Assembly: GCA_035906055.1 (NCBI GenBank)
Contig: JAMIFV010000013.1
Location: forward strand, 2,535 to 66,534
Direction: 5' to 3'
Source: Alphaproteobacteria bacterium
GTDB taxonomy: Bacteria > Pseudomonadota > Alphaproteobacteria > Rickettsiales > JABCZZ01
Length of the DNA: 64,000 bases
Notes under the pieces: generated by a model
What the model saw: the letters and a program-made list of their open reading frames with translations, nothing else
Database searches by the model: none
What the model was told of the DNA's origin: nothing
Shown here: positions 1-64,000 of the stretch, piece by piece
Position numbering within the stretch: position 1 is the first letter of the stretch
Layout of the letters: every line of letters starts with the position of its first letter
Translations under genes and position numbers: made by a program

Positions 1-875
1 TGAGAAAGCTGTATAAACTTAAAAACTGGTATTCATTGGAAGATGCTGCCAAGCGTCTGACGGTGACGCTGGAAGAAGATTTTTCCGTCAATGAACTTTT
101 GCGAATGGTAATTGAAGGCCATGTACCGCTTTCATGGTATATGCGCCATATTCCAGCAAGGGAAATGGCACCATATACGAAAATCTGGAATTGGGATAAA
201 GCAAGTCAGGTTCTTAAAAAGATTAGCGGCATTATAGAAGAACATGAACCTGACAAATTTCAGGTTTCCCCCTCCTTAGCGGCACAGTCGAAAGAAGTCG
301 ATTATCTGAATGGCATATATAGGCTTGACCTTGAAATGTCCGGGGCAATCAAGGACTGGATATTATCGCTTGTTACCAATACAGGCGGAAAATTAATAGG
401 CTTGGATGGATACTTCGTAAGAGATAGTGAGGGTAGCCTATGGCAAGTATTAGAGCAGTTTTCAAGAAAAGAGCAAAATGTGGAACGAGAAGCGTGTAAC
501 CTTCCTCCGCTTCCCATTGATTTAAGTAAATCCCCATTTCATCAGGACAATTATTATCCAAGTGATGGCTGTCCCGATGTAGAAGATTTGGGTATTACCA
601 GGCATGATTTAGAAGCATTTGAAGCATCACTAATTGATGCTCCATCACAAAAAGAGCGTCTGCTCAAAACAAATGAACGCAACACATTATACAAGCTGAT
701 TATTGGAATGGCGGTGGAAAACTATCGTTATAATCCCAACCTACTAAAAAGCAGTGCGGTAACGAATATTGCCAGTGCCTTGCAAAGAGCGAATGTCCCG
801 CTAAGTGATGACACCATCAGAAATAAATTAAGAGAAGCGGCAGAATTATTGCCTGAACCAGTAGGGAGACCCTAA
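1..875 (+). CDS. hypothetical island protein. The reading frame is open to base 3, so the ATG probably begins 1 nt before the window (a|TGAGAAAG = MRKLYKLKNW...).
   Basis: Long ORF in a low-GC region, open at the window edge. I recognise no motif. It lies upstream of the AlpA-like gene on the same strand. Confidence 0.5.
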   Translation, partial: RKLYKLKNWYSLEDAAKRLTVTLEEDFSVNELLRMVIEGHVPLSWYMRHIPAREMAPYTKIWNWDKASQVLKKISGIIEEHEPDKFQVSPSLAAQSKEVDYLNGIYRLDLEMSGAIKDWILSLVTNTGGKLIGLDGYFVRDSEGSLWQVLEQFSRKEQNVEREACNLPPLPIDLSKSPFHQDNYYPSDGCPDVEDLGITRHDLEAFEASLIDAPSQKERLLKTNERNTLYKLIIGMAVENYRYNPNLLKSSAVTNIASALQRANVPLSDDTIRNKLREAAELLPEPVGRP

Positions 876-971
876 ACCCAAAACCGAATTCGGAATAACA
901 TTCCCGAATTCGGCCACAACACATTTGTCCTGCATAGGATGGCTTCGTAACCTTTGATACGGAGTTATACT

Positions 972-1181
972 ATGACACACACTACCTCGCTTCCTGAAAC
1001 TGGTTTTATGCGGCTTCCTGCCGTGCTTGCCGTTATTCCCGTCAGTAAATCAACATGGTGGGCAGGGGTCAGGTCTGGCCGTTATCCCAAAGCCGTGAAG
1101 TTGGGGGTAAAAATTACCGCGTGGCGCGTAGAGGACATACGCGCTTTAATTGCGCAGCATTCTGATTCCGCTGGCCTGTAA
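972..1181 (+). CDS. AlpA-family (MerR-like HTH) prophage/island transcriptional regulator
   Basis: Sequence ...FMRLPAVLAVIPVSKSTWWAGVRSGRYPKAVKLG.. is typical of AlpA/Phage_AlpA. ATG at 972 is preceded by GGAG at 961-964. The ORF track starts at TTG 954. Confidence 0.8.
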   Translation: MTHTTSLPETGFMRLPAVLAVIPVSKSTWWAGVRSGRYPKAVKLGVKITAWRVEDIRALIAQHSDSAGL

Positions 1182-1196
1182 CACAGGCGATGTACC

Positions 1197-1709
1197 GTGA
1201 AGAAAACGCGCAAGCGCACCCACAACACGCGACTGATAAAGGATAATTACAGCTATTACATCGAGCAGATAGCTGACTTGTTCGGTATTGACGTTGCCAC
1301 GGTGCGCCGCTGGATACGCGAGGATGGGCTTGATCGCGTTCCTAATACACGTCCACATATAGTCCATAGCAGCAAACTGAAAGCGTTTATTGAAAGGCAA
1401 CAGGCGAAACGTAAAAAGCCCTGTGCCGATAACGAGGTTTTTTGTCTCCCCTGCCAATCTCCGCGCATACCTCTGGCAGGTAGCGGCGTGGTTGTTTCTC
1501 TCCCGAATGGCTGCATCAGCTTCAAGGCAAAATGCAGTAACTGCGGAGGCAAGGTTAATAGAAGCATTCAGGCAGCGCACTGGAACAAAAACCATCCACT
1601 TGCAGCGTTTTTAAGTGATGCCACGAGGGAACATAAGGGAGTGCAGCCAACGCACCGTGAATGTTCACTTCACATACAGGAGCAATTATGTCTGAATTTA
1701 ACCCCCTAA
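1197..1709 (+). CDS. HTH-domain protein with Cys-rich (zinc-ribbon-like) C-terminal half
   Basis: IEQIADLFGIDVATVRRWIRE looks like an HTH. CLPC...CSNCGG are paired cysteines. GTG start. The 3' end overlaps the integrase start by 22 nt. Confidence 0.5.
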   Translation: MKKTRKRTHNTRLIKDNYSYYIEQIADLFGIDVATVRRWIREDGLDRVPNTRPHIVHSSKLKAFIERQQAKRKKPCADNEVFCLPCQSPRIPLAGSGVVVSLPNGCISFKAKCSNCGGKVNRSIQAAHWNKNHPLAAFLSDATREHKGVQPTHRECSLHIQEQLCLNLTP

Positions 1710-2776
1710 ATGAACGTCTGAAAAAACAGTATGAAGATGCTTTACTGCACGATGCTTACCGTGAACAACGCACGGCAGATGCAGTATGGAAAGCCATAAA
1801 TCTGTTTGAACAATTTACAGGCAAAAGCGACTTTACCACTTTCAGCATGGAACAGGCTAAAGCGTTTAAGCGTTGGCTGGTGAAACAGGAAAATGGCAAG
1901 GGAGAATTACTTAGTCTCTCCACTGTACGCTCCACGCTTAAAATCCTGCGGGATTTTTTTAGCTGGCTGGCTCTACACCCCCAATATATCCGCAAGGTGG
2001 ATGGACGGGCGGCGGGCTATCTAAGGCTTTCCAATAATGCTGACCGGGCGGGACGTTCATCTAAAAGCCTGCCCGTGCCTACCGTGGAGGAAGTGCATAA
2101 AGTGCTGCTGGCCATGCCGCATGGTACAGAAATACAGAGGCGGGATAGGGCGATAATTGCGTTCATGGCACTTACGGGGGTGCGGGACGCGGCATTAATC
2201 AGCCTGAAAATGAAAGATGTGGATGTTGCCAAAAAAGAAGTATGGCAAGACCCTAAGCATGTGAAAACCAAGAACCGTAAAGCCATTTCCACCACCTTCC
2301 TGCCGTTTGATCCCCTGTGGCAGAAGATTGTGCTGGATTGGCTGGATTATGCCGTAAGCCAACTGGGCTTTACGCCTGATGAACCGATATTCCCCAAACA
2401 GGCGATAGTATCTAATCCTGTTACCCTGCAATTTGAGGTGACGGGTCTATCCCGTGAGCATCTCGCCAATGCAACGCCAATACGCCAGTTATTTCATGCG
2501 GCCTTCACGCTGGCGGGACTGCCCTATTATAACCCGCATTCGTTCCGCAAGATGCTGGCAATCTGGGCGCTGGAACATTGCACCCAACTGGAATTCAAGG
2601 CAATCAGCCAGAATATCGGCCATGAACATGCCGTGACCACTTATAACCACTATGGAACGCTTGATGACCATAAACGCCGCAGCGTTATCAGTGCCATAGG
2701 GACGGGCAAAACAGAGTTAAGCAACGTACCTATCGAGGTAATCATGGCGGAAATGCAGCGGCGGTTGCAGAGATAA
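1688..2776 (+). CDS. tyrosine site-specific recombinase / integrase
   Basis: Catalytic-type motifs LTGVRDAALISL, HSFRKM and GHEHAVTTYNHYG (R..H-x-x-R..H..Y). AGGAG RBS lies before ATG 1688. Confidence 0.85.
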   Translation: MSEFNPLNERLKKQYEDALLHDAYREQRTADAVWKAINLFEQFTGKSDFTTFSMEQAKAFKRWLVKQENGKGELLSLSTVRSTLKILRDFFSWLALHPQYIRKVDGRAAGYLRLSNNADRAGRSSKSLPVPTVEEVHKVLLAMPHGTEIQRRDRAIIAFMALTGVRDAALISLKMKDVDVAKKEVWQDPKHVKTKNRKAISTTFLPFDPLWQKIVLDWLDYAVSQLGFTPDEPIFPKQAIVSNPVTLQFEVTGLSREHLANATPIRQLFHAAFTLAGLPYYNPHSFRKMLAIWALEHCTQLEFKAISQNIGHEHAVTTYNHYGTLDDHKRRSVISAIGTGKTELSNVPIEVIMAEMQRRLQR

Positions 2777-2821
2777 AAGCAAACATTATGCAAGCTTGTT
2801 GATATTAATTACCCTGTCACT

Positions 2822-3154
2822 TCAATGCTTACCTTTCGAGGGAACTGGTGGTGGCATGACAGATTCGGCAGATTGCTCTTTCTGGCAAAATCGGCAGATA
2901 AGTGCCTCTCTTTTTATAATTTCTGCACAGAATGGGCATTTCTTGCCGTCCTCTGCCAGCCTGCGGGCATTCTCTGTATCCGGTCGCGCTTTCAGAAACA
3001 GGGAATGCAGTAGCGCAATCGGAAAGAAGAAAAGTCCATACACATACCAGACAAAGATGCTGTATCCTTTGTTTTTAGCAATCCCTGCCGGAAAGAACGC
3101 AAGGATGGTGGCCGTAATCAGCATTACTGGAAGGGTGTAATCTAGCGGTGACAT
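2822..3154 (-). CDS. small membrane protein with C-terminal zinc-ribbon (CPFC...CRFC)
   Basis: Two or three hydrophobic helices followed by CPFCAEIIKREALICRFC. Confidence 0.5.
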   Translation of the reverse strand: MSPLDYTLPVMLITATILAFFPAGIAKNKGYSIFVWYVYGLFFFPIALLHSLFLKARPDTENARRLAEDGKKCPFCAEIIKREALICRFCQKEQSAESVMPPPVPSKGKH

Positions 3155-3174
3155 ATTGGCGATTCCTGAAACCG

Positions 3175-3516
3175 TTAATCAATGCAAAATGTCTGGTAAA
3201 GGCCACCAATGCTGCGTTTCCATAATGTGCTACTTCCAGCCTCGTCTTCGGTAGGAATCATCCATACCTCATTGTCCGAATACATAAACTTGTGCCAGCC
3301 GCTATAGCCTCCGTAACCATTCTTGCTATTGATTTCTCCGCAGACAGTCACATGGCCTTCTTTCGATTTGTGAATGAACACATTGCGGTATTTCGTACTG
3401 GCCGGGTCTTTCAGTTCTTTTGCCATCGCCCGTTTGGCAGCCGCAATTGTTGGTGTATTCCCGGCATGGGCAGGCAGGGAAAGAAATAAAATAAGCAGAA
3501 TAGGAATATAGCGCAC
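3175..3516 (-). CDS. secreted hypothetical protein
   Basis: Signal-peptide-like RYIPILLILFLSLPAHA. I favour the GTG at 3516. The maximal ORF extends to 3594. Confidence 0.45.
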   Translation of the reverse strand: MRYIPILLILFLSLPAHAGNTPTIAAAKRAMAKELKDPASTKYRNVFIHKSKEGHVTVCGEINSKNGYGGYSGWHKFMYSDNEVWMIPTEDEAGSSTLWKRSIGGLYQTFCID

Positions 3517-3827
3517 ACTCGCCCCACAATCGCATAAGTTGGTGATCGGGCTGTTTGTAAACCGTAACAAGACGGTCACGGCGCTTTCGGCCAAAGACCT
3601 ATTATATAACGCCGTCAGCCCGACCGCATGGGTCGAGAGACGGCATCACTTCACGGCTGATGCTATTGCCGCTTGTTAAGAGGTTACAAAGCCCCGCAAG
3701 CGCCACTGCGCACTTGCAGACGAAAGCATAGGTAGAATCATATGGAAGTCAAACATAGTCTGATCGCATATAGAAACTTGTTTGCCATACAACTCTAACG
3801 GTAATAAGGTTATGACATTTCACAAAT

Positions 3828-6299
3828 ATGGAGATGACATTGTCCGTAAAAGATTTAGTAACGCCAATTTCCACGGTTGAGAAAGGCAACACATTTCGAG
3901 AACATGTAGCCAGAGTATTTAGTGCTGCTGGATGGGAAGTGGAAGCTACAGAATATAGGGCAGGTCACATCAAAGCCGATGCATTATGCTGGAATGTTAC
4001 CAATTCATTTGGCAGTACTTCCCGTCTTCTTGTGGAAGCAAAAGATTACAATGGCACTTTATCAAAAGATGAATGTCATAAATTTATAAATAATTACCTT
4101 CCACATGTAGGCCGGGGCACAGACAAATACGGAGAAGCTTGGTTAGTTTCCAAAGGCCCGATAGCGCCAGATGCACGAGAAATGGTGAATTCTAATCTTG
4201 GATTATATGCAATGGATTTTGTTACATTGCAGCGCCGTTTATTTAATGTAGATCGACTCATAGAATTGGCCGTAAACGAATATCGCAGAGAAGACATTGA
4301 TGGCTGCTTCATTCCCCCTCACCTTGTAAATGGCAATAGTTTACGCGAGCGGGTAATAAATTGGCTAGAAGAAGCTCGTGCAAAACCCCTTGCAATTATC
4401 GGAGCATATGGAACAGGAAAATCTACGTTTTCCTTACATTTAGCCGCATTCTTGGCCGAGCAGTCAAAACATGACCCCTGTAAACGTGTGCCTATCCGGA
4501 TTCCGTTAGCAGAAGTATATGATGAACAATCAATGGATGGGTTATTCGGAAAATTACTTGCTAGCCAGAATCGAATTCCAAACTATCACTTTGATCTGTT
4601 TTGTGAATTAAACGAAGCTGGACGTTTTGTCTTAATCTTTGACGGTTTTGATGAAATGAAGCACGGCATGACCATACAAACATTTGAACGTAATGTTAAT
4701 CGACTGCTATCTCTTGATAAAGGCAATGCAAAAATAATCATTCTTGGGCGTGACACTGCTTTGCATGACGAGCATGAATTCCGTTCAATAATTGATGGAG
4801 TGAAGCGTACCAGCAATGGAAACAATGTGCAGGTAGAAGGAAGACGGGCTTTTGAACCCCTTTTGCTTCGCGATTTCTCCGTACAAGAAGCACATGATTT
4901 TGTTCGCAGGTTCTTTCCTGTCCAAGCGCATAAAGTTGCAGAGGGAACTCACCCACTCACAGAAGAATGGATATCGACCAGAATTACTGAACTTACATCA
5001 GGCACCTTAGATGAACTGCTTGTTCGCCCTGTCCATGCCAGAATGTTATGTCAAGTGGCCACGCAGGATTCCGTAAATTTGAAACAACTTACGCGTTTTG
5101 ATTTATATGATTTATTTGTTCACCACCTGCTGGATCGTGAAACAAGAAAAAAAGTTCGGTATGATGGCTTTGACTTGGATTGTCGCAGATATTTTAATGG
5201 GGCGATTGCTTGGTGGTTGTGGGCATTAGGGGGGGCTTCTACCACTACTCTTGCCGATATTCCTGATAACCTGCTTAAAGAATCCACCAAAGGTATTCAG
5301 CATAGTTTTGCGGAACCCGAGTTACGGCGCGAACTTGCTGCAGGATTGTTGGTCGAGAAGAGAGAAGGTGAAGTTATTTATTTTGCGCATCGCTCTATTC
5401 AGGAATTTCTTGTAGCCGAGCATCTTATTAAAACCAAATTATTGCAAAGCACTGGCGCAGGAGCGCCAGATTTACGAAAAATCCTACCTCTCATGAACGA
5501 GGTGGTTCTGGACTTTCTGAACCAACATTTGGATAAGGATGAAACTGGCGTAGAACGTAAGGAATGGGTCGCGCTTTTAAGCCGACTGCTTGGCTCCGAT
5601 ATTACTGTATCTTGGTTGGAAGTATTCCGTAGGGCTGTGACCGGGCATGAAGAATTAATTGAAACTGCACCAGCCGCTTGGCAACCCGTATTAACTTTTC
5701 TGGCTGCAAACGGCGTTAGTGATTTACACATCCGTACAAACCCTGCAGCAGCCACTATCGAGCTATTGTTAGATAAGTTGGCTCAAACAAAAGCACTATC
5801 AGTACAAGCATCTATACTGATGTTGGCCGCTCGGGTAGCCCAAACAACAGAAAAGGTGGCAACATTAGTGCCGCGTCTGATAGCACGCTGCCTTCCCGCA
5901 CAAGCCATTGCGAAAGTTACGACAGAATTCAACAATAACAGAGCAAAAAATTACCGCTCCCATATTTTAAGAGACGAAAATGTGCCTTTCTGGACGTTCT
6001 TACGTTCGGTTGGTCTTGAAAGACAGAATACTGGTGAATGGTACTTTTTTATCGATTTGCGGAAGATTGAAGACGATATGTCGGAACTGGCTGGTTATAG
6101 TTTTACACGATCAGGCACACCACCAGCACCTGTAACAGTTAGCGAAAAGGATGTACGAAACTTTTTTCCATCAGGTGAGAACGGCAATATCATCAAACAA
6201 TTTGTGGCAAATGCTGAATTGCGAAAGCATGTAAGTCCACTGATTGTCCAGACAACTCCTAATAAAGAGAAAATGTCACTCAAAAATCATAAAAACTAA
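3828..6299 (+). CDS. STAND NTPase: N-terminal Mrr-like PD-(D/E)xK nuclease domain + NACHT NTPase + helical C-terminal region
   Basis: GNTFREHVARVF..IKADALC..LLVEAKDY is restriction-endonuclease-like. Walker A is GAYGTGKST. NACHT-type Walker B is FVLIFDGFDEM. HRSIQEFLVAEHL is a winged-helix motif. About 400 aa of helical C-terminus follow. Confidence 0.8.
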   Translation: MEMTLSVKDLVTPISTVEKGNTFREHVARVFSAAGWEVEATEYRAGHIKADALCWNVTNSFGSTSRLLVEAKDYNGTLSKDECHKFINNYLPHVGRGTDKYGEAWLVSKGPIAPDAREMVNSNLGLYAMDFVTLQRRLFNVDRLIELAVNEYRREDIDGCFIPPHLVNGNSLRERVINWLEEARAKPLAIIGAYGTGKSTFSLHLAAFLAEQSKHDPCKRVPIRIPLAEVYDEQSMDGLFGKLLASQNRIPNYHFDLFCELNEAGRFVLIFDGFDEMKHGMTIQTFERNVNRLLSLDKGNAKIIILGRDTALHDEHEFRSIIDGVKRTSNGNNVQVEGRRAFEPLLLRDFSVQEAHDFVRRFFPVQAHKVAEGTHPLTEEWISTRITELTSGTLDELLVRPVHARMLCQVATQDSVNLKQLTRFDLYDLFVHHLLDRETRKKVRYDGFDLDCRRYFNGAIAWWLWALGGASTTTLADIPDNLLKESTKGIQHSFAEPELRRELAAGLLVEKREGEVIYFAHRSIQEFLVAEHLIKTKLLQSTGAGAPDLRKILPLMNEVVLDFLNQHLDKDETGVERKEWVALLSRLLGSDITVSWLEVFRRAVTGHEELIETAPAAWQPVLTFLAANGVSDLHIRTNPAAATIELLLDKLAQTKALSVQASILMLAARVAQTTEKVATLVPRLIARCLPAQAIAKVTTEFNNNRAKNYRSHILRDENVPFWTFLRSVGLERQNTGEWYFFIDLRKIEDDMSELAGYSFTRSGTPPAPVTVSEKDVRNFFPSGENGNIIKQFVANAELRKHVSPLIVQTTPNKEKMSLKNHKN

Positions 6300-6322
6300 T
6301 CGCCTATGGAGCATATAAGCAT

Positions 6323-8629
6323 TTGTTGAATATTATAAAAAACCTTTTTCTCAAAACAAAAGAAAGTAGCGATTCGGTTGCTGAACCAACGTGCGTATCT
6401 GCTCCCCTAAAAGACACCGCACAAAATTTTGACTTCGATTCTGACCGCCCCATACATTCAATCGATCAGGACAGGCTTGGATTTGGCGCGATTGCGGAAA
6501 AACTGGCAGTATCTGTACTTAGTGCCAGTGCCAGCGAAGGGCTAGTCATAGGCATTGAAGGAAGTTGGGGATCGGGAAAATCCAGCATCCTGAATTTGCT
6601 ATGCCAAAATATTGAGAAGCATACAAAAGATGCCACAGTAATCAGGTTTGAGCCGTGGGTGGTGGGCGACCGTGATAATATGGTTGCTACACTCCTTACT
6701 GATTTGGCAACCGCAGTTGCCCGGCTTGATCGCGCAGAGAAAAAGACATTAAGTAACGATACGAAGGCTGCCATTGGATTATCAAAAACATTACGCAAAT
6801 ATGCTGCAAAAACCGGAAAAGGCATATCCCCTCTAATCAAATTCGCGTCCGTTTGTGGCATTCCTTACACTTCGCTCGTTAAAGACGGTTTGGATGCTGC
6901 CGTGGATGCTATGGAGGTAAAGGAAAAAAATACGCCCTTATCCTCACAAAAGCAGGAACTGGCAAAGGAATTGCGCGATTTCAAGCACAGGTTCATAGTG
7001 GTTATTGATGACATTGACCGCCTGGAACCGGCCGAAGCGGCAGAGATTGTGAGGCTTGTAAGGGCAGTGGGCGATTTTCCCAATATTGTTTACCTGCTGT
7101 GTTATGACCGCGATGTTTTGGCGCACAGTTTGGAAAACGCTATCGAAGTAATTGATGGCAAGGCATTCTTGCAAAAAATCGTTCAAATCAGCTTTCCAGT
7201 TCCCCGGCCGGAAGAATTCGATTTGCGCCGTTGGTTCTTTGAAGAATGCACCAACCTGCATTCGGTAGTGATAGGACAAGAATTGGGTAAGGAAGTTTCG
7301 GAACGTCTTGCAGCTGTTTGTGATACACAGGGGCAGTTGCTGCAAACTCCGAGGGATGTAGGCCATGTTGTGAATGCGTTGCGGCTTGTTTATCCGGCCA
7401 TAGCAAACAACGTGGATTTTGCAGACCTTTGCTGGCTGCAGATACTACGCCTTAAAAACGATGCCGTGTATAAATGGGTTGAAGAATACCTTAACGTCTT
7501 TGCGGCAGTGAAAATAGACCGCGCCAGTGTGAATGAAGGCGAAGAAGCAGCCCTAACAGATAGATTGGGCAAGCTGTTGTCGGATACGACAATAAGCACT
7601 TCACCACACTCTGTCTGGTATTTTGGGCAATACATTCCCGGTGTCGTACAAGGTAGTATGGGAGATTTAAGAGAAATTACAGTACTGCAGGAAGTTAATG
7701 AAGACGAACTTATTGAACTAGAAAGAAATAACAGGTTGGGAAGCCCACATCATTATCGCCTGTATTTTGCATTTTCCCAACCCGCCGGAACCTTGCATGA
7801 CACAGAATTAAGCACGCTCATAGATAATGCTGATAATGGCATAAGCATTGTTGACGAGCTTGAACAACTTGTGGATAAAAAGCGCCCGCAGGGCGGGACT
7901 ATGTATGAAGTGATGCTGGACAGGATAAAACGCATACCTGCCGGACAGTTATCACTGCAAGCAGCCCAAGTTATTCTTTCAGCGATTGGTGATACGGTTG
8001 ATAGGGCGCAGCATAATGAAAGAGAAGCAGGATTTTTTGGAAGAAAGCTGGTTTGGCATAATGCAAAAACAGTTTTCAGCGGAGTGCTTAAAAGAATCGA
8101 CACCAATGACAGAAAAACTTTTCTCGATGATTTCTTCACAAACCGCAAATCCATAGGATGGTTACTGGCGGAGATTATTGGAGACGAACTCTTTGCGCAT
8201 GGTAGAACTGGCAATAATACGCATAATTACGACAAAACCTTGCTGACCAAAGACGAGCTTGATGTTGTGATAAAAATTATGTTCTCGCGCTTGGCAGGTA
8301 CGGATCGCGACAATATTATTGGAGTGCCAAGTTCCGTGGAGTTTTTCTATCGCTGGCATCAGGCTGGCGGTGATGCTGATTTGAAACGATGGATGGATGA
8401 ACAATCGCAGACGGATAAAGGCTTCCTGACATTAATGGGAAAATGCCGGGGATGGGCTGCTTCTGGGAAAGAAGTGTACCATCCCCTGAACAAGCGCGAT
8501 TTACAAGTGTTTATGGATTTTGATCAGGCTGTGAAACGACTGCAAAGCATTTCGCAGGATATAAATAAGCCTGCCGAAGATCGGCATTTAGCAAAGGAGT
8601 TGCTTGAAGCTGTGCGTATCCGGGATTAA
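6323..8629 (+). CDS. KAP-family P-loop NTPase
   Basis: LVIGIEGSWGSGKSSILN is the Walker A. FIVVIDDIDRLEPAEAAEIVRLVRAV..VYLLCYDRDVL is the KAP signature. TTG start lies 24 nt after the NACHT gene stop. Confidence 0.8.
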   Translation: MLNIIKNLFLKTKESSDSVAEPTCVSAPLKDTAQNFDFDSDRPIHSIDQDRLGFGAIAEKLAVSVLSASASEGLVIGIEGSWGSGKSSILNLLCQNIEKHTKDATVIRFEPWVVGDRDNMVATLLTDLATAVARLDRAEKKTLSNDTKAAIGLSKTLRKYAAKTGKGISPLIKFASVCGIPYTSLVKDGLDAAVDAMEVKEKNTPLSSQKQELAKELRDFKHRFIVVIDDIDRLEPAEAAEIVRLVRAVGDFPNIVYLLCYDRDVLAHSLENAIEVIDGKAFLQKIVQISFPVPRPEEFDLRRWFFEECTNLHSVVIGQELGKEVSERLAAVCDTQGQLLQTPRDVGHVVNALRLVYPAIANNVDFADLCWLQILRLKNDAVYKWVEEYLNVFAAVKIDRASVNEGEEAALTDRLGKLLSDTTISTSPHSVWYFGQYIPGVVQGSMGDLREITVLQEVNEDELIELERNNRLGSPHHYRLYFAFSQPAGTLHDTELSTLIDNADNGISIVDELEQLVDKKRPQGGTMYEVMLDRIKRIPAGQLSLQAAQVILSAIGDTVDRAQHNEREAGFFGRKLVWHNAKTVFSGVLKRIDTNDRKTFLDDFFTNRKSIGWLLAEIIGDELFAHGRTGNNTHNYDKTLLTKDELDVVIKIMFSRLAGTDRDNIIGVPSSVEFFYRWHQAGGDADLKRWMDEQSQTDKGFLTLMGKCRGWAASGKEVYHPLNKRDLQVFMDFDQAVKRLQSISQDINKPAEDRHLAKELLEAVRIRD

Positions 8630-8789
8630 TAAATACCGCAACGGATCGAAAGCCTTCAAAGTAATACTATCATTACATTATGTGGGTGAAATTGCGGGTT
8701 AAAGCACAGTTCATTGTGCTGGTAATGTTTGGATTATAAAGTGTTAGCCTCTAATTGTGAATGCTGGCACCATGTAGGACATAGGACAT

Positions 8790-8862
8790 AGTGATGTGTA
8801 TATTGCACTTCTTGAAAACCTCCCTGTTTTCGCCTCGCTGCAGCGAAACTATGAACAGGCTC
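8790..8862. repeat. family-B repeat, copy B1. The right half is clear and the left half is degenerate.
   Basis: ...cttgaaaacctccctgttttcgcctcgctgcagcgaaactatgaacaggctc aligns with 19885-19940. Confidence 0.6.
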
Positions 8863-8920
8863 TAATATCAGGGGCAATAAAAAAGCTTACTCCTCTGTAA
8901 ACTATGCTTATAATGGCCGC

Positions 8921-9775
8921 ATGGACATTAAACATTTCTTTGACAGCGATACTGCCACCTTCACCTATGTGGTGAGCGACCCTTCCACCGGCAACTGCGC
9001 CATCATCGATTCCGTGCTCGACTACGACATGGCGTCGGGCAGGACGTCCACACGTTGCGCCGATGCGGTGATCGCTTATGTGAAAGCGCAGGGGCTGGAT
9101 GTGCAGTGGATACTGGAAACGCATGTGCATGCAGACCACCTGACCGCGTCGCATTACCTGAAGGAACAGCTGGGTGGCAGGATCGGCATCGGCGAGCATG
9201 TGAAGGACGTGCTGGCGTACTGGGTGCCGCTGCTGAACAACGGGCATGACACCCCGCTCGACGGCTCGCAGTTCGACCACCTGTTCAGGGAAGGCGAAGT
9301 GTTCGCCATCGGCAGCATTCAGGTGAAGGTCATCTACACGCCTGGCCATACGCCCGCCTGTGTATGCTACCATATGGGCGAAGCGGTGTTCGTGGGCGAT
9401 ACCATCTTCATGCCCTATGTGGGCACGGCGCGCACGGATTTTCCCGGCGCCAGCGCGGCCACGCTCTATAACTCCATCCAGAAACTCTATGCGCTTTCCG
9501 ATAACACGCGCATCTATGTCTGCCATGATTACCCCAGGGAAGGCGACAAGGAACAGTGCTTCACCACCATCGCCGAAGAAAAGAAGGCCAACGTGCTGGT
9601 GCATCAGGGCATAGGCAAGGCGGATTATGTGCAGACGCGCAATGCGCGCGACGCGGGTAAACCGGTGCCGCGCTTGTTGCTTCCCTCATTGCAGGTGAAC
9701 CTGCGCGCGGGCGGATTCGGCAAGCCGGAAAGCAACGGCGTTCAGTATATAAAGATCCCGGTCGATAAAGTGTAA
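8921..9775 (+). CDS. MBL-fold metallo-hydrolase
   Basis: THVHADH metal-binding motif. N-terminus FTYVVSD...CAIIDSVLDY is typical of the glyoxalase-II-like family. Confidence 0.85.
   Translation: MDIKHFFDSDTATFTYVVSDPSTGNCAIIDSVLDYDMASGRTSTRCADAVIAYVKAQGLDVQWILETHVHADHLTASHYLKEQLGGRIGIGEHVKDVLAYWVPLLNNGHDTPLDGSQFDHLFREGEVFAIGSIQVKVIYTPGHTPACVCYHMGEAVFVGDTIFMPYVGTARTDFPGASAATLYNSIQKLYALSDNTRIYVCHDYPREGDKEQCFTTIAEEKKANVLVHQGIGKADYVQTRNARDAGKPVPRLLLPSLQVNLRAGGFGKPESNGVQYIKIPVDKV
9727..9757 (+). repeat. direct repeat copy 1 (3' end of the MBL gene, encodes ESNGVQYIKI)
   Basis: About 26/30 identity with 11225-11255. The mismatches fall at synonymous third codon positions. Confidence 0.7.
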
Positions 9776-9810
9776 TTGTTTAATGGCATCGGGGGTTATC
9801 CCCGCTACCA

Positions 9811-11196
9811 TTGCCCGGCTTGCATACGCAAGCATACGTAACGAACGCAAGGATAACCGTAGTGAAGCTCGTAAATGCCCTCCCCGATCGTGACGTTTCA
9901 TTGCCTGCGGTTGAGCAGCAAAGAACCGCAGAGCCTGCGCCGGTGGATAAGGAAGCATTAGAAGCTATTGAGCGCGGCGACCGTATCGTTGTCATTCTGG
10001 GGCGGGCGGGCACCGGTAAAACCACGCTTATACGCTCTGTCATGGAGAACAGTTCTGTTAACCAGGTTGTTGTAGCGCCGACCGGTGTTGCGGCTGTGAA
10101 TGCAGGTGGACAGACCATTCACTCTTTCTTCCGTATTCCCCCGCGGCTGCATAATTTGTCTGAGATACAGCCCCGCAAGGGCGGTGGCCGATTATTCAAG
10201 AACCTCAAGCGGGTCATCATAGATGAAATTTCCATGGTGCGTGCGGATCTGCTGGATGCGGTGGACTATGCCCTGCAAATAAACCGCAAAGACCAGCGGC
10301 CCTTTGGCGGGGTGCAGATGGTGCTCGTGGGGGATTTCCTGCAATTGCCGCCTGTTGTGCGCGGTGATGAAGAGAGTATTCTTTCCGGCAAAGGATATGA
10401 AACCCCGTTTGCCTTCAGCGCAAAATGCCTGCGCAACAATCCTGTTACGTCCATAGAGCTTTCCAAGGTGCACCGGCAGGATAACCCTGACTATATCAAC
10501 CTGCTGGGCAATCTTCGTTCCGGCAATGAACTGGAGGCCACTATCGATGCTTTTAACGCCGCTTGCCTGGGGGGGCACAAACGCGATGCAGCTCCGATTA
10601 TTTTAACCGGTACAAATGCGGTGGCAGATAAACACAATGCCCTGGGATTAAACAGCTTATCCGGTGAAACAACCATTTATGAAGGCGCGATTGAGGGTGA
10701 ATTCAAGTTAGACAAGGACAAGCTGCCCGCGCCTGAATTGCTCGCCCTGAAAGCGGGCGCACGCATCATGATGGTAAAGAACGATATAGCCAGAAACTGG
10801 GTAAACGGTTCGCTTGGAACGATCACCCGTCTGGGAAAGGACCGTGTCTGGGTGAAAATAGACGGTAAAGAGCGGCAGTTCGAAGTTGGAAAGGCGGGGT
10901 GGGAAAATGTTCGTTATGAGTGGGATGAAACCACCCAGCATATTGAAGCAAAAGTGGTGGGCAGCTACTCGCAGATTCCCGTTATACCCGCCTGGGCTTT
11001 AACCATACATAAAGCGCAAGGGTTGACGCTTGAGAATGTGCGCATTGATCTGGAGCGCGGTGCTTTTGTTTCCGGACAGGCATATGTTGCATTGTCCCGG
11101 GCGCGTTCTTTAGAGGGGCTTTCCTTTGCATCCCCGCTCAGGGTTTCGGATATTATCATTGATGCACGGCTGCTTCCCAAAGCACGGCATGATTAA
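9811..11196 (+). CDS. Pif1/RecD-like SF1 helicase (AAA_30/PIF1 family)
   Basis: ILGRAGTGKTT (Walker A), VIIDEISMV (Walker B), LVGDFLQLPPV, TIHKAQGLT, AYVALSRARSLEGL. The start is uncertain: TTG 9811 or GTG about 9860. Confidence 0.8.
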   Translation: MPGLHTQAYVTNARITVVKLVNALPDRDVSLPAVEQQRTAEPAPVDKEALEAIERGDRIVVILGRAGTGKTTLIRSVMENSSVNQVVVAPTGVAAVNAGGQTIHSFFRIPPRLHNLSEIQPRKGGGRLFKNLKRVIIDEISMVRADLLDAVDYALQINRKDQRPFGGVQMVLVGDFLQLPPVVRGDEESILSGKGYETPFAFSAKCLRNNPVTSIELSKVHRQDNPDYINLLGNLRSGNELEATIDAFNAACLGGHKRDAAPIILTGTNAVADKHNALGLNSLSGETTIYEGAIEGEFKLDKDKLPAPELLALKAGARIMMVKNDIARNWVNGSLGTITRLGKDRVWVKIDGKERQFEVGKAGWENVRYEWDETTQHIEAKVVGSYSQIPVIPAWALTIHKAQGLTLENVRIDLERGAFVSGQAYVALSRARSLEGLSFASPLRVSDIIIDARLLPKARHD

Positions 11197-11224
11197 GGCA
11201 TAATTAAAGAAATGGGGGGGGCTG

Positions 11225-11255
11225 AAAAGCAACGGCGTGCAGTATATTAAGATTC
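11225..11255 (+). repeat. direct repeat copy 2 (relic of an MBL-gene 3' end, would encode KSNGVQYIKI)
   Basis: Matches 9727-9757. It is preceded at 11197-11218 by 22 nt identical to 48284-48305, which lies inside family-A copy A6. Confidence 0.7.
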
Positions 11256-11876
11256 TTAATCCATGTTCTCCCGTTTGCGATTTTTGGTGGCGATCGCCTC
11301 GTTCATTATATCCAACTGCCTAAGCGCCTGAGCCGTCAGATCCAACCTCATATGGGCCTCTAATAACCATTTCTCTCCACGTGCAGGGATATTTGCAGTT
11401 GCTTCGAGGCCGTGACGATATAACTCCGACCAACGTTCCAACGTCTCTAAGGCTTGACGGCCTCCTTTATCGGTTAGTGAATTATTCATAAGCGGGCGCA
11501 TAGACGCGTTCATCAATTGCTCGACGGTATCAAGCTTGTTTTGGAATCGTATCAGCAAATCCATATCTTTAATGTGAAAATCATGGGCCAGCGTATCGGT
11601 TTCATTTTTAATATCGACAAGCGTTGTCATTAAGACATGGATAGCAGTAATTGCCTGATCTTCACTGGTGACGGATCGTGCAGCGTCCAAAGCAGAGCAG
11701 TATTGATGAGCGTCACTCGTCGTTTTTTTGAATTGCGCTTCTATATTGTTAAGTCCGTCTCTTCTCTCCGGCGAGACTGATGCCGTTTGATCAAGGATTT
11801 TGCACATTCGGGCTGCAATATTCTTAATTTGCTGCCGGTAAAGCGCCGAAGGTTCATTTAATGATGCAGCGGACAT
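11256..11876 (-). CDS. hypothetical helical protein (orphan, low-GC)
   Basis: Clean 206-aa ORF with no recognisable motif, in an AT-rich context. Confidence 0.5.
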   Translation of the reverse strand: MSAASLNEPSALYRQQIKNIAARMCKILDQTASVSPERRDGLNNIEAQFKKTTSDAHQYCSALDAARSVTSEDQAITAIHVLMTTLVDIKNETDTLAHDFHIKDMDLLIRFQNKLDTVEQLMNASMRPLMNNSLTDKGGRQALETLERWSELYRHGLEATANIPARGEKWLLEAHMRLDLTAQALRQLDIMNEAIATKNRKRENMD

Positions 11877-12181
11877 ATTACCTCGAAAAGGATATTTATT
11901 TTCAAATAGAATGACATGAATGAGACATAGAGGGGATAGGCGCCACCTTCCTCCCTGCTTCCCATATACTAACGTTTCATACTGATATTCGCAGCATCTT
12001 TCGGGATATTGCTTTCGGAGGCAGCTTTACCCCAGATTTATTATCAGAAAGAGACCGCTGCTGCGAGAATGATGACATATTAATAATATCATTTTTCTGA
12101 GCTTGGCTTTGTATCATTATCTACGATAATGAAGTTTATTCTGAAGGGTGTAAGTTTACTATACGTAATTGAAGCGTCTTG

Positions 12182-13183
12182 CTACTGCCCGAAGGTAAAC
12201 GCATAGGCTTCCAGCCCTGCGCCCTCGGTGGTGATCTCCAGCATGCCCTCATTGTGCCCGGGCTGTGCTATGAGTTCATATAGCATGTGCTTATCCACGG
12301 TGAGCTTTCCTGCCGGTGCGTCCCTGCCCATGCCGGATGACGCATTATTCAGCGTTATCGTTGCCTGAACGGGTTTGCCGGTGGTGCTGCCCAGCACGAG
12401 GAACACTTTCTCTGATTTGAAATGCAGCTTCAGCGAAGCGCCTTTTGCGCCCGCTGTGATGCGCTGGCTGCCTACGTTCCATTGGCCCTGCAACGCCCAG
12501 TGATGCAGGGGCAGGGAAGAAGGGTAGGTGTAATCTGCCATATTGTCAGAGACGAAGGAGGGGGTGCTGGCAAAATGCCCGGCGCGGAAATAACCCAGAT
12601 ATGTCTCCGGTGTCTGGTCCTGCGCATATGCGGCCTGCTGCTGAGCGGCGGCAGGTTCTTCATCAAGGCCAAGCAGCCTGCGGATCATTCGCTCGGTGAC
12701 GTCATAGTTGCCTTCGCCGAAATGGGTGTAGACCACTTCGCCCTGCTTATCGACGAGGTAATGCGCGGGCCAGTACTGGTTGCTGTAATTGTTCCATGTG
12801 GCAAGTTCGTTATCCATGGCGACGGGGTAGGGTACTTTCCATTTCTCCATCGCGTGCTTCACATTGGCGGGGTTTTTCTCAAAGTCGAATTCCGGCGCAT
12901 GCACACCCACGATCACCAGCCCCTTATCGTGATATTTCGTATGCCACTGGCGCAGATAGGGCAGGGTGCGCACGCAATTGACGCAGGAATAGGCCCAGAA
13001 ATCCACCAGCACCACTTTGCCCCTGAGCTGCTTCACCGAGAGCGGCTCGCTATTGAACCACTGCGCGATGCCGGAGAATTCCGGCGCGGGGTAAGGGGTT
13101 TCCAGTTCGCCCTGCGCGTTGCCTGTCCTCACCATGCAGGCGAAAAGCGCGGCGGCAAATACGCAGAAGAGCTTCCTGTGCAT
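12182..13183 (-). CDS. periplasmic thioredoxin-like (redoxin / DipZ C-terminal-like) thiol-disulfide oxidoreductase
   Basis: Signal peptide. VVLVDFWAYSCVNCVRTLPY contains the CxxC. The fold is TlpA/DipZ-like, followed by a C-terminal beta domain. Confidence 0.75.
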   Translation of the reverse strand: MHRKLFCVFAAALFACMVRTGNAQGELETPYPAPEFSGIAQWFNSEPLSVKQLRGKVVLVDFWAYSCVNCVRTLPYLRQWHTKYHDKGLVIVGVHAPEFDFEKNPANVKHAMEKWKVPYPVAMDNELATWNNYSNQYWPAHYLVDKQGEVVYTHFGEGNYDVTERMIRRLLGLDEEPAAAQQQAAYAQDQTPETYLGYFRAGHFASTPSFVSDNMADYTYPSSLPLHHWALQGQWNVGSQRITAGAKGASLKLHFKSEKVFLVLGSTTGKPVQATITLNNASSGMGRDAPAGKLTVDKHMLYELIAQPGHNEGMLEITTEGAGLEAYAFTFGQ

Positions 13184-13187
13184 GTTT

Positions 13188-13706
13188 TCACTCCCCGGGG
13201 ATGAACTTCAGCGATACGCCGTTATTGCAGTAACGCAGCCCGGTGGGGGCGGGGCCGTCCTCAAACACATGCCCAAGGTGGCTGCCGCAATGGGAGCAAT
13301 GATATTCGGTGCGCGCGACGCCGATCTTGTAGTCCGTCCTGGTCTGCACGCTACCGGGTATCGCATCATAAAAACTGGGCCAGCCCGTGCCGCTGTCGTA
13401 TTTGGCCTTGGACTCGAACAGTTTCTGCCCGCAGGCCGCGCAGACGAATACGCCTTCGCGTTTTTCGACGTTGAGCGGGCTGGAGAACGCGCGTTCGGTG
13501 CCTTCTTCGCGCATCACGCTATATTCTTCCGGGGTAAGGCGTTTTTTCCATTCTTCGTTGCTGATCTTGTCTGTTTTCTCTGCCATAGCGTTTGCACTCC
13601 TTAGCATTGTTGAAAAGCATAGTGCGCCGGATAGCCCCAGCAGCCACTTTGAGAATTCCCGCCTGTTGTATGTCTGCACAAATGCCCCTGACATTGGTTT
13701 ATCCAT
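13188..13706 (-). CDS. msrB: peptide-methionine (R)-S-oxide reductase MsrB with a Tat-like signal
   Basis: GTGWPSF and RTEYHCSHCGSHLGHVFEDGP motifs. The N-terminus NRREFSKWLLGLSGALCF..ANA looks like a twin-arginine leader. Confidence 0.9.
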   Translation of the reverse strand: MDKPMSGAFVQTYNRREFSKWLLGLSGALCFSTMLRSANAMAEKTDKISNEEWKKRLTPEEYSVMREEGTERAFSSPLNVEKREGVFVCAACGQKLFESKAKYDSGTGWPSFYDAIPGSVQTRTDYKIGVARTEYHCSHCGSHLGHVFEDGPAPTGLRYCNNGVSLKFIPGE

Positions 13707-13828
13707 GAACTCAGTTTAGCATGGCTTGCGGTTACAGGAGAGCCTGAAAATAATCCATATTAACCGTTCTCATGTGGACTTGCAAAACCAGTAATGCTAC
13801 ATCGCAAGTATCAGGGGAGGGGCTTGTC

Positions 13829-14620
13829 ATGGCATTTCGTTCATTCATCGCATCGCTTCTGGCGTTGCCGCTATTATGCGCCGCCCCCGCCCGTGCCGAG
13901 ACCATAACGCTCGGCGGTGATCCCTGGTGCCCATATAATTGCGCCGAAGGCGGCTACATGATCGAAATCGCGCGCGACATCTTCCAGCGCAACGATATCG
14001 AGATCGAATATCAGGTGATGCCGTGGTCGGACGCGATTGACAAAGCGCGTCAGGGCGATATCGAGGCGACGGTCGGCACCTCGCACGATGACGCGCCGGA
14101 TTTCGTGTTTCCCGAATCGCTGCAGGGCCTGGCCGACATGCGTTTCTGGGTGCGCGACGATTCGCAGTGGGTGTTCTCGGGTATCGCGTCACTGGAAAAG
14201 GTGAAGCTGGGCGTTATTGAAGACTATGCCTACAGCAAGGATCTCAACGCGTATATCAAGCAGAACGCGGCGAACCCAAGGCGCATTCATATGGCCGGGG
14301 GCAAGGACGCGCTGGAGCAGAACCTGCAGAAGCTGCTGAAGGGTGAACTGGACGTGATCGCCGAGGATGACAACGTCATCAATTATTACATCACCACCAA
14401 AAGCGCTGAATACAAGATCAGGTCGGTCGGCACGCCGGTGAAGCGCGAAAATATCGCCGATAACTATCTGTATATCGCTTTCAGCCCCAAAAACCCTAAA
14501 TCCAGGAAATATGCCGCCATGCTGGATGCGGGGATGAAAGACCTCCGTCAGTCCGGGGAACTGGGCAGGATACTGGAGCTTTACCGGGTTAATGACTGGT
14601 ACGGCATCTCTAAGAAATAA
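13829..14620 (+). CDS. periplasmic substrate-binding protein (family 3 / amino-acid-type SBP)
   Basis: Signal peptide MAFRSFIASLLALPLLCAAPARA, with an SBP_bac_3-like sequence. The ORF track starts earlier, at 13772. Confidence 0.65.
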   Translation: MAFRSFIASLLALPLLCAAPARAETITLGGDPWCPYNCAEGGYMIEIARDIFQRNDIEIEYQVMPWSDAIDKARQGDIEATVGTSHDDAPDFVFPESLQGLADMRFWVRDDSQWVFSGIASLEKVKLGVIEDYAYSKDLNAYIKQNAANPRRIHMAGGKDALEQNLQKLLKGELDVIAEDDNVINYYITTKSAEYKIRSVGTPVKRENIADNYLYIAFSPKNPKSRKYAAMLDAGMKDLRQSGELGRILELYRVNDWYGISKK

Positions 14621-14660
14621 GGCCATATACCCTTGTTTCGGGCAAAATGACCGTTTTTAC

Positions 14661-14736
14661 TGGCAGGGGCGACAGGAATCGAACCTGCAACCCCCGGTTT
14701 TGGAGACCGGTGCTCTACCAATTGAGCTACACCCCT
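14661..14736 (-). tRNA. trnW: tRNA-Trp (anticodon CCA)
   Basis: The reverse complement reads AGGGGTGTAGCTCAATTGGTAGAGCACCGGTCTCCAAAACCGGGGGTTGCAGGTTCGATTCCTGTCGCCCCTGCCA. It forms a cloverleaf with 7-bp acceptor stem, CCGGT/ACCGG anticodon stem, GTTCGATTC T-loop and an encoded CCA. Confidence 0.95.
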
Positions 14737-15052
14737 AAGAGCCAGTACCGGCAGCGTATATAACAGAGAAGCGGCCATTGTCCAGCCCCAGAAATAGGGA
14801 ATTTTCGAGGAAAAATATGGGTTTCTGCTGTTTTTGTGACATTGCTGCAACAGAGTGTCTCAAATGCAGCGATGGTTTTAACCGTTTTTATTATTTTTGT
14901 TTGCATAGCCGGGGCTATCTAATAATAGTGGCGGCAGGTTACGCAAATGTGTTGCCTCAAAGTGTTTAGCCACACTTCACGTCATTCAGTGAGAACAGGC
15001 AACGCTTTGCACCTGAATCTGGTTTAATAACCTTAATAATAGGAAACGTGCT

Positions 15053-16291
15053 ATGAAAAAAATTCTCCTTGGTACTTCCGCCCTCATCGGCGCTGCTACC
15101 CTGCTTTCCGGGGCAGCTCTCGCTGAGGACCCGAAAGTAACGGTTGGTGGCTTCAATACCTTTGAGGCTGGTTATACCGAAAGCGATATGGACGATAACC
15201 TCAAGAACCGTGCATTCCGCAACAACACCGAAATCCATTTCAACATCGCTGGCAAAACCGGCGCTGGCCTGAACTACGGTGCTGAAATCGACCTGCAGGC
15301 TGACATCGACGGCGCTGGCCCGACCTCTTCCACCGGCACTTCCGGCGGCGGTCTCAATGCTCGCCGTACCTACGGCTGGCTCGGTGGCGACGCCTGGGGT
15401 CACTTTGAACTCGGTTCCAACGACGGCGTAGCACGCACCATGAAAGTGGACGCAGCTTCTATCGCTCGCGCTACCGGTGGTATCGATGGTGACTGGGCTT
15501 ACTTCGCTGACGTGAACACCTTCGGCGCTGCCGTTGCCGGTGAAAACGTTGGTGCAGGTTCCGCTGGTGCCCTCACCGGTCACACCAACAACCCGAACTT
15601 CATCACCGGTCCCCGTCTGCCGGTTGAACACGGTCCCGCTACCGGCTTCTTCAACGAAGCTTGGGGCAACAACAACAAGATCACCTACTACACCCCGAAG
15701 TTCTCTGGCTTCCAGCTCGGTGTTAGCTACTCCCCCGATCTTGAAAACCGTGGCCAGCTGACCGACCGCGTTGAACGCGTTACCGCTGGTACCGTTACCG
15801 CTCGCGATATCTGGGAAGGTGCACTGTCCTATGAAGGCCAGTGGGACCAGTTCGGTTTCGCTGCTGCTGTAACCGGCCAGACCGGCAAGGCTCTTGAGAA
15901 CTCCGGTCTCGAAGACCTGAACGCCTGGAACGTAGGTGCTAAGGTTTCTTACCTGGGCTTCAGCCTCGCCGGTTCTTATGGCGATTGGGATGACAGCCTC
16001 ACCACCTCCGCTTCTGGCGTAGGTGCGAGCGCTGACTACTGGACCGTTGGTGCTGCTTACGAAACCGGCCCCTTCGGCGCCAGCGTAACCTACCTTAAGA
16101 GCGACACCAAGATCGACGGTGCTGACAATGACAACGAATTCCAGAGCCTTTCCGTTGGCGTTGACTACAAACTCGCTCCCGGCCTGACTCCGTTCGTTGA
16201 ATGGACCTGGTATGACATCAACACTGACAGCGCTGCCGTTGCAAACAACGAAGGCAATGTTGTGATCGTTGGTTCCCAGCTCTCCTTCTAA
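15053..16291 (+). CDS. outer-membrane porin (alphaproteobacterial Porin_2-type)
   Basis: Signal peptide MKKILLGTSALIGAATLLSGAALA, alternating beta-strand pattern, C-terminal ...GSQLSF. Confidence 0.85.
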   Translation: MKKILLGTSALIGAATLLSGAALAEDPKVTVGGFNTFEAGYTESDMDDNLKNRAFRNNTEIHFNIAGKTGAGLNYGAEIDLQADIDGAGPTSSTGTSGGGLNARRTYGWLGGDAWGHFELGSNDGVARTMKVDAASIARATGGIDGDWAYFADVNTFGAAVAGENVGAGSAGALTGHTNNPNFITGPRLPVEHGPATGFFNEAWGNNNKITYYTPKFSGFQLGVSYSPDLENRGQLTDRVERVTAGTVTARDIWEGALSYEGQWDQFGFAAAVTGQTGKALENSGLEDLNAWNVGAKVSYLGFSLAGSYGDWDDSLTTSASGVGASADYWTVGAAYETGPFGASVTYLKSDTKIDGADNDNEFQSLSVGVDYKLAPGLTPFVEWTWYDINTDSAAVANNEGNVVIVGSQLSF

Positions 16292-16314
16292 TCGAAGGTT
16301 AGTCTGAAAAGTTT

Positions 16315-16349
16315 GGGGCGGTATCGCAAGATGCCGCCCCTTCTTTTTG
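16315..16349 (+). terminator. rho-independent terminator after the porin gene
   Basis: ggggcggtatcgcaagatgccgcccc followed by ttcttttt. Confidence 0.8.
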
Positions 16350-16380
16350 TCTAATCTCCACAGTGATTGGCTGTGAGCGA

Positions 16381-16475
16381 TGGATTTTGCAGCTTCCGTT
16401 GCTCACGTATCAAAACGTACGCTGCGCTACGGTTCTACAAAGATCCCTGCTCTCGCTCAGCCCAGCGAGATTCAT
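16381..16475. repeat. family-B repeat, copy B2 (diverged)
   Basis: ...gctcacgtatcaaaacgtacgctgcgctacggttctacaaagatccctgctctcgctcagcccagcgagattcat aligns with the 19850-19930 core. Confidence 0.5.
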
Positions 16476-16492
16476 ATTCCGGCTGTAAAAAA

Positions 16493-16511
16493 AGCCCGCT
16501 TAAAGCGGGCT
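16493..16511. terminator. hairpin flanked by A- and T-runs, possible bidirectional terminator
   Basis: aaaaaaagcccgcttaaagcgggctttct. Confidence 0.55.
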
Positions 16512-16543
16512 TTCTAAATGGTGCCGTAGTAGGGGAGCAGAAA

Positions 16544-16563
16544 GGGGGGAAGCGTTCCCCCTC
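16544..16563. repeat. family-A terminal hairpin module, solo, directly downstream of the efp stop
   Basis: ggggggaagcgttccccctc resembles ggaggggaaacgctttcccctc at 39718. On the minus strand a T-run follows it, which is terminator-like. Confidence 0.5.
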
Positions 16564-16574
16564 AGATTTTAAGC

Positions 16575-17138
16575 CTACTTCGCGCGCTCTACGTACGAAT
16601 TCTCGGCGGTATTCACCACGACGCGGGTGCCTGTTTCAATGAACGGCGGAACCATGATGCGCACACCGTTGGTAAGGATGGCGGGTTTGTAGGAAGACGC
16701 CGCCGTCTGGCCTTTCACCACGGGTTCGGTCTCGGTGATCTCCAGGATAACGCTGGGCGGCAGGGCCACGCTGAGCGGCTCGCCTTCGTAGGATTCGATC
16801 ATCACATTCATGTTTTCCTGCAGGTAGGGCATGCCGTCGCCGACCATGTCTTTGCTGATATGGATCTGTTCGTAATTTTCGTTATTCATGAATACCAGCA
16901 TGTCGCCTTCTTCGTATAGGTACTGGTATTCTTTCTGGTCGAGCTGCACGCGTTCGACCTTTTCGTCGGAACCGAAGCGGTAATTGGTCTTGGTGCCGGT
17001 TTTCACGTCTTTCATTTCCACCTGGTTGAAAGAACGCAGGTTGCCGGGGGTGCCGATCTTGATGTTGGTCACCAATACTAACCTGCCATTATATTCAAGC
17101 ACCATGCGGGGGCGGATGGCGGAACCGTCGATCTTCAT
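16575..17138 (-). CDS. efp: elongation factor P
   Basis: Full-length EF-P-like sequence: MKI.G..IRP..VLEYNG.L..V, ...VFMNNENYEQI..., ...YKPAILTNGVRIMVPPFIETG. Confidence 0.9.
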   Translation of the reverse strand: MKIDGSAIRPRMVLEYNGRLVLVTNIKIGTPGNLRSFNQVEMKDVKTGTKTNYRFGSDEKVERVQLDQKEYQYLYEEGDMLVFMNNENYEQIHISKDMVGDGMPYLQENMNVMIESYEGEPLSVALPPSVILEITETEPVVKGQTAASSYKPAILTNGVRIMVPPFIETGTRVVVNTAENSYVERAK

Positions 17139-17221
17139 AAATAGCCTCTTTCAAGAGTGTTCTGGTGTAATTCGGGGGCGCAAACTATCAGAATGGGCTG
17201 TAATTGCAATTTTATTAAGAA

Positions 17222-17318
17222 GGGCGGGCCGCCCCTCTTGCCTCCGGCAATTCATCCCTGCGAGGCCGGAGCCCACGCTCCTCCATGCCTATGGCGTAGC
17301 GGGGGAGGGACGCCCCCG
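17222..17318. repeat. family-A GC-rich palindromic element, copy A1
   Basis: gggcgggccgcccc ... ccctgcgaggccgg..cgctcctccatgcctatgg ... gggacgccccc. Confidence 0.65.
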
Positions 17319-17372
17319 CACTAAAAAGGACTCACACTTGAATCCTTATGCGGATAGGGTTAAGTAAATATC

Positions 17373-18101
17373 ATGAAAACACGCCCCGTTATCGGTATCA
17401 CGCTCGATTATGAGACCAAGGAAGGTTATTCCAGGCTTCCCTGGTATGCGCTGCGCGAGAACTATATCACCGCCGTCAGTCAGGAAGGTGCCATTCCCGT
17501 GCCGCTGCCGCATGATGTTGATCTTGTTCAGGATTATCTGGCTATGATCGACGGTCTGGTGATAACGGGCGGGGCATTTGACGTGCCGCCGGAGCTTTAC
17601 GGCCAGTCCAATGTGCATGAGACGGTCTCCACCAAGGACAAGCGCACCGCGTTTGAAGCCGCCATCACCAAAGGGGCGATAGCGCAGAACAAGCCCATTC
17701 TTGGCATCTGCGGCGGGCAGCAATTGCTTAACGTCATCCTCGGCGGCACGCTGATACAGCATGTGCCTGAAAGCTACCCGGATAGTCAAATCAGGCATGA
17801 ACAGCCCAATCCGCGTACGGAACCCGGCCATATAGTAAAAATCACGCAGGGCACTTTGTTGCGCGCGATCGTGAAAAAGGAAGATATCGAGGTTAACAGC
17901 GCCCATCATCAGGCGGTGGATCAGGTGGGTAAGGACGTGGTGGTCAATGCCGTGGCGCCGGACGGCGTGATCGAAGGCATTGAATATACCAAGCATCCGT
18001 TCTGCATCGGCGTGGAATGGCACCCTGAATACCATATCACCCCTGCCGATACGGAGATATTCAAGGCGTTCGTGCAGGCATGCAAAGGAAAGACCGCATG
18101 A
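17373..18101 (+). CDS. class-I glutamine amidotransferase, gamma-glutamyl-GABA hydrolase (peptidase C26) family
   Basis: LGICGGQQLLN (nucleophile Cys), SAHHQAV, EWHPE. Confidence 0.8.
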   Translation: MKTRPVIGITLDYETKEGYSRLPWYALRENYITAVSQEGAIPVPLPHDVDLVQDYLAMIDGLVITGGAFDVPPELYGQSNVHETVSTKDKRTAFEAAITKGAIAQNKPILGICGGQQLLNVILGGTLIQHVPESYPDSQIRHEQPNPRTEPGHIVKITQGTLLRAIVKKEDIEVNSAHHQAVDQVGKDVVVNAVAPDGVIEGIEYTKHPFCIGVEWHPEYHITPADTEIFKAFVQACKGKTA

Positions 18102-18817
18102 GAGACTGCTTCAAAATTCTGCCACGCCTTGCCGCCGCATTCGCCGCGCTATGTATTTCTTCCGTTGCCCATGCGCAGGAGCCTAAACGCCCCACTGTAG
18201 TGGAACTGTTCACGGCGCAGGGCTGCCCGTCCTGTCCCAGGGCAGACAGCATGCTCAAGGACATATCCCAGCATCCTGACTATTTCCCGCTTTCCTTCCA
18301 TGTGACTTATTTTGACGGGGAAGGCTGGAAAGACCCTTATTCTTCAAAGGAAAACAACCTGCGCCAGCGCCGCTACCTGCTGGCTGTGGGCATAAAAGAG
18401 GCCTTTACGCCGCATTTCGTGGTGGACGGCACTATATCCTCTGCGGGCGGGGATGCCGGTTCGCTTGCCAAGGCGATAAAGCAGGCGCAGAACATCGCGC
18501 TGCAGTTTCCGCTTACCGTTAAGGCCGATCAGGCAGGTAACGGGCTGCATGTGACTATCGGCGACGACAAGAACTTCCTGCCAGCCGATGCCGTGCTGTA
18601 TGAGGTGCATTTCAAGAGCAGCACCGTTACGCCCATCCGCGCAGGCGGCAATTCGGGTATTACGTCCGAAAACGTGAATAACGTGCTTTCCTTCTTCAGG
18701 GTGCCGCTTTCCACGCAATATTATGTGCCGATGAGCCGCGTGACCGGCGACGGGGTGGCGTATCTGCTGCACAACAAGGAAGGCCGTATAATGGGTGCGG
18801 CTTATTATATAAAATAA
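18098..18817 (+). CDS. DUF1223-family secreted thioredoxin-like protein
   Basis: Signal peptide. VVELFTAQGCPSCPRAD ... HVTYFD. ATG 18098 overlaps the upstream TGA (ATGA). The ORF track starts at 18080. Confidence 0.75.
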   Translation: MRDCFKILPRLAAAFAALCISSVAHAQEPKRPTVVELFTAQGCPSCPRADSMLKDISQHPDYFPLSFHVTYFDGEGWKDPYSSKENNLRQRRYLLAVGIKEAFTPHFVVDGTISSAGGDAGSLAKAIKQAQNIALQFPLTVKADQAGNGLHVTIGDDKNFLPADAVLYEVHFKSSTVTPIRAGGNSGITSENVNNVLSFFRVPLSTQYYVPMSRVTGDGVAYLLHNKEGRIMGAAYYIK

Positions 18818-18997
18818 ATGGGGGGCACGCTGCCCCCGATTTCGTTCCACGAAATCTCCCCTGCGAGGTCGTCGTGAAGCACTCCTCCGCGCATACGGCA
18901 CCGAAGTTTATTCCAGAGCTTAGCCGTAGGTATGGAGGAGCGAAGCGACGACTCCGCAGGGGAATTTATGCGGAGCATAAAGGGGGCAGCGTGCCTC
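18818..18997. repeat. family-A GC-rich palindromic element, copy A2 (full, two inverted halves)
   Basis: The left arm tcccctgcgaggtcgtcgtgaagcactcctcc pairs with the right arm ggaggagcgaagcgacgactccgcagggga. Terminal hairpins are ggggggcacgctgccccc and gggggcagcgtgcc. It starts 1 nt after a stop codon. Confidence 0.8.
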
Positions 18998-19003
18998 TCT
19001 TAA

Positions 19004-19807
19004 TTAGCTTTGCATCGCTAAATAAGCGAGCAAAGCCCCGCCCAGCGCGATGCGGTACCATGCGAACAGCGTGAAGCCGTGGCGGCTGATGAAGCCCACG
19101 AACCATTTGACCACCAGAAGCGCCGTGATGAACGCGGTTATGAACCCCACGGCGATGAGGGCGAGGTCGTCGCTGCTGAATTCCTTATAGGCCTTCAGCA
19201 GGCTGTAGGCGGTGGCGGCGAACATGGTGGGGATAGCGAGGAAGAACGAAAACTCAGCGGCGGCTTTGCGCTCAACGCCCAGCACCAGCGCGCCCATGAT
19301 GGTAGCGCCGGAGCGGGAAACGCCGGGGATCATGGCGATGGCCTGACAGAAGCCGATAAGCAGGGCGCGCGTGAGCGGCAGGTCATCCAGCGAAGTGATG
19401 ACGGGCACGGGCTTCCATTTCTCAATGGCGAGGATGACGATGCCGCCGATGAACAGCGTGGTGGCGACCACCGGCACGCTGAAAAGGTGCTCGGTAATGG
19501 TTTTGTGAAACAATACGCCCAGCGCCATAGCCGGAAGGAAGGCGGCGATAATGTTAATGGCGAAGCGCTGTTCGGTCTTGCTTGAGGGTATGTTTTTTAT
19601 GGTAGTGAGCAGTTTACCGCGATAGAGCCAGCAGATGGCAAGGATGGCGCCAAGCTGGATGCTGATCTCGAACACCTTGCCCGGCGGGCCTTTGAAATCG
19701 AGAAGCGTTTCCATCATCACCAGATGCCCGGTGGAGGAAATCGGCAGAAACTCGGTAAGGCCCTCGACGAGGCCCATGATCACAGCATCTAAGAGCCTGC
19801 TCATCAT
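19004..19807 (-). CDS. uppP: undecaprenyl-diphosphate phosphatase
   Basis: VEGLTEFLPISSTGHL, ...PGVSRSG..., multi-TM protein. Confidence 0.9.
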   Translation of the reverse strand: MMSRLLDAVIMGLVEGLTEFLPISSTGHLVMMETLLDFKGPPGKVFEISIQLGAILAICWLYRGKLLTTIKNIPSSKTEQRFAINIIAAFLPAMALGVLFHKTITEHLFSVPVVATTLFIGGIVILAIEKWKPVPVITSLDDLPLTRALLIGFCQAIAMIPGVSRSGATIMGALVLGVERKAAAEFSFFLAIPTMFAATAYSLLKAYKEFSSDDLALIAVGFITAFITALLVVKWFVGFISRHGFTLFAWYRIALGGALLAYLAMQS

Positions 19808-19940
19808 ACTCTCTCTACTGCTGCCTGCTGCAAACAGTGACTTTCTGCGATCCGCTACTCATGTACTGACGTGTACACTGCATTGCGGTTCTCAAAAATC
19901 CCTGTTTTCGCTTCGCCGCAGCGAGATTATGAGCAGGCTC
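19793..19940. repeat. family-B MITE-like element, copy B3 (full length, perfect 12-bp TIR)
   Basis: The left end gagcctgctcat (19793-19804) is the reverse complement of atgagcaggctc (19929-19940). The core is ctcatgtactgacgtgtacac. Confidence 0.8.
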
Positions 19941-19948
19941 TAGCATAA

Positions 19949-22846
19949 TCAGCCCGCTGCTTTCTTGATCGCAGGTGCGCGGTCAAGCGTGAGGGCGGCG
20001 TCCAGCACCATCTTCTGCTCTTTTTCGTGCATCCTGGCGTAACCGGCGGCGGGCGACGCGGCTTCGGGGCGGCCCGCATAGCGGATACGCACGTCAGCGC
20101 GGCCTGCTTCTTCCAGCAGGTTGCCGATCTTGGGGCCCATGAAGCGGTATGCGCCCATGTTCTCCGGCTCTTCCTGGCACCATACGACCTCGGCACCCTT
20201 GTAACGCGCGAGCTCGGCGGCAATTTCCCTGGCCGGGAACGGGTAATACTGCTCGGTGCGCACGATGGCGATGTCCTTGATGCCGCGCTTCTCGCGTTCC
20301 TCGAACAGGTCATAGTAGACCTTGCCGGAGGTGAGGATAAGGCGGCGAACCTTTTTATCGTCGAGCTTCTGCGTTTCGGGAATAACGCGCTGGAAACTGG
20401 TGCCCTTGCCGAAATCAGCCAGTCTGGACACGCACAGCTTGTGGCGCAGCAGCGATTTGGGAGTCATCACGATAAGGGGTTTGCGGAACTTGCGGTGCAG
20501 CTGGCGGCGCAGCACATGGAAGAAGTTGGCAGGCGTGGTGCAGTTGACCACCTGCATGTTGTCTTCCGCGCAGAGCTGGAGATAACGTTCCAGCCTTGCG
20601 GAGGAATGTTCAGGCCCTTGCCCTTCATAGCCGTGCGGCAGCAGCATCACGAGGCCGCTCATGCGCAGCCATTTGGCCTCGCCGGAGGAAATGAACTGGT
20701 CGATGATCACCTGTGCGCCGTTGGCGAAATCGCCGAACTGCGCTTCCCACAAGGTGAGCGCCATCGGTTCGGCCAGCGAATAGCCGTATTCAAAGCCGAG
20801 GATCGCCGCTTCGGACAGCGAGCTGTCCACCACTTCGAACTGCTTTTTCGCGCCGATATTGTTCAGTGGCAGGTAGCGTTCCTCGTTGTTCTGGTCCACC
20901 AGCACCGCGTGGCGATGCGAGAAGGTGCCGCGGCCGCAATCCTGACCGGAAAGGCGCACGGGGTAGCCTTCCTTCAGCAGCGAGCCATAAGCCAGCGCTT
21001 CACCGATCGACCAGTCGAGGCCTTCGCCCGATTCCATCATGTTGCGCTTGTTATCCAGCTGGCGCAGGATCTTGCTGTTGGCGGCAAAATTCTCAGGGTG
21101 TCTGGCGAGCGCAAGGCCGATCTCTTTCAGCTTGGCGACATCCACGCCGGTGTCGGACACGGGGTGCTCGCCCTTGGGCTTTTCAAAGCCCGACCAGTGG
21201 CCTTCCAGCCAGTTGGCCTTATTGGGCTTGAAGGTTTTTGCGCCTTCATAGTCCTTTTCGAACTGGCTGCGGAACGCGGCATACATCCCGTCCACCTCTT
21301 CCTGCGGCACGATACCCGCCTTCACCAGCTCGCCGGAATAGAGCCTTGCGGGCATTTTATGCGCAGCGATGGCCTTGTACATGAGCGGCTGGGTGAACAT
21401 CGGCTCGTCGCTCTCGTTGTGGCCGTAGCGGCGATAGCAGAAGATATCCACGACCACGTCGCGCTTGAAGGTGTGGCGGAATTCGGCTGCCAGCTTGCAG
21501 GCGAAATACACGGATTCGGGATCATCGCCGTTGACGTGGAAAATGGGCGCCTGCACCATCTTGGCCACGTCGGACGGGTAGGGGGTGAAGCGCGAATAGC
21601 GCGGGGAAGTGGTGAAACCGATCTGGTTATTGACGATGATATGCACCGTGCCGCCCGTGCGGTAGCCGCGCAGTTCGGCCAGCGAAAGCGTTTCGGGCAC
21701 GAGGCCCTGACCGCAGAATGCCGCGTCGCCATGCAGTAATATGCTCATTACCTTGTCTTTGGTCTCGCGGTCGTCTTTCTGGTCCTGCTTGGCGCGCACT
21801 TTGCCCACAACAACAGGGTTCACCGCTTCCAGATGCGAAGGGTTGGAAGCCAGCGAAAGATGCATCTTCTTGCCGTTGAGCAGCGTGCGGTCGGTGGTGA
21901 CGCCCAGATGGTATTTCACGTCGCCGGAGGAATCGACCCATTCGGGGAAGTCGATATTACCCTGAAACAGGGAAAGCAGCTCCACATAGGGCTTGCCCAT
22001 GATGGTGGTGATCACGTTCATGCGGCCGCGATGCGGCATGCCGATGTTAATTTCTTCCACGCCGAGTTCGGACGAGGTGAGCAGCACGGCCTCAAGGCCT
22101 GCGATGGCGGCGTCACCGCCCTGAATCGAGAAGCGCTTGGTGCTGGCGTATTTAAGCTGGAGGAATTCTTCAAACGATTCCACCTCGACCATGGTCTTGA
22201 GGATGGACTTCTTTTCTTCGAGCGTCAGGTTGGGGCGGGTGCTGCGGTTCTCGATATGTTTCTGGATCCACGCCTTCTGCTCGGGGTACTGGATGTGCAT
22301 GAATTCCACACCGATCTTGCCGCAATAGGTGGAGCGCACGATTTTCATGATCTCGCGCAGCGTGCCATGCTGAAGGCCCAGAACGCCGTCAAGGAAGATG
22401 CTGCGGTCGAAGTCTTTTTCGGTGAAGCCGTACGTGGCGGGGTCGAGTTCGGGATGGTAAGTGGGCTGCTCAAGGCCGAGCGGATCGTAATCGGCCATGA
22501 GATGGCCGCGCACGCGGTAATTGCGGATAAGCATCAGCGCCTGCACGGTATCGCGCAGGGCCTGGTCTATGTCGGCACCTGCTCCCGGGCGAGCACCGGC
22601 AGCGACGGGTTTGCCGCCTTTTTTGTCAGGCGTGGCGCGCGGTTCAACGGATTCGTCCTCGAACCTAGACTTATTATGCGACCAGCTTGGGCGCGTGAGC
22701 GGGTTGGATGCGTTGCCCGCACCGGAGAACAGCGCCTGCCAGCTTGCATCCACACTGGAAGGATTCACCAGCCATTTTTCGTACAGCATCTCGATATAAG
22801 GTGCGTTAGCGGAAAACAGGGGGGAGTTGGCAGGTGCTTCAGTCAT
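19949..22846 (-). CDS. sucA: 2-oxoglutarate dehydrogenase E1 component
   Basis: 965-aa protein with SucA-type N-terminus (NAPYIEMLYEKWL), a TPP-binding region and ..RYGHNESDEP... Confidence 0.95.
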   Translation of the reverse strand: MTEAPANSPLFSANAPYIEMLYEKWLVNPSSVDASWQALFSGAGNASNPLTRPSWSHNKSRFEDESVEPRATPDKKGGKPVAAGARPGAGADIDQALRDTVQALMLIRNYRVRGHLMADYDPLGLEQPTYHPELDPATYGFTEKDFDRSIFLDGVLGLQHGTLREIMKIVRSTYCGKIGVEFMHIQYPEQKAWIQKHIENRSTRPNLTLEEKKSILKTMVEVESFEEFLQLKYASTKRFSIQGGDAAIAGLEAVLLTSSELGVEEINIGMPHRGRMNVITTIMGKPYVELLSLFQGNIDFPEWVDSSGDVKYHLGVTTDRTLLNGKKMHLSLASNPSHLEAVNPVVVGKVRAKQDQKDDRETKDKVMSILLHGDAAFCGQGLVPETLSLAELRGYRTGGTVHIIVNNQIGFTTSPRYSRFTPYPSDVAKMVQAPIFHVNGDDPESVYFACKLAAEFRHTFKRDVVVDIFCYRRYGHNESDEPMFTQPLMYKAIAAHKMPARLYSGELVKAGIVPQEEVDGMYAAFRSQFEKDYEGAKTFKPNKANWLEGHWSGFEKPKGEHPVSDTGVDVAKLKEIGLALARHPENFAANSKILRQLDNKRNMMESGEGLDWSIGEALAYGSLLKEGYPVRLSGQDCGRGTFSHRHAVLVDQNNEERYLPLNNIGAKKQFEVVDSSLSEAAILGFEYGYSLAEPMALTLWEAQFGDFANGAQVIIDQFISSGEAKWLRMSGLVMLLPHGYEGQGPEHSSARLERYLQLCAEDNMQVVNCTTPANFFHVLRRQLHRKFRKPLIVMTPKSLLRHKLCVSRLADFGKGTSFQRVIPETQKLDDKKVRRLILTSGKVYYDLFEEREKRGIKDIAIVRTEQYYPFPAREIAAELARYKGAEVVWCQEEPENMGAYRFMGPKIGNLLEEAGRADVRIRYAGRPEAASPAAGYARMHEKEQKMVLDAALTLDRAPAIKKAAG

Positions 22847-23020
22847 AAAAAACTCTGGCAGTGTGGTTGGTTAGTATGTTCGTTGGAGTGAAGAAGGCGG
22901 CATTCTATGAAAGAGCGTGGTTTCCAGCAAGTGCAATTAGCGTCTAACCCCATTAAAAAGGTTGCACTAATTTAACGCTTGCAATTGCATTTCGGGAACT
23001 TACTACTAATGCGCTTAAGT

Positions 23021-23033
23021 AATGATTATCATT
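23021..23033. promoter_or_regulatory. Fur-box-like palindrome in the sucA / DUF4865 divergent intergenic region
   Basis: AATGATTATCATT matches the core of the classical Fur box (..AATGATAATCATT..). Confidence 0.25.
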
Positions 23034-23049
23034 TTATACAAGGCTTGCC

Positions 23050-23595
23050 ATGCTTGCAATGCAATACTCTATCCAGCTCCCGATAGGGCAGGATACCACC
23101 TTCGTCCGTGAGCGCGTTAAGGAACGCACCAGGCTTTTTCAGGGCCTTGCCGGGATGAAACATAAATCCTACCTGCTGAGCGAAGAGGACCGTTTATATG
23201 CGCCGTTTTATATCTGGTCGGATGTGGCCGAGGCGCGCAAGTTCCTGTTCGACGACCTGTTTCGCGGCGTGGTGAAAACCTTCCGCCGCCCGCGCGTGCG
23301 CACATGGATGGTGCTCGACGCCATGTATGGCGGCTTTAAGGAACAACCCGCATTCGCCATGCGCGAAGCGGATATAATCCCGCCGGAAGAGAACCTTGAA
23401 GCATTGTTCAGCCGCGAAAAAACCGCGCAGGAAGCGCTGAAGGGCGACAAAAACCTGCATTTCCATGCCATCGCGCTGGATGCCGAGCGCTGGGAGCTGC
23501 TGCGCTACAGCCTGTGGAGCGATCGGGTGTCTGCTGCAAAGCCTGAAAGCGACTGTGTGCAGACTTACGAAGTGCTCAGCTCACAAGGCGCTTAA
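23050..23595 (+). CDS. DUF4865-family protein
   Basis: MLAMQYSIQLP...YAPFYIWSD...FRRPRVRTW resembles the DUF4865 pattern as I remember it. Confidence 0.6.
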   Translation: MLAMQYSIQLPIGQDTTFVRERVKERTRLFQGLAGMKHKSYLLSEEDRLYAPFYIWSDVAEARKFLFDDLFRGVVKTFRRPRVRTWMVLDAMYGGFKEQPAFAMREADIIPPEENLEALFSREKTAQEALKGDKNLHFHAIALDAERWELLRYSLWSDRVSAAKPESDCVQTYEVLSSQGA

Positions 23596-23597
23596 AA

Positions 23598-23712
23598 TGC
23601 TTTTGCTTTAACCGTGCACGTCGTTATCCTTCGGACTCGGTGTGCTCATGTACTACGTGTACACTCCGCGCACCTCGCCTCGGCTGCCTAGTGCACAGCT
23701 AAAGCAAAAGCA
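23598..23712. repeat. family-B-related palindromic element, copy B4 (same core, different termini)
   Basis: The core gctcatgtactacgtgtacac is flanked by tgcttttgctttaaccgtgcac and gtgcacagctaaagcaaaagca. Confidence 0.7.
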
Positions 23713-23797
23713 CTTTGATATGAAGGCAAATATCACTTGCCCCGCCTGCCTACTTGGCTAAGGTGTGGCGTGCAAAATATATACATGAGGTAAAATC

Positions 23798-24799
23798 ATG
23801 AGTTTTTATAAAGACAGGAAAGTACTGGTGACCGGCGGCACGGGCCTGATTGGCCGCCCGCTGGTGGAAATGCTGATCGCTGCAGGTGCGGAAGTGACGG
23901 TGGTTTCGCTCGACGATCCCTCCCGCGCGCCCAAAGGCAGTACTTTCATCAAGGCCGACCTGCGCGAATTCGCCAGTTGCATGGACGCCTGCAAGGGGCA
24001 GCAGATCGTGTTCCAGCTTGCCGGGGTGAAAGGCTCGCCCGCCATGACCGCCAAGCGCCCGGCCAGCTTTTTCGTGCCGACGATGCAGTTTTCCATCAAC
24101 ATGATGGAGGCGGCGCGGCGCTCAGGCACGGAGCGTTTCCTGTTCACGAGTTCCGTGGGCGTTTACCAGCCTGCCGACGTGTTCTTTGAAGACGATGTAT
24201 GGAAAACCTTCCCCTCGCCCAACGACCGTTTCGCAGGATGGGCCAAGCGCATGGGCGAATTGCAGGCGGAAGCCTATAAGATCGAATATGGCTGGGATAA
24301 GATATCTATCGTGCGCCCGGCGAACGTCTATGGCCCGTATGATAATTTCGATCCCGAAAACGCCATGGTCATTCCTTCGCTCATCCGCCGCGTATGCGAA
24401 GGCGAACGTCCGCTGACCGTATGGGGCGACGGCTCTCCCATCCGTGATTTCATTTACGCCAAGGACTGCGCGCGCGGCATGATGCTGGCCGTAGAAAAAG
24501 GCATCAGCGAGCCGGTCAACCTCGGCTCCGGCACCGGCGTTACCATCAGGCAGGTGGCGGAAATGGTCGCCAAACACGCTCCCGGCGGCGCGGCGGATAT
24601 CGTATGGGATACCGAAAAACCCAAGGGTGACGCCAAGCGCCTCATGGATATGACCCGCGCCTCCGGCTACGGTTTTGCATGCGAAGTGGGTATCGAGGAT
24701 GGCGTGAAGCAGACGATGGAATGGTTCCTCGCCAACCGCAACGATGCCGACAAGCGCTATATTGCCTTTAACGACCCGGCGATGAAGAAGGCTGTATAA
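23798..24799 (+). CDS. NAD-dependent epimerase/dehydratase (extended SDR)
   Basis: VLVTGGTGLIGRPL Rossmann motif. ..YAKRMGE... is the YxxxK region. Confidence 0.75.
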   Translation: MSFYKDRKVLVTGGTGLIGRPLVEMLIAAGAEVTVVSLDDPSRAPKGSTFIKADLREFASCMDACKGQQIVFQLAGVKGSPAMTAKRPASFFVPTMQFSINMMEAARRSGTERFLFTSSVGVYQPADVFFEDDVWKTFPSPNDRFAGWAKRMGELQAEAYKIEYGWDKISIVRPANVYGPYDNFDPENAMVIPSLIRRVCEGERPLTVWGDGSPIRDFIYAKDCARGMMLAVEKGISEPVNLGSGTGVTIRQVAEMVAKHAPGGAADIVWDTEKPKGDAKRLMDMTRASGYGFACEVGIEDGVKQTMEWFLANRNDADKRYIAFNDPAMKKAV

Positions 24800-24831
24800 G
24801 ATATTTATTCTTTCACTGCGTTGCCGTATAA

Positions 24832-24898
24832 GTGGAGTAGTCTTACACTACGACCCCGCGTAGCGAGGGGGAGCGGTAGCGGGGGCGGTACGCCCCCC
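24832..24898. repeat. family-A element, partial copy A3
   Basis: gtggagtag..acgaccccgcgtagcgaggggg ... gggggcggtacgcccccc. Confidence 0.5.
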
Positions 24899-24918
24899 TA
24901 ATCAAATAAGGAGCATTT

Positions 24919-25656
24919 ATGCAGAAAACAGCTATCGTAACGGGCGCATCGCGCGGCATCGGCGCCGCAACCGCAAGGCTGCTGGCAAAACAGGGTTATG
25001 CGGTCTGTGTCAATTATCACCAGTCGCAGGAAGAAGCGCGCGCCGTGGTGGAGTCCATCACCTCCGAAGGCGGCAAGGCATTCGCCGTGCAGGCCAATAT
25101 GGGCGTGGAAAAAGACATTCTCCTGCTGTTCGATGCGGTGGATAAGCAGTTCGGCCCGGTAACGGCGCTGGTCAACAACGCCGCCATCAACCCGCGCGAA
25201 GGCTCGGGCCAGGTGGAGGATATGACCTGGCGCTCTATCGATTTCACGTTTCAGGTAAACACGGTTGGCGTATTCATCGCCTGCCGTGAAGCGCTAAAAC
25301 GCATGAAGAAAGCGGGCGGCGGCGCGATCGTGAATGTTTCATCGGAAGCGGCCAAATTCGGAGGCAACCGTATGGCGCATTATGCTGCATCGAAAGCGGC
25401 GCTAAACACCTTTACCGTGGCGTTCGCGCGTGAGGCGGCGGCGCACAACGTGCGCGTGAATGCCATCAGCCCCGGCATCATTGATACGGACGCGCACAAG
25501 GATGCTTCGCCGGAACGTATTGCCGCATTGCAGGCCAGCCTGCCGCTGGGACGCATGGGCAGCCCCGCCGAGGTGGCTAATACTATCGCGTGGCTGTTAT
25601 CCGATGATGCGTCGTATGTATCGGGCAGTAACCTGACAGTGGCGGGTGCGCGTTAG
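24919..25656 (+). CDS. short-chain dehydrogenase/reductase (classical SDR)
   Basis: TGASRGIG, NNAA, YAASKAA. Confidence 0.85.
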   Translation: MQKTAIVTGASRGIGAATARLLAKQGYAVCVNYHQSQEEARAVVESITSEGGKAFAVQANMGVEKDILLLFDAVDKQFGPVTALVNNAAINPREGSGQVEDMTWRSIDFTFQVNTVGVFIACREALKRMKKAGGGAIVNVSSEAAKFGGNRMAHYAASKAALNTFTVAFAREAAAHNVRVNAISPGIIDTDAHKDASPERIAALQASLPLGRMGSPAEVANTIAWLLSDDASYVSGSNLTVAGAR

Positions 25657-25671
25657 CGTAATTGAGGATAC

Positions 25672-25704
25672 GCTCTAGTTGGCGAGATTATGAACAGGTT
25701 CTTA
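25672..25704. repeat. family-B terminal fragment, copy B5
   Basis: ggcgagattatgaacaggttcttag matches the right ends of B1, B3 and B6. Confidence 0.5.
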
Positions 25705-25714
25705 GAGATAAAAT

Positions 25715-26977
25715 CTATTTTGCAGTAATCCTAAGAATCTTATCGGCATTCTGATTTATCAGCGCATGTATTCTTTCATAGACGGAAGAGTAAAGTTTCT
25801 GTGCGGTCAGCATGTCTATGAGCTTATGCGATAGTCTGGGCAGGGAAGATGCAAGTTTTATTAGCCGGGTACGCAGGTAAGGCATGCCTATGCCTGTTTC
25901 TTCAGCCATTTTTATCCAGTCACGATAAATGATTCGATCATGCAGATAAGCCCCCCCGATCTTCATGGCTACTTTTGTACTGAGGGCTGGATAAATGTGA
26001 GTAGAAAGCAAATCATAGAAAGGTGCGAGTATTAACCCGTTCTCTGCATGAAGAAATGAGAAATTCTTGCCATGCGCATCTGTATTGCCAATTAAATAAT
26101 TAAAAATCACAATGTCTGTCATTCGTAAGCGGTCTTTGGCGGGCTGAATGCTATAAGACTTCAACAAATCAAAGCATTGGGCCAGCGATGGCCCCCCTTC
26201 GCTCTGGTATTTTCTTTCGGGGGAAACTCCCAATGCCTGACAAAAATCTTCTTGATGGATACGAATAATTTTTCCTTCAAGGGCAGTGCGGTCGTAGCGT
26301 TCAATCATTAAGTAAGGAACCCCGGCTGCGGTTTGCGCCGAAACATTTGGTACAGGCACCAGCCCGGACACCATCTGCGCTAGCTGCATACAGAAAAACT
26401 CATTGGCAATACTCTGATCTACGCCGTGTATTGCAGGCTTTATAATGTGTGTGCTGTGCAGAGTTTCATTTGGTAAAGAAAATTCATTATCAAAGAATCT
26501 TACGACCATTTTATTCTGTGCGCCCGCCAGCGATAATTTTAACCCGCTTAAGCCCGCTAATAATGGCCTGTTAGGAAGAACACTTATCAGTTCTGCTAAT
26601 TTTTCTTCTTTCAGGTAATAGGGGGAGGATTGCGATGTTCTGGGGGGTAATTGCCCAGCGGGATATAAGGATATAGCGCCAGCGCACTCGCGTCCCAGCT
26701 CTTCTAATAAGGCATAGTCGTTTTTCTCGGAAACACCTAATATTTTTGCCAGTTTTGCGCGTACAGCATCATCAGGTAACAGGCCTGCAAAGAATGGACG
26801 GGTTTCAGCGTCTTCAAATTTTCTCTTTTTTAAAGGCAATGATACCGAAAGAGGCTTAGGGTTCTTAGAGGCTAACCATTTCTGATTATATTCAAATGCT
26901 AGGCGTCCGCTTTCGCGTTGCCTGAGAACGCCCACTTTATTTTCAAACAGATAAACATCCAGGTTTTTATCCGTCAT
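25715..26977 (-). CDS. hipA: type II toxin HipA-family serine/threonine kinase
   Basis: LSLAGAQNKM, HIIKP, ERYDR, IHQEDFCQALG, GNTDAHGKNFSFL. Confidence 0.9.
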   Translation of the reverse strand: MTDKNLDVYLFENKVGVLRQRESGRLAFEYNQKWLASKNPKPLSVSLPLKKRKFEDAETRPFFAGLLPDDAVRAKLAKILGVSEKNDYALLEELGRECAGAISLYPAGQLPPRTSQSSPYYLKEEKLAELISVLPNRPLLAGLSGLKLSLAGAQNKMVVRFFDNEFSLPNETLHSTHIIKPAIHGVDQSIANEFFCMQLAQMVSGLVPVPNVSAQTAAGVPYLMIERYDRTALEGKIIRIHQEDFCQALGVSPERKYQSEGGPSLAQCFDLLKSYSIQPAKDRLRMTDIVIFNYLIGNTDAHGKNFSFLHAENGLILAPFYDLLSTHIYPALSTKVAMKIGGAYLHDRIIYRDWIKMAEETGIGMPYLRTRLIKLASSLPRLSHKLIDMLTAQKLYSSVYERIHALINQNADKILRITAK

Positions 26978-27192
26978 GTTTTATTCCTGGTTTGGGCAAT
27001 CAGAACAACCCCCAACATTTCAAGAACCTGAAATATTTTACCGATCTGGCACGTTGCCTTACCTTTTTCCAATTCAATTATAAACCGCAGGCCTGTTCCA
27101 CTGGCTCCGGCTAGCTCTTGTTGTGTAAGATGCTGAATCTTTCGTTTTGTACGAACAAGTTTTCCTAGTGCAACCGGATCTGATATTCTCAT
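26974..27192 (-). CDS. hipB: HipB-like XRE-family HTH antitoxin
   Basis: LTQQELAGASGTGLRFIIELEKGK. The stop overlaps the hipA start (ATGA). Confidence 0.8.
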   Translation of the reverse strand: MRISDPVALGKLVRTKRKIQHLTQQELAGASGTGLRFIIELEKGKATCQIGKIFQVLEMLGVVLIAQTRNKT

Positions 27193-27230
27193 GACAGTGA
27201 CCTGTATCTACCCGTTAATATGATATTTTG

Positions 27231-27244
27231 TTCCCGACCGGGAA
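27231..27244. promoter_or_regulatory. perfect palindrome upstream of hipB, a candidate operator
   Basis: TTCCCGACCGGGAA lies 39 nt upstream of the hipB start. Confidence 0.25.
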
Positions 27245-27473
27245 TGTAATCATAATATATTGATAAATAAGAGAAGACATGGAGGGTGCCTTTGATTTCG
27301 TACTACATAACGATATTTTAGAATGCAAACGCTCTATAAGTAGTCATGTGGACTTTGGAAGCCCTTCCTGCGTTCTGGCGCAATCCTCAAGAGTACCGAA
27401 CAATCTGATAATGGCTGGCGTAAGGCAGTTCCAGCAGAAAACCGGATTGTTTTTTAATCCCTCCGGGTGGATT

Positions 27474-27593
27474 CCCCGCCGCTTGCGGCGTGGAGGAGCC
27501 GAAGGCGACGACCCCTTTAGAGGGGGTAAGCGTTAGCGAAGGGGGATGTCTTCATCCCCCTTACACTTAATACCCCGCCGCAAGCGGCGGGGG
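27474..27593. repeat. family-A GC-rich palindromic element, copy A4
   Basis: ccccgccgcttgcggcg ... tggaggagccgaaggcgacgacccctttagaggggg ... ccccgccgcaagcggcgggg. Confidence 0.7.
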
Positions 27594-27719
27594 TGTTTAA
27601 TTTATGTGTAATCCCGTGTTTTTCTGACAATAAAAAAAATCGGAGACATGTCATCAAACTGTCATGGTTATGGTGTAGGATATGTTGCGTAATATTCAGA
27701 AAGCAAAGAGGATTTGATC

Positions 27720-28940
27720 ATGAATACGCAGAACGCCAGGGAACAGGTTGCCCAGTTATACGATGCTGAAGTGGCGCCTCATTTGGCCAGTACCCTCACC
27801 GGCGCGGATCGCCTGATCGCCCAGCTTTCCGCGTTATCGGAAGAAGAGAAAGGGCGTGTTGCCCAGGCGGCAACGGCGCTGATAGAAAGCCGTACCGGGC
27901 AGGAGGCCTTTGTAAGCCCCGACCCTGTTGCAAGCCTTGTTCCGCTTGCCCGTAATGTTAAGGCGCTGCAGCGTTTCTTCGATGCCGTAAAAAACGAAGC
28001 ACCGGCCACGCTGGGCGCATTGGAAAAGAATGCGGCCACGAACCGCTACGAAACATTGAACCAGTTCTCGGAAACCGTGGGCGTGCTTGCCGCCGCTGTG
28101 GGGCAGGCGCTTCCCGAGCGTGCCGACCTGAAGCAAACGGCGGAGCAGCTGGCAAATGATGCCCGGCAGGTCGAGAACGGCATTGCCGGAGCCCCTGATG
28201 CGGCGCGTCCTAAGGACGACCTTTTCCTGCACGCATTGAGGGAAATGAAAACAAGCCAGTCCACCGGTGCGGCACCTGCAGAAGCCGAGATTGAAAACAT
28301 AAGGCATCTGTTTGAGCACAAGCTTTCCCATCCCATGCAGTCCATTGCCAGGACGGCAGCCAAGCTGAAGGAAAAACTTGCGGCCTTGCCGGAGGTAGAC
28401 AGGCAGAAATTGCGTACCCTTACGGAAGCTTACGGCAGGCAAAGCACGCTGCCTGACATGAAGCTGCCGCAAGACCATGATATCCCTGCGGCGCTTGACG
28501 GACTCACGGCCAACATGCAAGGGTTGCAGAGCCTGCTTGCCAATGTGTCGAGCGGTAAGAAAACGCAAGAGCTCACTGCTGCCGAGCAGGCTGCCGCTGA
28601 CGCGGGGGCGTGGCAGACGGCCAATGATCTGCGTATGCCTGCCCGCGCGCTGGCTGCAATTGCCACTATTGCCAACCATGCGGAAGACGGTCAGGCTTTT
28701 AACGCTGAAAATATGGACAGGCCCGGCGCTTTTGATGAGATCATCAGGCTTTCCGGCAAGATAAGCGACAGATGCCGGGAAATGCAGAACGCCATTACCT
28801 CGCCGGGCATGGAAGCCAGCATCAAAACGGCTGTTGACGCGTACCGCCAGCGCCCGGTGGATGTTCCTTCTCCCGCGCTTTCCGATGCGACAGCGCGGCC
28901 CGTTGGCCCGCAGCAGGATCAGTCCCGTGGTGCGGCATAA
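27720..28940 (+). CDS. hypothetical Ala/Gln/Glu-rich helical protein (orphan)
   Basis: Protein-like composition, unlike the Arg/Cys-rich antisense ORF. AAGAGGA RBS lies before ATG 27720. I recognise no motif. Confidence 0.55.
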   Translation: MNTQNAREQVAQLYDAEVAPHLASTLTGADRLIAQLSALSEEEKGRVAQAATALIESRTGQEAFVSPDPVASLVPLARNVKALQRFFDAVKNEAPATLGALEKNAATNRYETLNQFSETVGVLAAAVGQALPERADLKQTAEQLANDARQVENGIAGAPDAARPKDDLFLHALREMKTSQSTGAAPAEAEIENIRHLFEHKLSHPMQSIARTAAKLKEKLAALPEVDRQKLRTLTEAYGRQSTLPDMKLPQDHDIPAALDGLTANMQGLQSLLANVSSGKKTQELTAAEQAAADAGAWQTANDLRMPARALAAIATIANHAEDGQAFNAENMDRPGAFDEIIRLSGKISDRCREMQNAITSPGMEASIKTAVDAYRQRPVDVPSPALSDATARPVGPQQDQSRGAA

Positions 28941-29157
28941 GCAGCAGGCGGGATTGTTATACCTCGTGGAAGGCAGGGATGCGGGCTCTGAAGCGTGGCA
29001 TCTGGTGCTGGTGGACAAGCTGAAGCTGCCGCTTTTTCTGCATGCCCTCAAATCACGTTCGCTTAATGTGTCCGAGTTCGGGGAAATAGTGCTTTCCGGC
29101 TGGGGAACTGCGCCGTCCGATGAGGCGCTTAAAGATATCCGGGCGCGTTACGCTTAA
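28927..29157 (+). CDS. small hypothetical protein. The start is uncertain: GTG 28927, TTG 28951 or ATG 28885.
   Basis: ORF overlaps or abuts the stop of the upstream orphan. ...LLYLVEGRDAGSEAWHLVLVDKLKLPLFLHALKS...SGWG... Confidence 0.35.
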   Translation: MVRHKQQAGLLYLVEGRDAGSEAWHLVLVDKLKLPLFLHALKSRSLNVSEFGEIVLSGWGTAPSDEALKDIRARYA

Positions 29158-29846
29158 GCCTTCAGTATCACCGGAAGCTCCGTTTGCGCGCGGGCGTAAT
29201 CCTCAGGGATGCCGATATCAATGAAGTAGTCCTCCGCGATGAAGGCGCGGGGTTGTAGGGTGCCAAGGCGCGGCGGCAGATAGTCACGTTCAAACGAAAA
29301 AGCGTCCGGCAGGGTTGGCGGAAATAACGCGGGGTTAAGCACGTAAACACCGGCATTGATAAGGCCGGGTGCGCCTGCCTTGCCCTCCCCGAAGGCGGTG
29401 ATGATGTCACCTCGTGTTTCTACCGTGCCATAGCGCCCGCTATCGGGCACCTTGCGCAATACCATGCTGAGCGCGGCGTTGTTCTGCCTGTGCTGGCTGT
29501 AGAGCGCCCTTAAATCCGCTTTCACGAAACTGTCGCCGTTTAACACCAGCGTTGGCTCCGTGCTGGTGCCCAGCGCGAACTTTATCGCGCCGCCTGTGCC
29601 CAGCGCCGTGGGTTCCACAGCGTATTCTATGGGCACTGGGGCAGGGTTGGCGTCGAAATAGTCGCGTATCTTCTCCCACTGGTGATGCACGCTGAGAGTT
29701 ACATGCGTCACGCCCTGCGCGGCCAGTGAATCAATAAGCCAGGCAAGGAACGGCCTTGCGGCGATGGGGGCAAGGGGTTTGGGAACGTCGCTGACTACGG
29801 AGCGCAGCCTGGTGCCGAAACCGCCTGCGAGGATGACGGACTTCAT
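29154..29846 (-). CDS. sugar-1-phosphate nucleotidyltransferase, HddC-like (D-glycero-alpha-D-manno-heptose-1-P guanylyltransferase family)
   Basis: MKSVILAGGFGTRLRSVVSDVPKPLAPI is the nucleotidyltransferase G-loop. Start at ATG 29846. Confidence 0.75.
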   Translation of the reverse strand: MKSVILAGGFGTRLRSVVSDVPKPLAPIAARPFLAWLIDSLAAQGVTHVTLSVHHQWEKIRDYFDANPAPVPIEYAVEPTALGTGGAIKFALGTSTEPTLVLNGDSFVKADLRALYSQHRQNNAALSMVLRKVPDSGRYGTVETRGDIITAFGEGKAGAPGLINAGVYVLNPALFPPTLPDAFSFERDYLPPRLGTLQPRAFIAEDYFIDIGIPEDYARAQTELPVILKA

Positions 29847-29860
29847 GCCGCCCCCCTTAT

Positions 29861-30469
29861 TTACGCGGATTTGGGTTTGTTGCCGTATTCCGCCCCGAAG
29901 ATGGTGTCTTCGATGATCTGGCAGATGATATGGCCGAACATGATATGGCATTCCTGAATGTTGGGCGTGCAGGAAGAAGGCATCTTGAGCAGGATATCGC
30001 ACATGCCGTTCATCTTACCGCCGTTCCTGCCGGTCATGCCGACAGTGGTGATGCCCTGTTTCTTCGCGGCTTCCAACGCTGCCAGCACGTTGGTGGAATT
30101 GCCGGATGTGGAAATGGCGATGAGTATGTCGCCCTTCTGGCCGATCGCTTCCACCTGACGGGAGAACACGCGGTCGTAGCCATAGTCATTGCCGATGGCG
30201 GTAAGGGCGGAGGTATCCGTAGTGAGGGCGATGGAGCATAAGCCGGGGCGGTCGTAATTGAGGCGGCTGACCAGTTCGGCGGCGATGTGCTGGGAGTCGG
30301 CGGCGCTGCCGCCATTGCCGCAGAGCATGACCTTGCGCTGGTCTTTGAGCGCCTTCACACATGCCAGGCCTGCCTGCTCTACGCTGGCAATGAGCGCGCT
30401 GTCGGCAAGCACGGCGTCCATGGTGGCGCGGGTGGTTTCAATCGAGGTGCGGATAAGGTTCTGGATCAT
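29861..30469 (-). CDS. gmhA: D-sedoheptulose-7-phosphate isomerase (SIS domain)
   Basis: LCGNGGSAADSQHIAAELV, ISTSGNS. Confidence 0.85.
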   Translation of the reverse strand: MIQNLIRTSIETTRATMDAVLADSALIASVEQAGLACVKALKDQRKVMLCGNGGSAADSQHIAAELVSRLNYDRPGLCSIALTTDTSALTAIGNDYGYDRVFSRQVEAIGQKGDILIAISTSGNSTNVLAALEAAKKQGITTVGMTGRNGGKMNGMCDILLKMPSSCTPNIQECHIMFGHIICQIIEDTIFGAEYGNKPKSA

Positions 30470-31266
30470 AAATAATACACATAGTTACGACGGCATATCC
30501 TGAAGATAGAGAATCCTGCCACAATGGCAATACACATCAGCCCTAAAAGTCGCGCAATGCTGGCCATATCCGGCACGGCATGCTCGTAAGCCAGCGTCTG
30601 CAGCGGGTGGATCATGATGTAAAAAGGGTTCCACATCATGATGTTCAGCGCTTCCGGGGGCAGCGCCGCCGGGGTGTAGATAACCGGGGTAAGCCAGAAG
30701 GCGATGGTCATGCCCATGACCACCAGTTCGCCGATATCGCGGATATACGGGGCGATAAAGGCAATGGCGACGCAGGCGGAAAGCATGATGACCAGCGCCG
30801 GCAGGAAGAATACCGGCATCAGCAGCAGGTGCCAGGTGATGCTGGTATAGCCAAACAGCAGCGCCACGGCGTACATGGCGCAGAAGGACAGTACCAGCAT
30901 ATAAGTGCCGCGCAGCACGTCGGCCACGGGAAAGACGGTGGAGGAGATCATGCAGCGTTTGAGCGTTTCGCCGTTGGCGAGGATGGAGTTACTCGAAGCG
31001 ATCATCACCCCGGAAAAGAATCCCCACAGCGGCAGCGACACGATAATATACAATGCGTAATTGGAGGCAGAGGAAAGCTTCATGATCATGGGCATGATGG
31101 TGATGTAGACCATCGCCATGGTGAAGGGCTGTAACATCGCCCATAACTTGCCCAGATACGAATTGCGGTACTGGCGTGCAAGGCCGTTGCGCGCAATCAG
31201 GATAGCGGTCTGCCAGTAATACGGATTGAAGAACACGCCGAACTGGCGCAGTGATGCAGTGCTCAT
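30466..31266 (-). CDS. ABC-2 type polysaccharide export permease (Wzm/KpsM-like)
   Basis: Six-TM ABC-2 pattern. Overlaps both neighbours by 4 nt. Confidence 0.75.
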   Translation of the reverse strand: MSTASLRQFGVFFNPYYWQTAILIARNGLARQYRNSYLGKLWAMLQPFTMAMVYITIMPMIMKLSSASNYALYIIVSLPLWGFFSGVMIASSNSILANGETLKRCMISSTVFPVADVLRGTYMLVLSFCAMYAVALLFGYTSITWHLLLMPVFFLPALVIMLSACVAIAFIAPYIRDIGELVVMGMTIAFWLTPVIYTPAALPPEALNIMMWNPFYIMIHPLQTLAYEHAVPDMASIARLLGLMCIAIVAGFSIFRICRRNYVYYL

Positions 31267-32012
31267 GCGGCGTGGCCTTCCAGATGGAGAATATCGTTAT
31301 GGTAGCGGTTCAGTATCTCTTCACGCGGGCCTTCCTGCAGAATCACGCCCTCATGCATCAGGATGAAGCGGTTGCACAAATCGGTGAACTCGTTGCTTGC
31401 GTGGGACACCATGATGGTGATGGACACCTTATCCACTTTCTCGCGCAGCGTATGGCGGGCCTTCTCGACAAACCCCGCGTCGCCGGTGGCGAATATTTCA
31501 TCGAGCAGCAGGATGTCGGGGTCCTGAAAGATGGCGGAAGAAAAGGCAAGGCGAGCCACCATGCCGGAAGAATAGGTTTTCAGCGGGCGGTCGATCTTCT
31601 CGCCCAGTTCCGAAAATTCGATCACGCGCTTTTCGGCGGCGAGCGAATAGTCCTGCAGCTTGCCGCGATAGGCGTAACTGAGCTTGATATTATGGCGCCC
31701 GGTCATTTCATTTTCAAAGCCCGCGCCCATTTCGATGAGCGGCACCACCGTGCCTTCCACGCGCCGTGTGCCGCCATGGATGGGGTAATTGCCGGATATG
31801 ACCTTCAGCAGCGACGATTTGCCGCTGCCGTTCTTGCCGATGATGGCGATGCGGTCGCCGGGTCTGGCGGTGAAGGAGACGCCCTGCAGTATGGGAATGC
31901 GGTGTGACGAGAGTGCCTTGCGGTGCACGAACCATTGCCGCAGGCTTGCAGCGCGCGCATGGGTGTCCACCCCCCAGACATAGACTTCCTTCAGGTCGAT
32001 ATTTCCTGTCAT
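31263..32012 (-). CDS. polysaccharide/teichoic-type ABC exporter ATP-binding protein (Wzt/TagH-like)
   Basis: GKNGSGKSSLLK, YSSGMVARLAFS, ILLLDE. Confidence 0.85.
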   Translation of the reverse strand: MTGNIDLKEVYVWGVDTHARAASLRQWFVHRKALSSHRIPILQGVSFTARPGDRIAIIGKNGSGKSSLLKVISGNYPIHGGTRRVEGTVVPLIEMGAGFENEMTGRHNIKLSYAYRGKLQDYSLAAEKRVIEFSELGEKIDRPLKTYSSGMVARLAFSSAIFQDPDILLLDEIFATGDAGFVEKARHTLREKVDKVSITIMVSHASNEFTDLCNRFILMHEGVILQEGPREEILNRYHNDILHLEGHAA

Positions 32013-32015
32013 GAC

Positions 32016-33149
32016 CTACACTTTAAGAATGCGCTTTACCGCTGGGAAGGGCACGACTTTTTCCCGCATGGGGCCGTTGTCCGGCGCAAAGAATTTGAGG
32101 TTCTGCGAAGCATTTTCCTGCAGGTGGCGGAAATCGCGGCGCGTGAAAGTGTCGGAAGAATAGGGCGAATGCGAATAAAAAATGACGTTGGTGCCGCCCG
32201 TTTCAAATTCGAAGGGCACATAGAGAAGGTCGGACAGTTCTTTTTTAATATGCTCATGCATGTCGGGCTGGGCAAAAAACAGGATGAACCCGCCGCCGCC
32301 AGCGCCTAACAATTTGCCGCCGATGGCGCCTGCCTTGCGTGCGCGCGCGTAAATATCGTCTACGAACTGGGGCGCGATTCTGGAAGAGAGCGAACGCTTG
32401 AGCTGCCATGTCTCATGCAGCAGGCGGCCGAACTGGCTGAGGTCGCTGGCGTGGGTGACCACGTCCACGGCTTCATCCACCAGCTGGCGTATGGCCTTGA
32501 GTTCTGCTTTTTTGTTGCCGACATTCTTCGACTGTTCTTCGGCGATGTCCGAAGAGGTGCGCGCGATGCCGGTGAAGAACAGCATGAAATGGCTCTGCAG
32601 CAGCTGCAGGCGCTGCTGCGGCAGGATGACAGGATCAACCGTGAAATCGCCGTTCTGCAATATGGTGATCTTGTTAAAGCCGCCGTAAGCGGTCGCTATC
32701 TGATCCTGCACGCCGACATTCTCCTTCAGAATGTCGCGTTCGATATGCACCGCTTCGCAGGCCAGTTCGCGCTTGTTGGACATCTTGCCCTGCAATGCGT
32801 ACATCGCATGGAGCAGGCCCACCGTGAAGGCGGAACTGGAACCAAGGCCGGAACGCGCGGGCAGGTCGCCCGTGTGATGAATCTCCACGCCGTTGTCTTC
32901 CTTCATGAATTCCAGCACGGCGCGCACGGCGGGGTGCCTGATCTCAGAGGTCCGGTCCACTTTTTCTATATGCGACCAGACGATGCGGTGCCGCTGCTCG
33001 AAGAACGGCGGCATATGGCGGCAGGTGAGGTAGCAGTAATGGTTGATGGTGGTGGAAAGCACCGCGCCGCCGTAGGTGTTATACCATGTGTGATAATCGG
33101 TGCCGCCGCCGAAAAAAGAAATGCGATAAGGAGTCCGGCTGATTATCAT
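32016..33149 (-). CDS. GHMP-family sugar kinase, HddA-like (heptose-7-phosphate kinase family)
   Basis: SRTPYRISFFGGGTDY, GLGSSSAFTVG (GHMP motif), KLLGAGGGGF. Confidence 0.7.
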   Translation of the reverse strand: MIISRTPYRISFFGGGTDYHTWYNTYGGAVLSTTINHYCYLTCRHMPPFFEQRHRIVWSHIEKVDRTSEIRHPAVRAVLEFMKEDNGVEIHHTGDLPARSGLGSSSAFTVGLLHAMYALQGKMSNKRELACEAVHIERDILKENVGVQDQIATAYGGFNKITILQNGDFTVDPVILPQQRLQLLQSHFMLFFTGIARTSSDIAEEQSKNVGNKKAELKAIRQLVDEAVDVVTHASDLSQFGRLLHETWQLKRSLSSRIAPQFVDDIYARARKAGAIGGKLLGAGGGGFILFFAQPDMHEHIKKELSDLLYVPFEFETGGTNVIFYSHSPYSSDTFTRRDFRHLQENASQNLKFFAPDNGPMREKVVPFPAVKRILKV

Positions 33150-34081
33150 GCGGCAGCTTTCTCGGTAAAATGATGCAGATACATCCGCCTGAGCCCTTCG
33201 GTCAGGCTGACTTCAGGCTGCCATCCTAATGCAAAAAGGGGCGTCGAATCCAGTATTTTCCGGGGGGCGCCGTCGGGCTTGGTGGTGTCGAGCGATATTT
33301 TCCCCCTGAACCCAACGGTTTCAGCGATCGCGGTGGCGAGGTCGCGTATGGATATTTCCTGCATCGTGCCTACATTGATGATGTCGGCGGTCATCCTGTT
33401 CTTCATCAAAAATATCAGCGCGCTGGCAGCGTCGTCCACGTAGAGGAATTCACGCATCGGGCTGCCGCTGCCCCAGAGCACCACTTCAGGGGCATTGTTC
33501 ACCTTCGCTTCGTGAAAACGTTTCATGAGCGCGGGGATCACATGCGAGGCTTCGGGGTTAAAATTGTCGCCGACGCCGTAGGTATTGGTGGGCATGGGCA
33601 CCACTACCTGCATGCCATATTGCTTTGCGTAGCTCTGCGCCATGACGATGCCGTTAATTTTAGCGGCGGCATAGGCGATGTTGGTGGGTTCCACCTTGCC
33701 GTTTAAAAACTCTTCTTCCTTCACCGGCTGCCGGGCGAGCTTGGGGTAAGTGCAGGCGGAACCGGGAAAGAGGATTTTTTTCACGCCGTTGCTGTGTGCG
33801 GCTTCGAACATGTTCATCTGCATGGCGGTGTTGTCGAACACGAACTCGGCGGGGTAGGCGCTGTTGGCGTGGATGCCGCCCACGCGCGCGGCCAGATGGA
33901 ACACGTAAGCGGGTTTGTGCTTGCCGACATAGGCCTGAACGGCGGCGGCGTCGCGCAGCTCCAGTTCCGCGTGGCTGGGTGCAAGCAATGCGGAATATCC
34001 TTCCGCCTTCAGGCAGCGCAGCAGCGCGCTGCCGATCATGCCGGAAGCGCCAGTGATAAGAATGCTGTCGGACGTTTGCAT
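33146..34081 (-). CDS. GDP-L-fucose-synthase-family NAD(P)-dependent epimerase/reductase
   Basis: ILITGASGMIGSAL, YAAAK, SHVIPALMKRFHEA, VLWGSGSPMREFLYVDD. Confidence 0.8.
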   Translation of the reverse strand: MQTSDSILITGASGMIGSALLRCLKAEGYSALLAPSHAELELRDAAAVQAYVGKHKPAYVFHLAARVGGIHANSAYPAEFVFDNTAMQMNMFEAAHSNGVKKILFPGSACTYPKLARQPVKEEEFLNGKVEPTNIAYAAAKINGIVMAQSYAKQYGMQVVVPMPTNTYGVGDNFNPEASHVIPALMKRFHEAKVNNAPEVVLWGSGSPMREFLYVDDAASALIFLMKNRMTADIINVGTMQEISIRDLATAIAETVGFRGKISLDTTKPDGAPRKILDSTPLFALGWQPEVSLTEGLRRMYLHHFTEKAAA

Positions 34082-34127
34082 AAGCGTGCTTATAGCATGT
34101 GAGCCGTTACACGCACCTGCTTTTTTA

Positions 34128-34676
34128 TTATGCGGCTTTGGTGAGCGCCAGACGCATGCGGGCGAGCTTACCGGCGATGGAATGGTCGAGCAGCTTGCTG
34201 CCCACGCGCACCTGAAGGCCGCCGATGAGGGCTGCGTTTTCAGCGGTGTTCACGGTTACCTTTTTGCCGGTGGATTTGGAGAGGGATTCGGCAATCGCGT
34301 CCACCTGCTTTTTGTCCAGCGCTTTTGCGGAGGTAAGCTGCACGCTCAGTTCATTGCGGCTGTCGGCCAGCATGTCGAGGTATTTCTGCGCAGCGGCCGG
34401 GCCGATGGCGAGGCGGCGTTCATGCGCGAGCAGCGCGAAGAATTTCTTGGTCAGGTCGCTGGCTTTCATGGAGTCGAGCACGGCGGCAATCACGGCGGCG
34501 GACTGCGTGCGTTCCATCACCGGGTTCACGAGAAACTTACGCAGCGGCTCGCTTCCGGCAAACGCATCGAGCAGCGCGAGCATGTCCTTTTTCACCGCAT
34601 CATGCTGTTTCTGTTCACCGGCGAGGCTGAACAGTGCATTGACATAACGTGCGGCGATAAGATTGATCTCGGACAT
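34128..34676 (-). CDS. atpH: F1 ATP synthase delta (OSCP) subunit
   Basis: AARYVNALFSLA..., LVNPV, LLAHERRL, LTSAKAL, ALIGGLQVRVGSKLLDHSIAGKL. Start at ATG 34676. Confidence 0.9.
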   Translation of the reverse strand: MSEINLIAARYVNALFSLAGEQKQHDAVKKDMLALLDAFAGSEPLRKFLVNPVMERTQSAAVIAAVLDSMKASDLTKKFFALLAHERRLAIGPAAAQKYLDMLADSRNELSVQLTSAKALDKKQVDAIAESLSKSTGKKVTVNTAENAALIGGLQVRVGSKLLDHSIAGKLARMRLALTKAA

Positions 34677-34899
34677 TTTTTGCTCCTTCTGATGATGTGC
34701 TCTGCTATCACAGCCTATATTGTGGTGCAAGCGGCACCTAATCAATAATTTGAGCCGTCGCTCTGCGTTCCCCACGCAACCGCTACCGGCCAGGTGCGAG
34801 TTGTCCACAGGCAGGATTTGCCCGTTATGCCGTAAATATTTCTATATATAGTGGTATCAATATATAAATATACTATAAGTAGTATGGAATGAATCATGC

Positions 34900-35484
34900 A
34901 TGATAGAAATTGTCATGACCGATGCGATGAACAGTATTTTAGCTACGCAACCCCTGCCACCTGCCACCAGACTGGTGCCTGCGGGTGAGGCTGCGCCATC
35001 GTCCGGAATCTCATTTGGCGATGTGCTCGACGCCATTAATCCGCTGCAGCACATTCCCGTCGTTTCCAGCATTTACCGCGCGGCAACCGGTACGGCTATT
35101 TCCGGCTTTGCGCAGATTGCAGGCGGAGCGCTTTTTGGCGGTCTGGCGGGTGGTCTGGTCTCCGGTGTGGTCTCTTCAGCGGTGGATGTGGCGGTGAAAG
35201 AAGCCTCGGGCAAAAATATTGCCGAACATGTGGTGTCCACGGTGGAAGATGCAACTGAAAGCAGCACAGGCACGGTTTCCGATAAAGCCGTCAAACTTGT
35301 GCCGGTAGAAGGGCTTACGCCGGAAGCGGCAATTGCTAATGCCAAGGCATCGCTGGACGAACAGGCCGCTGCGGCAGCCAGCTTTATCCTGCGTGAGGGC
35401 GGCAACGCCAGGCAGGTTGCAGGCCAGTACCAGCGTGCCCAGACACTGGATATCACTAATAAGATATTGATGAACGCCTTATAA
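34900..35484 (+). CDS. hypothetical Gly/Ala-rich protein
   Basis: ORF with ...SFGDVLDAINPLQHIPVVSSIY... and a G/A-rich hydrophobic segment. Start uncertain. Confidence 0.5.
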   Translation: MIEIVMTDAMNSILATQPLPPATRLVPAGEAAPSSGISFGDVLDAINPLQHIPVVSSIYRAATGTAISGFAQIAGGALFGGLAGGLVSGVVSSAVDVAVKEASGKNIAEHVVSTVEDATESSTGTVSDKAVKLVPVEGLTPEAAIANAKASLDEQAAAAASFILREGGNARQVAGQYQRAQTLDITNKILMNAL

Positions 35485-35486
35485 TC

Positions 35487-35629
35487 AACCTTGTTCATTA
35501 TCTCTACTATGCCTTGCTGCAAACGGCGATTTTCTGCGATTCGCTGCTCATGTACTACGTGTACATTGCGCTGTGATTCTCAAAAACCGACCGTTTTCGC
35601 TATGGCTTAGCGAGATCGTGAACAAGGTT
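35487..35629. repeat. family-B MITE-like element, copy B6 (full length, 11/12 TIR)
   Basis: aaccttgttcat (35487-35498) against the reverse complement of gtgaacaaggtt (35618-35629). The core is gctcatgtactacgtgtacat. It starts 3 nt after a stop codon. Confidence 0.8.
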
Positions 35630-35687
35630 CTTAGTGAATATTTATTCTAGCTGGGCTAGAGTGCGCAACCTTAAAAAAGGCAAGTAC

Positions 35688-36512
35688 ATGGCCCATTGGA
35701 CTCTCGATGATATTTCCTGGCAGAATTTTGACCGCAGCAAAGCCCGCGCGGATATCATCTCGCTCGCTAAAGCAGCAAGCATGGTGGAATATAACGGCGG
35801 CGACTATGCGCGCTATTTGTGCGAAGTGTTCAGCGACGACCCTGAATTCCAGGCGATAGCGCAGGAATGGGCGGAAGAGGAAGTGCAGCACGGGGCGGCG
35901 CTGCGCCGCTGGGCGGAACTGGCCGATCCGGAATTCAATTTTGATGCCAGCTTCAGGATGTTCACCGCCGGCTACCAGCTGCCGCAGAACGTGCAGCAGT
36001 CGGTGCGCGGGTCATGCTCGGGCGAACTCATCGCGCGTTGCGTGGTGGAAACCGGTACGTCGGGTTATTATGCCGCCATCGCGGACAGTACCGACGAACC
36101 CGTGCTTAAAGAGGTGTGCCAGCGCATCGCCGCAGATGAGCTGCGTCATTACAAACTCTTCTACACACACCTGAAGCGCTATCTCGAAAAAGAAAATATC
36201 GGCCGTATCCGCCGCCTGCGTATCGCGTTGTCACGTATCACCGAGAGCGAAGACGACGAGCTGGCATATGCGTTCTTCGCCGCGCATGGCGGCGGCGACT
36301 ATAACCGCGCCACCAATATCCGCAATTACCTCTCGCTGGTCTATCCGCTGTACCAGCGCAGCCATGTGCAGCGCATGATCGCCATGGTGTTCAAGGCCGT
36401 GGGGCTTAAACCCCAGAGCCGCCTCGCCCGCGCAGCCGACTACACGGCATGGAACTTCATGCAATGGCGAAAGAAGAAGATTCATCAGGAAATCAGCCGG
36501 GAAGCCGCATAA
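35688..36512 (+). CDS. ferritin-like di-iron domain protein
   Basis: Two ExxH motifs, EEEVQHG and ADELRHY, in helical context. ATG at 35688. Confidence 0.65.
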   Translation: MAHWTLDDISWQNFDRSKARADIISLAKAASMVEYNGGDYARYLCEVFSDDPEFQAIAQEWAEEEVQHGAALRRWAELADPEFNFDASFRMFTAGYQLPQNVQQSVRGSCSGELIARCVVETGTSGYYAAIADSTDEPVLKEVCQRIAADELRHYKLFYTHLKRYLEKENIGRIRRLRIALSRITESEDDELAYAFFAAHGGGDYNRATNIRNYLSLVYPLYQRSHVQRMIAMVFKAVGLKPQSRLARAADYTAWNFMQWRKKKIHQEISREAA

Positions 36513-36588
36513 GCCTGCCTTATCTGATTGACAATTCAGCGCCTGTGGGGTTTGTCCACAGCATGGATTTTTCTTCCAGGGATAACTC

Positions 36589-38361
36589 ATGCTCCAGCGG
36601 GCACCAAAAGATCATGCCAAGATGCATCCTGCGCATGCCGTCTCGGGCATGGGCTACACCGTGCCGCGCGGGCCTTTCTGGTTTGACCTGCTGGCGCTGC
36701 TGATCGTTTCAGGTTTTTTCGTCTTTATCATCTGGGGCATGACGGCCATCTCCGCGCCGCAGGCCAACCTCGAAAAACACGTTATCAGCCTTGATCCTGA
36801 AAACCTGCCCGAATATGCATTGCGCACCACGCTGCGCATGCTGGTGGCCATGGCGGTGGCGTTCCTCTTCACGCTGGTCTATGCCACGCTGGCCGCCAAG
36901 AGCGCCAAGGCGGGGCAGATACTCATTCCCATGCTCGATGTGCTGCAATCCGTGCCCGTGCTGGGATATATTTCGTTCACGGTAACAGGGTTCATCGCAT
37001 TGTTCCCCGGTTCCATGCTGGGGGTGGAATGCGCGGCCATCTTTGCTATTTTCACCGCGCAGGCATGGAACATGATCTTCAGCCTTTATCAGTCGCTGCG
37101 CACCCTGCCGCGCGACATGCATGAGGCGGCGTTCGTGTACAAACTCACCGGCTGGCAGAAATTCTGGCGTGTGGAATTGCCTTTCGCCATGCCGGGGCTG
37201 GTGTGGAACATGATGATTTCCATGTCCGGCGCATGGTTCTTCGTGGTGGCGTCGGAAGCGATAACGGTGGGCAACACCACGGTGATGCTGCCGGGCATCG
37301 GCGCGTATATCGCACTGGCGATCAAAACCAGCAACCTGCACGCTATCTATTATGCGATCCTTGCGATGGCGGTGGTGATATTGCTTTACGACCAGTTGCT
37401 CTTCCGCCCGCTGGTGGCGTGGTCGGACAAGTTCCGCTACGAGATGACCGCGAAGGAAGACGCGCCTTCCTCATGGATTTATACGCTGTTCGGCAGGAGC
37501 AGGCTGGTTTATGCGCTGTTTACCCCGCTGCGCCGTTTCTTCACGTTCATTGCCGGGTTGCCGCTGTTCGCCCTGCGCAGCGAGAAGCCGCAACAATTTT
37601 TCAGCCGCAAGGAAGCGCGCCTGTTCGACGCGCTGTGGTATACCACGCTCACTGTGCTTGGTTCTGTGGCGCTGTTCTATGTGGTGGCGTTCCTGCGCAC
37701 GGGCGTAGCGTGGAGCGAAGTTATCCATGTCATCACCTGCGCCGGTTTGACGCTGTTGCGCATTATGGTGCTTATCCTGCTGGCGTCCATTGTGTGGGTG
37801 CCGGTGGGCGTGGCGATCGGACTTAACCCGCGCGCGGCGCGTGTGGTGCAACCGCTGGCGCAGTTCCTTGCCGCATTTCCCGCCAACCTGCTGTTTCCGC
37901 TGGCGGTGGTGGCGATCAGCCGTTACAGCCTTGACCCCGATATCTGGCTGTCGCCGCTAATGATTCTGGGCACGCAGTGGTATATCCTGTTCAACGTGGT
38001 GGCGGGCGCGTCCTCCTTCCCCAACGACCTGCGCGAAGTGTCGCGCAGCCTTTCCATACGCGGGCTGCTCTGGTGGCGCAGGGTGATATTGCCGGGCATA
38101 TTCCCCTATTACCTCACCGGCGCCATTGGCGCGTATGGCGGTGCGTGGAACGCCAGCATCGTGGCGGAAATTGTAAGCTGGGGTGATAAGACCTACGAAG
38201 CTCGGGGCTTAGGTTCCTACATTGCCGAGATGACCGCGAAGGGTGACCTTGTGCATGTGGGGCTTGGTATCGGCGTGATGGCGATCACGGTGGTTCTGGT
38301 CAACAAGCTGTTCTGGCGACCGCTATACGAAATGGCCGAACGCAAGCTGCGCTTTGATTAA
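36589..38361 (+). CDS. ABC transporter permease with duplicated BPD-type permease domains (NitT/TauT-like)
   Basis: 590-aa polytopic protein with two permease repeats. Confidence 0.75.
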   Translation: MLQRAPKDHAKMHPAHAVSGMGYTVPRGPFWFDLLALLIVSGFFVFIIWGMTAISAPQANLEKHVISLDPENLPEYALRTTLRMLVAMAVAFLFTLVYATLAAKSAKAGQILIPMLDVLQSVPVLGYISFTVTGFIALFPGSMLGVECAAIFAIFTAQAWNMIFSLYQSLRTLPRDMHEAAFVYKLTGWQKFWRVELPFAMPGLVWNMMISMSGAWFFVVASEAITVGNTTVMLPGIGAYIALAIKTSNLHAIYYAILAMAVVILLYDQLLFRPLVAWSDKFRYEMTAKEDAPSSWIYTLFGRSRLVYALFTPLRRFFTFIAGLPLFALRSEKPQQFFSRKEARLFDALWYTTLTVLGSVALFYVVAFLRTGVAWSEVIHVITCAGLTLLRIMVLILLASIVWVPVGVAIGLNPRAARVVQPLAQFLAAFPANLLFPLAVVAISRYSLDPDIWLSPLMILGTQWYILFNVVAGASSFPNDLREVSRSLSIRGLLWWRRVILPGIFPYYLTGAIGAYGGAWNASIVAEIVSWGDKTYEARGLGSYIAEMTAKGDLVHVGLGIGVMAITVVLVNKLFWRPLYEMAERKLRFD

Positions 38362-38387
38362 TGCGCAGAAGAGGTTAGAAAAGGACT

Positions 38388-39683
38388 ATGGAAAAAACGC
38401 TTCTGCAGCTTTCGCACATCAACCAATCCTTCTCCAAAGGCGAAGGGCGCAGCGCCAACGTGCTTGACGATGTGAACCTTTCCCTGCGTGAAGGGGAGAT
38501 CGTGGGGTTGCTGGGTAAGTCCGGTTCAGGAAAATCCACGCTGCTGCGCATCATCGCGGGGCTTATCAAGCCCACGGGAGGAAAGCGCGATTATATTCCG
38601 GGCGAGAATGCCAACGCGCTCAATATCGCCATGGTGTTCCAGACTTTCGCGCTGTTTCCATGGCTGAGCGTGCTCAAGAACGTGGAACTGGGGCTGGAAG
38701 CGTCAGGCCTTGATGCCAAGGAAACCCGCAAGCGCGCGCTTGCCGCCATCGACCTTATCGGCCTGGACGGCTATGAGTCCGCTTACCCACGTGAGCTTTC
38801 CGGCGGCATGAAGCAACGCGTGGGCTTTGCGCGCGCGCTGGTGGTGAACCCGGAAATACTGCTTATGGACGAGCCGTTCTCCGCGCTCGACGTGCTGACG
38901 GCGGAGACGCTCAAGACCGACTTCATAGAGCTGTGGAGCGACGGCAAGCTGCCTATCAAGTCGGTGATGCTGGTGACGCATAACATCGAGGAAGCGGTGC
39001 TCATGAGCGACCGTATCCTTATCTTCTCCTCGAATCCGGGGCGCATATTGCAGGAGATACGCGTGGATATGCCGCATCCGCGCGATCGCCAGTCATCCGC
39101 CTTCCGTGCTAAAGTAGAGCAGATATTCACGATCATGACGTCAGGCGCCAGGAAACGCGAGACGGGCACGGCCATGCGTGCGCCCGGCGCCAGCATGTAT
39201 GAAACGCTGCCGCATGTTTCGCCCAACCATCTGGCCGGTCTTATGGAGGCGCTTATCGCCGCGCCGTATCACGGCCATGCCGACCTGCCCGTGCTCGACC
39301 AGGCACTCGATCTTGGCACGGACGAAGTGCTGCGCATCGTGGACGTGCTGCGCATACTCAAATTTGCGGATGTGGAAGCCGGTGACATCAACCTCACCGT
39401 GGCGGGCAAGGCCTTCGCCGATTCCGATACGCAGCGCCGCAAGCAGATATTCGCCGAGCAGATCATGCAGAACATTCCGCTGGTTGCGTATATTTACCGT
39501 ATCCTGCAGGAAAGGCCAGGCAACCGCGCCCCGCATGCGCGCTTTGCCACGCATCTGGAAGACCATATGTCCGGAGAGGACGCCGCCGAAGCGCTCAATG
39601 CCGTTACCAGCTGGGGCCGTTATGCCGAGCTGTTTGCGTATGACGATGACTCGGAGACTTATAGTCTTGAAAATCCTACGTAG
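38388..39683 (+). CDS. ABC transporter ATP-binding protein (NitT/TauT-like) with a roughly 170-aa C-terminal extension
   Basis: GKSGSGKSTLL, LSGGMKQRVGFARAL, LLMDEPFSALD. Confidence 0.85.
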   Translation: MEKTLLQLSHINQSFSKGEGRSANVLDDVNLSLREGEIVGLLGKSGSGKSTLLRIIAGLIKPTGGKRDYIPGENANALNIAMVFQTFALFPWLSVLKNVELGLEASGLDAKETRKRALAAIDLIGLDGYESAYPRELSGGMKQRVGFARALVVNPEILLMDEPFSALDVLTAETLKTDFIELWSDGKLPIKSVMLVTHNIEEAVLMSDRILIFSSNPGRILQEIRVDMPHPRDRQSSAFRAKVEQIFTIMTSGARKRETGTAMRAPGASMYETLPHVSPNHLAGLMEALIAAPYHGHADLPVLDQALDLGTDEVLRIVDVLRILKFADVEAGDINLTVAGKAFADSDTQRRKQIFAEQIMQNIPLVAYIYRILQERPGNRAPHARFATHLEDHMSGEDAAEALNAVTSWGRYAELFAYDDDSETYSLENPT

Positions 39684-39694
39684 TCTTGATTATT

Positions 39695-39856
39695 GGGGCG
39701 CGTTTCGCCCTTTATTGGAGGGGAAACGCTTTCCCCTCTGCGCATCCGCGCATTCACCCCTTGCGAGGTCGTCGCTTCGCTCCTCCATACCTACGGTTAG
39801 GCACTGGAATAAACATCGGTACCGTATGAGTGGATGAATGCTATATGACGCCCCCC
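39695..39856. repeat. family-A GC-rich palindromic element, copy A5
   Basis: ggggcgcgtttcgccc, ggaggggaaacgctttcccctc, gcgcatccgcgc, ccccttgcgaggtcgtcgcttcgctcctccatacctacgg ... Confidence 0.75.
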
Positions 39857-39862
39857 TAAAAC

Positions 39863-39897
39863 AAAAAAGCCCTGCCATTTCCGGCAGGGCTTTTTTG
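39863..39897. terminator. bidirectional rho-independent terminator between convergent genes
   Basis: aaaaaagccctgccatttccggcagggctttttt. Confidence 0.85.
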
Positions 39898-39910
39898 TTA
39901 AGCAATAAGG

Positions 39911-41575
39911 CTATTTCACTAAAAATAAATCCACGCGGTCGGCGGCGGCACCTTCGCTCTTGTTGCCAAGGGCGCGTACGTTCACGCGCTCGATATCAAT
40001 GCCTTTCGTCGTGGTGAGGTAGTTGCGCACCGCGATGCCGCGTGCCAGCGATACGCGCTTGGGATAGATGCCGTTTTCGTTCTTGCCGCCCGCATAGGAA
40101 AGAATATTCACGCGGGTTCCGGGCGACTGTTCAAGTTTGGCCGCTACCGTATCGAGCTGGCTGAACAATGCCTGCGAAACATCGGTTTCGCTTTCGCTGA
40201 ATATCAGGCGCATGTCGGGATCAGTGGAAGAACTGTCTTTCTTGCTCATTTGTTCCAGCAGCGCCTTATTGGCGGAGTCGGTTCTGGGAGCCGCGCTCAG
40301 CAGGTCTTCCTGCGTGCCGGATGGCAGCGAGGGAAGATCGCCCCTGGCATTGTCAGGCAGGGGTATCAGATCGGGTATATCTGCCATTTTGTTCGGTTCT
40401 GCCAGTGCGCTGGAGTCATCGGGCAGTGTCAGGTCGGACTTCTGTGTCGCGGGCGGCGCAATCGCATCACTCACCGGAGGCAGAGCCGGTTTTTCCGGCT
40501 CGGGCAGGCCTGAGGGAGCAGGTTCGGGAAGCGCCGGAGGCGTTGCGTCTATTGCCGACTCTGGCAGTTCCGGAGCGGTTTCAGGCTTCTTTTCTGTTGG
40601 CAGCGGGGCAGGAGTAAGCGTGGGCAGAGCCATCGGTGTACCAACGGCCATGGGGGCTTCAGGTTCCTTGGGAGCGGGTGGAATAGCGGCTGAGGCAGGC
40701 GCTGTTTCTGCCGGTTTGGTCGTGGTGCTACCGGATTTCAGGTTGGCGTCAGGCAACGGAGAACCCATCAGGGTGGGGCGAGTCATTTCCGATACGGTCG
40801 GTGGGGTTGGCAGAGTGGCAGGCGCAACTTCAATCTTGGGAGCAGCAGGCGTGCCTGGCGGAAGCGTATGCGGAAGTTCGGGAGGGGTTGGCAGGTTGCC
40901 CGGAGCGGGCGCGGGCGTGGAAGGCTTGCCGCTGATGAAGTCCGAAAGCTGGTCGCCGAGGCCGGGCTTGGCAGGCTCTGCCGGTGCGGCGGAAGTGGCC
41001 GGTGCACCCGGAACAGGCAGCGGTGCGGTGGCTTCGGGTTTAGGCAGTTCCGGCGCTGTGGGAAGTGCCGGGACCTTGTCTGTAGGAACGGTTACGGGAG
41101 TGGGCAGCTCCCTGATGGGGTCAGCAGGCAAAACGTTCAATTCCGGCGGGGTGGGAGTGAGCTCATTCGGCAGGTCTTTGATGGGAGGCAGCTCAGCGGG
41201 CATGGGAGGCACTACAACAGCAGGAGCAGGAGCGGGAACGGGCGTCTTGTGTTCGGTGTGGGGGATTTCTTTCACGGGCGCCGGTTTGGTTTCCTTAACC
41301 GGAGCGGGTTTGGCAGGCTTGGTTTCTTTCTTGGGGATTGCAGGCTTTTTGGATTTTTCTACAGGTTTGCTTTCCGCTTTTTTGCTGGCGGGCGCTACGG
41401 GTTTTGCTTCTTCTTTTCTGGCAGGTGCCGCTGCGGGGGCGGGTTTGCTGCTTTTCTCAAGCACGTCGAGATTGATCTCGATGCTGGATGCGGCATTGGC
41501 CGGTGCGGAAACCCCGGCTATCAGTGCTGCAACGCATACGCTCGATATATATTTACGCAAAAAAGCAGTTTTCAT
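39911..41575 (-). CDS. OmpA/MotB-like peptidoglycan-binding protein with a long Pro/Ala/Thr-rich low-complexity region
   Basis: Signal peptide MKTAFLRKYISSVCVAALIAGVSAPANA. Short KPAPVKETKPAPVKE repeats. The C-terminus ..NILSYAGG...RVSLARGIAVRNYL...RV..RALG is OmpA_C-like. Confidence 0.7.
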   Translation of the reverse strand: MKTAFLRKYISSVCVAALIAGVSAPANAASSIEINLDVLEKSSKPAPAAAPARKEEAKPVAPASKKAESKPVEKSKKPAIPKKETKPAKPAPVKETKPAPVKEIPHTEHKTPVPAPAPAVVVPPMPAELPPIKDLPNELTPTPPELNVLPADPIRELPTPVTVPTDKVPALPTAPELPKPEATAPLPVPGAPATSAAPAEPAKPGLGDQLSDFISGKPSTPAPAPGNLPTPPELPHTLPPGTPAAPKIEVAPATLPTPPTVSEMTRPTLMGSPLPDANLKSGSTTTKPAETAPASAAIPPAPKEPEAPMAVGTPMALPTLTPAPLPTEKKPETAPELPESAIDATPPALPEPAPSGLPEPEKPALPPVSDAIAPPATQKSDLTLPDDSSALAEPNKMADIPDLIPLPDNARGDLPSLPSGTQEDLLSAAPRTDSANKALLEQMSKKDSSSTDPDMRLIFSESETDVSQALFSQLDTVAAKLEQSPGTRVNILSYAGGKNENGIYPKRVSLARGIAVRNYLTTTKGIDIERVNVRALGNKSEGAAADRVDLFLVK

Positions 41576-41655
41576 GTCAGAACCTCCATTATGGTGTATT
41601 AATTTATGTAGTAAACACCGCAAAGGCAAGGGGGAAGTGACGTGCCCGCAAAGGG

Positions 41656-42447
41656 TCAGACAGCGGTTGCGGCTGATACGATCTTTTCATGAATCAGTGC
41701 ATTGCCTGCAATGAACAGTGGCTTCTCGCTATCGTTGCGCAGGAACGTGCGTCCACCCGCTTCGCGCACGAGCAGGGCACCGGCAGAAATGTCCCAGGAC
41801 TTGAAATTGACATGGCAGGCGGCATCGTACCTGCCTGCTGCTAGATAGGCGAGATCAAGCGCGGTGGCGCCGCAGGCGCGCAGCGAATAAGGCTGCTGGC
41901 GCAATGTGGCGAAGATGTGGTCATGATAGGAGCCGCCTTTTACTGCCTGCGGCAGGAAGGTGGCGATGAGGCAGGTATCGGGTTCGGCGCGGCTTGAAAC
42001 CATCATGCGCTTATCGTCAAGCGTAGCGCCCTGATGCATTTCGGCGCAGAAGAGTTCATTGCGCAGGGGGTCGTAAATAACGGCGGCCTGTGTTTCAAAA
42101 CCACCATCGCGCAGTTGCTTTTCGTAGCCGATGGAAATGCAGAAATACGGGATCGCATGAATGAAATTATGCGTGCCGTCGATGGGGTCGATAACGAAGC
42201 GGTGCGTGGGGTCGCTGCCAGCGATTTCGCCGCTTTCTTCCATAACGAACCCGCAGGTGGGGCGCGCTTTGGAAAGTTCCTGATGCAGTATTTTCTCAGA
42301 ACGCTTGTCGGCTGCGGTGGCGAAATCCGCCGTGCCCTTGCGCGATACCTGCAATTGTTCGATCTCGCCGAAATCGCGCACGACCGAACGCCCTGCCTTG
42401 AGGGCGGCGGCGGTCATTACAGTGAGTATCGCTGAACGTGGGGGCAT
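41656..42447 (-). CDS. suhB: inositol monophosphatase family protein (SuhB-like)
   Basis: VIDPIDGTHNF and WDISAG motifs. Confidence 0.85.
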   Translation of the reverse strand: MPPRSAILTVMTAAALKAGRSVVRDFGEIEQLQVSRKGTADFATAADKRSEKILHQELSKARPTCGFVMEESGEIAGSDPTHRFVIDPIDGTHNFIHAIPYFCISIGYEKQLRDGGFETQAAVIYDPLRNELFCAEMHQGATLDDKRMMVSSRAEPDTCLIATFLPQAVKGGSYHDHIFATLRQQPYSLRACGATALDLAYLAAGRYDAACHVNFKSWDISAGALLVREAGGRTFLRNDSEKPLFIAGNALIHEKIVSAATAV

Positions 42448-42485
42448 GGGCAGGATGTAATGGAACGTTACGTGTTTGTCAAAGA

Positions 42486-43769
42486 TTAAGCGGCTGTATT
42501 ATTTTGCCCTTTTAGTGTGGCTACGGCAAGTTTCTTGCCGTCTTCCACGGCGGGCTGGTCAAACGGGTCAATCAGCATGAGCCTGCCGGTGAGAATAGTC
42601 TCCAGCACGAAATGCATGGTGAGTTCACCCAATGCCGTTTCATCAAGGTTTTTCAATGAGAAAACCCGTGCCGGGCACTGCTTGTTCGTCAATGTTTCCA
42701 TGGTGGCAAGCTGGTGTGCGTCTATAAGGTCGCCCAGCGTATGTTTATGCAGATACGAGAGCGCCGGATCGTCGCCAAGCTCTATCACCGGGCCTTTATT
42801 GTGTTGCTCCAGCATCAGCAGCGTGAAGAATTTATCGCGCGGCCCGTCGAGGTATAATTGCAGCTGGCTGTGCTGGTCCACGGAACCCAGAGCAGGTGCC
42901 GGGGTGATGCCCTTGCCGCTTTTGCCAAGGCTTTCCGCCCATATCTGGCGGTGCCAGAGGGCAAAATTCCACAGCCGGTCGCAATAGGGATACATGACGG
43001 AAATGCCTTTTCCCTGCTCGGCCATGGTATGGCAGAGCGCTGCGCCCTGCACGGCGGGTGCGTCGCCAGCCGCGCGCAGGAGCTGCCCGATCACACTGAC
43101 CGCGCCTTTGCGTATGGCGCGGATATCCAGCCCGGCCACCGCTGCGGGCAACAACCCGACCAGCGTCAGCGCCGCATACCTGCCGCCGATATTGTTCTGA
43201 TGCTCAAGCTGCCTGATGCCGTGCTTCACCGCAATGCGCGCCAGCGGGTTGTCCGTGCGCTCGGTGATGACGATAAAATGTCCCGATGCTGTTTTTGCAG
43301 GCAGCGCCTTTTCGGCGGCGTCCCACAGGATGGCCATGTGCGCCAGCGTCTCGGCGGTGCCGCCGGATTTGCTGATCATGATGAAGAGCGTGGAGCGGTA
43401 ATCCAGCGACGCAGTCAGCTGTTCGATGGATGCGGGGTCGATATTGTCCACAAACAGCAGTTTCACTTTGCCGCTTAAGCCGGTGACCGGATTGTAAGCC
43501 AGCGAGCAGAGCATCTTGCCGCTTAAGGACGAACCGCCCATGCCGCACACCACCACGGTGGAAAAACGCGCGGTAATTTCCTTTGCGGTCTGCTCTATGA
43601 GCTCCAGATCGCTGTCATCAAGGCAGCGTTCCACTACCGGAAGTTTTTCCCCCGCGAGGGCAATGCCAGCCTCCACGGCGCGTTGCAGGGCGCGGCGGAA
43701 TACGGGATCGCTTATGCCATTGTTCCCCGCTGCCTGGCTCATGGCGCGCGAGAAGTCCTGAATATACAT
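42486..43769 (-). CDS. pgi: glucose-6-phosphate isomerase (short form)
   Basis: VVCGMGGSSLSGK, ISKSGGTAET, VDQHSQLQLYLDGP. Confidence 0.8.
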   Translation of the reverse strand: MYIQDFSRAMSQAAGNNGISDPVFRRALQRAVEAGIALAGEKLPVVERCLDDSDLELIEQTAKEITARFSTVVVCGMGGSSLSGKMLCSLAYNPVTGLSGKVKLLFVDNIDPASIEQLTASLDYRSTLFIMISKSGGTAETLAHMAILWDAAEKALPAKTASGHFIVITERTDNPLARIAVKHGIRQLEHQNNIGGRYAALTLVGLLPAAVAGLDIRAIRKGAVSVIGQLLRAAGDAPAVQGAALCHTMAEQGKGISVMYPYCDRLWNFALWHRQIWAESLGKSGKGITPAPALGSVDQHSQLQLYLDGPRDKFFTLLMLEQHNKGPVIELGDDPALSYLHKHTLGDLIDAHQLATMETLTNKQCPARVFSLKNLDETALGELTMHFVLETILTGRLMLIDPFDQPAVEDGKKLAVATLKGQNNTAA

Positions 43770-43803
43770 GGGCTGCCCAGATTAAAGCTAGTTGAGTTGG
43801 AGA

Positions 43804-45141
43804 CTATGGTGTCTTGGATTCTTTTGTATCGACATCAGCGGATTCTGGCGAACCTGCCATGACTACGAGTGGTACACGCGACAGCAGATCTTTTGCAAGC
43901 ATGTTTACCTCGCTCAGCGATACTTTTTCGATAAGTGATGCACGTTTGTCCATATAGTCGATGCCGAGGTCGTAATACTGAATGCCGATCAGCATGCCCG
44001 CCAGTTCGTTCTGCGTGTCGGAACCCAGCGGGAACGAGCCGATCAGGTAGCTTTTGGCGTTGCTCAGTTCCTGCTCGGTTATGCCGTTGCGCTGCGCTTC
44101 GTCCAGTATGGAGCGCACGAGCTTCATCGCTTCCAGCGCTTCCGAATTGCGCGTGGCGAACCCGACGGAAAAATAGGCCGCATGGTCCATGATATCGATG
44201 CTCGTGCCGATATGGTAAACAAGGCCGCGCTTGTTGCGCACTTCGGAACCCAAACGCGAGGTGATGCTGTCGCCGCCCAGTATCTGGTTGAGTATCTGCA
44301 GCGCGGGGTAACGCGGGTCGGTTCGTTTTACGCCCTGCAGGCTTGCGATGACCACGCTCTGCGGTACATTCATTTTTACGATGGCGGGCGCTTCCGCACC
44401 TTCCGGCATGGTAAGGTCGGCGAGGTCATTTCCCTGCCTGGCCTGCGCGGTATATTCAGGCAGTTCCCAGTCCTTCACTTCGTCCTCGGTGATGTCGCCC
44501 ACTACGGAGATGATGGGCTTTGCCCCGGCAAAGTAATGGCTGCGTGCGAATGCGCGCATGTCTTCAGCGGTGACGGATTTTACCGATTCAATCGTGCCGC
44601 GGCGCGGCAGGGCATACGCATGACTGGGGAATGCAAGTTCCTTCCAGCGTCGCGAGGCCATATACATGGGCTCTTCTTCGAGATGGGTGAGGTCGCTGAC
44701 GATGCTGGCGCGGATGCGTTCGACCGCTTCCGCGTCAAAGCGCGGCCTGGTCAGGGCGGCCAGCAGCAGGTCGATCGCATCGTCTTTGTGTTCTGAAAGC
44801 GTCTGCACGGTGACGGTGGTCATGTCCATGCCGGTATCGGCACCAAAACGTATGGCTTTATCTTCCAGCGCCTGACGGAATGCCAGCGCATTCAGGTTGC
44901 CGGCACCTTCATCGAGCATCTGCGAGAGGAAAGAGGACAGACCGGATTTTCCCGCCGGGTCCTGCGCCGCACCGCTTTTGGGGAAAGCGATCTTGATGGT
45001 GACAACCGGCAGCGTGTGGTCTTCCACCAGCCACACCGTGTTGCCCGACGATGTTTCAACCGGTTTGATTTTAGCGGAAGCTTCCGCGTTCACGCTGATA
45101 GCCACTACACTTAAGCATACCAGAAGGAATCTGCGTATCAT
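43804..45141 (-). CDS. M16-family peptidase, non-catalytic-type subunit (no HxxEH)
   Basis: Signal peptide and insulinase-like fold. Overlaps the upstream M16 gene by 4 nt. Confidence 0.75.
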   Translation of the reverse strand: MIRRFLLVCLSVVAISVNAEASAKIKPVETSSGNTVWLVEDHTLPVVTIKIAFPKSGAAQDPAGKSGLSSFLSQMLDEGAGNLNALAFRQALEDKAIRFGADTGMDMTTVTVQTLSEHKDDAIDLLLAALTRPRFDAEAVERIRASIVSDLTHLEEEPMYMASRRWKELAFPSHAYALPRRGTIESVKSVTAEDMRAFARSHYFAGAKPIISVVGDITEDEVKDWELPEYTAQARQGNDLADLTMPEGAEAPAIVKMNVPQSVVIASLQGVKRTDPRYPALQILNQILGGDSITSRLGSEVRNKRGLVYHIGTSIDIMDHAAYFSVGFATRNSEALEAMKLVRSILDEAQRNGITEQELSNAKSYLIGSFPLGSDTQNELAGMLIGIQYYDLGIDYMDKRASLIEKVSLSEVNMLAKDLLSRVPLVVMAGSPESADVDTKESKTP

Positions 45142-46544
45142 TTTTCCTCTCCCTTCGCGGTCTTTTTGGCGGGGATGAGATAGCCCGTTACCGAGTTATT
45201 GCGTTCAAACAGGGCAGGCATGCTCTGCATTACCTCGTCCGTGCTCACGCGGTCAACCAGTGCGGGCCATTCGAGAAAGTAGGATGTGGGAAGCCCCTGT
45301 GCGATGAGCGTGCCCAGCATGCGCGCCATGCCTTCCACGCCGTCACGCGCATAGATAGTTTCGGCTTTCAGCAGGGTCTTGGCGCGCGCCAGTTCCGCAT
45401 CGGTGATTTTAGTATTGGCGAACTCTTCCAGTTCCCTGTCGATGGCGGCTTCGAGCTGAGCAAGCGTAACGCCGGGGGCGGGGCGTGCATCAATGGACAC
45501 TTCGCCCGGCCCGATGGCGAACCCGTCATAACCCACATTCACAGCAGTGGCGAGTTTCTGCTTCACCACCAGCGACTGGTACAGGCGTGAGGATGAACCG
45601 CCGCCCAGCACCTGCGCGAGGATGAAGCCGGGAAGCACTTTCTTTTTTTCTTCTTCCGGGCTGTTATTGCTTGGGGCGGTGTAATAGCGGCTGAACTCAG
45701 GCTCGCGCACATTCTCGTGGCGCAGTTCGGTGTGGCGGGGGCCGCGCTGCGGCGGTTCATGGTTCCATATGCGTTTTGCAGCGGTGCCTGCGGGCAGTCC
45801 GCCGTAATATTGCTCGGCGAGTGTTTCAAGTTCCGCGCGGGAGATATCGCCGGAGACAACCAGCACGGCGTTGGCGGGGTGATAGAACTCCTTGTGGAAT
45901 GCCAGCACGTCGGCGCGTGAGAGCGCCTGCATCTCGTGCATCCAGCCGATATTGGGCGTGCCGTAAGGATGGTTGCGGAACAAAAGCGCCTGCATTTCTT
46001 CCGCCAGCAGTGCGGAAGGCTGGTTCTCGATCACGCTGCGGCGCTCTTCGATGATCACCTCACGTTCCTTGGTGAAGTTCTCCATCGTTGGCGCCAGATG
46101 CAGCATGCGGTCCGCTTCCATCTGCATGACCATGGGCAGGTGTTCGCGCGCAATGGTGACGTAATACGCGGTGTAGTCATGCCCGGTGAAGGCGTTGGCA
46201 CGGCCGCCGCGGTCGGACACGGCTTTGAGGAAATCGCCGCTGTTGGTGGTTTCCGTACCCTGGAACATCATATGCTCGTTGTAATGGGCGAGGCCTGAAC
46301 GGCCGGGATAATCGTCCCCCGAGCCCACCTTATACCACAGCATATGCGTGACAGCGGGCACGTTATGATTGGCGAACAAAACCACGTCCATGCCGTTGCG
46401 CAGCTGGAAAGTCTCGATCTCGGGCTTATACAGCGCGGAGAGCTGCTGGTTGCGCGCAGAAGGCGACAACAGCACGATCGCCACCGCCGCAATCGTGGCG
46501 ATGACAATGACGATTTTACATAATGCGGCTTTAGAAGAGGTCAC
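45138..46544 (-). CDS. M16-family zinc peptidase (catalytic HxxEH present)
   Basis: GLAHYNEHMMFQGT. Confidence 0.8.
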   Translation of the reverse strand: MTSSKAALCKIVIVIATIAAVAIVLLSPSARNQQLSALYKPEIETFQLRNGMDVVLFANHNVPAVTHMLWYKVGSGDDYPGRSGLAHYNEHMMFQGTETTNSGDFLKAVSDRGGRANAFTGHDYTAYYVTIAREHLPMVMQMEADRMLHLAPTMENFTKEREVIIEERRSVIENQPSALLAEEMQALLFRNHPYGTPNIGWMHEMQALSRADVLAFHKEFYHPANAVLVVSGDISRAELETLAEQYYGGLPAGTAAKRIWNHEPPQRGPRHTELRHENVREPEFSRYYTAPSNNSPEEEKKKVLPGFILAQVLGGGSSSRLYQSLVVKQKLATAVNVGYDGFAIGPGEVSIDARPAPGVTLAQLEAAIDRELEEFANTKITDAELARAKTLLKAETIYARDGVEGMARMLGTLIAQGLPTSYFLEWPALVDRVSTDEVMQSMPALFERNNSVTGYLIPAKKTAKGEEK

Positions 46545-47124
46545 CTATCGTCCCCAGAATGCCTTTGTTTTTCGGTTTGATCACGGCGGATTCCCCTTCC
46601 GCAGGGGATTTGTTCTCCGCCTTGTTCTGCTTGATGCGTTCGGCTTCCCTGGCGGCATCCACCGTGGGTTCGGTGTCGGTGGTGCCGCTGATGAGGTAGT
46701 TGTCATCCTTCACTACGAGGCCGTTCTCGGCGTCCTGTGTGATGCTTTTGCGAACATCGGGATTGGCATTGGCCGCGCCCGCCTTCTGCAGGAACTGGGC
46801 ATCGGCACTGGTTTGCAGGCTACCGGAGGTCACTTTGCCGACCGATGTATCCACTTTCAGGCTGTCAGGATTGGTTTGCGCCGTGCCCAGCACTGTGCTG
46901 CGCGCCTGCTGGTTGGCAGGCACTGCCGTGGGAGCATCGGTTTCGCTGCCCGGTGCGCGCAGGCTGAATTCGGGTGGAACGGTAAGGGCGGGGCGCGCAT
47001 AGACCCTGAATTCGTCAGGAGCCTTGCGGTTGAGACCAAGGGTTTCACGGACGCTCTTGGCTGAGCCGCACGAGATCAGCAAAGCGGAAACTACACTGAT
47101 TGCCAGCACGTTACGTAGGTACAT
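46531..47124 (-). CDS. DUF3035-family lipoprotein
   Basis: Lipobox LLISCGS. ...LGLNRKAPDEFRV..RP.L..PPEF.L..P. Confidence 0.65.
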   Translation of the reverse strand: MYLRNVLAISVVSALLISCGSAKSVRETLGLNRKAPDEFRVYARPALTVPPEFSLRAPGSETDAPTAVPANQQARSTVLGTAQTNPDSLKVDTSVGKVTSGSLQTSADAQFLQKAGAANANPDVRKSITQDAENGLVVKDDNYLISGTTDTEPTVDAAREAERIKQNKAENKSPAEGESAVIKPKNKGILGTIGDLF

Positions 47125-47653
47125 GGTCTTGGTTCTCCACGGTTTTTGGTTCTTGGGTCGGTTCGGCAGCCTCAGAAGGAGGGCACACTATACTGCCGAT
47201 TATCAGGATAACAACCCCCACAAATATGGTACTGTCGGCAAGGTTGAAAGCGGGCCAGTGATATCCCGCGATATGGAAATCAAGAAAATCCACCACCGCG
47301 CCATGCACGGCGCGATCCATGATATTGCCGATGGCGCCGCCGATGACACAGCCGAGCGCCAGAATGGTGGAACGTTCCTGCGCGCGCAGCAGCCATACGA
47401 GCATGAACAGGGAAATACAGGAGGTTAAGCCGATGAGCACCAGCGGCATCCATTCTTCCATGCTGTGGAGCATGCCGAAGCTCACACCCCGGTTCCAGGT
47501 GAGGACAATATTAAAAAATGAAGTAATTTCAACAGGCAGAATCGCGTTATCGTGCATCTGCAGGATGTAGTTTTTGCTCCACTGGTCAAGCAGGATGATC
47601 TCCGATGCTATCAGCAGACTCAGGAAACGGGTAAAGGTCAGGGAGCGTGGCAT
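47111..47653 (-). CDS. lspA: lipoprotein signal peptidase (signal peptidase II)
   Basis: LLDQWSK, NRGVSFG, GGAIGNIMDR, FNLAD. Confidence 0.9.
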   Translation of the reverse strand: MPRSLTFTRFLSLLIASEIILLDQWSKNYILQMHDNAILPVEITSFFNIVLTWNRGVSFGMLHSMEEWMPLVLIGLTSCISLFMLVWLLRAQERSTILALGCVIGGAIGNIMDRAVHGAVVDFLDFHIAGYHWPAFNLADSTIFVGVVILIIGSIVCPPSEAAEPTQEPKTVENQDHVPT

Positions 47654-47713
47654 AGCTCTGCATTACAAAACACGGTTGCCAAAGCCAAGCAGTTTATTTA
47701 TAAGGCCAGCATT

Positions 47714-48112
47714 ATGGATAGTTTGACATTCGATCTCGTTACCCCGCAGGCAACCTTTTTCTCCGGTCAGGTGAATATGGTGGAAGCGCCCGGCACCCTT
47801 GGTGATTTCGGCGTACTGCCGGGTCACATGCCTTTCATTTCCACGTTGCGCGCAGGCATCGTCACCATTCACGACGCCCGCAACAACCAGTCCAAGCTTT
47901 TTGTGGCCGGTGGCATTGCCGAAGTGAATGCGAAGTCCTGCACCATTCTTGCTGAACAGGTCGTAGACCTCGCCACTTTCTCCCGCACCGATGCGGAAGG
48001 CAGGCTTGCCAAGGCGAAAGAAGCGGCGAACACTGCGTTCGACGATAACGCCAAGGTGGTGGCTGCACACGAAATCGAAGTGGCCGAAGCTTTATTGCTC
48101 GCAATAAATTAA
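47714..48112 (+). CDS. atpC: F1 ATP synthase epsilon subunit
   Basis: FDLVTPQATFFSGQVNMVEAPGTLGDFGVLPGHMPFISTLRAGIV. ATG at 47714. Confidence 0.9.
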   Translation: MDSLTFDLVTPQATFFSGQVNMVEAPGTLGDFGVLPGHMPFISTLRAGIVTIHDARNNQSKLFVAGGIAEVNAKSCTILAEQVVDLATFSRTDAEGRLAKAKEAANTAFDDNAKVVAAHEIEVAEALLLAIN

Positions 48113-48318
48113 AAGGGGCGTCCCGCCCCCACTCGTGCATCCGCACTCGTTCCCCCTCTAAAGGGGTCGTCGTGAAGGACTCCTGCGCGCATACGGCATC
48201 GGCTTCTATTCCAGTGCATTGCAATTGGCGTGGAGGCGCGAAGCGACGATGACGCAGGGGAATTTATGCGGAGCATAAATGGGGGCATAATTAAAGAAAT
48301 GGGGGCAGCGTGCCCCCC
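48113..48318. repeat. family-A GC-rich palindromic element, copy A6 (full)
   Basis: Begins 1 nt after the atpC stop. ggggcgtcccgccccc, cgtgcatccgcacg, ccccctctaaaggggtcgtcgtgaaggactcc ... ggaggcgcgaagcgacgatgacgcagggg ... gggggcagcgtgcccccc. Confidence 0.8.
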
Positions 48319-48331
48319 GTAAAAAATATTT

Positions 48332-49348
48332 TTACGCCACCATGCGCGCCGTGTGCTGTACGGCGTGGCTGATGACCAGCGCAGGCGGCGCGGTGCTGGA
48401 TTTCAGCTCGCGTTCGATACGCAGCAGGGCATCCAGCGCCCTGGCGAGCGAGCGCGGCTGCCAGAGCGACAAGGCACGTTTCATCTTTGGCACGTATTTA
48501 AAGAACACCATAGGACGCAGGCTAGATACTGCCTGATCGAGCGGCATGCCGCCCGCCATATTGGCGCGCGCAAGATCCATGCGCTGGAAATGCCTGAGCA
48601 GTGAGCGGATAATGGCTACGGGCTGAGTGCCTTCATGCAGCATGTGCGCCAGAAGCTTCTGCGCCTGCATCAACTCACCGCAAGCCACAAAGTAGCAGAT
48701 ATCGTCCATCGTTTCGGAGGCGTTATAATCGGTAAGCAGCAACGCATGCTGCAATGTCACTTCTTTTTCGTCGCCCATATAGATGGCAATTTTGGCGAGC
48801 TCGTTATGCGTGACGCCGCGGTCATTGCCGAGATTACCCGCGAGGTAACGCATGGCATCGGGCGCGATGCCGAGGCCATAGCCCTGCAATGTGGTGCGTA
48901 TCACTTCGTCCAGCGTGCGGCCCTCGTCGCGGTAGCAGGGCAGTGCTGCCAGCGCGTCGGTGCGCTCGAACAGCCCGCGCAGCGATGACGTGCCGGAGAG
49001 TTCATCCGCTTCCACGATGAGGTAAGCGGAGAGGTTTTTGCTCTCCATGGCATCGTTGATGATGGGGGTAAGCTTGTCGGTGCCGTCCTGCACGATCACC
49101 ACGCGCTGCCCGCCCATGAGGCCGAGGGCGCAGAGTTCGTCCATCAGCAGCGCCGGGTCTTCCTTCAACCTGTCGGCGGAAAGCTCAATGCGGTTGAGGG
49201 GATCGGATTTCGGCCCCAGCATATGCGCGGTAATATGCTTGCTGCGCTCGCGCACGAGGCCGCTGTCAGGCCCGTACAGCAGCGTGGCTTTGGTCTTCTG
49301 GCCGGGATTCTTAAGAAAAAGCTCAATATCCTTAGTGGTCAGCTTCAT
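48332..49348 (-). CDS. holA: DNA polymerase III delta subunit
   Basis: LLYGPDSGLVRE..., size and position after lptE. Confidence 0.85.
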   Translation of the reverse strand: MKLTTKDIELFLKNPGQKTKATLLYGPDSGLVRERSKHITAHMLGPKSDPLNRIELSADRLKEDPALLMDELCALGLMGGQRVVIVQDGTDKLTPIINDAMESKNLSAYLIVEADELSGTSSLRGLFERTDALAALPCYRDEGRTLDEVIRTTLQGYGLGIAPDAMRYLAGNLGNDRGVTHNELAKIAIYMGDEKEVTLQHALLLTDYNASETMDDICYFVACGELMQAQKLLAHMLHEGTQPVAIIRSLLRHFQRMDLARANMAGGMPLDQAVSSLRPMVFFKYVPKMKRALSLWQPRSLARALDALLRIERELKSSTAPPALVISHAVQHTARMVA

Positions 49349-49872
49349 GGCGTGACCGGCTGCTTGCCCGCCAGGTAACCGGAAAGGCGCAACACGTAGT
49401 CTTCCGCCAGTTCCCTGAGCAGGCGTTCGTTCAGGTTGTCCTCGGCTTCGTAGGTGGCGAAGTTGGCGTTGGGCACCACGTTATAGCTGCTGGTGCGGCG
49501 GATGGTGCCGGTGAAGGGTTTTTCCTTCGTGTTATTGGGCGTGAGGGTGAAGTTGGTATCGAACTTAACATTGTAGCGCAGGATAGTGCCGTCACTGCGC
49601 ACGATGGAAGGCACCAGCGTGCGGGCGAGTTCCACCTGAAGCGTGTAGTCGGGTTTGTCTTTCACCGTACCCTGCGGGTTGAGGCGGTCTTCCAGAGACG
49701 CGCGCAGCACCTGAGCGAACCTGCCGCCACCGATGGGCGCCACAATCACGTTGCCCTGCACGATGGAAGCGTTTTCGGCCCTGGTGGCCGCATCGCCGTA
49801 CATCGGCTGGAAACCGCAACCGGCAAGGGAGAATGCAACCACAAGGATTAACGCATTAAGCCGCGACAACAT
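49345..49872 (-). CDS. lptE: LPS-assembly lipoprotein LptE
   Basis: Lipobox [12 protein letters not shown], conserved leuS-lptE-holA order. ATG 49872 overlaps the leuS 3' end by 17 nt. Confidence 0.8.
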
Positions 49873-52570
49873 TGACGATTTTCCCCGGCACCACGATGAT
49901 TTTTTTGATCTGCTTACCTGCCAGGGTATCCTGCACATTCTTCTGGGAAAGCGCAAGCGATTCGAGCGCCTCTTTGGTGGCGTCATGTGCGGCTTTGAAG
50001 GTGGTGCGCAGCTTGCCGTTGATCTGCACGGCGATGGTGATCTCATCGTCCTGACAAAGCGCGGGGTCGGCTTTCGGCCAGGGGGTGCTCAGCAAGGTCT
50101 GCTTATGGCCGAGCAGCGCCCAAGCTTCTTCGGCAAAATGCGGGATGAACGGTTCGGCAAGGCGCAGCAGCGCTTCGAGCGCTTCCTTAAGTACAGGCGT
50201 AAGAGGCGAGGAGCGGGGAAATTCCTCGTTCGTGCCTCGTGCCTCGTTTCTCGCTACTTCCTCTATGACATTGGAAAGCTCGCGGATGCGCGCGACGGCC
50301 TTATTGAAATGGAAGTTCTCGATATGGCGGGTCACGTCGTTGATGGCTTTATGGGTCACGCGGCGAAGACCAAGCGTTGCTTCATCGGTCGCGGTGGGCG
50401 TGGCGGGCTGGCCGGTGATGACGGGCGCAAGGGTCTGCACCAGTTTCCACAGACGGTTGATGTAGCGCCATGCGCCGTCGATCCCGGCATCCGTCCATTC
50501 AAGGTCGCGGTCGGGCGGGCTGTCGGAAAGCATGAACAGGCGTGCCGTATCCGCGCCATAGGTTTCGATGATATGCCTGGGGTCCACCGTATTCTTTTTG
50601 GACTTGCTCATTTTTTCCGAGCGCCCAACCGTCACGGGCTTGCGCGTAGTGACATGCACGGCACCCGCGCCTTCCTTCACCACTTCGTCGGGCTGCAGCC
50701 ATTTACCGTCAGCGTCTTTATACGTCTCGTGGCAGATCATGCCCTGCGTCATCAGGCCGTTGAAGGGTTCGTCCGGCACGTTATAACCGCAAGCTTTGAG
50801 CGCGCGCGTGAAGAAGCGCGAATAGAGCAGGTGCAGAACCGCGTGTTCCACGCCGCCGATATACTGATCCACCGGCAGCCAGCGTGCCACGGCATCGTTT
50901 ATCGGTTGCGTATCGGGCAATGAGCAGAAGCGCGCGAAATACCATGACGATTCGAAGAACGTATCGAACGTATCGGTTTCGCGTTCTGCTTTTTTGCCGC
51001 AGGTGGGGCAATTCACATGTTTCCATGTGGCATGGCGGGCGAGCGGGTTGCCGGGCGTGTCGAAGGTCACGTCTTCCGGCAGTTTCACCGGCAGGTCTTT
51101 TTCAGGCACGGGCACAGCGCCGCAATCGTTGCAATAGATGATGGGAATGGGGCAGCCCCAGTAACGCTGGCGCGAAACGCCCCAGTCGCGCAGGCGATAG
51201 TTCACCTTGGCTTCGCCCATGTTCTTTTTGGCGAGTTCGGCAACGGCTTTTTCTTTGGCTTCATCGGAGGTGAGGCCGTTGAGGAACCCGGAATTGATCA
51301 TCGTGCCGTCGCCGGTATAGGCTTCCGCGCTTACATCGCCACCGCTGACCACGGGCAAAATGGGTTGGTTATATTTTTTGGCGAAGTCATAGTCGCGCTG
51401 GTCATGCGCGGGGCAGCCGAAAATGGCGCCGGTGCCGTAATCCATGAGCACGAAATTGGCGACGAAGAGTTTTACCTTGCGGTCTTCAAACGGATGCTGG
51501 ATCTCAAGGCCGGTATCAAAGCCTTTCTTTTCGGCTTTCTCTATCGCTTCTTCGCTCGTGCCGATGCGGTTGCATTCGTCGATGAAGGCTGAGAGTTCGG
51601 AGTTCAGAGTTCGGAGTTCAGTTGCAATGGGGTGGTTAGGAGAGATGGCACAAAAACTCATGCCAAAAAGTGTATCCGGCCTCGTAGTATAAATTTCCAA
51701 TTTAATGGGGAAAACGCTTTCCCCGCCTGCGCTGCGCGCAGTCTCCCCTTGCGGGGTCGTCGCTACGCTCCTCCACGACTCCGGCGAAATCTGTAAAATC
51801 ATTTTCGCGCCGACGGACTTACCTATCCATCTGTCCTGCATGATGCGGACCTTATCCGGCCAGTTCTCCAGCGTGGAAAGTCCCTGCAAAAGATCTTCAG
51901 CGAACTGCGTGATACGCAGGAACCACTGCGAGAGTTTGCGGCGCTCAACAAGCGCACCGGAGCGCCAGCCGCGCCCTTCGATCACCTGTTCGTTGGCGAG
52001 CACGGTATGGTCCACCGGGTCCCAGTTCACGTCGGCTTCCTTGCGGTAGGCGAGGCCAGCCTTCAGGAAATCGAGAAAGAATTTCTGTTCGTGCCTGTAA
52101 TACTCAGGGTCGCAGGTGGCGAGCTCGCGCGACCAGTCGTAAGACAGTCCTATGGTCTGCAACTGTTCGCGCATACTGGCCATATTTTTATATGTCCATT
52201 CGCGCGGATGCACATTGCGCTCTATCGCGGCGTTCTCGGCGGGCAGGCCGAACGCGTCCCATCCCATCGGGTGCAGCACGTCGAATCCGCAGCCCATTTT
52301 GTAACGCGCCACCACATCGCCCAGCGTGTAGTTGCGTACATGCCCCATATGGATGTTGCCCGACGGATAGGGGAACATCTCCAAGACATAGTATTTTTGT
52401 TTGTGGGGCACGCTGCCCCCGCTCGTGCTTTGCACTCGTTCGCCTGCGGGGTCGTCGCTGACGCTCCTCAGCCCATCCGGCGAAGCTTTAAAGCTGTTGT
52501 TATCTCTCCAGAAACGTTGCCATTTCTGTTCCGACTCGCGGAAGTTATAACGTGTATTGGCATCACTCAT
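49856..52570 (-). CDS. leuS: leucine--tRNA ligase, carrying two in-frame family-A repeat insertions
   Basis: [15 protein letters not shown] (HIGH), TTRPDT (editing domain), KMSKSKKN (KMSKS). Confidence 0.95.
51705..51790. repeat. family-A half-element, copy A7, in frame inside leuS (about residues 261-289)
   Basis: ggggaaaacgctttcccc gcctgcgctgcgcgcag tctccccttgcggggtcgtcgctacgctcctcca is nearly collinear with intergenic copy A5 (39718-39790). Confidence 0.75.
52403..52485. repeat. family-A half-element, copy A8, in frame inside leuS (about residues 29-57)
   Basis: ggggcacgctgccccc gctcgtgctttgcactcgtt cgcctgcggggtcgtcgctgacgctcctca is collinear with the left halves of A2 and A6. Confidence 0.75.
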
Positions 52571-52579
52571 GGGGACGCC

Positions 52580-53104
52580 TTACCTGGACTGGGTCAGCCG
52601 CAGCTCACGCGCACGGGTAAGGATGGTGTCTTCGAGGTCACGGGCGACGCGCGGATTCACATCCATATCGCGCCACTGGCCTTTCTTGTCAGACTTCTGC
52701 TTGAACAGCGTCACCTTGATGCCGTCGGAACGCAGGGTTTTATCCATGATCATGGCGTTCACCTTAAAGCGCTCGCCGGGTGCCTTGGGGTCTTCATACC
52801 AGTCGGTCAGCACCACGCCGCCGAAGGGGTCAACCGTGGAAAGGGGCATGAAAGAGAGTGTGTCGAGCGTGGCGCGCCAGAGAAAGCTGTTTACGCCGAT
52901 CTGTCCGCCCAGCGCGTCTTTGCTGCCGGAGCCGCCCATGGAGAGCAGGCCTTCGTCGCCGGTGAGGCTGCCGCGGCTTTCCTTGCGTTCATCTGTATCG
53001 CTCTTGGGAACGGAATATTGCCCGCCCTTGAACCAGCCGCAACCGGAAACGGTGGCAATTAACAGGATGCACAGTGATGCGCGAAGCGTTGAAGTATATT
53101 TCAT
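52580..53104 (-). CDS. DUF3576-family lipoprotein
   Basis: Lipobox ATVSGCG. Conserved position upstream of leuS in alphaproteobacteria, as I recall. Confidence 0.65.
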   Translation of the reverse strand: MKYTSTLRASLCILLIATVSGCGWFKGGQYSVPKSDTDERKESRGSLTGDEGLLSMGGSGSKDALGGQIGVNSFLWRATLDTLSFMPLSTVDPFGGVVLTDWYEDPKAPGERFKVNAMIMDKTLRSDGIKVTLFKQKSDKKGQWRDMDVNPRVARDLEDTILTRARELRLTQSR

Positions 53105-53388
53105 ATTGAACTTGTATAAGGAAGTTGGTCTCATATTGGCAACAGGATTTTACGGATTTGTTTTCCACCTGCGGTTGCTCAATGGCGTGAGTATTTGAAA
53201 CTGTGTGGGTTAGTGCCTGATAATGCTGAAAATATACGGCATATTGTGGTTTAATCAGCAGCCATGTATATTAGTAGTGTAATAAACATTGTAAAAAATT
53301 AATACACGCTTCATCGTTTGTTTAACAATAACGTGTAGAGTTAAACATCATAACCACAATAACATCTGCAAACGAGTACGGTAAAACC

Positions 53389-54642
53389 ATGTTACATCAG
53401 TTCGAGAATCACAGCCTGTATCACTTACATGAACTGCAGCACGCAGGCATGAAGCCGCTTAATATCATGGCGCAGGTGGGGCAGGTGTTTTACCGCAATC
53501 CGCTGCTGCCGTTCAATTACACGCAGGCAGGCAAACAGGCCGCCGCCGCCGCCGAACTGCTGGAGCGCATGACGCGCGAGTATCATAAGCCGGAATTCGG
53601 TATCAAGCATACGGAAATCAACGGCAAGAAAGTAGCGGTGCAGCAGAAAACCGTGACCGATGAACCGTTCTGCAAGCTCATCCATTTCGAACGCGCCACC
53701 AAAGCGGATTCACCCAGGCTGCTCATCGTAGCGCCGATGTCCGGCCACCACGCCACATTGCTGCGCGGCACGGTGGAAGCCATGCTGCCATTCGCCGACG
53801 TGTACATCACCGACTGGAAGGACGCGCGCAACGTGCCGGTTTCCGCCGGTAAATTCGATGTGGAAGATTACATCACCTACGTAATGGATTTCATCCGCCT
53901 GCTGGGCCCGAACGTGCATCTCATGGCGGTGTGCCAGCCTTCCGTGCCGGTATTCGCCGCTGCCGCCATCATGAACGAAGACAAGGACAAGCTGGCTCCC
54001 GCGTCCATGACGCTGATCGGCGGGCCGATCGACACGCGCGAAGCGCCCACCAAGGTGAACGAAGCCGCCAAGGAACATTCGCTTAAATGGTATGAATCGC
54101 ATCTCATCACCCGTGTGCCGGTGAACCATCCGGGTTTCATGCGCCGCGTATATCCGGGGTTCGTACAGCTCATGAGCTTCATCTCGCTCAACCTTGAGCG
54201 CCATTTCGATTCGCACCTGCAGTTCTTCAACCATCTGGTGGAAGGCGATGGTGAAAGCGCCGCCGCGCACAAGAAGTTCTATGACGAGTATCTCTCCGTG
54301 TGCGACCTTCCGGCGGAATTCTACCTGCAATCCATTGATGTGGTATTCCAGCGTCACCTGCTGCCCAAGGGCGAGATGACCTATCATGGCCGCAAGGTAA
54401 AACCGCAGGAGATCACCAGGACCGCGCTTCTGTGCCTTGAAGGCGAGCTGGATGACATTTCCGGTGTCGGCCAGACCAGGGCCGCCATTAAGCTGGCGAG
54501 CAACCTTGCTGCTTCCAAGAAGAAATACCATATGGAAAAAGGCGTGGGCCATTACGGCATCTTCAACGGTCGCAAGTTCCGCCAGAACGTAGTGCCCATT
54601 ATTGTGGACTTCATGAAGGATCACAGCGGCAAGAAAGCGTAG
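53389..54642 (+). CDS. phaZ: intracellular polyhydroxyalkanoate depolymerase
   Basis: N-terminus LYHLHELQHAGMKPLN and overall PHB_depo_C-like sequence of about 417 aa. Confidence 0.8.
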   Translation: MLHQFENHSLYHLHELQHAGMKPLNIMAQVGQVFYRNPLLPFNYTQAGKQAAAAAELLERMTREYHKPEFGIKHTEINGKKVAVQQKTVTDEPFCKLIHFERATKADSPRLLIVAPMSGHHATLLRGTVEAMLPFADVYITDWKDARNVPVSAGKFDVEDYITYVMDFIRLLGPNVHLMAVCQPSVPVFAAAAIMNEDKDKLAPASMTLIGGPIDTREAPTKVNEAAKEHSLKWYESHLITRVPVNHPGFMRRVYPGFVQLMSFISLNLERHFDSHLQFFNHLVEGDGESAAAHKKFYDEYLSVCDLPAEFYLQSIDVVFQRHLLPKGEMTYHGRKVKPQEITRTALLCLEGELDDISGVGQTRAAIKLASNLAASKKKYHMEKGVGHYGIFNGRKFRQNVVPIIVDFMKDHSGKKA

Positions 54643-54650
54643 AAAACGCT

Positions 54651-55235
54651 CTAATTGCTGGCGCTTTTTTTGTAGGATGAGAACTGTCCCAGCCTGCGGC
54701 GCAGCGCAACAGGCAGCAGTATATGCGACAAGGTGCGCATCCTCGGCGATTGCGCCATATCCCATACGAGCCTACGCAGCCCGGTATGTGCCGGATTTCT
54801 GTGCGTTGTCCGCCCGCCGGATTCAACCGTTTCATACAGCCGGGTTATTTCTTTCTGAAAATCTTCCACCGGCACCATCGCCTTCATATTGCAGATGGTG
54901 CAATATTCATCGAGCTTGCCGGTGAGCAATTCGTGGCGCAGATTCTGCGCCGACTCACTATTATAAACCTCTTCAAAGCTGCTGTTGGTCACATTGCCAA
55001 GCTCCACGAACGAAAAGCAGCACGGGCGCACGCGTCCGTCGCCCAGCACCTGCGCGAAGGTCCACGGATCGGTGCAGGAGCGCGTGTACCCGGCTTTGAG
55101 CGGCTTTACGTAGCTGCTCCTGTCGCCGCCCTGCACGTTCTTCTGCGCGTCCTTCCGGGCTGCGGGTTCTGCATCAGGCGGCAAGGGCATGGCTGCATTC
55201 CTTCTCAAACTGGTCAAGGCGCGGCAGGAAATCAC
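54651..55235 (-). CDS. SPASM-domain fragment, probably the C-terminal part of a frameshifted radical SAM/SPASM gene
   Basis: CTDPWTFAQVLGDGRVRPCCFSFVELGNV...EEVYNS...LR..L..G....YCTIC is the SPASM Cys pattern. The ORF overlaps the upstream rSAM ORF in another frame. Confidence 0.55.
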   Translation of the reverse strand: MISCRALTSLRRNAAMPLPPDAEPAARKDAQKNVQGGDRSSYVKPLKAGYTRSCTDPWTFAQVLGDGRVRPCCFSFVELGNVTNSSFEEVYNSESAQNLRHELLTGKLDEYCTICNMKAMVPVEDFQKEITRLYETVESGGRTTHRNPAHTGLRRLVWDMAQSPRMRTLSHILLPVALRRRLGQFSSYKKSASN

Positions 55236-55968
55236 CCGGCAGGCTGAGCGTCATGCCGTGGGCCTCGGCGAAAGCGATGGCTGCGCGCGTATCGCGAATC
55301 GCTTTATGTGCGGCATCGCCCTGCAATTTCCAGACCGGGGTTACGTTATTGGCGATATTGTCGTATTCCAGCAGGTCCTGCAGGCCGAACATGGATGCGT
55401 TCAGCGAAGCGGCATAGGCGGCCACATCCGCAAGCCCGGCGGTGATCTCGGCGTAATAGACGGCGGAGATGATCCATTCCGGCTCCGTTATGCGCAACCG
55501 TCTGGAAGCGGTTTTGATCTGCATGATATTGTATGTGATCGTACGGATGTCTACGGCTTTGCGGTATTGTTTCAGCGCCTGCTGGTCTACCGTATCTATG
55601 CTGATGGTCAGCATCTGGAACCGGGCGAACACTTCCGCTTCTTCAGGTGTGAGCACCTTGCCCAGGTTGACCGTTGCGCGCAGCGGTATGCCGGAATCGA
55701 GCATCCTGGTGCACTGGCCCGCCCAGCCGGGCGCCATGATGAGGTCGCCGCCGCCGGTAAGATTGATATAGGGTGGCTTGGTATGGCGAAAATATTCCAT
55801 CACATGCGCGACCATCTGTTCGGACATGAAGCGCGTAGGCTCGAAATCCGGACGGTTCTGGTGGCAATACACGCAGCGCAGATTGCATTTGTCGGTGAGC
55901 TCCAGCACAAAATTCGCCATGTGCGCGGGGGTCGCTTTCAGAAATTTCGTATCTATTTCCATATGCAT
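55174..55968 (-). CDS. radical SAM core domain protein (N-terminal part)
   Basis: ELTDKCNLRCVYCHQ is the CxxxCxxC cluster. INLTGGGDL is the SAM-binding GGE-like motif. Confidence 0.7.
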   Translation of the reverse strand: MHMEIDTKFLKATPAHMANFVLELTDKCNLRCVYCHQNRPDFEPTRFMSEQMVAHVMEYFRHTKPPYINLTGGGDLIMAPGWAGQCTRMLDSGIPLRATVNLGKVLTPEEAEVFARFQMLTISIDTVDQQALKQYRKAVDIRTITYNIMQIKTASRRLRITEPEWIISAVYYAEITAGLADVAAYAASLNASMFGLQDLLEYDNIANNVTPVWKLQGDAAHKAIRDTRAAIAFAEAHGMTLSLPGDFLPRLDQFEKECSHALAA

Positions 55969-56097
55969 TCGTGCGGATTGTGCCGGTCAGTAACGCTGAA
56001 ACCATAGACATACAGCGGTGTATGGCTATACTTGCAGGGTCAAATGGCAAGGTAGTAATGATTGCGCATTATTACAACTGCTAAATGGGGGGCATGT

Positions 56098-56631
56098 ATG
56101 ACCACATTTTCACTTATACAGCAAGGCAGTTGCGACCTTAAGCGGTTTATCCGCGATGTGCCGGATTTCCCAAAGCCCGGCATAATGTTCCGCGATATTT
56201 CCCCGCTGCTGCGTGAGCATTTCAGCGAGACTATCCGGCAGATGGCGGCGATGTTCACGCCCGAAGAGTGGAAAACCATCGATATGCTCGGCGGTATCGA
56301 ATCGCGCGGATTTATCATTGCCGCAGGGCTTGCCATGCACATGGAAAAAGGTTTCGTGAAGATCCGCAAGCAGGGCAAGCTGCCGGGTAAGGTGGTTTCC
56401 ATGCGCTACGGCCTTGAATATGGCGAAGACGCACTGGAAATGCAACCGGGCGCGGGGCGCATGCTCATCGTCGATGACGTGCTGGCGACCGGCGGCACGC
56501 TGGGCACGGGAGCGGAACTGGCACAGCAGAGCGGGCATGACGTGAAGGGCTTCGCCTGTCTTATCAATCTCTCCCACCTCAACCAGTTCACATGGAACGG
56601 CATGAGCGCTCGCTCGCTGATCACCTACTGA
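56098..56631 (+). CDS. apt: adenine phosphoribosyltransferase
   Basis: IRDVPDFPKPGIMFRDISPLL and LIVDDVLATGGT (PRPP motif). Confidence 0.9.
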   Translation: MTTFSLIQQGSCDLKRFIRDVPDFPKPGIMFRDISPLLREHFSETIRQMAAMFTPEEWKTIDMLGGIESRGFIIAAGLAMHMEKGFVKIRKQGKLPGKVVSMRYGLEYGEDALEMQPGAGRMLIVDDVLATGGTLGTGAELAQQSGHDVKGFACLINLSHLNQFTWNGMSARSLITY

Positions 56632-57203
56632 TGGGCAGGCCACTTATCATCATGGCGATGCCGGAGGAAAGCCGAGGGCTTATCGAGAGCCATGGGTTTG
56701 ATGTGGTTTACTGCGGCGTGGGCAAGGTGAATGCAGCCTATGCGCTCACGCGTGAACTTGCGCGGCACAGGCATGAAGGCAATCCGCCCGCATGGGTGCT
56801 CAATCTGGGTTCGGCGGGAAGTCCGGTGTTCAGTGCCGGTGCGCTGGTGGGGGCACACCGTTTCGTGCAGCGGGATATGGACGCGACCGGGCTTGGGTTC
56901 ATGCACGGGCAGACGCCGTTCGACCCGCATCCGGCAATGCTGGAATTCGCCCCCCGCTTTGCTGACCTGCGCCATGGCATCTGCGGTTCGGGAGATTCTT
57001 TTTTACAGGGAAAGCCGCCGGTGGAGTGCGAGATCATCGATATGGAAGCCTATGCGCTGGCGAAGATATGCCACATGGAAAACGTGCCGTTTGCCTGCGC
57101 GAAATTCATCACGGATGGTGCGGACGGCTGCGCGCACACGGACTGGCAGGAAAATCTGCGCCACGCGGGCGATGCGTTTGTAACGTTGCTCAAGGCCGTT
57201 TAA
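56631..57203 (+). CDS. PNP_UDP_1-family nucleosidase (MTA/SAH nucleosidase-like)
   Basis: IIMAMPEE, CGVGKVNAA, NLGSAGS, IDMEAYALAKIC. The ATG overlaps the apt TGA. Confidence 0.7.
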   Translation: MGRPLIIMAMPEESRGLIESHGFDVVYCGVGKVNAAYALTRELARHRHEGNPPAWVLNLGSAGSPVFSAGALVGAHRFVQRDMDATGLGFMHGQTPFDPHPAMLEFAPRFADLRHGICGSGDSFLQGKPPVECEIIDMEAYALAKICHMENVPFACAKFITDGADGCAHTDWQENLRHAGDAFVTLLKAV

Positions 57204-57205
57204 CC

Positions 57206-58114
57206 TCAGAAATGCCGGTAGCCTTTGCGCGTGAGCGGTATCGGTGCGCCGCTTGCATCGAGGATCTTCACGCCGCCGCCTTCAGTTATGCTGCCGATGC
57301 GCGTGATGCCCTGCATGTTGGCCAGTTGCGGGGCGGCAGAGGGAGGAACCGTGAAAAGCAGTTCGTAATCGTCGCCACCGGCGAGGATGATTTCGGGTTC
57401 AGGATTGCAGGTGCGGGCTGCGTCGGACAGCGGAATTTTATTCCATTCAATAATAGCTCCCGTGCCAGATGCGGCACAGATATGGCCGAGGTCCTGCGCG
57501 AGCCCGTCCGAAATATCCATGCAACTGGTGGCAATGCCCTGTAGCTTTTGCCCGAGTGCAATGCGCGGCTCCGGCAACTGGTAGCGTTGCAGCAGGAACG
57601 TATCATATTTATGTATCAGGCCGAGCGCGCCGTCGCCTATCGTGCCGCTGACATAAATACCGTCACCTGTTTTAGCGCCGTTCCTGCGCAGGGCCTTGCC
57701 GTGCGGCACCAGCCCAAGCATGGTGATGCTGACGGCGAGTTCGCTTTTGCTGCGCGTGGTGTCGCCGCCCAGCAATGAAACGCCGAAATGCTCCTGATCT
57801 GTCTTCAGGCCCTGCACAAAACTGCCGAGCCATTCCTCGGTGATGCCGGGCGGGAGCATGAGCGCCAGCAGATATGAAAAAGGCTTTGCGCCCATGGCTG
57901 CGCAGTCGGAAAGATTCACGCGCAGCGCCTTGCGGGCAATTTGTGACGCGGGTTCCGTGCCGATGAAATGCACGCCGCGCACCAGCGCGTCTTTGGTGAT
58001 GACAAGTTCATGCAAGTCCGGCACGCGGATGCTCGCCGCGTCGTCACTGAGTGCGAACGACCCTTCGCCTGCTAACGGGCGAAGCAGTGTTTTGATAAAG
58101 TCGAACTCGTTCAT
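57206..58114 (-). CDS. thiL: thiamine-monophosphate kinase
   Basis: NEFDFIK, DDAA, GGDTT, DISDGL. Confidence 0.85.
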   Translation of the reverse strand: MNEFDFIKTLLRPLAGEGSFALSDDAASIRVPDLHELVITKDALVRGVHFIGTEPASQIARKALRVNLSDCAAMGAKPFSYLLALMLPPGITEEWLGSFVQGLKTDQEHFGVSLLGGDTTRSKSELAVSITMLGLVPHGKALRRNGAKTGDGIYVSGTIGDGALGLIHKYDTFLLQRYQLPEPRIALGQKLQGIATSCMDISDGLAQDLGHICAASGTGAIIEWNKIPLSDAARTCNPEPEIILAGGDDYELLFTVPPSAAPQLANMQGITRIGSITEGGGVKILDASGAPIPLTRKGYRHF

Positions 58115-58119
58115 TGCCT

Positions 58120-58611
58120 TTAATGTGCAGTAGCGGCGGAAGGCGGAGTGGCTGCCAGTTTATCGAGCAGGCCGTTGACGAAGCCCATTTCGGCGGATTC
58201 AAAGAAGCGGCCGGTGATGGTGACGTATTCATCGATGATGATGGGGGGGCTGAGCGCGCGGATGAAGCGCATTTCCACGATCGCGCAGGTGAGGATGGCA
58301 AGCAGCAGCGGGCTGGTGCGCTCCATCGTCCATTTTTCCGTCATGGAGGCGCGGATGGTGGTATCAATCCCGGATGCATTCTCGATGCTGGCGTTCAGCA
58401 GCTTGCGCAGCAGGCTTTTGTCCGGCTCGGCGTCTTTGCTGAAGGCGCGGTCGTCGCCGTCATGGTCGTCCTGCCAGTGGTCGAGGTAATTGGCCATCAG
58501 CTTTTCGGCGCTGGCGGTTTCGCCCGTCACTTTCGTTTTGTAGAGGCACTGAACCGCCGCGAGGCGCGCGCTGGATTTTTTGCGAAGGGAAAGGGGAACG
58601 GGTTTGTTCAT
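58120..58611 (-). CDS. nusB: transcription antitermination factor NusB
   Basis: SARLAAVQCLY... and the conserved ribH-nusB-thiL order. Confidence 0.85.
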   Translation of the reverse strand: MNKPVPLSLRKKSSARLAAVQCLYKTKVTGETASAEKLMANYLDHWQDDHDGDDRAFSKDAEPDKSLLRKLLNASIENASGIDTTIRASMTEKWTMERTSPLLLAILTCAIVEMRFIRALSPPIIIDEYVTITGRFFESAEMGFVNGLLDKLAATPPSAATAH

Positions 58612-59033
58612 AGGGAGAATTTCTGTTTCAGGTCCATCATGATGAGGCAGGCGGCGGCAGCATCCGCACCTTTGTTGCCCCTGTCAAGGGCGGCGCGTTC
58701 CCATGCCTGTTCTTCGTTTTCTACCGTGAGGATGCCGTAGCCGATGGGAGCAAGGTGCTGAAGTGCAAGTTCATTGAGGCCGCGCGCGCTTTGCGCGCAC
58801 ACGTAATCGTAATGCGTGGTCTCGCCGCGGATGACACAGCCCAGCGCGATATAGCCGGAATATTTGCCGCTGGCGATGGCCATGCGTATGGCTGCGGGAA
58901 GCTCGAACGCGCCCGGCACGGCGGCAATGTCATACGCCATGCTCTGCTTGGCAAGACGTTCGCTGGCGCCCCGCTGCAAGGTGTCAGCGAGGTCTTCATA
59001 GAAACGGGCAACGGCAATAAATATTCTGGACAT
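58608..59033 (-). CDS. ribH: 6,7-dimethyl-8-ribityllumazine synthase
   Basis: VPGAFELP, ALGCVIRGETTHYDYV. Confidence 0.9.
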   Translation of the reverse strand: MSRIFIAVARFYEDLADTLQRGASERLAKQSMAYDIAAVPGAFELPAAIRMAIASGKYSGYIALGCVIRGETTHYDYVCAQSARGLNELALQHLAPIGYGILTVENEEQAWERAALDRGNKGADAAAACLIMMDLKQKFSL

Positions 59034-59118
59034 GACTATTGATTATTGATTCGTAATCTCTGCTTCTGCTAGATAAGAACCTCCATATATCATCAACTTC
59101 AGAGAAATAAGCAAAATT

Positions 59119-60852
59119 ATGCGCCGCATCATTAAAATCTTTGTGATCCTTGTCCTGCTCGTGCTGGTGGGGCTTGTCTCCATCCCGTTCGTAGTGCCGG
59201 TGGAAACCCTGAAGAATCAGGCTGTAGCCCAGATAGAGAAATTCACCGGGCGCAAGGTGAGCATGGGTAATGTGTCGCTGTCGGTATTCCCCAATATCGC
59301 GCTGAGCGCTGACGATGTGAAGATCGGCCAGCCGGACTGGGTGAAGGGCGCGGGTGACATGGCGGAAGTGAAGAACCTGCGCATCGGCGTGGAGCTGATG
59401 CCGTTGTTCCGGAAGGATATTCATGTGACGGACATCTCGCTGGATACGCCCAGGATCCATCTGGTGAAGCAGGGTGAAAAGGCCAACTGGCAGTTCAACA
59501 CCCCGGCGGCGAACGAAGCGAAGGAAGAGGCAAAGACCGAGGAGAAGCCAGCGGCGCCTGCCACGAAAGGCACTGCCGGTGCGCCCTTGCGCCTTGATAG
59601 TTTTTCCATGTCTAAAGGCTCGATAATATTCGAGGATTCCGTTGCCGGAACAAAGCAGGTTCTGACTGATGCAAACGTGAAACTTTCCAGCAAGGACCTG
59701 CCAAAGTCCCTGAAGCTGGAAGGCGACGCGGTGTATAACGGCACCAAGGCTGCCGTTGCACTTACCCTCGGCTCTCCCTTTGAAATTTCCGAAGGCGCCG
59801 CTTCCAATGTGGACCTCAAAGCGAGCGTGAAGGATATTTCGGTGGAATGGAACGGAACGCTGGCGATGAAAGCGGGCAAGCCTGCCATCACCGGCACGGT
59901 GAAGATCCCGACGCTTGATACGGTGGCGCTCAGCGCTGCCGGTGGCAAAGGGGCGGGCGGTACTGGCAAGGCGGCACCCGCTTCGTCCGAACGCTGGAGT
60001 TCAGCTCCCATCTCCATGCAGCCACTGAGCGCCGCCAATGCGGACGTGAATGTGGAGATCGGTAAACTGGTGCTTACCAAGATGACGCTTGATAACGTGA
60101 AAGCGCATGTGAAGCTGAATAATGGCAGCCTCGCTGCCGACGTGGACGAAATGAAGCTCTTTTCCGGCGCGGTGAAGCTGGCAGTGACCGCGCAGGCCGC
60201 AGGCGCTGCGGGGATCAAGGCTTCCATGACCAACGTGCAGGTTGAAGAGATGCTGGTTACGCTGGCGCAGTCGCGCATCATGTCTGGCACGATGAGCGGC
60301 AACGTGAACCTGAACATGCGCGGCAATTCACAGCGCGCGATGGTTTCGAGCCTTGACGGCACCGGCGCGTTCGACCTGAAGGACGGCAGCTATAACGGCG
60401 GTAACTTCGTCGACATGACGCGCAACGTCGCCACCTCGTTCCAGCGCGGCACCAACGCGGCGGGCAAGACGGATTTCAAGGAACTCTCCGGCACTTTTAA
60501 CGCCAAAGACGGCGTGTTCTTCAATGACGACCTGAAGATGACCGGCACGCTGCTCAGCCTCACCGGCAAGGGGCAGCTCGACCTGCCGCAATGGCTGGTG
60601 CATTATCTGGTGACGCCGGTACTGATCACCAATCGCGGCTCGCAGAGCGCCTCCGCTTCGGGCATCACGGTTCCGGTGAAGATCGAAGGCAGCCTTGATT
60701 CTCCCTCCTATCATCCCGATCTGGGCAATGTGATTCAGGAAGGCCTGAAAAACCCTGAAAAGCTGAAAGAGAACCTTCAGAACATCAAGGGCGACCTGAA
60801 AGACATCAAGAAGGGCATAACGAAAGAAGGCCTGCAGAACCTGCTTAGGTAG
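59119..60852 (+). CDS. AsmA-family protein
   Basis: N-terminal TM anchor followed by ...VSLSVFPNIALSADDVKIG... and C-terminal ...DGVFFNDDLKMTG.LLSLTGKGQLDL... (AsmA/AsmA_2). Confidence 0.75.
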   Translation: MRRIIKIFVILVLLVLVGLVSIPFVVPVETLKNQAVAQIEKFTGRKVSMGNVSLSVFPNIALSADDVKIGQPDWVKGAGDMAEVKNLRIGVELMPLFRKDIHVTDISLDTPRIHLVKQGEKANWQFNTPAANEAKEEAKTEEKPAAPATKGTAGAPLRLDSFSMSKGSIIFEDSVAGTKQVLTDANVKLSSKDLPKSLKLEGDAVYNGTKAAVALTLGSPFEISEGAASNVDLKASVKDISVEWNGTLAMKAGKPAITGTVKIPTLDTVALSAAGGKGAGGTGKAAPASSERWSSAPISMQPLSAANADVNVEIGKLVLTKMTLDNVKAHVKLNNGSLAADVDEMKLFSGAVKLAVTAQAAGAAGIKASMTNVQVEEMLVTLAQSRIMSGTMSGNVNLNMRGNSQRAMVSSLDGTGAFDLKDGSYNGGNFVDMTRNVATSFQRGTNAAGKTDFKELSGTFNAKDGVFFNDDLKMTGTLLSLTGKGQLDLPQWLVHYLVTPVLITNRGSQSASASGITVPVKIEGSLDSPSYHPDLGNVIQEGLKNPEKLKENLQNIKGDLKDIKKGITKEGLQNLLR

Positions 60853-61666
60853 AAGGTGGCAGGTTGACTATTTCCTCAAGTGCTTTCCTTATGGGAACCA
60901 GCGCGCGCCTGCGAATATGCCGACCGATGAGAATGCGCCCGATAATGCGCCCGACGGCCTGAAACAGCACTATAATGATCAGGAAAGCAAAGGTGCTTGA
61001 GAAGCTGAGGCCTCGGCCAAATGTTTCCTTGAGCATGATCTTTACAGACCAGAGATCCAGATGGTCAAAATGCACAAGGAACGCATTCCAGAAATACGAA
61101 AATTCTTTTTGATATCTGGGGACCCTCTCCATTATCCTCTCATCGATCATCACGTTGACAAGCGGTGCCCACACAAAGGTGATATAGAACACGAGCAGGA
61201 TGGGAATATGGAAGAATATCAGTTTATACAATGCCGGATAGCTGAATAGGTCCTGTTTTTCCACCCATTCGGCCAGTTCCTTGTCGCTGGCTATCACATC
61301 GGTCTGTGACGTGTAATTGCGCGCATAGAGGAGGGTCTGATTGCTGTTTCCTTTTTTACTGCCCCAGATGACGCGCACTTTCTGCCCGTCCGCCGTGGGC
61401 AAGGTTTCATTGGAGAGCTTCACCGCATGCTGTATGCCTTTCTCATCGGTCAGCCAGAACTGCGTGTGTTCGCGGTTGACGATGGAACTGCTGACCCCTC
61501 CCGTGTGCACCTGCCCGCCATGGGTGGGATGCACATATCCGCCGCCGCCGCCACCCCTCACATGGGTTTCCGCCCAGCGCTGTGTCTGGTGATTCTGCAC
61601 GATGCCTTCGAGAAGGTCGAAACGCGCGATACCGTTGGTAGATTTTACTTCGGAGCTTTCAATCAT
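60845..61666 (-). CDS. hypothetical membrane protein (orphan, lower GC) with a Gly6 run
   Basis: Soluble N-terminal half (..HVRGGGGGGYVHPTHGG..) followed by 3-4 hydrophobic helices. The 3' end overlaps the asmA-family gene by 8 nt. Confidence 0.5.
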   Translation of the reverse strand: MIESSEVKSTNGIARFDLLEGIVQNHQTQRWAETHVRGGGGGGYVHPTHGGQVHTGGVSSSIVNREHTQFWLTDEKGIQHAVKLSNETLPTADGQKVRVIWGSKKGNSNQTLLYARNYTSQTDVIASDKELAEWVEKQDLFSYPALYKLIFFHIPILLVFYITFVWAPLVNVMIDERIMERVPRYQKEFSYFWNAFLVHFDHLDLWSVKIMLKETFGRGLSFSSTFAFLIIIVLFQAVGRIIGRILIGRHIRRRALVPIRKALEEIVNLPPST

Positions 61667-61742
61667 ACGACCCTGTGCAATAATAATCCGCTCCGCATTG
61701 TAATAAAAAGCGGTTAAGAACTATTAAACAACGGGTTAATAA

Positions 61743-63101
61743 TCAGTTATTCTTTTTATTGCGGTTGCTTCTGGCCCAGCCCGGCTTCTGTTTCTGCACG
61801 GCGCGGCCAAGGGCGAGGGCGTGGGCTTCCACGTCCTCGGTGATGACGGACCCGGCCCCGGTTATTGCGCCGTCGCCCACCACTACCGGTGCAACGAGCG
61901 CCGTATTGGAGCCGATGAACGCGCCTGCGCCTATCACGGTGCGGTTCTTGTGGTAGCCGTCATAATTACAGGTGATGGTGCCCGCGCCGATATTGGCGGC
62001 GTCACCCACTTCCGCATCGCCGATATAAGCAAGGTGGTTGGCCTTGGCGCCTTTGCCCATGCTGCTTTGTTTTATTTCCACAAAATTGCCGATATGCGCG
62101 CCTTCGCCAATGACTGCTCCGGGGCGCAGCCGCGCGAAGGGGCCGATGATGGCGTTATCCGCCACCTTTGCGCCTTCGATATGCGAGAAGGAGCGTATCT
62201 CCACATTATTGCCCACGCTCACCTTGGGGCCGAACACCACACCCGGGTGAACCACAACATCGGTGCCCAGTTTGGTATCAGCGCAGAAGTAAACGGTGGC
62301 GGGGTCAACGAGCGTTGCGCCGTCCTGCATCGCCTGCGCGCGCAGGCGGTTCTGGATGATGCCTTCCGCGATGGCCAGTTCTGCGCGCGCATTGATGCCG
62401 AGCAGTTCGCTGGGGTCGTCGCTTTTTACTACCGCGCAGGTTTCGTGCGCTGCGCGTGCCAGCCCCACGAGGTCGGTGAGGTAATATTCTTTTGCCGCGT
62501 TGCTGTTGGTGAGTTTGCCCAGCAGCGTCGCCAGAATGCCGGCACGCACGGCCATTACGCCGGAATTGCAGAGGGTGAGTTCTTTTTCCACGCCCACCGC
62601 GTCCTTGGCTTCCACGATGCGTTCCACATTGCCCAGCGTGTCGAGCACCAGCTTGCCATAAGCGCTCGGGGCAGGCACCTCCATGCCCAGCACGGTGACG
62701 GCATGTTTCTTCGTGCTTTCGCAGGCCCTGGCAAGCGTTGCTGTGAGCAATAACGGCGTATCGCCGAACAGCACCAGCACCGTGCCTTTGAAGCCCGCAA
62801 GCGCGGGCAGGGCGCTTTTGACAGCATCACCCGTGCCGAGCTGCTCCTGCTGTACGGCGTGGGTAATGCGGTTGCCGAAATCCCCGGTGAGCGCATCGCG
62901 CATCTTCTGCATCTGCGGCGCGCTCACCACGACGATGCGTTCCGCGCCCAGTTCGGCAGCCGTGTTGATCACATGCGTGACCATGGGTTGCTGCGCCAGC
63001 TTATGCATGACCTTGGGCAGCTGCGAGCGCATGCGCGTGCCTTTTCCGGCAGCGAGGATGACGCAGGCGATGGATTCGTTTTTAGCTTTTGTTTGGGGCA
63101 T
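61743..63101 (-). CDS. glmU: bifunctional UDP-N-acetylglucosamine pyrophosphorylase / glucosamine-1-phosphate N-acetyltransferase
   Basis: ILAAGKGTRMRS, hexapeptide repeats in the C-terminal half. ATG at 63101. Confidence 0.9.
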   Translation of the reverse strand: MPQTKAKNESIACVILAAGKGTRMRSQLPKVMHKLAQQPMVTHVINTAAELGAERIVVVSAPQMQKMRDALTGDFGNRITHAVQQEQLGTGDAVKSALPALAGFKGTVLVLFGDTPLLLTATLARACESTKKHAVTVLGMEVPAPSAYGKLVLDTLGNVERIVEAKDAVGVEKELTLCNSGVMAVRAGILATLLGKLTNSNAAKEYYLTDLVGLARAAHETCAVVKSDDPSELLGINARAELAIAEGIIQNRLRAQAMQDGATLVDPATVYFCADTKLGTDVVVHPGVVFGPKVSVGNNVEIRSFSHIEGAKVADNAIIGPFARLRPGAVIGEGAHIGNFVEIKQSSMGKGAKANHLAYIGDAEVGDAANIGAGTITCNYDGYHKNRTVIGAGAFIGSNTALVAPVVVGDGAITGAGSVITEDVEAHALALGRAVQKQKPGWARSNRNKKNN

Positions 63102-63160
63102 GATGCGGCTAATCTTGGTTGTACAGTGCTTATTTCTTAAAACATGGGGGAGGATTTGCA

Positions 63161-64000
63161 ATGAACATTTTGCTTCAGGTGGCCGCGCTGCTATGCCCGC
63201 TTTTCATTGCCGCAGCCGCATTGCTGGCATTTTCGCTCAGTAAGACCCGCAAACGCTCACAAAAGCTGGCTATTCAGTTGGCAACGCTTTCCGCGCTCGG
63301 CGAAGCGCAGGACAGGGAACTTCAAGACTCCAAAACCCTCAAGGAACAGAACCGCCAGTATCTGGAAAAAAAATCCGTTGCCGAAACCAGGCAGCAGGAG
63401 ACTGAGAAGAAGCTGGAAGCCGCCATCAGCGAGCGCGACCAGTTCCTGAAGCAGAAAGATACCGCGGTGAATGAACGCGCCGAAGCGCAGAAGCAACTGG
63501 CGCTCATGAAGCAGCATGCCGAGGATATGGAAAAACGCATGCAGGACTGGGAAATGCAGCGCAGCGAAAGCCTGAAGGCGGCGAAAGCGTCTATCCTTGA
63601 AGCGGGCGGCCAGCTTTCCAGTAAATTATTGGAGGACCATAAACGCGAAGCCGAAGCGGCTAAGAAAGAAGCCGAGGAAGCAGCGAAGAAAAATGCCGCC
63701 ACCCTCATGGAGCAGATGCAGGGGCTCAGTCAGACGGTGGCGGCGCTTAAAGAACAGACCGGTGAGAATAAAGAAAAAATGTCCACGGTGTGGCGCGCGC
63801 TTTCCACGCCCGCAGGCGTGGGGCAGATTTCCGAGATCGGCCTTGAAAATTCGCTCAAGAACCTTGGGCTGGAGCCGGGACGTGATTTTATCATGCAGTA
63901 TCATGTGGGCAGCGAAGCGGGAAACCTGCGCCCCGATGCGGTCATCTTCCTGCCACAGGACATGGTGATGGTGATCGACAGCAAAGCCAGCAAATATTTG
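63161..64000 (+). CDS. rmuC: DNA recombination protein RmuC (3'-truncated by the window end)
   Basis: ATG 63161. TM anchor, long coiled-coil region, then ...LRPDAVIFLPQDMVMVIDSKAS... It is absent from the ORF track because there is no stop inside the window. Confidence 0.8.
   Translation, partial: MNILLQVAALLCPLFIAAAALLAFSLSKTRKRSQKLAIQLATLSALGEAQDRELQDSKTLKEQNRQYLEKKSVAETRQQETEKKLEAAISERDQFLKQKDTAVNERAEAQKQLALMKQHAEDMEKRMQDWEMQRSESLKAAKASILEAGGQLSSKLLEDHKREAEAAKKEAEEAAKKNAATLMEQMQGLSQTVAALKEQTGENKEKMSTVWRALSTPAGVGQISEIGLENSLKNLGLEPGRDFIMQYHVGSEAGNLRPDAVIFLPQDMVMVIDSKASKYL

Follow-up and report, generated by a model that had tools for sequence, protein, structure and literature searches.

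Two adjacent genes for P-loop NTPases in an alphaproteobacterial genome raise the question of whether they form a new two-gene anti-phage system or whether two defence genes that act independently have come to lie side by side. They were found in a stretch of 64,000 nucleotides (GCA_035906055.1, JAMIFV010000013.1:2535-66534), the whole of which is called here the window, where a gene for a NACHT protein with an N-terminal nuclease (ORF1) is followed by a gene for a KAP NTPase (ORF2). In the original prediction, made from the sequence alone, the two genes were proposed as a candidate two-gene module that did not correspond to any named defence system. From the evidence presented below it is likely that they are two autonomous single-gene defences of the abortive-infection type, stacked side by side as cargo at the distal end of a tRNA-Gln island, and neither ORF1 nor ORF2 is predicted to need the other.

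The island and the gene pair

The two genes had been assigned to a lower-GC island that also carries an integrase, and this assignment is borne out, since the GC content is 41-47% across positions ~3500-8800 vs 52-60% in the flanks and an integrase gene is present at 1661-2776. The start of the island lies outside the window and was read from L001, a copy of this locus that extends further; there the left end consists of a tRNA-Gln gene and a P4-type integrase (L001 913-2378), followed by AlpA. The features of the island that fall in the window are the following:

1..8830, no strand: right-hand part of the low-GC genomic island, the whole of which is ~10.3 kb (GC profiles, tRNA-Gln, L001 gene map)
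1197..1709, + strand: HTH_17 (excisionase-like) protein upstream of the integrase (Pfam E 9.1e-6, 26.3 bits vs a cutoff of 27)
1661..2776, + strand: tyrosine recombinase, the island's second integrase (Pfam Phage_integrase E 2e-14; gene in L001)
3828..6299, + strand: ORF1, bacterial NACHT protein related to NLRs, Mrr-type nuclease at the N-terminus, 823 aa (ORF call, Pfam, AF2, Foldseek)
6300..6322, + strand: 23-nt intergenic spacer with GGAG at 6309-6312, 10 nt upstream of the TTG (sequence)
6323..8629, + strand: ORF2, PifA homologue (KAP-family P-loop NTPase with a helical C-terminal region), 768 aa (PADLOC, Pfam, BLASTP, AF2)

The HTH_17 match is just under the Pfam threshold and is weak in the L001 annotation too, while the right edge of the island, at ~8700-8830, is placed by the GC shift only. 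No att direct repeat marking the island ends was found, and a search of the window for a second copy of the tRNA-Gln 3' end, with 3 mismatches permitted, gave none. Among E. coli genomes and plasmids there was no near-identical DNA, and a blastn search of E. coli for distant similarity matched an ABC-ATPase motif only. The host is an uncultivated bacterium of the Pseudomonadota and probably of the Alphaproteobacteria; a homology search with a core permease led to uncultivated Alphaproteobacteria-like MAGs, at 63-68% identity. In a related island (L023), with a 53%-identical integrase, the cargo includes a PifA homologue of 49% identity; Abi_alpha and unknown genes accompany it, and a NACHT gene is lacking.

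Both open reading frames are present at the predicted positions, and all the motifs quoted for them were found in the translations. The gap between them, given originally as 24 nt, is in fact 23 nt. Because of this short gap and of the lack of a terminator-like site between the two genes, ORF1 and ORF2 are probably co-transcribed, and the single operon that had been suggested for these genes, which share the same strand, is plausible.

Domain architecture of ORF1 and ORF2

ORF1 belongs to the NLR-related bacterial NACHT proteins and carries an Mrr-type PD-(D/E)xK domain. According to Pfam, residues 20-136 belong to Mrr_cat (E 8.9e-5, 23.0 bits vs a cutoff of 21) and residues 188-294 to NACHT (E 3.4e-7, 30.7 bits vs a cutoff of 26.7). 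These two matches, together with that of ORF2 to KAP_NTPase described below, confirm the domains originally named for the pair. The main features of ORF1, in which residue invariance was scored over 22 family members, are the following:

3885..4235, + strand: Mrr_cat PD-(D/E)xK nuclease, predicted effector, residues 20-136 (Pfam, family invariance, hhalign)
3978-3980, 4035-4037 and 4041-4043, + strand: catalytic candidates D51, E70 and K72, respectively (invariant in the 22 family members)
4401..4427, + strand: Walker A GAYGTGKST, residues 192-200 (Y194, G195, G197, K198 and T200 invariant)
4626..4658, + strand: Walker B and NACHT signature FVLIFDGFDEM, residues 267-277 (D272, D275 and E276 invariant)
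5388..5426, + strand: winged-helix motif HRSIQEFLVAEHL, residues 521-533 (H521, R522, S523, Q525, E526, F527 and L528 invariant)
5448..6296, + strand: family-specific hypervariable C-terminal domain, predicted sensor, residues 541-823 (identity profile, phmmer)

In the translation, the nuclease segments IKADALC and LLVEAKDY correspond to residues 48-54 and 67-74, and D272-G-F-D275-E276 fits D[GAS]hDE, the NACHT signature as defined in Kibby et al. The protein has the tripartite layout of NLRs, namely an N-terminal effector, a central STAND module with a winged helix and a C-terminal sensor region. Furthermore, the AF2 model of ORF1 (pLDDT 85.6) has as its top Foldseek matches NOD2 (1.6e-9), NLRC4, NLRP9, NLRP3 and Avs4 (4.2e-7), while a sequence search of solved structures gave no relative for either ORF1 or ORF2. 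Neither an NCH1 match at E <= 0.1 in Pfam nor any match in NCBIfam was obtained for ORF1, and the PADLOC search returned SspC matches alone, at the level of the P-loop and ~40 residues long. AVAST models are included in PADLOC v2, and none of them matched ORF1 beyond the P-loop. This silence is uninformative, because bNACHT25, a protein discussed below, also goes unrecognised by PADLOC v2.

The family of ORF1 comprises ~140 homologues of ~820 aa, is mainly alphaproteobacterial and is uncharacterised. Its C-terminal domain diverges much more quickly than the other parts of the protein, the within-family mean identity being 21% in residues 541-823 of ORF1 vs 51-55% in the NACHT module. When residues 540-823 were compared exhaustively by phmmer with 1.84 billion representatives, 12 matches were obtained. 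Seven of them are ORF1-family proteins of ~813-830 aa aligned at the same C-terminal position, four are shorter, with 241-413 aa, and the last is a 1958-aa protein that matches weakly and in several stretches. No conserved neighbour gene was found for the family, the members of which have SIR2+HerA among the defence genes adjoining them; five accessions of ORF1 relatives were looked for in Table S1 of Kibby et al. and none was found, and no ORF1 relative is encoded in the viral contigs. Conceivably, though with low probability, the family of ORF1 represents new Avs-like sensors, with a private, hypervariable C-terminal domain that might recognise a component of alphaproteobacterial phages.

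An Mrr_cat domain with intact D-ExK residues would also be expected if ORF1 were an NTP-dependent type IV or Mrr restriction enzyme, using the P-loop as a motor or switch and cutting modified or foreign DNA directly, and in some NCBI records the homologues do carry the name 'restriction endonuclease'. The weak P-loop matches to SspC models point the same way, but they span only ~40 residues round the P-loop, whereas the whole ORF1 model resembles NLRs and Avs4 and not McrB or other restriction motors. Moreover, the NACHT-specific D[GAS]hDE, the STAND winged-helix motif and a rapidly evolving C-terminal domain, typical of STAND sensors, all speak against a restriction enzyme, which we regard as very unlikely.

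As for ORF2, it had been presented as a member of the KAP family, largely uncharacterised, and this description has to be replaced: judged by profile and pairwise alignments, it is a full-length PifA homologue and so of known type, PifA being the T7-exclusion protein of the F plasmid and the product of a named abortive-infection gene. In fact, the PADLOC PifA model PDLC02361 matches ORF2 with an E value of 1e-220, residues 38-765 aligning on positions 5-716 of the 720 in the model, and BLASTP against F-type PifA gives 28% identity and 47% positives over residues 41-762 (E 3e-86). The KAP_NTPase domain extends over residues 56-358 (Pfam, E 4.4e-51). Weaker HMM matches were obtained with QatA (E 3e-26) and PDC-S20 (E 2e-21), the PifA model scoring far higher, and NCBIfam reported QatA, far under its cutoff. 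The view that the two genes are of defence type is upheld. The nucleotide-binding motifs of ORF2, for which invariance was judged among 22-25 PifA-like proteins, are:

6551..6586, + strand: Walker A GIEGSWGSGKSS, residues 77-88 (G80, W82, G83, G85 and K86 invariant)
6998..7030, + strand: Walker B VVIDDIDRLEP, residues 226-236 (D229, D230, D232, R233, L234 and P236 invariant)

The segment LLCYDRD corresponds to residues 258-264 of the translation. The start codon is a TTG, at 6323 or 6326, these being the sole in-frame start codons ahead of the conserved region. The AF2 model of ORF2 (pLDDT 80.2) has Foldseek matches to ORC/Cdc6 and to RdrA of RADAR, and the nearest relatives of the protein, 49-62% identical, form a distinct and mostly metagenomic clade. 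The absence of a transmembrane insertion in ORF2 was correctly noted, the highest 19-residue Kyte-Doolittle mean being 1.44; as an oddity of this protein it was rejected, since F PifA, with a maximum of 1.27, is also without one. By tblastn, no homologue of PifC was found in the window or in the L001 copy of the island. PifC is a regulator and not an effector; it is encoded upstream in 20 of the 84 PifA-homologue loci and in the IncF plasmid, in the order pifC then pifA.

Conservation of the pair and its interpretation

The recurrence of the pair in other genomes had been put forward as the check on a two-gene system, with homologues that are essentially never adjacent as the outcome speaking against it, and such is the outcome: the orthologues are essentially never neighbours. 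On the ORF1 side, the scan by tblastn and with a PifA-family HMM covered 21 loci, 19 of them in genomes and two belonging to the closest metagenomic homologues (58% identical), and no PifA or KAP gene was detected in any of them, within up to 10 kb. On the other side, an ORF1-like gene was detected at none of 160 loci of ORF2/KAP homologues, of which 76 are viral KAP loci and 84 are PifA-homologue loci, 53 of these including 2.5 kb or more of upstream sequence; many metagenomic loci are short, which lowers the power of this neighbourhood test. The exact pair was found in one organism only, in copies of the same locus, where a recent functional coupling of ORF1 and ORF2 may exist.

Because their relatives elsewhere are never neighbours, ORF1 and ORF2 are taken as two independent defences and not as a new two-gene system. 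The claim of an unnamed NACHT plus KAP system is not sustained, given the adjacency in 0/21 and 0/160 loci and the fact that both gene types are known, and the adjacency is best read as having arisen locally, through the stacking of defence genes in a mobile island. The defence activity of the two proteins is predicted by analogy. Following what is described for bNACHT25/32 and Avs4, the C-terminal domain of ORF1 would sense either a protein of the phage or a host factor altered by the phage; such sensing would lead to the NTP-dependent oligomerisation of ORF1 and to the activation of its nuclease, which would degrade DNA indiscriminately and so abort the infection. ORF2, on the model of F PifA, would sense particular phage proteins and respond with a collapse of membrane permeability or energy, with the infection again aborted.

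A genuine two-gene system, in which one protein senses and the other executes or the KAP protein regulates the NACHT nuclease, would agree with the shared strand, with the 23-nt distance free of terminators and with the defence-type NTPases encoded by both genes. It would also agree with a non-orthologous pair, consisting of a short KAP gene (PDC-S20-like) and then a NACHT-LRR gene, that is tightly linked and conserved in four viral contigs. The NACHT-LRR proteins of these contigs are 40-71% identical to one another, and tblastn with such a protein against phage records matched sequences of Listeria and Enterococcus in their LRR regions only; the viral pair appears to be undescribed so far. 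Because this pair is conserved, KAP and NACHT proteins may cooperate in some lineages. It is improbable, on the other hand, that KAP NTPases and NACHT/STAND proteins constitute a recurrent two-component defence logic of which the pair in the window would be one independently assembled instance. For ORF1 and ORF2 themselves, adjacency of orthologues is absent from the 21 ORF1-side and the 160 ORF2/KAP-side loci, each family is found alone and in varied neighbourhoods, the closest characterised relatives, bNACHT25 (PMC12169576) and F PifA, act singly, and sensor, switch and effector are already contained in the ORF1 polypeptide. A two-gene system is accordingly rated as about as improbable as a restriction function of ORF1. 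The least likely of the explanations is that one or both genes serve the island, by stabilisation/addiction or by the exclusion of competitors, with phage defence as an incidental effect: the genes do sit on an integrase island, and the phage range of F PifA is very narrow and its primary function has been questioned (PMC8594841, PMC13552941), but the relatives occur in varied chromosomal and plasmid contexts beside SIR2+HerA, Abi_alpha and PLD, and anti-phage activity has been measured for single KAP-NTPase proteins (PMC13552941) and for bNACHT proteins (PMC12169576).

The preferred reading, that of two stacked and independent defences, is as it stands a routine annotation of a defence island and its practical value is modest. 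It adds to the catalogue a diverged clade of PifA without PifC and an uncharacterised, mostly alphaproteobacterial family of Mrr-NACHT proteins of ~820 aa, neither of which is reached by the current PADLOC bNACHT coverage. The ORF1 family, in particular, offers a compact NLR-like nuclease with a rapidly evolving sensor, matched almost exclusively by proteins of its own family, and is thereby a tractable candidate for the discovery of triggers in hosts and phages outside Enterobacteria.

Comparison with known systems

Architectures joining Mrr_cat/REase to NACHT are found in clades 2, 3 and 6 (Kibby et al. Table S1). In clade 6, bNACHT25 and bNACHT32 of E. coli defend as single genes and require the nuclease residue D48, the D48A substitution abolishing the defence by bNACHT25 (Kibby et al., 2023; Conte et al., 2025, PMC12169576). 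ORF1 shares with them the organisation in a single polypeptide, in which an Mrr-like PD-(D/E)xK DNase is followed by a central NACHT and then by a helical C-terminal part, as well as a mobile-element setting, bNACHT25 being located in a Rac-like prophage. The two proteins, of 823 aa in ORF1 and 752 aa in bNACHT25, are collinear, ORF1 residues 21-538 aligning on residues 17-527 of bNACHT25 with an hhalign probability of 87%, an E value of 4e-6 and 18% identity. In this alignment K50-A-D51 of ORF1 lies opposite G46-A-D48, and HRSIQEFLVAEHL of ORF1 is aligned with HRSFMEYFYAE. Judged from these alignments, however, ORF1 and bNACHT25 are only remotely related: BLASTP joins them at the P-loop only (E 0.007), the NCH1 C-terminal domain is present in bNACHT25 (Pfam E 2.2e-38) and not in ORF1, and the ORF1 family is mainly alphaproteobacterial whereas bNACHT25 belongs to Enterobacteriaceae. 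The trigger of bNACHT25 is DnaJ-dependent, and it should not be presumed that the same holds for ORF1. A further likeness, matched by domain coordinates alone, is with clade 2, in which a protein such as Hymenobacter WP_157567192.1 has Mrr_cat at ~18-133 and NACHT to ~737, to be compared with Mrr_cat at 20-136 in ORF1; bNACHT20, 27, 30 and 37 are the tested members of this clade (Kibby et al.).

In Avs4 (AVAST type 4; Gao et al., 2022), as in ORF1, an Mrr-like nuclease precedes a STAND NTPase, and the ORF1 model matches that of Avs4 (8dgf_A) with an E value of 4.2e-7 and low TM-scores, 0.21/0.13. The expected logic would be common to the two proteins, with the binding of a phage protein leading to oligomerisation and this to the switching on of the nuclease. 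Avs4, however, has a length of ~1,500 aa and binds the portal protein through a large TPR sensor, whereas ORF1, with its 823 aa, has no TPR and ends in a compact and unrelated C-terminus.

Among the known systems with which ORF2 can be compared is RADAR, in which the ring subunits of RdrA (8hra, 8fnu) align over their full length with the ORF2 model with E values of 3e-5 to 1e-4 and a TM-score of ~0.3 only; no RdrB or QatBCD partner was found near ORF2. The closest likeness is with F PifA, a KAP NTPase of 741 aa vs 768 aa in ORF2, with the same Walker motifs and collinear over the full length, and neither protein has a hydrophobic segment of TM grade. The two differ in their setting, the F operon having the pifC repressor gene upstream, which is missing upstream of ORF2, and F PifA being encoded on the F plasmid, whereas ORF2 is chromosomal, in an integrase island of a non-enterobacterial host. 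Membrane permeabilisation triggered by T7 gp1.2 or gp10 is known only for F PifA (PMC8594841; Schmitt et al., 1991, cited in PMC13552941), and these T7 triggers are not expected to apply to ORF2. Finally, ectopic expression of F PifA has failed (PMC8594841), and the clade of ORF2 provides PifA homologues that might express more easily than F PifA.

The gene pair and its mobile island

The two long ORFs foreseen on a single strand of the window are present, and all the motifs quoted for them occur in their translations; both genes are real and were correctly described at the domain level. They are separated by 23 nt, so that same-strand orientation and tight spacing stand while the predicted gap of 24 nt does not. 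The 23-nt gap leaves no room for a terminator, and a GGAG lies 10 nt 5' of the TTG start of ORF2.

Features of the window
1661-2776, second integrase of the island (domain search)
3828-6299, plus strand, ORF1, Mrr_cat + NACHT protein, 823 aa, ATG start (ORF search)
6323-8629, plus strand, ORF2, PifA-like KAP NTPase, 768 aa, TTG start (ORF search)
8921-9775, plus strand, metallo-beta-lactamase-fold ORF, 284 aa (clear match, E 7e-20)
9811-11196, plus strand, PIF1-like/AAA_30 superfamily-1 helicase, 461 aa (PIF1 E 1e-30)
25715-26977, minus strand, HipA-family toxin kinase (HipA_C E 3e-51, Couple_hipA E 4.5e-26)

The lower-GC, integrase-bearing island is likewise confirmed, with a GC content of 41-47% over approximately 3500-8800 vs 52-60% in the flanks. 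The whole island can be read in L001, a longer (17-kb) copy of the same locus: tRNA-Gln comes first, then the P4-type integrase, an ORF of unknown function, AlpA and HTH_17, next the second integrase and a small ORF, and finally the NACHT and PifA-like genes, beyond which lie core genes at higher GC. A repeat search of island and window found no att repeat at the island ends. Short GTGGGT(T/G)AA-type repeats are paired near both ends, just 5' of the P4-type integrase (L001:1101-1124) and just 3' of ORF2 (window 8680-8704), and may be arm-type binding sites of an integrase or excisionase. The nearest named relatives of a core permease are Alphaproteobacteria-type MAGs (63-68% identity), and the host, which is uncultivated, belongs to Pseudomonadota.

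Downstream, two ORFs overlap on opposite strands at 8849-9775. The gene caller picked the minus-strand one (251 aa, without a domain match) for the Logan copy, and the plus-strand ORF is probably the real gene. The PIF1-like helicase lies just outside the island and is followed by a 206-aa ORF without a domain match, where GC dips to about 46%. GC is low again (44-46%) in a patch at about 25.5-27.5 kb that encodes the HipA-family kinase, which suggests another horizontally acquired toxin-antitoxin locus.

Domains and families of the two proteins

The combination of an Mrr nuclease with a NACHT module in ORF1 holds, both Pfam matches scoring above the curated cutoffs (Mrr_cat, residues 20-136, E 8.9e-5; NACHT, residues 188-294, E 3.4e-7). 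The family comprises about 140 homologues of about 820 aa; the identical copy of the locus excepted, they are 31-58% identical to ORF1, and their annotations go no further than 'NACHT domain-containing protein' or 'restriction endonuclease'. Those with a named source are alphaproteobacterial (Sphingomonas, Sphingobium, Bradyrhizobium, Azospirillum, Agrobacterium, Bosea, Devosia). Across 22 aligned members the invariant positions comprise D51, E70 and K72 of the nuclease, the Walker A residues, the NACHT-specific D[GAS]hDE signature (D272, D275 and E276) and an HRSxQEFL motif, which establishes the conservation of the catalytic residues. With a pLDDT of 85.6 the AF2 model is confident, and its fold matches best, in the PDB, NOD2, NLRC4, NLRP9 and NLRP3, then the Mrr-STAND protein Avs4. 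That ORF1, with its Mrr domain, is a type-IV-like restriction enzyme is very unlikely beside this NACHT signature and NLR-like fold.

The C-terminus of ORF1 is hypervariable, with a mean identity within the family of 21% over the last 280 residues vs 51-55% in the NACHT module. When 1.84 billion representative proteins were searched exhaustively, just 12 matched it: seven same-family proteins of about 820 aa at the same C-terminal position, four shorter proteins and a 1958-aa protein that matches weakly in multiple stretches. A fast-evolving sensor domain is expected to show this pattern.

ORF2 carries the anticipated KAP domain (KAP_NTPase, residues 56-358, E 4.4e-51). Moreover, the PADLOC PifA model matches it end-to-end (E 1e-220; residues 38-765 on model positions 5-716 of 720), the QatA and PDC-S20 models far more weakly. 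Relatives were found by tblastn in 1,129 plasmid records, the majority being IncF-type plasmids from Klebsiella and Escherichia. One of these has the matching gene immediately 3' of an annotated pifC, and the product of that gene aligns with ORF2 residues 41-762 (28% identity, 47% positives, E 3e-86). The lack of an obvious TM insertion was correctly noted and is normal for PifA, since neither ORF2 nor F-type PifA has a TM-grade hydrophobic segment. The deposited NCBI copy of ORF2 (P0121) has only 572 aa, starting at Met197 without the Walker A motif. The 768-aa TTG-initiated ORF is intact, with PifA homology beginning at residue 38, and the deposited annotation was probably cut short for lack of an ATG start.

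Neighbourhoods of ORF1 and ORF2 homologues

Among 19 genome loci with ORF1 homologues, none holds an ORF2 relative within flanks of up to 10 kb (tblastn; PifA-family HMM). What follows the two closest homologues (58% identity) is an unrelated gene or non-coding DNA, and clustering of all flanking ORFs revealed no conserved neighbour of any kind. Some homologues adjoin P4-type integrases and others SIR2+HerA, a known defence pair. In three Sphingomonas genomes (L009:7195-9947, L015 and L008) the homologue is directly beside SIR2_2-domain and HerA-type ATPase genes; members of the ORF1 family are therefore found in defence islands, beside neighbours that vary.

On the ORF2 side, 84 loci (80 metagenomic, two contigs of close homologues and two plasmids; 786 kb in total, with at least 2.5 kb upstream in 53) contain no ORF1-like gene (tblastn; ORF1-family HMM), and no ORF1 relative occurs in 76 viral-contig KAP loci. 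A PifC homologue lies immediately upstream in 20 of the 84, whereas the window has none. The neighbours of the closest PifA-like homologues vary and none is shared with the window: in L024, a PLDc_2 protein (247-1379) and, overlapping the stop codon, a DUF5677 protein (3958-4464); in L029, a 617-aa protein without a domain match (3950-5803), 129 nt upstream. The island of contig L023, whose P4-type integrase is 53% identical to that of the ORF1/ORF2 island, carries a 49%-identical PifA homologue, Abi_alpha and unknown genes, and no NACHT gene.

The exact pair was found only in copies of the same locus. This lack of adjacency elsewhere is a result that the original prediction had itself named as refuting, and the new two-gene NACHT + KAP module is not supported. 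Close spacing would suit an obligate two-gene system, which is very unlikely given homologues that are not adjacent in any of the loci covered. Element-selfish roles, for genes that are borne on a mobile island and have relatives beside other defence genes, are likewise very unlikely. Probably the two genes are co-transcribed yet functionally independent.

A different pair, conserved and tightly linked, was located in four viral contigs by a NACHT-signature scan of KAP loci.

KAP + NACHT-LRR pairs in IMG/VR viral contigs
L173:3393-7653
L178:1147-5483
L179:1119-5463
L182:1121-5466

The first gene encodes a KAP NTPase of only about 460 aa, which is PDC-S20-like (E 1e-29 to 3e-31 in PADLOC), and the second a NACHT-LRR protein of about 985 aa (range 981-1016) with Walker B DG[IV]DE, 40-71% identical among the four contigs; in L178 and L182 the two genes are separated by 5-6 nt. 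The L173 pair sits immediately 3' of lysis genes for endolysin and Rz. The NACHT partner is not covered by any PADLOC model, and a literature search found no published description of a KAP + NACHT pairing. This pair is not orthologous to ORF1/ORF2 and is the sole evidence that KAP and NACHT proteins may cooperate anywhere.

Comparison with known defence systems

The E. coli proteins bNACHT25 and bNACHT32 combine a PD-(D/E)xK DNase, NACHT and NCH1 and defend as single genes, an activity that the D48A mutation in the nuclease abolishes; DnaJ is the route by which bNACHT25 senses infection (PMC12169576). The full bNACHT25 gene was taken from an E. coli chromosome via the published insert sequence. 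BLASTP with ORF1 matches the P-loop only, whereas profile comparison is collinear over nuclease, NACHT and winged helix (probability 87%, E 4e-6, 18% identity). Mrr_cat/REase+NACHT architectures with ORF1-like domain coordinates are catalogued in clades 2, 3 and 6 (Kibby et al. Table S1). ORF1 lacks the Pfam NCH1 of bNACHT25 and lies outside the clade so defined; it represents a new family within an architecture that is already known. By analogy with bNACHT25 and Avs4, sensor engagement would lead to NTP-dependent oligomerisation, switching on the Mrr nuclease to degrade DNA.

Against T7, the classical abortive-infection gene of the F plasmid is PifA. Sensitivity depends on the T7 products gp1.2 and gp10, and membrane depolarisation or permeability lesions are described as the outcome (PMC8594841; PMC13552941). 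Phage proteins may similarly trigger abortive infection through ORF2, with membrane or energy collapse. The AF2 model of ORF2 (pLDDT 80.2) resembles ORC/Cdc6-type ATPases and, over its full length although at a TM of only about 0.3, RdrA, the ring-forming ATPase of RADAR. Each protein is new as an individual member, but of a kind already known.

Follow-up and report, generated by a model that had tools for sequence, protein, structure and literature searches.

Family A, small GC-rich and apparently mobile palindromic repeats in an uncultured alphaproteobacterium

The spacer between the genes for DUF1223 and BacA (the latter assigned by Pfam) holds a GC-rich palindromic sequence, here called A2. 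Does this sequence belong to a dispersed family of repeats and, if so, to which kind? The original prediction had described a dispersed, modular palindromic family (Family A) and had recognised no named element in it. We confirmed Family A as a genuine family of small palindromic repeats rich in GC, whose host is an uncultured alphaproteobacterium; it is apparently mobile, and it probably is a new, unnamed representative of the REP/RPE/MITE kind of repeat. Throughout, the window denotes the whole 64 kb stretch of DNA that was analysed.

Census of Family A

A covariance model built from 44 half-units (R1) and run unfiltered over the whole window found 12 half-units at eight loci (Table 1), in agreement with the copy list of the original prediction, every entry of which proved to be present. 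Ten of these half-units had E-values (whole window) of 7.5e-35 to 2.3e-11, the other two (the efp unit and the right part of A5) were degraded, and beyond the 12 the scan of the window gave no match with E < 0.2. The core pattern TCGTCG-N5-7-CTCCTCC occurred five times in the window against 0.03 expected from shuffles—a more than 100-fold excess over chance. A further 45 copies came from 39 metagenome contigs and the leuS loci of relatives.

Table 1 Family A half-units and fragments in the window, with the stop codons next to them (gap: nucleotides between stop codon and element)
Feature	Coordinates	Strand	Description	R1 match	Adjacent stop codon, element boundary, gap
22-nt fragment	11197–11218		GGCATAATTAAAGAAATGGGGG
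efp unit	16515–16571	–	internally deleted half-unit	22.2 bits, E 3.6e-6	efp (–), stop 16575–16577; hairpin end 16561; 13 nt
A1	17210–17318	+	alpha half-unit plus terminal hairpin (GGGGGAGGGACGCCCCC)	17210–17303, 62.9 bits, E 5e-21
A2 left half	18811–18907	+	alpha type	100.8 bits, E 7.5e-35	DUF1223, stop ends 18817; hairpin from 18820; 2 nt
A2 right half	18915–19008	–	alpha type, inverted	77.3 bits	BacA (–), stop 19004–19006; element end 18999; 4 nt
A3	24815–24907	–	lone beta-type half-unit (MAFFT alignment)	64 bits, E 2e-21
A4	27473–27593	–	divergent, beta-like	27473–27570, 36.5 bits, E 2e-11
A5	39695–39856	+	extra hairpin 39695–39710; alpha left half 39710–39805; decayed, truncated right end (...GACGCCCCCC)	74.9 bits (left half)	ABC ATPase, stop ends 39683; first hairpin from 39695; 11 nt
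A5 right part	39813–39929	–	degraded unit	E 1.4e-5
A6 left half	48104–48205	+	hybrid, beta-like; neighbour atpC by Pfam ATP-synt_DE_N	69.1 bits	atpC, stop ends 48112; hairpin from 48115; 2 nt
A6 right half	48213–48327	–	alpha, 20-nt internal duplication or insertion	59 bits	holA-like (–), stop from 48332; hairpin end 48318; 13 nt
leuS mid copy	51698–51793	+ (gene on –)	in frame	75.9 bits
leuS N-terminal copy	52394–52489	+	in frame	73.3 bits
Element-end copy, isolated	56082–56094	+	TAAATGGGGGGCA

The copies sit in diverse surroundings. A1 occupies the spacer that separates the divergent genes efp (–) and peptidase_C26 (+). A4, in a spacer of low GC content with HipA (–) on one side and an unknown ORF (+) on the other, is bounded on each side by CCCCGCCGC-AAGC-GGCGGGG hairpins; elements of other alphaproteobacterial MAGs have similar ones. 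A3, positioned between the stop codon of an epimerase gene (24799) and the start of an SDR gene (24919; Pfam) with its inner end toward the upstream stop, had been called a partial copy at 24832–24898, but nothing is missing from this half-unit, which represents a second type (‘beta’). A5 lies between the ABC ATPase stop and the native terminator of an OmpA-family gene (Pfam). What had been taken for a solo hairpin at 16544–16563 does exist, but as part of a half-unit with an internal deletion, which retains the terminal hairpin, half of hairpin 2, and the 3′ end of the unit; it follows the efp stop codon and precedes the native terminator of that gene. The 22-nt fragment, found directly after the stop codon of a PIF1-like helicase gene (Pfam), is identical to 48284–48305, as had been noted. 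The isolated element-end copy belongs to direct-repeat family D17 and is possibly due to chance.

That no named element had been recognised agrees with our searches. Over the whole window, Rfam at its gathering threshold returned one tRNA only; at an E-value threshold it gave chance-level matches around A1 and A2, and five loci bearing an A4-like element, alphaproteobacterial or other, matched nothing in it. Plasmid and phage records searched by BLAST with A2 likewise gave no match. A scan of viral contigs for the core yielded four single matches, which are uninformative.

Anatomy of the half-unit

MAFFT alignments revealed a half-unit of ~90 nt with four local hairpins and a conserved core. 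Its modules include a terminal G5/C5 hairpin, a second hairpin (hairpin 2) whose 7–8 bp stem varies in sequence around a constant TCC loop, a CCCC-n3-GGGG hairpin, and the core itself, composed of TCGTCG, a mini-hairpin and CTCCTCCA. The order in the alignments—G/C hairpin, small hairpin 2, then CCCCTGCG(A/G)GGTCGTCG-n-CTCCTCC—is the one that had been proposed. Columns of the core (T-CGTC-G ... CTCCT-CCA) are nearly invariant, which is in part an ascertainment artefact, as the metagenome copies were retrieved by the core search pattern.

Two inverted halves make one long palindrome, or hairpin, of about 180–200 nt (180–220 nt for the full copies); A2 and A6 had been described as such and are indeed built this way, and A2 as a whole folds at –119.6 kcal/mol (z = –11.3). 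Inverted pairs are also found in three loci outside the window (L148, L121, and L155), while A3 and the leuS copies are singlets, and A1 and A5 each consist of a left half and a truncated right end. Alpha halves, beta halves, and truncated right ends thus combine in various ways and, together with the core excess and the R1 E-values, bear out the idea of a dispersed family of palindromic modules.

The hairpins are maintained through paired Watson–Crick changes, with strong covariation. Across the stems, 86.7% of cells were paired, compared with 75.3% in shuffles and 44–54% when partners were slid, and changes on both sides of a pair affected 122 cells as opposed to 42 in shuffles and 12–20 with slid partners. 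Covariation extended to all eight pairs of hairpin 2 around its unchanging TCC loop. Mismatches in hairpin 2 were equally rare for G:T (five) and A:C (seven); since G:T is no commoner than A:C, the palindromy is a property of both strands rather than of pairing in RNA only, and we rejected an RNA-only structure.

These data also bear on whether the similarity amounts to GC-rich low complexity, or whether the copies form a structured small-RNA gene family and no repeat element at all. While the sequences are GC-rich and hairpin-prone, and A2 is very stable as a folded RNA, we find this reading scarcely credible: the units align in register across ~90 nt (E down to 1e-35), the core pattern exceeds shuffles as described above, Rfam has no match, and the copies lie on both strands relative to neighbouring genes, within ORFs, and in truncated form. 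The covariation, the R1 scan, and the symmetry of pairing across the two strands contradict it as well.

Position at gene ends

Three copies had been reported to begin 1–12 nt past a stop codon (DUF1223, atpC, and ABC ATPase), and the measured gaps fall in this range (Table 1); the efp hairpin, put at ~12 nt downstream of its stop, is 13 nt away. Adjacency to stop codons holds in relatives too: for 17 of 36 extragenic half-units, the distance from an incoming stop codon to the start of the unit is –1 to 18 nt. The flanks of the copies are A/T-rich.

Such positions raise the question of whether the elements are kept mainly as host RNA devices at gene ends, acting as bidirectional intrinsic terminators, as 3′ stem-loops that protect mRNA, or as hairpins no more than ~15 nt from the stop that slow ribosome release and tune the upstream gene. 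It is the terminal hairpin that approaches the incoming stops in the 17 extragenic units, and full elements occupy the spacers of convergent genes, so that transcripts arriving from either side first encounter the same hairpin. Moreover, two hairpin ends were flagged as terminator-like, and two sites are filled both in the window and in an 84–92% identical relative. Liang, Rudd and Deutscher reportedly observed in 2015 that REPs within ~15 nt of a stop codon stall ribosomes. REPs, mostly <20 bp from ORF ends, have further been reported as mRNA-stabilising (PMC3733652).

We nevertheless regard a main role as RNA devices as unlikely. A run of at least three T within 8 nt past the hairpin was present in only 14 of 44 copies (on average 2.3 T in 7 nt), and extragenic singlets faced the incoming stop with their hairpin end in nine cases and with their inner end in five, giving no clear orientation bias. 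The idea, cautiously worded in the original prediction, that the hairpins double as intrinsic terminators therefore finds little support; a stem is present in all copies, but the T-tracts are too weak for canonical intrinsic terminators. In addition, the efp and OmpA-family genes have native terminators beside the element, the element is missing at the same gene ends in close relatives, copies in coding regions and the one in a divergent promoter spacer cannot work in this manner, and G:U is not favoured over A:C.

In-frame copies

The two copies reported inside leuS turned out to be in-frame insertions, as judged from translation and comparison with LeuS homologs. Further in-frame copies occur in leuS of L115 and L116 (three each), and both orientations are represented among relatives. 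The mid-leuS insert adds ~27 residues in a loop preceding the editing domain and is missing in the closest LeuS homologs (P0002–P0005; 73–84% identical). The N-terminal insert adds ~25 residues immediately before the conserved KxKYY motif, at a site that is also filled in P0002 and P0003, by a different sequence type. In an AlphaFold2 model of LeuS, residues 33–55 (N-terminal insert) and 273–286 (mid-leuS insert) had pLDDT <50 and no secondary structure, between better-modelled strands, in a model where several other segments were also <50 and the mean was only 73.9; part of either insert is thus predicted as coil with low confidence. The in-frame copies occupy poorly modelled and probably flexible loops of conserved proteins, to which they add 25–30 translated residues.

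Four further long ORFs in metagenome contigs contain in-frame copies and look like real genes; by eye, we take them to encode a GltD-like oxidoreductase (two copies), a RarA-like ATPase, a portal-like protein, and FlhF. ORFs running across copies in L120, L126, and L154 appeared to be artefacts of high GC content and were left out of this count. Each of the six reading frames is stop-free in 25–37 of 44 copies, so that finding a copy open in some frame is no evidence of coding selection.

Turnover at orthologous sites

Comparison with relatives argues for mobility. In the BacA/DUF1223 spacer, the window has a full element and L157 a truncated variant, whereas L156 has an unrelated ORF and in L158 the genes overlap, leaving no spacer. 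The A1 site between efp and the peptidase gene is filled in the window only; L157 and L158 have no element there, and L156 retains a remnant of ~24 nt. Downstream of efp, the units of the window and of L156 are on opposite sides of the native terminator. A truncated right end of the A5 type recurs in L157, and in L114 a unit also follows directly after holA, with hairpin sequences that differ from those of A6. Short-read contigs of relatives terminate within the element.

No strictly clean empty site with identical flanks was recovered among the relatives because these are 83–92% identical in protein; deletion instead of insertion could therefore explain some of the absences, a caveat to which the remnant in L156 belongs. 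Filled sites common to several genomes hold different sequence types, which would require either repeated hits at putative hot spots or gene conversion.

How might such an element move? Its ends, formed by the G/C hairpins, are terminal inverted repeats of 17–18 nt (GGGGGGCACGCTGCCCCC / GGGGGCAGCGTGCCCCCC). Together with the length of 170–220 nt, the lack of coding capacity of its own, and the A/T-rich flanks, this would suit a classical MITE, which would derive by deletion from a DDE-type insertion sequence, keep the terminal inverted repeats of its parent, and be moved by the parent’s transposase. However, ten inspected copies or ends had no target-site duplication and no consistent direct repeat, and half-units and truncations lacking one end recur across loci and genomes. 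Among ~52 ORFs of the window compared with Pfam, there was no transposase or RAYT, the only recombinase being a tyrosine integrase in an unrelated island; nor was there an insertion sequence in the window, a parent insertion sequence in the relatives’ loci examined, or a match in plasmid and phage records. A classical MITE therefore appears improbable to us.

Proposed explanation and significance

We think it likely that Family A belongs to the REP/RPE/MITE kind and is a non-autonomous palindrome, modular and GC-rich; within an uncultured alphaproteobacterial lineage, it has spread in the genome and is probably still turning over. The element would be copied in trans by a protein encoded outside the window. 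By analogy with RAYT/HUH enzymes and REPINs, this protein may recognise the folded DNA hairpins together with the conserved core. Selection would then purge insertions that disrupt genes, and the survivors would be those copies that lie just past stop codons or in tolerant protein loops. Any effect on transcripts, be it 3′-end protection, weak termination, or ribosome interference at the stop, would be a side effect, perhaps co-opted at some sites.

When first described, ‘protein-coding palindromes’ seemed peculiar to Rickettsia. Our findings show that in-frame palindromes have also spread beyond Rickettsia, in a GC-rich uncultured alphaproteobacterial lineage, and that the same loops of LeuS, an essential enzyme, have been struck repeatedly and in both orientations. 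Family A hence offers a natural system for studying how proteins tolerate random insertions of 25–30 residues. Selection on the element itself is visible, too: the core is conserved in sequence, one hairpin in structure only. From a practical viewpoint, the element accounts for short, broken contigs in assemblies of these organisms, and it may inflate or distort gene calls through spurious ORFs in copies and N-terminal extensions. The evidence for mobility, the frequent in-frame insertions in other genes of relatives, and the close analogy to REP and RPE go beyond the original prediction.

The core in other phyla

Among the matches listed, the 19-nt core of Family A was found exactly in dispersed repeats of several distant phyla; the groups concerned are Sandaracinaceae, Dehalococcoidales, Nitrospinota, Saccharibacteria, Phycisphaerales, Pseudomonadales, and other Alphaproteobacteria. 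On genome-collection loci with this 19-mer, R1 scored 10–19 bits only, and we rejected these repeats as whole members of Family A. A looser core pattern applied to these loci gave no extra copies.

The complement of the core includes GCGAAGC, a very stable DNA mini-hairpin. Conceivably, the core (TCGTCGCT(T/A)CGC(T/G)CCTCCA) is an ancient module of small palindromic repeats common to many phyla, read by one conserved kind of host factor or of enzyme acting on single-strand DNA. Family A would then belong, with the repeats of these groups, to one superfamily with exchangeable hairpin modules, and hairpin 2, variable yet always palindromic, would be renewed through fold-back (templated) copying during spread. 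We give this scenario only a small chance.

Comparison with known repeat systems

Like Family A, the QMITEs of Coxiella burnetii and the Correia/NEMIS elements of Neisseria are small non-autonomous palindromes that may lie within genes and change the protein or the transcript (PMC5896051; PMC10969869). Their terminal inverted repeats are defined and come with target duplications (TA in Correia), and they carry additional motifs, IHF sites for example; neither feature was seen in Family A. BOX elements of Streptococcus pneumoniae (boxA-boxB-boxC) and SPRITE share with it the modular make-up of small repeats in variable combinations and the stable stem-loops in transcripts, and SPRITE is similar to a rho-independent terminator (PMC10969869). 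They stem from another phylum and have no reported sequence relation to Family A, which has no regular T-tract and is frequently translated.

REP, BIME, and REPIN sequences are closer in organisation. In them, too, single hairpin units exist beside inverted pairs able to form one long hairpin, their types differ through complementary stem changes, and their distance to ORF 3′ ends is <20 nt, in many cases between converging genes, with occasional intragenic copies (PMC3733652). Convergent REPs lie <20 bp from the ORFs on either side, and those within genes include some in tRNA synthetase genes (PMC3733652). Family A differs in its ~90-nt unit with four hairpins as opposed to 20–40 nt with one, in having no conserved GTAG tag in the alignment and, with regard to REPIN/RAYT systems, whose genomes hold a single-copy RAYT gene (an IS200/IS605-type Y1 transposase) flanked by the repeats, in that a RAYT gene was not found in the window.

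Could Family A be a composite member of the CGTC-tagged REP superfamily, which is found mainly in Alphaproteobacteria and includes RPE-4 and RPE-6 of Rickettsia? Compared by published description, the two have much in common (Di Nocera et al. 2013; PMC3733652): CGTC-tagged REPs are mostly alphaproteobacterial, carry an unpaired CGTC (or TGTC/CCTC) motif at one end and a 3-nt CCA tail at the other, have A/T outer stem pairs and no dedicated or linked transposase, and occur <20 bp from ORF 3′ ends, mostly where the ORFs are convergent or co-directional, as well as within genes, tRNA synthetase genes among them. Correspondingly, the core of Family A has an invariant T-CGTC-G (in part by ascertainment) followed by a small hairpin and a CCA end, the outer pairs of hairpin 2 are mostly A/T around a loop of 3–4 nt (TCC/ATCC), and the 19-mer in other phyla is flanked by (C/T)GTC-ATYC and GRAT arms. 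Yet the stem adjoining the CGTC tag is a mini-hairpin of 2–3 bp in place of the 8–9 bp stem, with two A/T pairs at its start and a loop of 4–5 nt, between tag and tail, the 8-bp hairpin 2 lies ~25 nt upstream of the tag, between C-runs rather than between CGTC and CCA, and the unit is again far from 20–40 nt. We consider this membership less likely than not.

The Rickettsia palindromic elements, whose in-frame insertions have been reviewed (PMC10969869), provide a further counterpart. Rickettsia is AT-rich and Family A is GC-rich, in a genome of ~57% GC; the two were compared by description, and Rfam contains no RPE family. Family A is set apart from RPE by its four small hairpins, one of them a variable module conserved in structure only, and by the translation of both orientations. 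Nonetheless, RPE-1 to RPE-10 are likewise dispersed alphaproteobacterial palindromes, ~100–150 nt long (full copies of Family A: 180–220 nt), with no known transposase, and they, too, are found both between genes and in frame within conserved housekeeping genes, where they add a peptide and leave the gene intact (PMC10969869; PMC3733652).

Family A is a dispersed, modular repeat

The original prediction of a GC-rich palindromic repeat dispersed through the window, Family A, was confirmed. Positions 18818–18997 form a near-perfect palindrome of 180 nt, which a repeat search aligned with 48165–48284 (83% identity across 120 nt) and, inverted, with 39758–39853 (83%), besides further copies; an alignment of ten half-units, the ~90-nt modules of the element, kept register. 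With R1—a covariance model built from 44 half-units—we scanned the entire window with filters off and recovered exactly the claimed loci: ten half-units (E 7.5e-35 to 2.3e-11), a degraded unit adjoining efp and the decayed right part of A5, with no further match at E < 0.2. The A2 region folds as RNA at −119.6 kcal/mol versus −64.6 in shuffles (z = −11.3), and TCGTCG-N5-7-CTCCTCC, the pattern of the core, has five matches where shuffles predict 0.03. The claimed distances to stop codons were correct, and the 22-nt fragment at 11197 is indeed identical to a stretch of A6.

Coordinates of Family A copies and of other features in the window
Feature	Position	Remark
A1	17210–17318	
A2	18811–19008	
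A3	24815–24907	
A4	27473–27593	
A5	39695–39856	
A6	48104–48327	
Degraded unit	16515–16571	adjoins efp
22-mer GGCATAATTAAAGAAATGGGGG	11197–11218	starts immediately past a stop codon
22-mer, same	48284–48305	within A6, duplicating terminal AAATGGGGGCA
leuS	49856–52570	− strand
Low-GC island	1–11200	43–50% GC
Tyrosine integrase	1661–2776	island
NACHT NTPase	3828–6299	island
KAP P-loop NTPase	6323–8629	island
MBL-fold protein	8921–9775	island
PIF1-like helicase	9811–11196	island
49-nt repeat AAAAATCCCTGTTTTCGCTTCGCCGCAGCGAGATTATGAGCAGGCTCTA	8816–8864; 19894–19942	86% identity
49-nt repeat, partial	25682–25702	third copy
HipA-family toxin kinase	25715–26977	in 46% GC stretch adjoining A4
ATP synthase delta (OSCP)	34128–34808	solitary
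ATP synthase epsilon	47552–48112	solitary

A half-unit consists, in order, of an A/T-rich flank; hairpin 1 (GGGGGGCA-CGC-TGCCCCC); hairpin 2, whose 7–8 bp stem varies in sequence and whose loop is always TCC or ATCC; hairpin 3 (CCCC-TGC-GGGG); a core of TCGTCG, a 2–3 bp mini-hairpin (GCTTCGC, GTGAAGCAC, GCCTTCGGC or others) and CTCCTCCA; and ~15 nt terminating in ...ACGGC. In the beta type, GCTACCGC-TCCCCC-TCTAAA-GGGG replaces hairpins 2 and 3. "Modular" was an apt term: the best-preserved full metagenome copies (L148, L121 and L155) join an alpha half to an inverted beta half, A2 is alpha plus alpha, and the truncated right end of A5 (...CGACG-CCCCC) recurs in L157, a contig of a relative. 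A4 lies between hairpins of sequence CCCCGCCGC-AAGC-GGCGGGG, after which comes TAT or AAT. End hairpins of this type in one Rickettsiales (L043) and two Geminicoccaceae (L055 and L112) MAG contigs enclose a different conserved 60-nt insert together with the Family A core, and an Rfam search of these A4-like elements gave no match.

The hairpins are maintained on both DNA strands

Covariation was assessed at four local helices in 44 copies, against 500 shuffles and a control with slid partners. Paired cells amounted to 86.7% (75.3% shuffled, 44–54% slid) and cells changed on both sides to 122 (42 shuffled, 12–20 slid), and none of the 500 shuffles matched the observed paired cells, both-side changes or covariation score. 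Hairpin 2 covaried at 8/8 pairs and had 43 distinct sequences in 44 copies, and the second pair of the mini-hairpin was T:A in 22 copies and C:G in 19. Sorted by eye, the hairpin 2 sequences perhaps form ~7 related types, of which some are common to several loci and genomes; TTTATGC-TCC-GCATAAA, for example, is present in the right halves of A2 and A6 and in L148. The G:U-tolerant pairing of an RNA read from one strand would not give the observed mismatches, as G:T is no commoner than A:C (hairpin 2, 5 and 7; hairpin 1, 5 and 12). Because both mismatches are equally rare, the constraint is Watson–Crick palindromy of both strands. As metagenome copies were retrieved with a core-fixing pattern, only the window copies are a fair basis for judging conservation of the core, and in them it clearly exceeds that of hairpin 2.

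Copies often abut stop codons and probably turn over between relatives

Among extragenic half-units of the window and its relatives, hairpin 1 lay −1 to 18 nt from an incoming stop codon (ORF of at least 120 codons) in 17 of 36, and singlets abutted stop codons with the hairpin end nine times and with the inner end five times. The suggestion that terminal hairpins act as intrinsic terminators proved weak—a T-run of at least three follows hairpin 1 in only 14/44 copies, and native terminators adjoin the element at efp and an OmpA-family gene—while the remaining original interpretation was supported. In our reading, the stop-codon position chiefly reflects the targeting and tolerance of insertions; a putative role in RNA 3′-end protection or ribosome release is possible.

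The gene order BacA–DUF1223–peptidase_C26–efp is shared by three short contigs from close relatives (BacA identity to that of the window: L156, 91%; L157, 90%; L158, 83%). Between BacA and DUF1223, the window holds the full A2, L157 a truncated A5-like variant and L156 an unrelated 123-codon ORF, and in L158 the two genes overlap, leaving no spacer. The efp/peptidase spacer contains A1 in the window, a ~24-nt remnant in L156 and nothing in L157 or L158. On the downstream side of efp, a deleted unit precedes the native terminator in the window and a unit follows the terminator in L156. R1 confirmed these filled and empty states. Since sites occupied in both window and relative carry differing sequence types (leuS N-terminal loop, holA 3′ flank, BacA spacer), either repeated hits on hot spots or copy-to-copy conversion would account for them. 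No target-site duplication was detectable at the copies' ends, the flanks being merely A/T-rich. That the LeuS insertion directly precedes conserved A-rich KxKYY codons suggests a preference for A/T-rich targets, which in this ~57% GC genome are mostly the surroundings of stop codons, terminators and promoters.

Family A also fragments assemblies of the organism and its relatives. The Logan contig of run SRR18360466, 100% identical to the window, breaks inside A2. The short-read contigs of the organism and its relatives with ends inside copies are L001, L114 and L156 (for L114 and L156 by R1).

leuS and other genes carry in-frame copies

In leuS, two half-units lie in frame. Aligning 21 LeuS homologs, we found the mid-gene insertion missing in the closest ones, a third insertion in some relatives and, in the N-terminal loop of many lineages, element-derived peptides translated in either orientation, including ...DDPAGE...GGSVPP or GGTLPP...SPAGSS...APPR. 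The closest named homologs belong to "Rickettsiales bacterium" MAGs (~63–67% identity) and other Alphaproteobacteria, and identity reaches 84% among metagenome proteins. AlphaFold2 predicts residues 33–55 and 273–286 as low-confidence coil flanked by better-modelled strands. Metagenome contigs carry in-frame copies in four other long ORFs, which by eye look like a GltD-like oxidoreductase (1154 residues, two copies), a RarA-like ATPase, a portal-like protein and FlhF. Every one of the six frames lacks stop codons in 25–37 of 44 copies; a GC-rich unit of length divisible by three is thus easily tolerated, and in-frame tolerance does not need special coding selection. Three LeuS homologs (P0002, P0078 and P0036) have other repeat-like peptides in the same loops (AGCKLQ/AGCELQ; SLVVS...TNDSRLTT), where small repeats in general seem to land.

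Other features of the window

Window GC is 54–60% apart from the low-GC island at 1–11 kb, which looks like an integrated defence island and, apart from the 22-nt fragment at the right-hand boundary, is free of Family A copies. For the second dispersed repeat, of 49 nt, a similar intergenic stretch occurs in the relative L114 (about 2540–2590). Instead of sharing one atp operon, the ATP synthase delta and epsilon genes lie 13 kb from each other on opposite strands.

A 19-nt core recurs in other phyla

Searched for exactly, with each species represented by one genome, the 19-nt core was present at no fewer than 112 loci (L002–L113; for example L009, L036, L006, L003, L030, L045, L043 and L055), many of the listed matches sitting in dispersed repeats of unrelated appearance. 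Among the matches listed are Dehalococcoidales, Nitrospinota, Saccharibacteria, Fibrobacter, Phycisphaerales, Pseudomonadales, Rhizocola and Bacteroidales, and a Sandaracinaceae MAG has at least nine contigs with the exact core, adjoining GCGCC-TCC-GGCGC and G5/C5 hairpins. Also matched are other alphaproteobacterial MAGs, in which the elements have the end hairpins of A4. In several of the listed repeats, a (C/T)GTC-ATYC...GRAT stem has the core as its loop. These cross-phylum repeats were rejected as Family A, as R1 scores them at 10–19 bits only. The complement of the core includes GCGAAGC, an extraordinarily stable DNA mini-hairpin (PMC13037366). The recurrence of the core across phyla is a lead rather than an established result.

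Relation to known elements

Rfam holds no family matching Family A, plasmid and phage records searched contained nothing similar, and none of the ~52 window ORFs encodes a transposase or RAYT. Most likely, Family A would be a non-autonomous palindromic element copied in trans by an enzyme recognising DNA hairpins; selection would then filter what has been inserted, so that copies persist immediately beyond stop codons and in tolerant loops of proteins. Family A behaves as REPs and RPEs have been described to do: where two ORFs converge, a REP between them lies <20 bp from both, REP ends supply or abut stop codons, and REPs within genes, such as those for alphaproteobacterial tRNA synthetases, encode short peptides (PMC3733652). 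CGTC-tagged REPs, a mostly alphaproteobacterial group that takes in RPE-4 and RPE-6, have no known transposase (PMC3733652). The Family A core likewise contains CGTC and ends in CCA, but because it lacks the defining 8–9 bp stem between the two and its unit is three times REP length, we do not count Family A among the CGTC REPs. Like MITEs, it has terminal inverted repeats, but no target duplication was detected, nor any parent insertion sequence in the window or the loci retrieved. Family A is best described as a new and unnamed member of the REP/RPE/MITE kind, and in its workings it is most like RPEs.

Follow-up and report, generated by a model that had tools for sequence, protein, structure and literature searches.

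Tourist MITEs and the PIF/Harbinger elements of plants are hairpin MITEs of ~130-150 bp with a 3-bp TAA/TTA target duplication, and the transposases of PIF/Harbinger and of the IS5 family in bacteria are related. ERIC repeats, in bacteria, have been reported to act on flanking mRNAs in a manner that depends on their orientation. MITEPsy1 of Pseudomonas syringae pv. phaseolicola is an experimentally mobile MITE that has been attributed to the IS5 family and uses a CTAG/YTAA target, and ISPsy19, an IS5-family element, makes a 3-nt duplication and has ends that start with GAGGGTGT (PMC3189936). The CIR repeats of Caulobacter are described as CcrM-associated intergenic repeats (Chen and Shapiro 2003, as summarized in the review PMC10969869), and the Bru-RS repeats are hot spots for the IS5-family insertion sequence IS711 (PMC2266754). 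The words "start codon" are never used in this 2024 review of prokaryotic MITEs (PMC10969869). Here we describe family B, a new member of this already known kind of element, and one of its copies, B3, which appears to have replaced the start of the gene uppP.

B3 lies within the window, by which we mean the whole 64,000-nucleotide stretch of DNA that was analysed, taken from a 2.36-Mb alphaproteobacterial genome. The relevant features are as follows.

19004..19807, minus strand: uppP, encoding an undecaprenyl-diphosphate phosphatase of the BacA family; 267 aa, intact
19802..19807, minus strand: ATGATG, the apparent present uppP starts (ATG 19807-19805 and ATG 19804-19802), inside B3
19793..19940, plus strand (the "top" strand of the family model): copy B3, 148 bp; 114 bits with nhmmer, the best score in the genome
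19793..19804, plus strand: left terminal inverted repeat of B3, GAGCCTGCTCAT; its minus strand encodes M-S-R-L of UppP
19929..19940, plus strand: right terminal inverted repeat of B3, ATGAGCAGGCTC; 12/12 complementary to the left repeat
19790..19792: left target duplication of B3, TAA; on the minus strand TTA (Leu, now uppP codon 6)
19941..19943: right target duplication of B3, TAG; on the minus strand CTA (Leu), one base off the left copy
19944..19946, minus strand: putative former uppP start codon, now orphaned; the sucA stop lies 2 nt before it
19815..19946, minus strand: 43-codon ORF, from the old ATG through the element, with its stop TAG 7 nt before the new ATG; no Pfam family
19856..19884, plus strand: apical hairpin of B3, CTCATGTAC-tgacgt-GTACACTGC; the part conserved across phyla
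19949..22846, minus strand: sucA (2-oxoglutarate dehydrogenase E1), immediately upstream of B3 and on the same strand as uppP

Both flanking genes are readily recognized. UppP matches the Pfam BacA family with E = 2.3e-82 (its residues 8-257 align to positions 1-256 of the 257-position profile) and is encoded by a single-copy gene, and SucA carries the E1_dh, Transket_pyr, OxoGdeHyase_C and 2-oxogl_dehyd_N domains. On the minus strand, the junction reads TGA-TT-ATG-CTA, then the element, then TTA-GAT-GCT. We found that rejoining the uppP site yields the N-terminus M-L-D-A-V-I-M-G-L-V-E-G, comparable in length to that of relatives such as MLFIALLLGLIEG, and that the inserted 151 bp leave the old ATG out of frame. 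Together, these features suggest that B3 entered the Leu codon 2 (YTA) of a uppP gene that then began 2 nt after the sucA stop, in which case the empty site would have read TGATTATG-YTA-GATGCTGTG, without the 148 bp. This reconstructed site gave 0 matches in metagenome contigs; uppP of relatives is without the element, but the protein is only 50-60% identical and synteny differs.

After such an insertion, uppP would start at ATG(ATG) in the left end of B3, such that M-M-S-R-L-L-DAVIMG replaces M-L-DAVIMG. The original prediction had placed B3 at 19793-19940 with perfect ends and had put the annotated uppP start inside the repeat, both of which agree with our coordinates. It had described the contact as an overlap of terminal repeat and start codon; the overlap is real, and it is more than an overlap, as codon 2 is interrupted and the start apparently replaced. 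Its statement that all copies are intergenic holds on the ORF map, except that B3 supplies the first five uppP codons. The N-termini of relatives further show that MMSRL is not conserved gene sequence.

Judged by homology, ATGATG in the left end of B3 appear to be the only usable uppP starts. It could be argued that the overlap is incidental, and that the repeat ATG goes unused because translation really begins at Met11 (19777-19775), an in-frame ATG 10 codons downstream, or because uppP is dying. The new start is indeed buried in a very stable predicted hairpin (uppP-sense RNA, -79.9 kcal/mol, z = -5.25; start codons paired), and a PAP2-type phosphatase ORF elsewhere in the genome could cover the function, so that uppP is perhaps dispensable and might be undergoing decay. 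We nevertheless judge this explanation unlikely. All 11 relatives inspected have 6-12 residues before the motif G-x-x-E-G-x-T-E-F, whereas a Met11 start leaves none and would thus truncate helix 1, and the match to the BacA profile starts as early as residue 8. Met11 is not preceded by anything like a Shine-Dalgarno sequence, and the gene is full length without stops. Exactly before ATGATG, B3 alone carries a 5-nt insertion that lengthens the purine run (GTAGAGAGAGT-ATG versus the consensus GTAGAGATT-ATG), although this run matches a Shine-Dalgarno sequence only weakly.

How, then, might a start within B3 be used? The element by itself folds with a predicted -56.2 kcal/mol on the top strand and -67.7 kcal/mol on the bottom strand, and in the sucA-uppP transcript its hairpin would pair the new start with the opposite element end. 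The 43-codon frame is the only ORF passing through B3. We infer that ribosomes on this frame would melt the hairpin and then re-initiate on uppP, and hence that uppP translation probably depends on the frame through B3. A simple promoter scan in and near B3 found none, and a terminator scan at B3 likewise found none. We consider it probable that family B comprises MITEs of IS5-superfamily type, one of which, B3, sits in codon 2 of uppP, has replaced its start and is now read by coupled translation.

That B3 belongs to a repeat family is clear from the genome as a whole. Three rounds of nhmmer gave 69 matches that collapse to 44 loci, 27 of them with at least 56 bits, and blastn gave 55 matches; the possibility that no further copies exist is thereby dismissed. 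The loci, ~55-150 bp each, are dispersed over 26 contigs in gene neighbourhoods unrelated to each other, and their core identity has a median of 67% and a maximum of 91.5%. They are without coding capacity and have no transposase nearby. The terminal inverted repeats, predicted at 12 bp, are real and longer, with 18-22 bp in the consensus GA[AG]CCTGTTCATAATCTC at both ends. Flanking the ends we found a feature that the original prediction had not noticed, a 3-bp T-N-A target duplication, which is perfect in at least six copies of the genome; many old copies have a decayed duplication, and about one-third keep a perfect one. Perfect duplications occur at the following sites, two of them in relatives.

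C68:5029: TAA/TAA
C22:13893: TTA/TTA
C76:40772: TAA/TAA
C30:10946: TTA/TTA, 55-bp miniature copy
C68:11403: TCA/TCA, 55-bp miniature copy
Contig C7 of relative G024: TTA/TTA
Contig C57 of relative G129: TAA/TAA

The 55-bp copies are deletion derivatives in which ends and duplications are intact. Each whole copy is predicted to fold as one long imperfect hairpin. In other families of the order, the exact 18-mer end always occurs in pairs, ~125-145 bp apart. Besides B3, the window holds a second full copy, B6, which was correctly predicted at 35487-35629 with an 11/12 inverted repeat, and the three partial copies also proposed, all of which we recovered, one of them being nearly full.

35487..35629, plus strand: copy B6, 11/12 inverted repeat; the plus-strand gene upstream ends with TAA (35482-35484), and the copy starts 2 nt beyond it
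16358..16474, plus strand: near-full copy without the outer inverted repeat, ending TAATCTCC...GCGAGATT, between convergent genes; 62.5 bits with nhmmer (C13:18892-19008)
8789..8862, plus strand: right-half fragment, ...CTGTTTTCGCCTCGCTGCAGCGAAACTATGAACAGGCTC then TAA, located where a low-GC island ends on its right side
25681..25704, plus strand: solo right end, GGCGAGATTATGAACAGGTTC (to 25701) then TTA

Aligned together with their flanks, B3 and B6 have a mean column identity of 81% across 183 columns. Because both at first seemed to lie over minus-strand ATGs, we considered that the terminal stem might be gene-specific and sequester a start codon. This was rejected: the ends are the family consensus, and the "gene" at B6 is a spurious antisense ORF. 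From these results, family B behaves, as the original prediction had proposed in calling it MITE-like and multi-copy, as an old family of non-autonomous DNA transposons (MITEs), taken to be of the cut-and-paste type, with a full copy measuring ~145 bp. Its copies are diverged and only about one-third retain perfect duplications, and thus give no sign of current mobility. A search of a plasmid collection found nothing, and a literature search for the element's sequence strings found none.

The outer 18-22 bp would be the binding sites of a DDE transposase acting in trans, with insertion duplicating the 3-bp T-N-A target. Since TAA, TAG and TTA-TG all conform to T-N-A, copies accumulate exactly at stop codons and beside start codons. 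An IS5-superfamily source of the transposase is suggested by this target and by the style of the ends, and we take the combination of T-N-A with a GAG/GAA start as compatible with those IS5 groups that duplicate 3 bp. The genome itself houses several insertion sequences of the IS5 family whose ends are related and whose flanks contain TA; these flanks, C|TA[AG], suggest a duplication of TA and not of T-N-A. A run of 11 nt is common to the end of sub-family c, GAGCGCGTCCTGAATTAC, and one end of a resident insertion sequence, GGCTGCAGTCCTGAATTAACG. An autonomous element with matching ends, that is, a pair of the 18-mer end at the length of an insertion sequence, was found neither in this genome nor in 200 genomes of the order, and an insertion sequence in relative G024 has ends that differ from those of family B. 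Separately, one IS5-family end abuts a family B copy.

What is conserved across bacteria is the centre of the element, not its ends. In a pattern scan of genome contigs, more than 120 stretches from many phyla had the apical hairpin GCTCAYGTAC-loop-GTACRCTGCG in the middle of comparable elements whose ends differed, spanning Alpha-, Beta-, Gamma- and Deltaproteobacteria, Thermodesulfobacteria, Bacteroidota, Spirochaetia, Saccharibacteria and Paenibacillus. Perfect duplications, TGA/TGA and TAA/TAA, flank such elements in other bacteria as well. Down to its bulged C and its U/C mismatch, the apex stays the same from phylum to phylum, while the ends vary; in the alignment fold, the stem next to the apex covaries (38 C-G versus 36 U-A at the covarying pair). 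The two strands differ in predicted folding by ~10 kcal/mol; the bottom strand folds more stably in 18 of 20 elements of this genome and in 111 of 125 from elsewhere. With respect to local GC skew, 22 of 23 copies in this genome point the same way.

An invariant apex between variable ends, this strong strand asymmetry, the shared GC-skew orientation and 12 Y1_Tnp matches in the genome would all suit an HUH (Y1) enzyme of the IS200/IS605 or REP-RAYT kind that moves the element via single-stranded DNA, with the apical hairpin as a one-strand signal and the "terminal repeats" as the mere base of a hairpin. We regard this as very unlikely. Direct 3-bp T-N-A duplications, like long and perfect inverted ends, characterize DDE rather than HUH transposition, and IS200/IS605 and REP/RAYT elements, unlike family B, lack inverted repeats and target duplications. 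A Y1/HUH partner is not supported: relative G024, whose genome is estimated to be 100% complete, has fresh-looking copies with perfect ends yet no Y1_Tnp match. The GC-skew polarity is absent from three relatives (8 vs 9) and weak in Pseudomonas taeanensis (11 vs 5), so that replication-strand polarity, 22 vs 1 here, was rejected as a general rule; the value for other bacteria, 84 vs 32, comes from noisy 8-kb windows. A DDE enzyme of IS5 type is the partner that we favour.

Family B copies hug the stop and start codons of genes. Element ends abut the canonical starts of dnaG, yaaA and ugd, with AGG or GAGG 4-7 nt upstream, and this placement raises the possibility that the family may routinely rewire translation initiation in this genome. 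Copies abutting the 3' end of a gene are co-oriented with it in 78 of 94 cases (17 vs 2, 50 vs 11 and 11 vs 3). The strand present in mRNAs is the worse-folding one: the sense strand has A-C mismatches where the antisense strand has G-U pairs, and for this reason we rejected selection at the RNA level for an mRNA hairpin. The sense strand is the richer in U past the apex, and in 27 of 49 gamma-type elements five or more of the first 8 nt past it are T. For those elements, a portable terminator is possible. For this genome, we rejected a portable terminator that is tolerated in operons only in its non-terminating orientation: the two antisense-oriented copies lie in sucA-uppP and galU-ugd, but sense-oriented copies also lie in the probable operons mraY-murD and tdh-kbl (genes recognized by eye from sequence), and the scan found no terminator at B3.

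That family B is not mobile at all, and is a structured RNA or regulatory module of the host (3'-end stabilizer, attenuator or terminator) spread by recombination, is scarcely credible: co-orientation at 3' ends, the covarying stem and the U-rich sense strand favour it, but the duplications, terminal repeats, deletion derivatives with intact ends and unrelated neighbourhoods argue for transposition, the mRNA strand folds worse, the two sense copies in probable operons speak against strong termination, and no Rfam 15 covariance model reached its gathering score against the window and 15 loci from other bacteria (matches at E up to 10 were at chance level).

For the hairpin itself, strict conservation, folding asymmetry and the ~83% co-orientation with the upstream gene would suggest that one strand is read by a widely conserved factor, perhaps a host protein that binds RNA or DNA, perhaps some step of transposition. 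We tentatively raise the idea, about which we remain doubtful, that the ~30-nt apical hairpin GCUCAYGUAC-loop-GUACRCUGCG is a functional nucleic-acid module carried, or repeatedly captured, by MITEs with unrelated IS5-type ends. If so, the hairpin would be more than the tip of a palindrome. A conserved 30-nt core with differing ends and a rule of transcription orientation inverts the familiar picture, in which the ends are conserved and the centre is free, and it offers a testable handle on what MITEs need or do besides using a transposase. B3, in turn, appears to be a clean natural case in which a bacterial MITE has supplanted the start codon and ribosome-binding region of a gene and created a chimeric N-terminus; automatic annotation would mislabel or mis-start genes like the uppP that bears it.

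Among described systems, Tourist is eukaryotic and has no sequence relationship to family B. We know of no conserved apical module in Tourist, of no clear terminal repeats or target duplications in the Rickettsia palindromic elements (RPEs), and of no member of the ERIC, Correia or RUP families with a core common across phyla. RPEs and family B are both small palindromes that occur in protein-coding genes without destroying them; RPEs are internal insertions translated in frame, whereas only the terminal 15 nt of B3 are translated and the start codon is replaced (PMC10969869). ERIC, Correia and RUP elements share with family B co-transcribed long hairpins at gene ends and TA-type targets, but differ in sequence family and in presumed partners, which are of IS630 type for several (PMC10969869). 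CIR and Bru-RS1/2 (Brucella), like family B, are 100-190-bp palindromic, strictly intergenic repeats of Alphaproteobacteria that are regarded as MITE-like, and the IS711 hot spots of Bru-RS recall the three occasions on which another insertion sequence has entered family B copies. At the level of their descriptions, two differences appear: GANTC, the CcrM site, is not enriched in family B (6 of 27 copies, equal to the background of 0.29 sites per 150 bp), and the apex occurs only 4 times in a Brucella grignonensis genome, far below Bru-RS copy numbers. MITEPsy1 (PMC3189936) differs in its end sequences, in a duplication of 4 bp rather than 3 bp and in that a central hairpin common across phyla is not described for it. 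MITEPsy1 and family B are nonetheless alike in being non-coding elements of ~100-150 bp with terminal inverted repeats of roughly 18 bp and short, TA-centred duplicated targets (CTAG/YTAA there, T-N-A here), for which a transposase is presumed to act in trans, and both can alter the ends of genes.

We confirmed by reading the sequence that the window holds two full copies of family B, a ~145-bp non-coding hairpin repeat with terminal inverted repeats, as claimed; an alignment of these two (B3 and B6) spans 183 columns, flanks counted in, at a mean column identity of 81%. The partial copies of the original prediction are also real, with extents that we take here from profile and flank analysis:

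19793-19940: B3, full copy, at the uppP start
35487-35629: B6, full copy
16358-16474: nearly full copy
8789-8862: right half
25681-25701: solo right end

The right half sits exactly at the right edge of an island of low GC content that bears an integrase (1 to about 8800), and its left half appears to have been removed by the island or by rearrangement.

Across the whole genome (2.36 Mb; its 81 contigs are given C-numbers), blastn returned 55 matches to B3 and B6, and three rounds of nhmmer returned 69, which resolve into 44 loci, among them 27 that are close to full length. Since both strands match the model at most loci, the quasi-palindrome is the entire element. Family B is old; between copies the core is at most 91.5% identical (median 67%). 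By contrast, recently active insertion sequences saturate the genome; unlike the diverged family B copies, they are nearly identical to each other, and at almost every contig end it is one of them that broke the assembly. Nearly all 81 contigs (both ends of C13, whose positions 2535-66534 are the window, included) stop ~200 bp into an insertion sequence. Some 20 end types occur there, including a ~17-copy IS5-family element, IS630-like ends with ...CTATA flanks, elements with ...GGGGCTG termini, and IS200/605 (12 Y1_Tnp matches).

Alignment of 27 copies with their flanks gave the consensus (T-N-A) GA[AG]CCTGTTCATAATCTCTACTG ... apex ... CAGCGAGATTATGAACAGGTTC (T-N-A), the apex being a central hairpin. 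The terminal inverted repeats are thus a real, family-wide property, but they measure 18-22 bp in this consensus and not the predicted 12 bp. In about one third of copies the outer repeat is missing and TAATCTC...GAGATT forms the ends, and the centre is common to sub-families with other ends: GAGACTGTTTGATAAG, GAGCGCGTCCTGAATTAC and ACCTCTGTCAAAAC. The following sites carry target duplications:

C68:5029: perfect 3-bp direct repeat, TAA
C22:13893: perfect 3-bp direct repeat, TTA
C76:40772: perfect 3-bp direct repeat, TAA
C30:27253: perfect 3-bp direct repeat, TAA
C30:10946-10994 (with flanks, C30:10943-10997): 55-bp mini derivative, TTA/TTA
C68:11403-11451 (with flanks, C68:11400-11454): 55-bp mini derivative, TCA/TCA

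A 2-bp TA duplication is incompatible with TCA/TCA. The mini derivatives retain the ends and a short hairpin and nothing else, so mobility seems to need no more than the ends, and it becomes harder to see why the large centre is conserved. A mini copy in G024, another genome of the order, is flanked by TAA and TTA (locus G024:C2:11450-11720); minis are 55-64 bp overall. The identical 18-mer end is found in G024 and three further genomes of the order (G003, G129 and G050), always paired ~125-145 bp apart and again flanked by TTA/TTA and TAA/TAA.

As for a transposase partner, a Y1/HUH enzyme is unlikely, since G024 has fresh-looking copies but no Y1_Tnp match. The T-N-A duplication and the ends starting GAG or GAA fit those IS5 groups that duplicate 3 bp. 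ISPsy19, with its 3-nt duplication, is listed under the IS5 family (PMC3189936). Several IS5-family elements reside in this genome, with ends G[AG]CACTGTTAG.TAAT, GGTTCCAGTCTTGAATTAACG and GGCTGCAGTCCTGAATTAACG (the C13_R-type end is assigned to the family by sub-threshold Pfam matches only); the GGCTGCAGTCCTGAATTAACG end has 11 nt in common with MITE sub-family c. Their flanks, C/TA[AG], suggest that they duplicate TA in YTAR, unlike the T-N-A of family B. Neither this genome nor 200 genomes of the order yielded a pair of family-B ends spaced at IS length, and the sole DDE_Tnp_1 element of G024 has ends unlike those of family B.

All copies had been described as intergenic. When ORFs were mapped greedily (88.5% coding), 41 of 44 loci fell between them, and we take the three 'inside' calls as over-called ORFs. 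Most copies are only a few bases from a gene end on this map, and the flanking TAA or TAG is often the upstream gene's stop codon; B6 begins 2 nt past the TAA stop at 35482-35484. Four copies reach a start codon: that of uppP, and three with these junctions:

dnaG: ...AACAGGTTTT/ATG
yaaA: ...AAAGGTTCTT/ATG
ugd: ...CAGAGGTTTT/ATG

The dnaG and yaaA starts are canonical (their Pfam profiles begin at residues 5 and 1, respectively), and therefore the purine-rich stretch ahead of dnaG, yaaA and ugd comes from the element. A sub-family-d copy wholly occupies the galU-ugd spacer (C47:7290-7480; genes identified by eye from sequence), beginning 2 nt after the galU TAG stop, ending against the ugd ATG and putting GAGG 4 nt upstream of it.

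B3 is the instructive copy: here the element appears to have taken over the start of uppP, which encodes an undecaprenyl-diphosphate phosphatase. Pfam confirms both sucA and uppP, the latter in single copy. The minus strand reads sucA...TGA TT ATG CTA / GAGCCTGCTCAT ... element ... CAGCAG TAG AGAGAGT ATG ATG AGC AGG CTC / TTA GAT GCT GTG ATC ATG GGC. In the UppP of eleven relatives 6-12 residues precede the G-x-x-E-G-x-T-E-F motif, as they do in same-family G003 (start, MNFWVEALFLGILEG), and therefore the residues LLDAVIM are part of the protein. As predicted, the start lies in the repeat: the ATGATG within the element provides the only in-frame ATGs upstream of LLDAVIM, and the other in-frame start, a GTG 17 codons further upstream, is also within the element. 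Excising the 148-bp element and one duplication copy reconnects ATG-YTA-GAT-GCT..., encoding MLDAVIMGLVEG, comparable in length to relatives' N-termini (e.g. MLFIALLLGLIEG); CTA and TTA, the two duplication copies, are both Leu codons. With 151 bp added, a length not divisible by three, the old ATG is of no use to uppP; it opens a 43-codon frame (19815-19946) with its stop 7 nt before the new start.

The uppP-sense RNA (19770-19960) has a predicted fold of -79.9 kcal/mol (z = -5.25, no shuffle equal), in which the new start codons pair with the element's far end. A simple scan of the B3-uppP region found no sigma-70-type promoter or terminator. In the most economical model, transcription would read through from sucA, ribosomes on the 43-codon frame would open the hairpin, and uppP would be translated by termination-reinitiation. 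A 5-nt insertion unique to B3 in the 27-copy alignment changes GTAGAGATT-ATG to GTAGAGAGAGT-ATG-ATG, apparently improving the initiation region after the element had inserted. Because one PAP2 phosphatase ORF exists elsewhere in the genome, uppP may be dispensable. The G003 uppP (G003:C5:37800-39866, about 1430-1566) carries between conserved blocks an in-frame insertion of ~45 codons (...ALAGARRGDFSQAIKLDSAYEKESCSGDKASLTLGKQDGQNVRITPLLALRF...), which may be a repeat translated in frame.

Orientation of elements relative to abutting genes and local GC skew
Abutting gene, this genome: 17 co-oriented, 2 opposite (p = 7e-4)
Abutting gene, wide sample: 50 co-oriented, 11 opposite (p = 5e-7)
Abutting gene, G003/G024/G129: 11 co-oriented, 3 opposite (p = 0.057)
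Local GC skew, this genome: 22 same, 1 opposite
Local GC skew, three relatives: 8 same, 9 opposite
Local GC skew, P. taeanensis: 11 same, 5 opposite
Local GC skew, wide sample (8-kb windows): 84 same, 32 opposite

The two copies in this genome that run opposite to their abutting gene are B3 and the galU-ugd copy. The better predicted fold is on the strand complementary to the mRNA strand in 111 of 125 elements elsewhere (by ~10 kcal/mol on average) and in 18 of 20 here (~6 kcal/mol); G-U pairs are roughly twice as frequent on that strand, and of these a single one is fixed, in the apex, and the others are scattered. Given this asymmetry and the co-orientation, mRNAs usually carry the weaker hairpin, the uppP transcript being an exception (predicted -67.7 versus -56.2 kcal/mol). 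Our preferred reading is that the orientation bias reflects post-insertion selection against very stable transcript hairpins. Counting only contigs of 30 kb or more, the 'top' strand, that of the family model, is the locally G-rich strand in 22 of 23 copies, versus 54% of genes; this association is absent from the three relatives. Copies on one contig almost always have a common orientation.

We found at least 120 stretches carrying the apex pattern GCTCAYGTAC-N5-6-GTACRCTGCGYT in one genome per prokaryotic species, where about one match was expected by chance. In nearly all matches listed, the motif forms the tip of a long-hairpin element of 120-160 bp; outer ends among them vary by lineage, are IS5-type in look and have T-N-A or CTAG flanks. 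Hosts among the matches listed include Alphaproteobacteria (Mesorhizobium, Phyllobacterium, Agrobacterium rubi, Devosia, Brucella grignonensis, Sphingobium, Novosphingobium, and MAGs labelled Micavibrio, Rickettsiales and Holosporales), Gamma- and Betaproteobacteria (Pseudomonas, Luteimonas, Legionella, Photobacterium, and a MAG labelled Burkholderiales), Paenibacillus, and MAGs labelled Thermodesulfatator, Balneolales, Spirochaetia and Saccharibacteria. Copy number is low (1-16 per genome in the four genomes counted). In an alignment of 75 sequences, the Y/R pair is C-G in 38 and U-A in 36, and the four pairs beyond the fixed apex alternate between CCGG/CCGG and AAAA/UUUU types.

Both the original observation and its MITE interpretation stand: family B is a new family of an already known kind, the hairpin MITE, probably of IS5 type, within a pan-bacterial set of MITEs with a common orientation-sensitive core. 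No Rfam family matches the element. Family B does not show the hallmark of CIR (CcrM-associated intergenic repeats), association with GANTC: this motif is not enriched in family B (6 of 27 copies, equal to background). Family-B copies were hit three separate times by an insertion sequence with ends GGCATAATTAAAGAAATGGGGGGCTG (C52:194-294, C63:7938-8034 and C36:34950-34988), and at the right end of C22 an IS5-family end adjoins the TAA flank of another copy. These insertions into or at family B resemble the situation in Brucella, where IS711 uses Bru-RS repeats as hot spots (PMC2266754).
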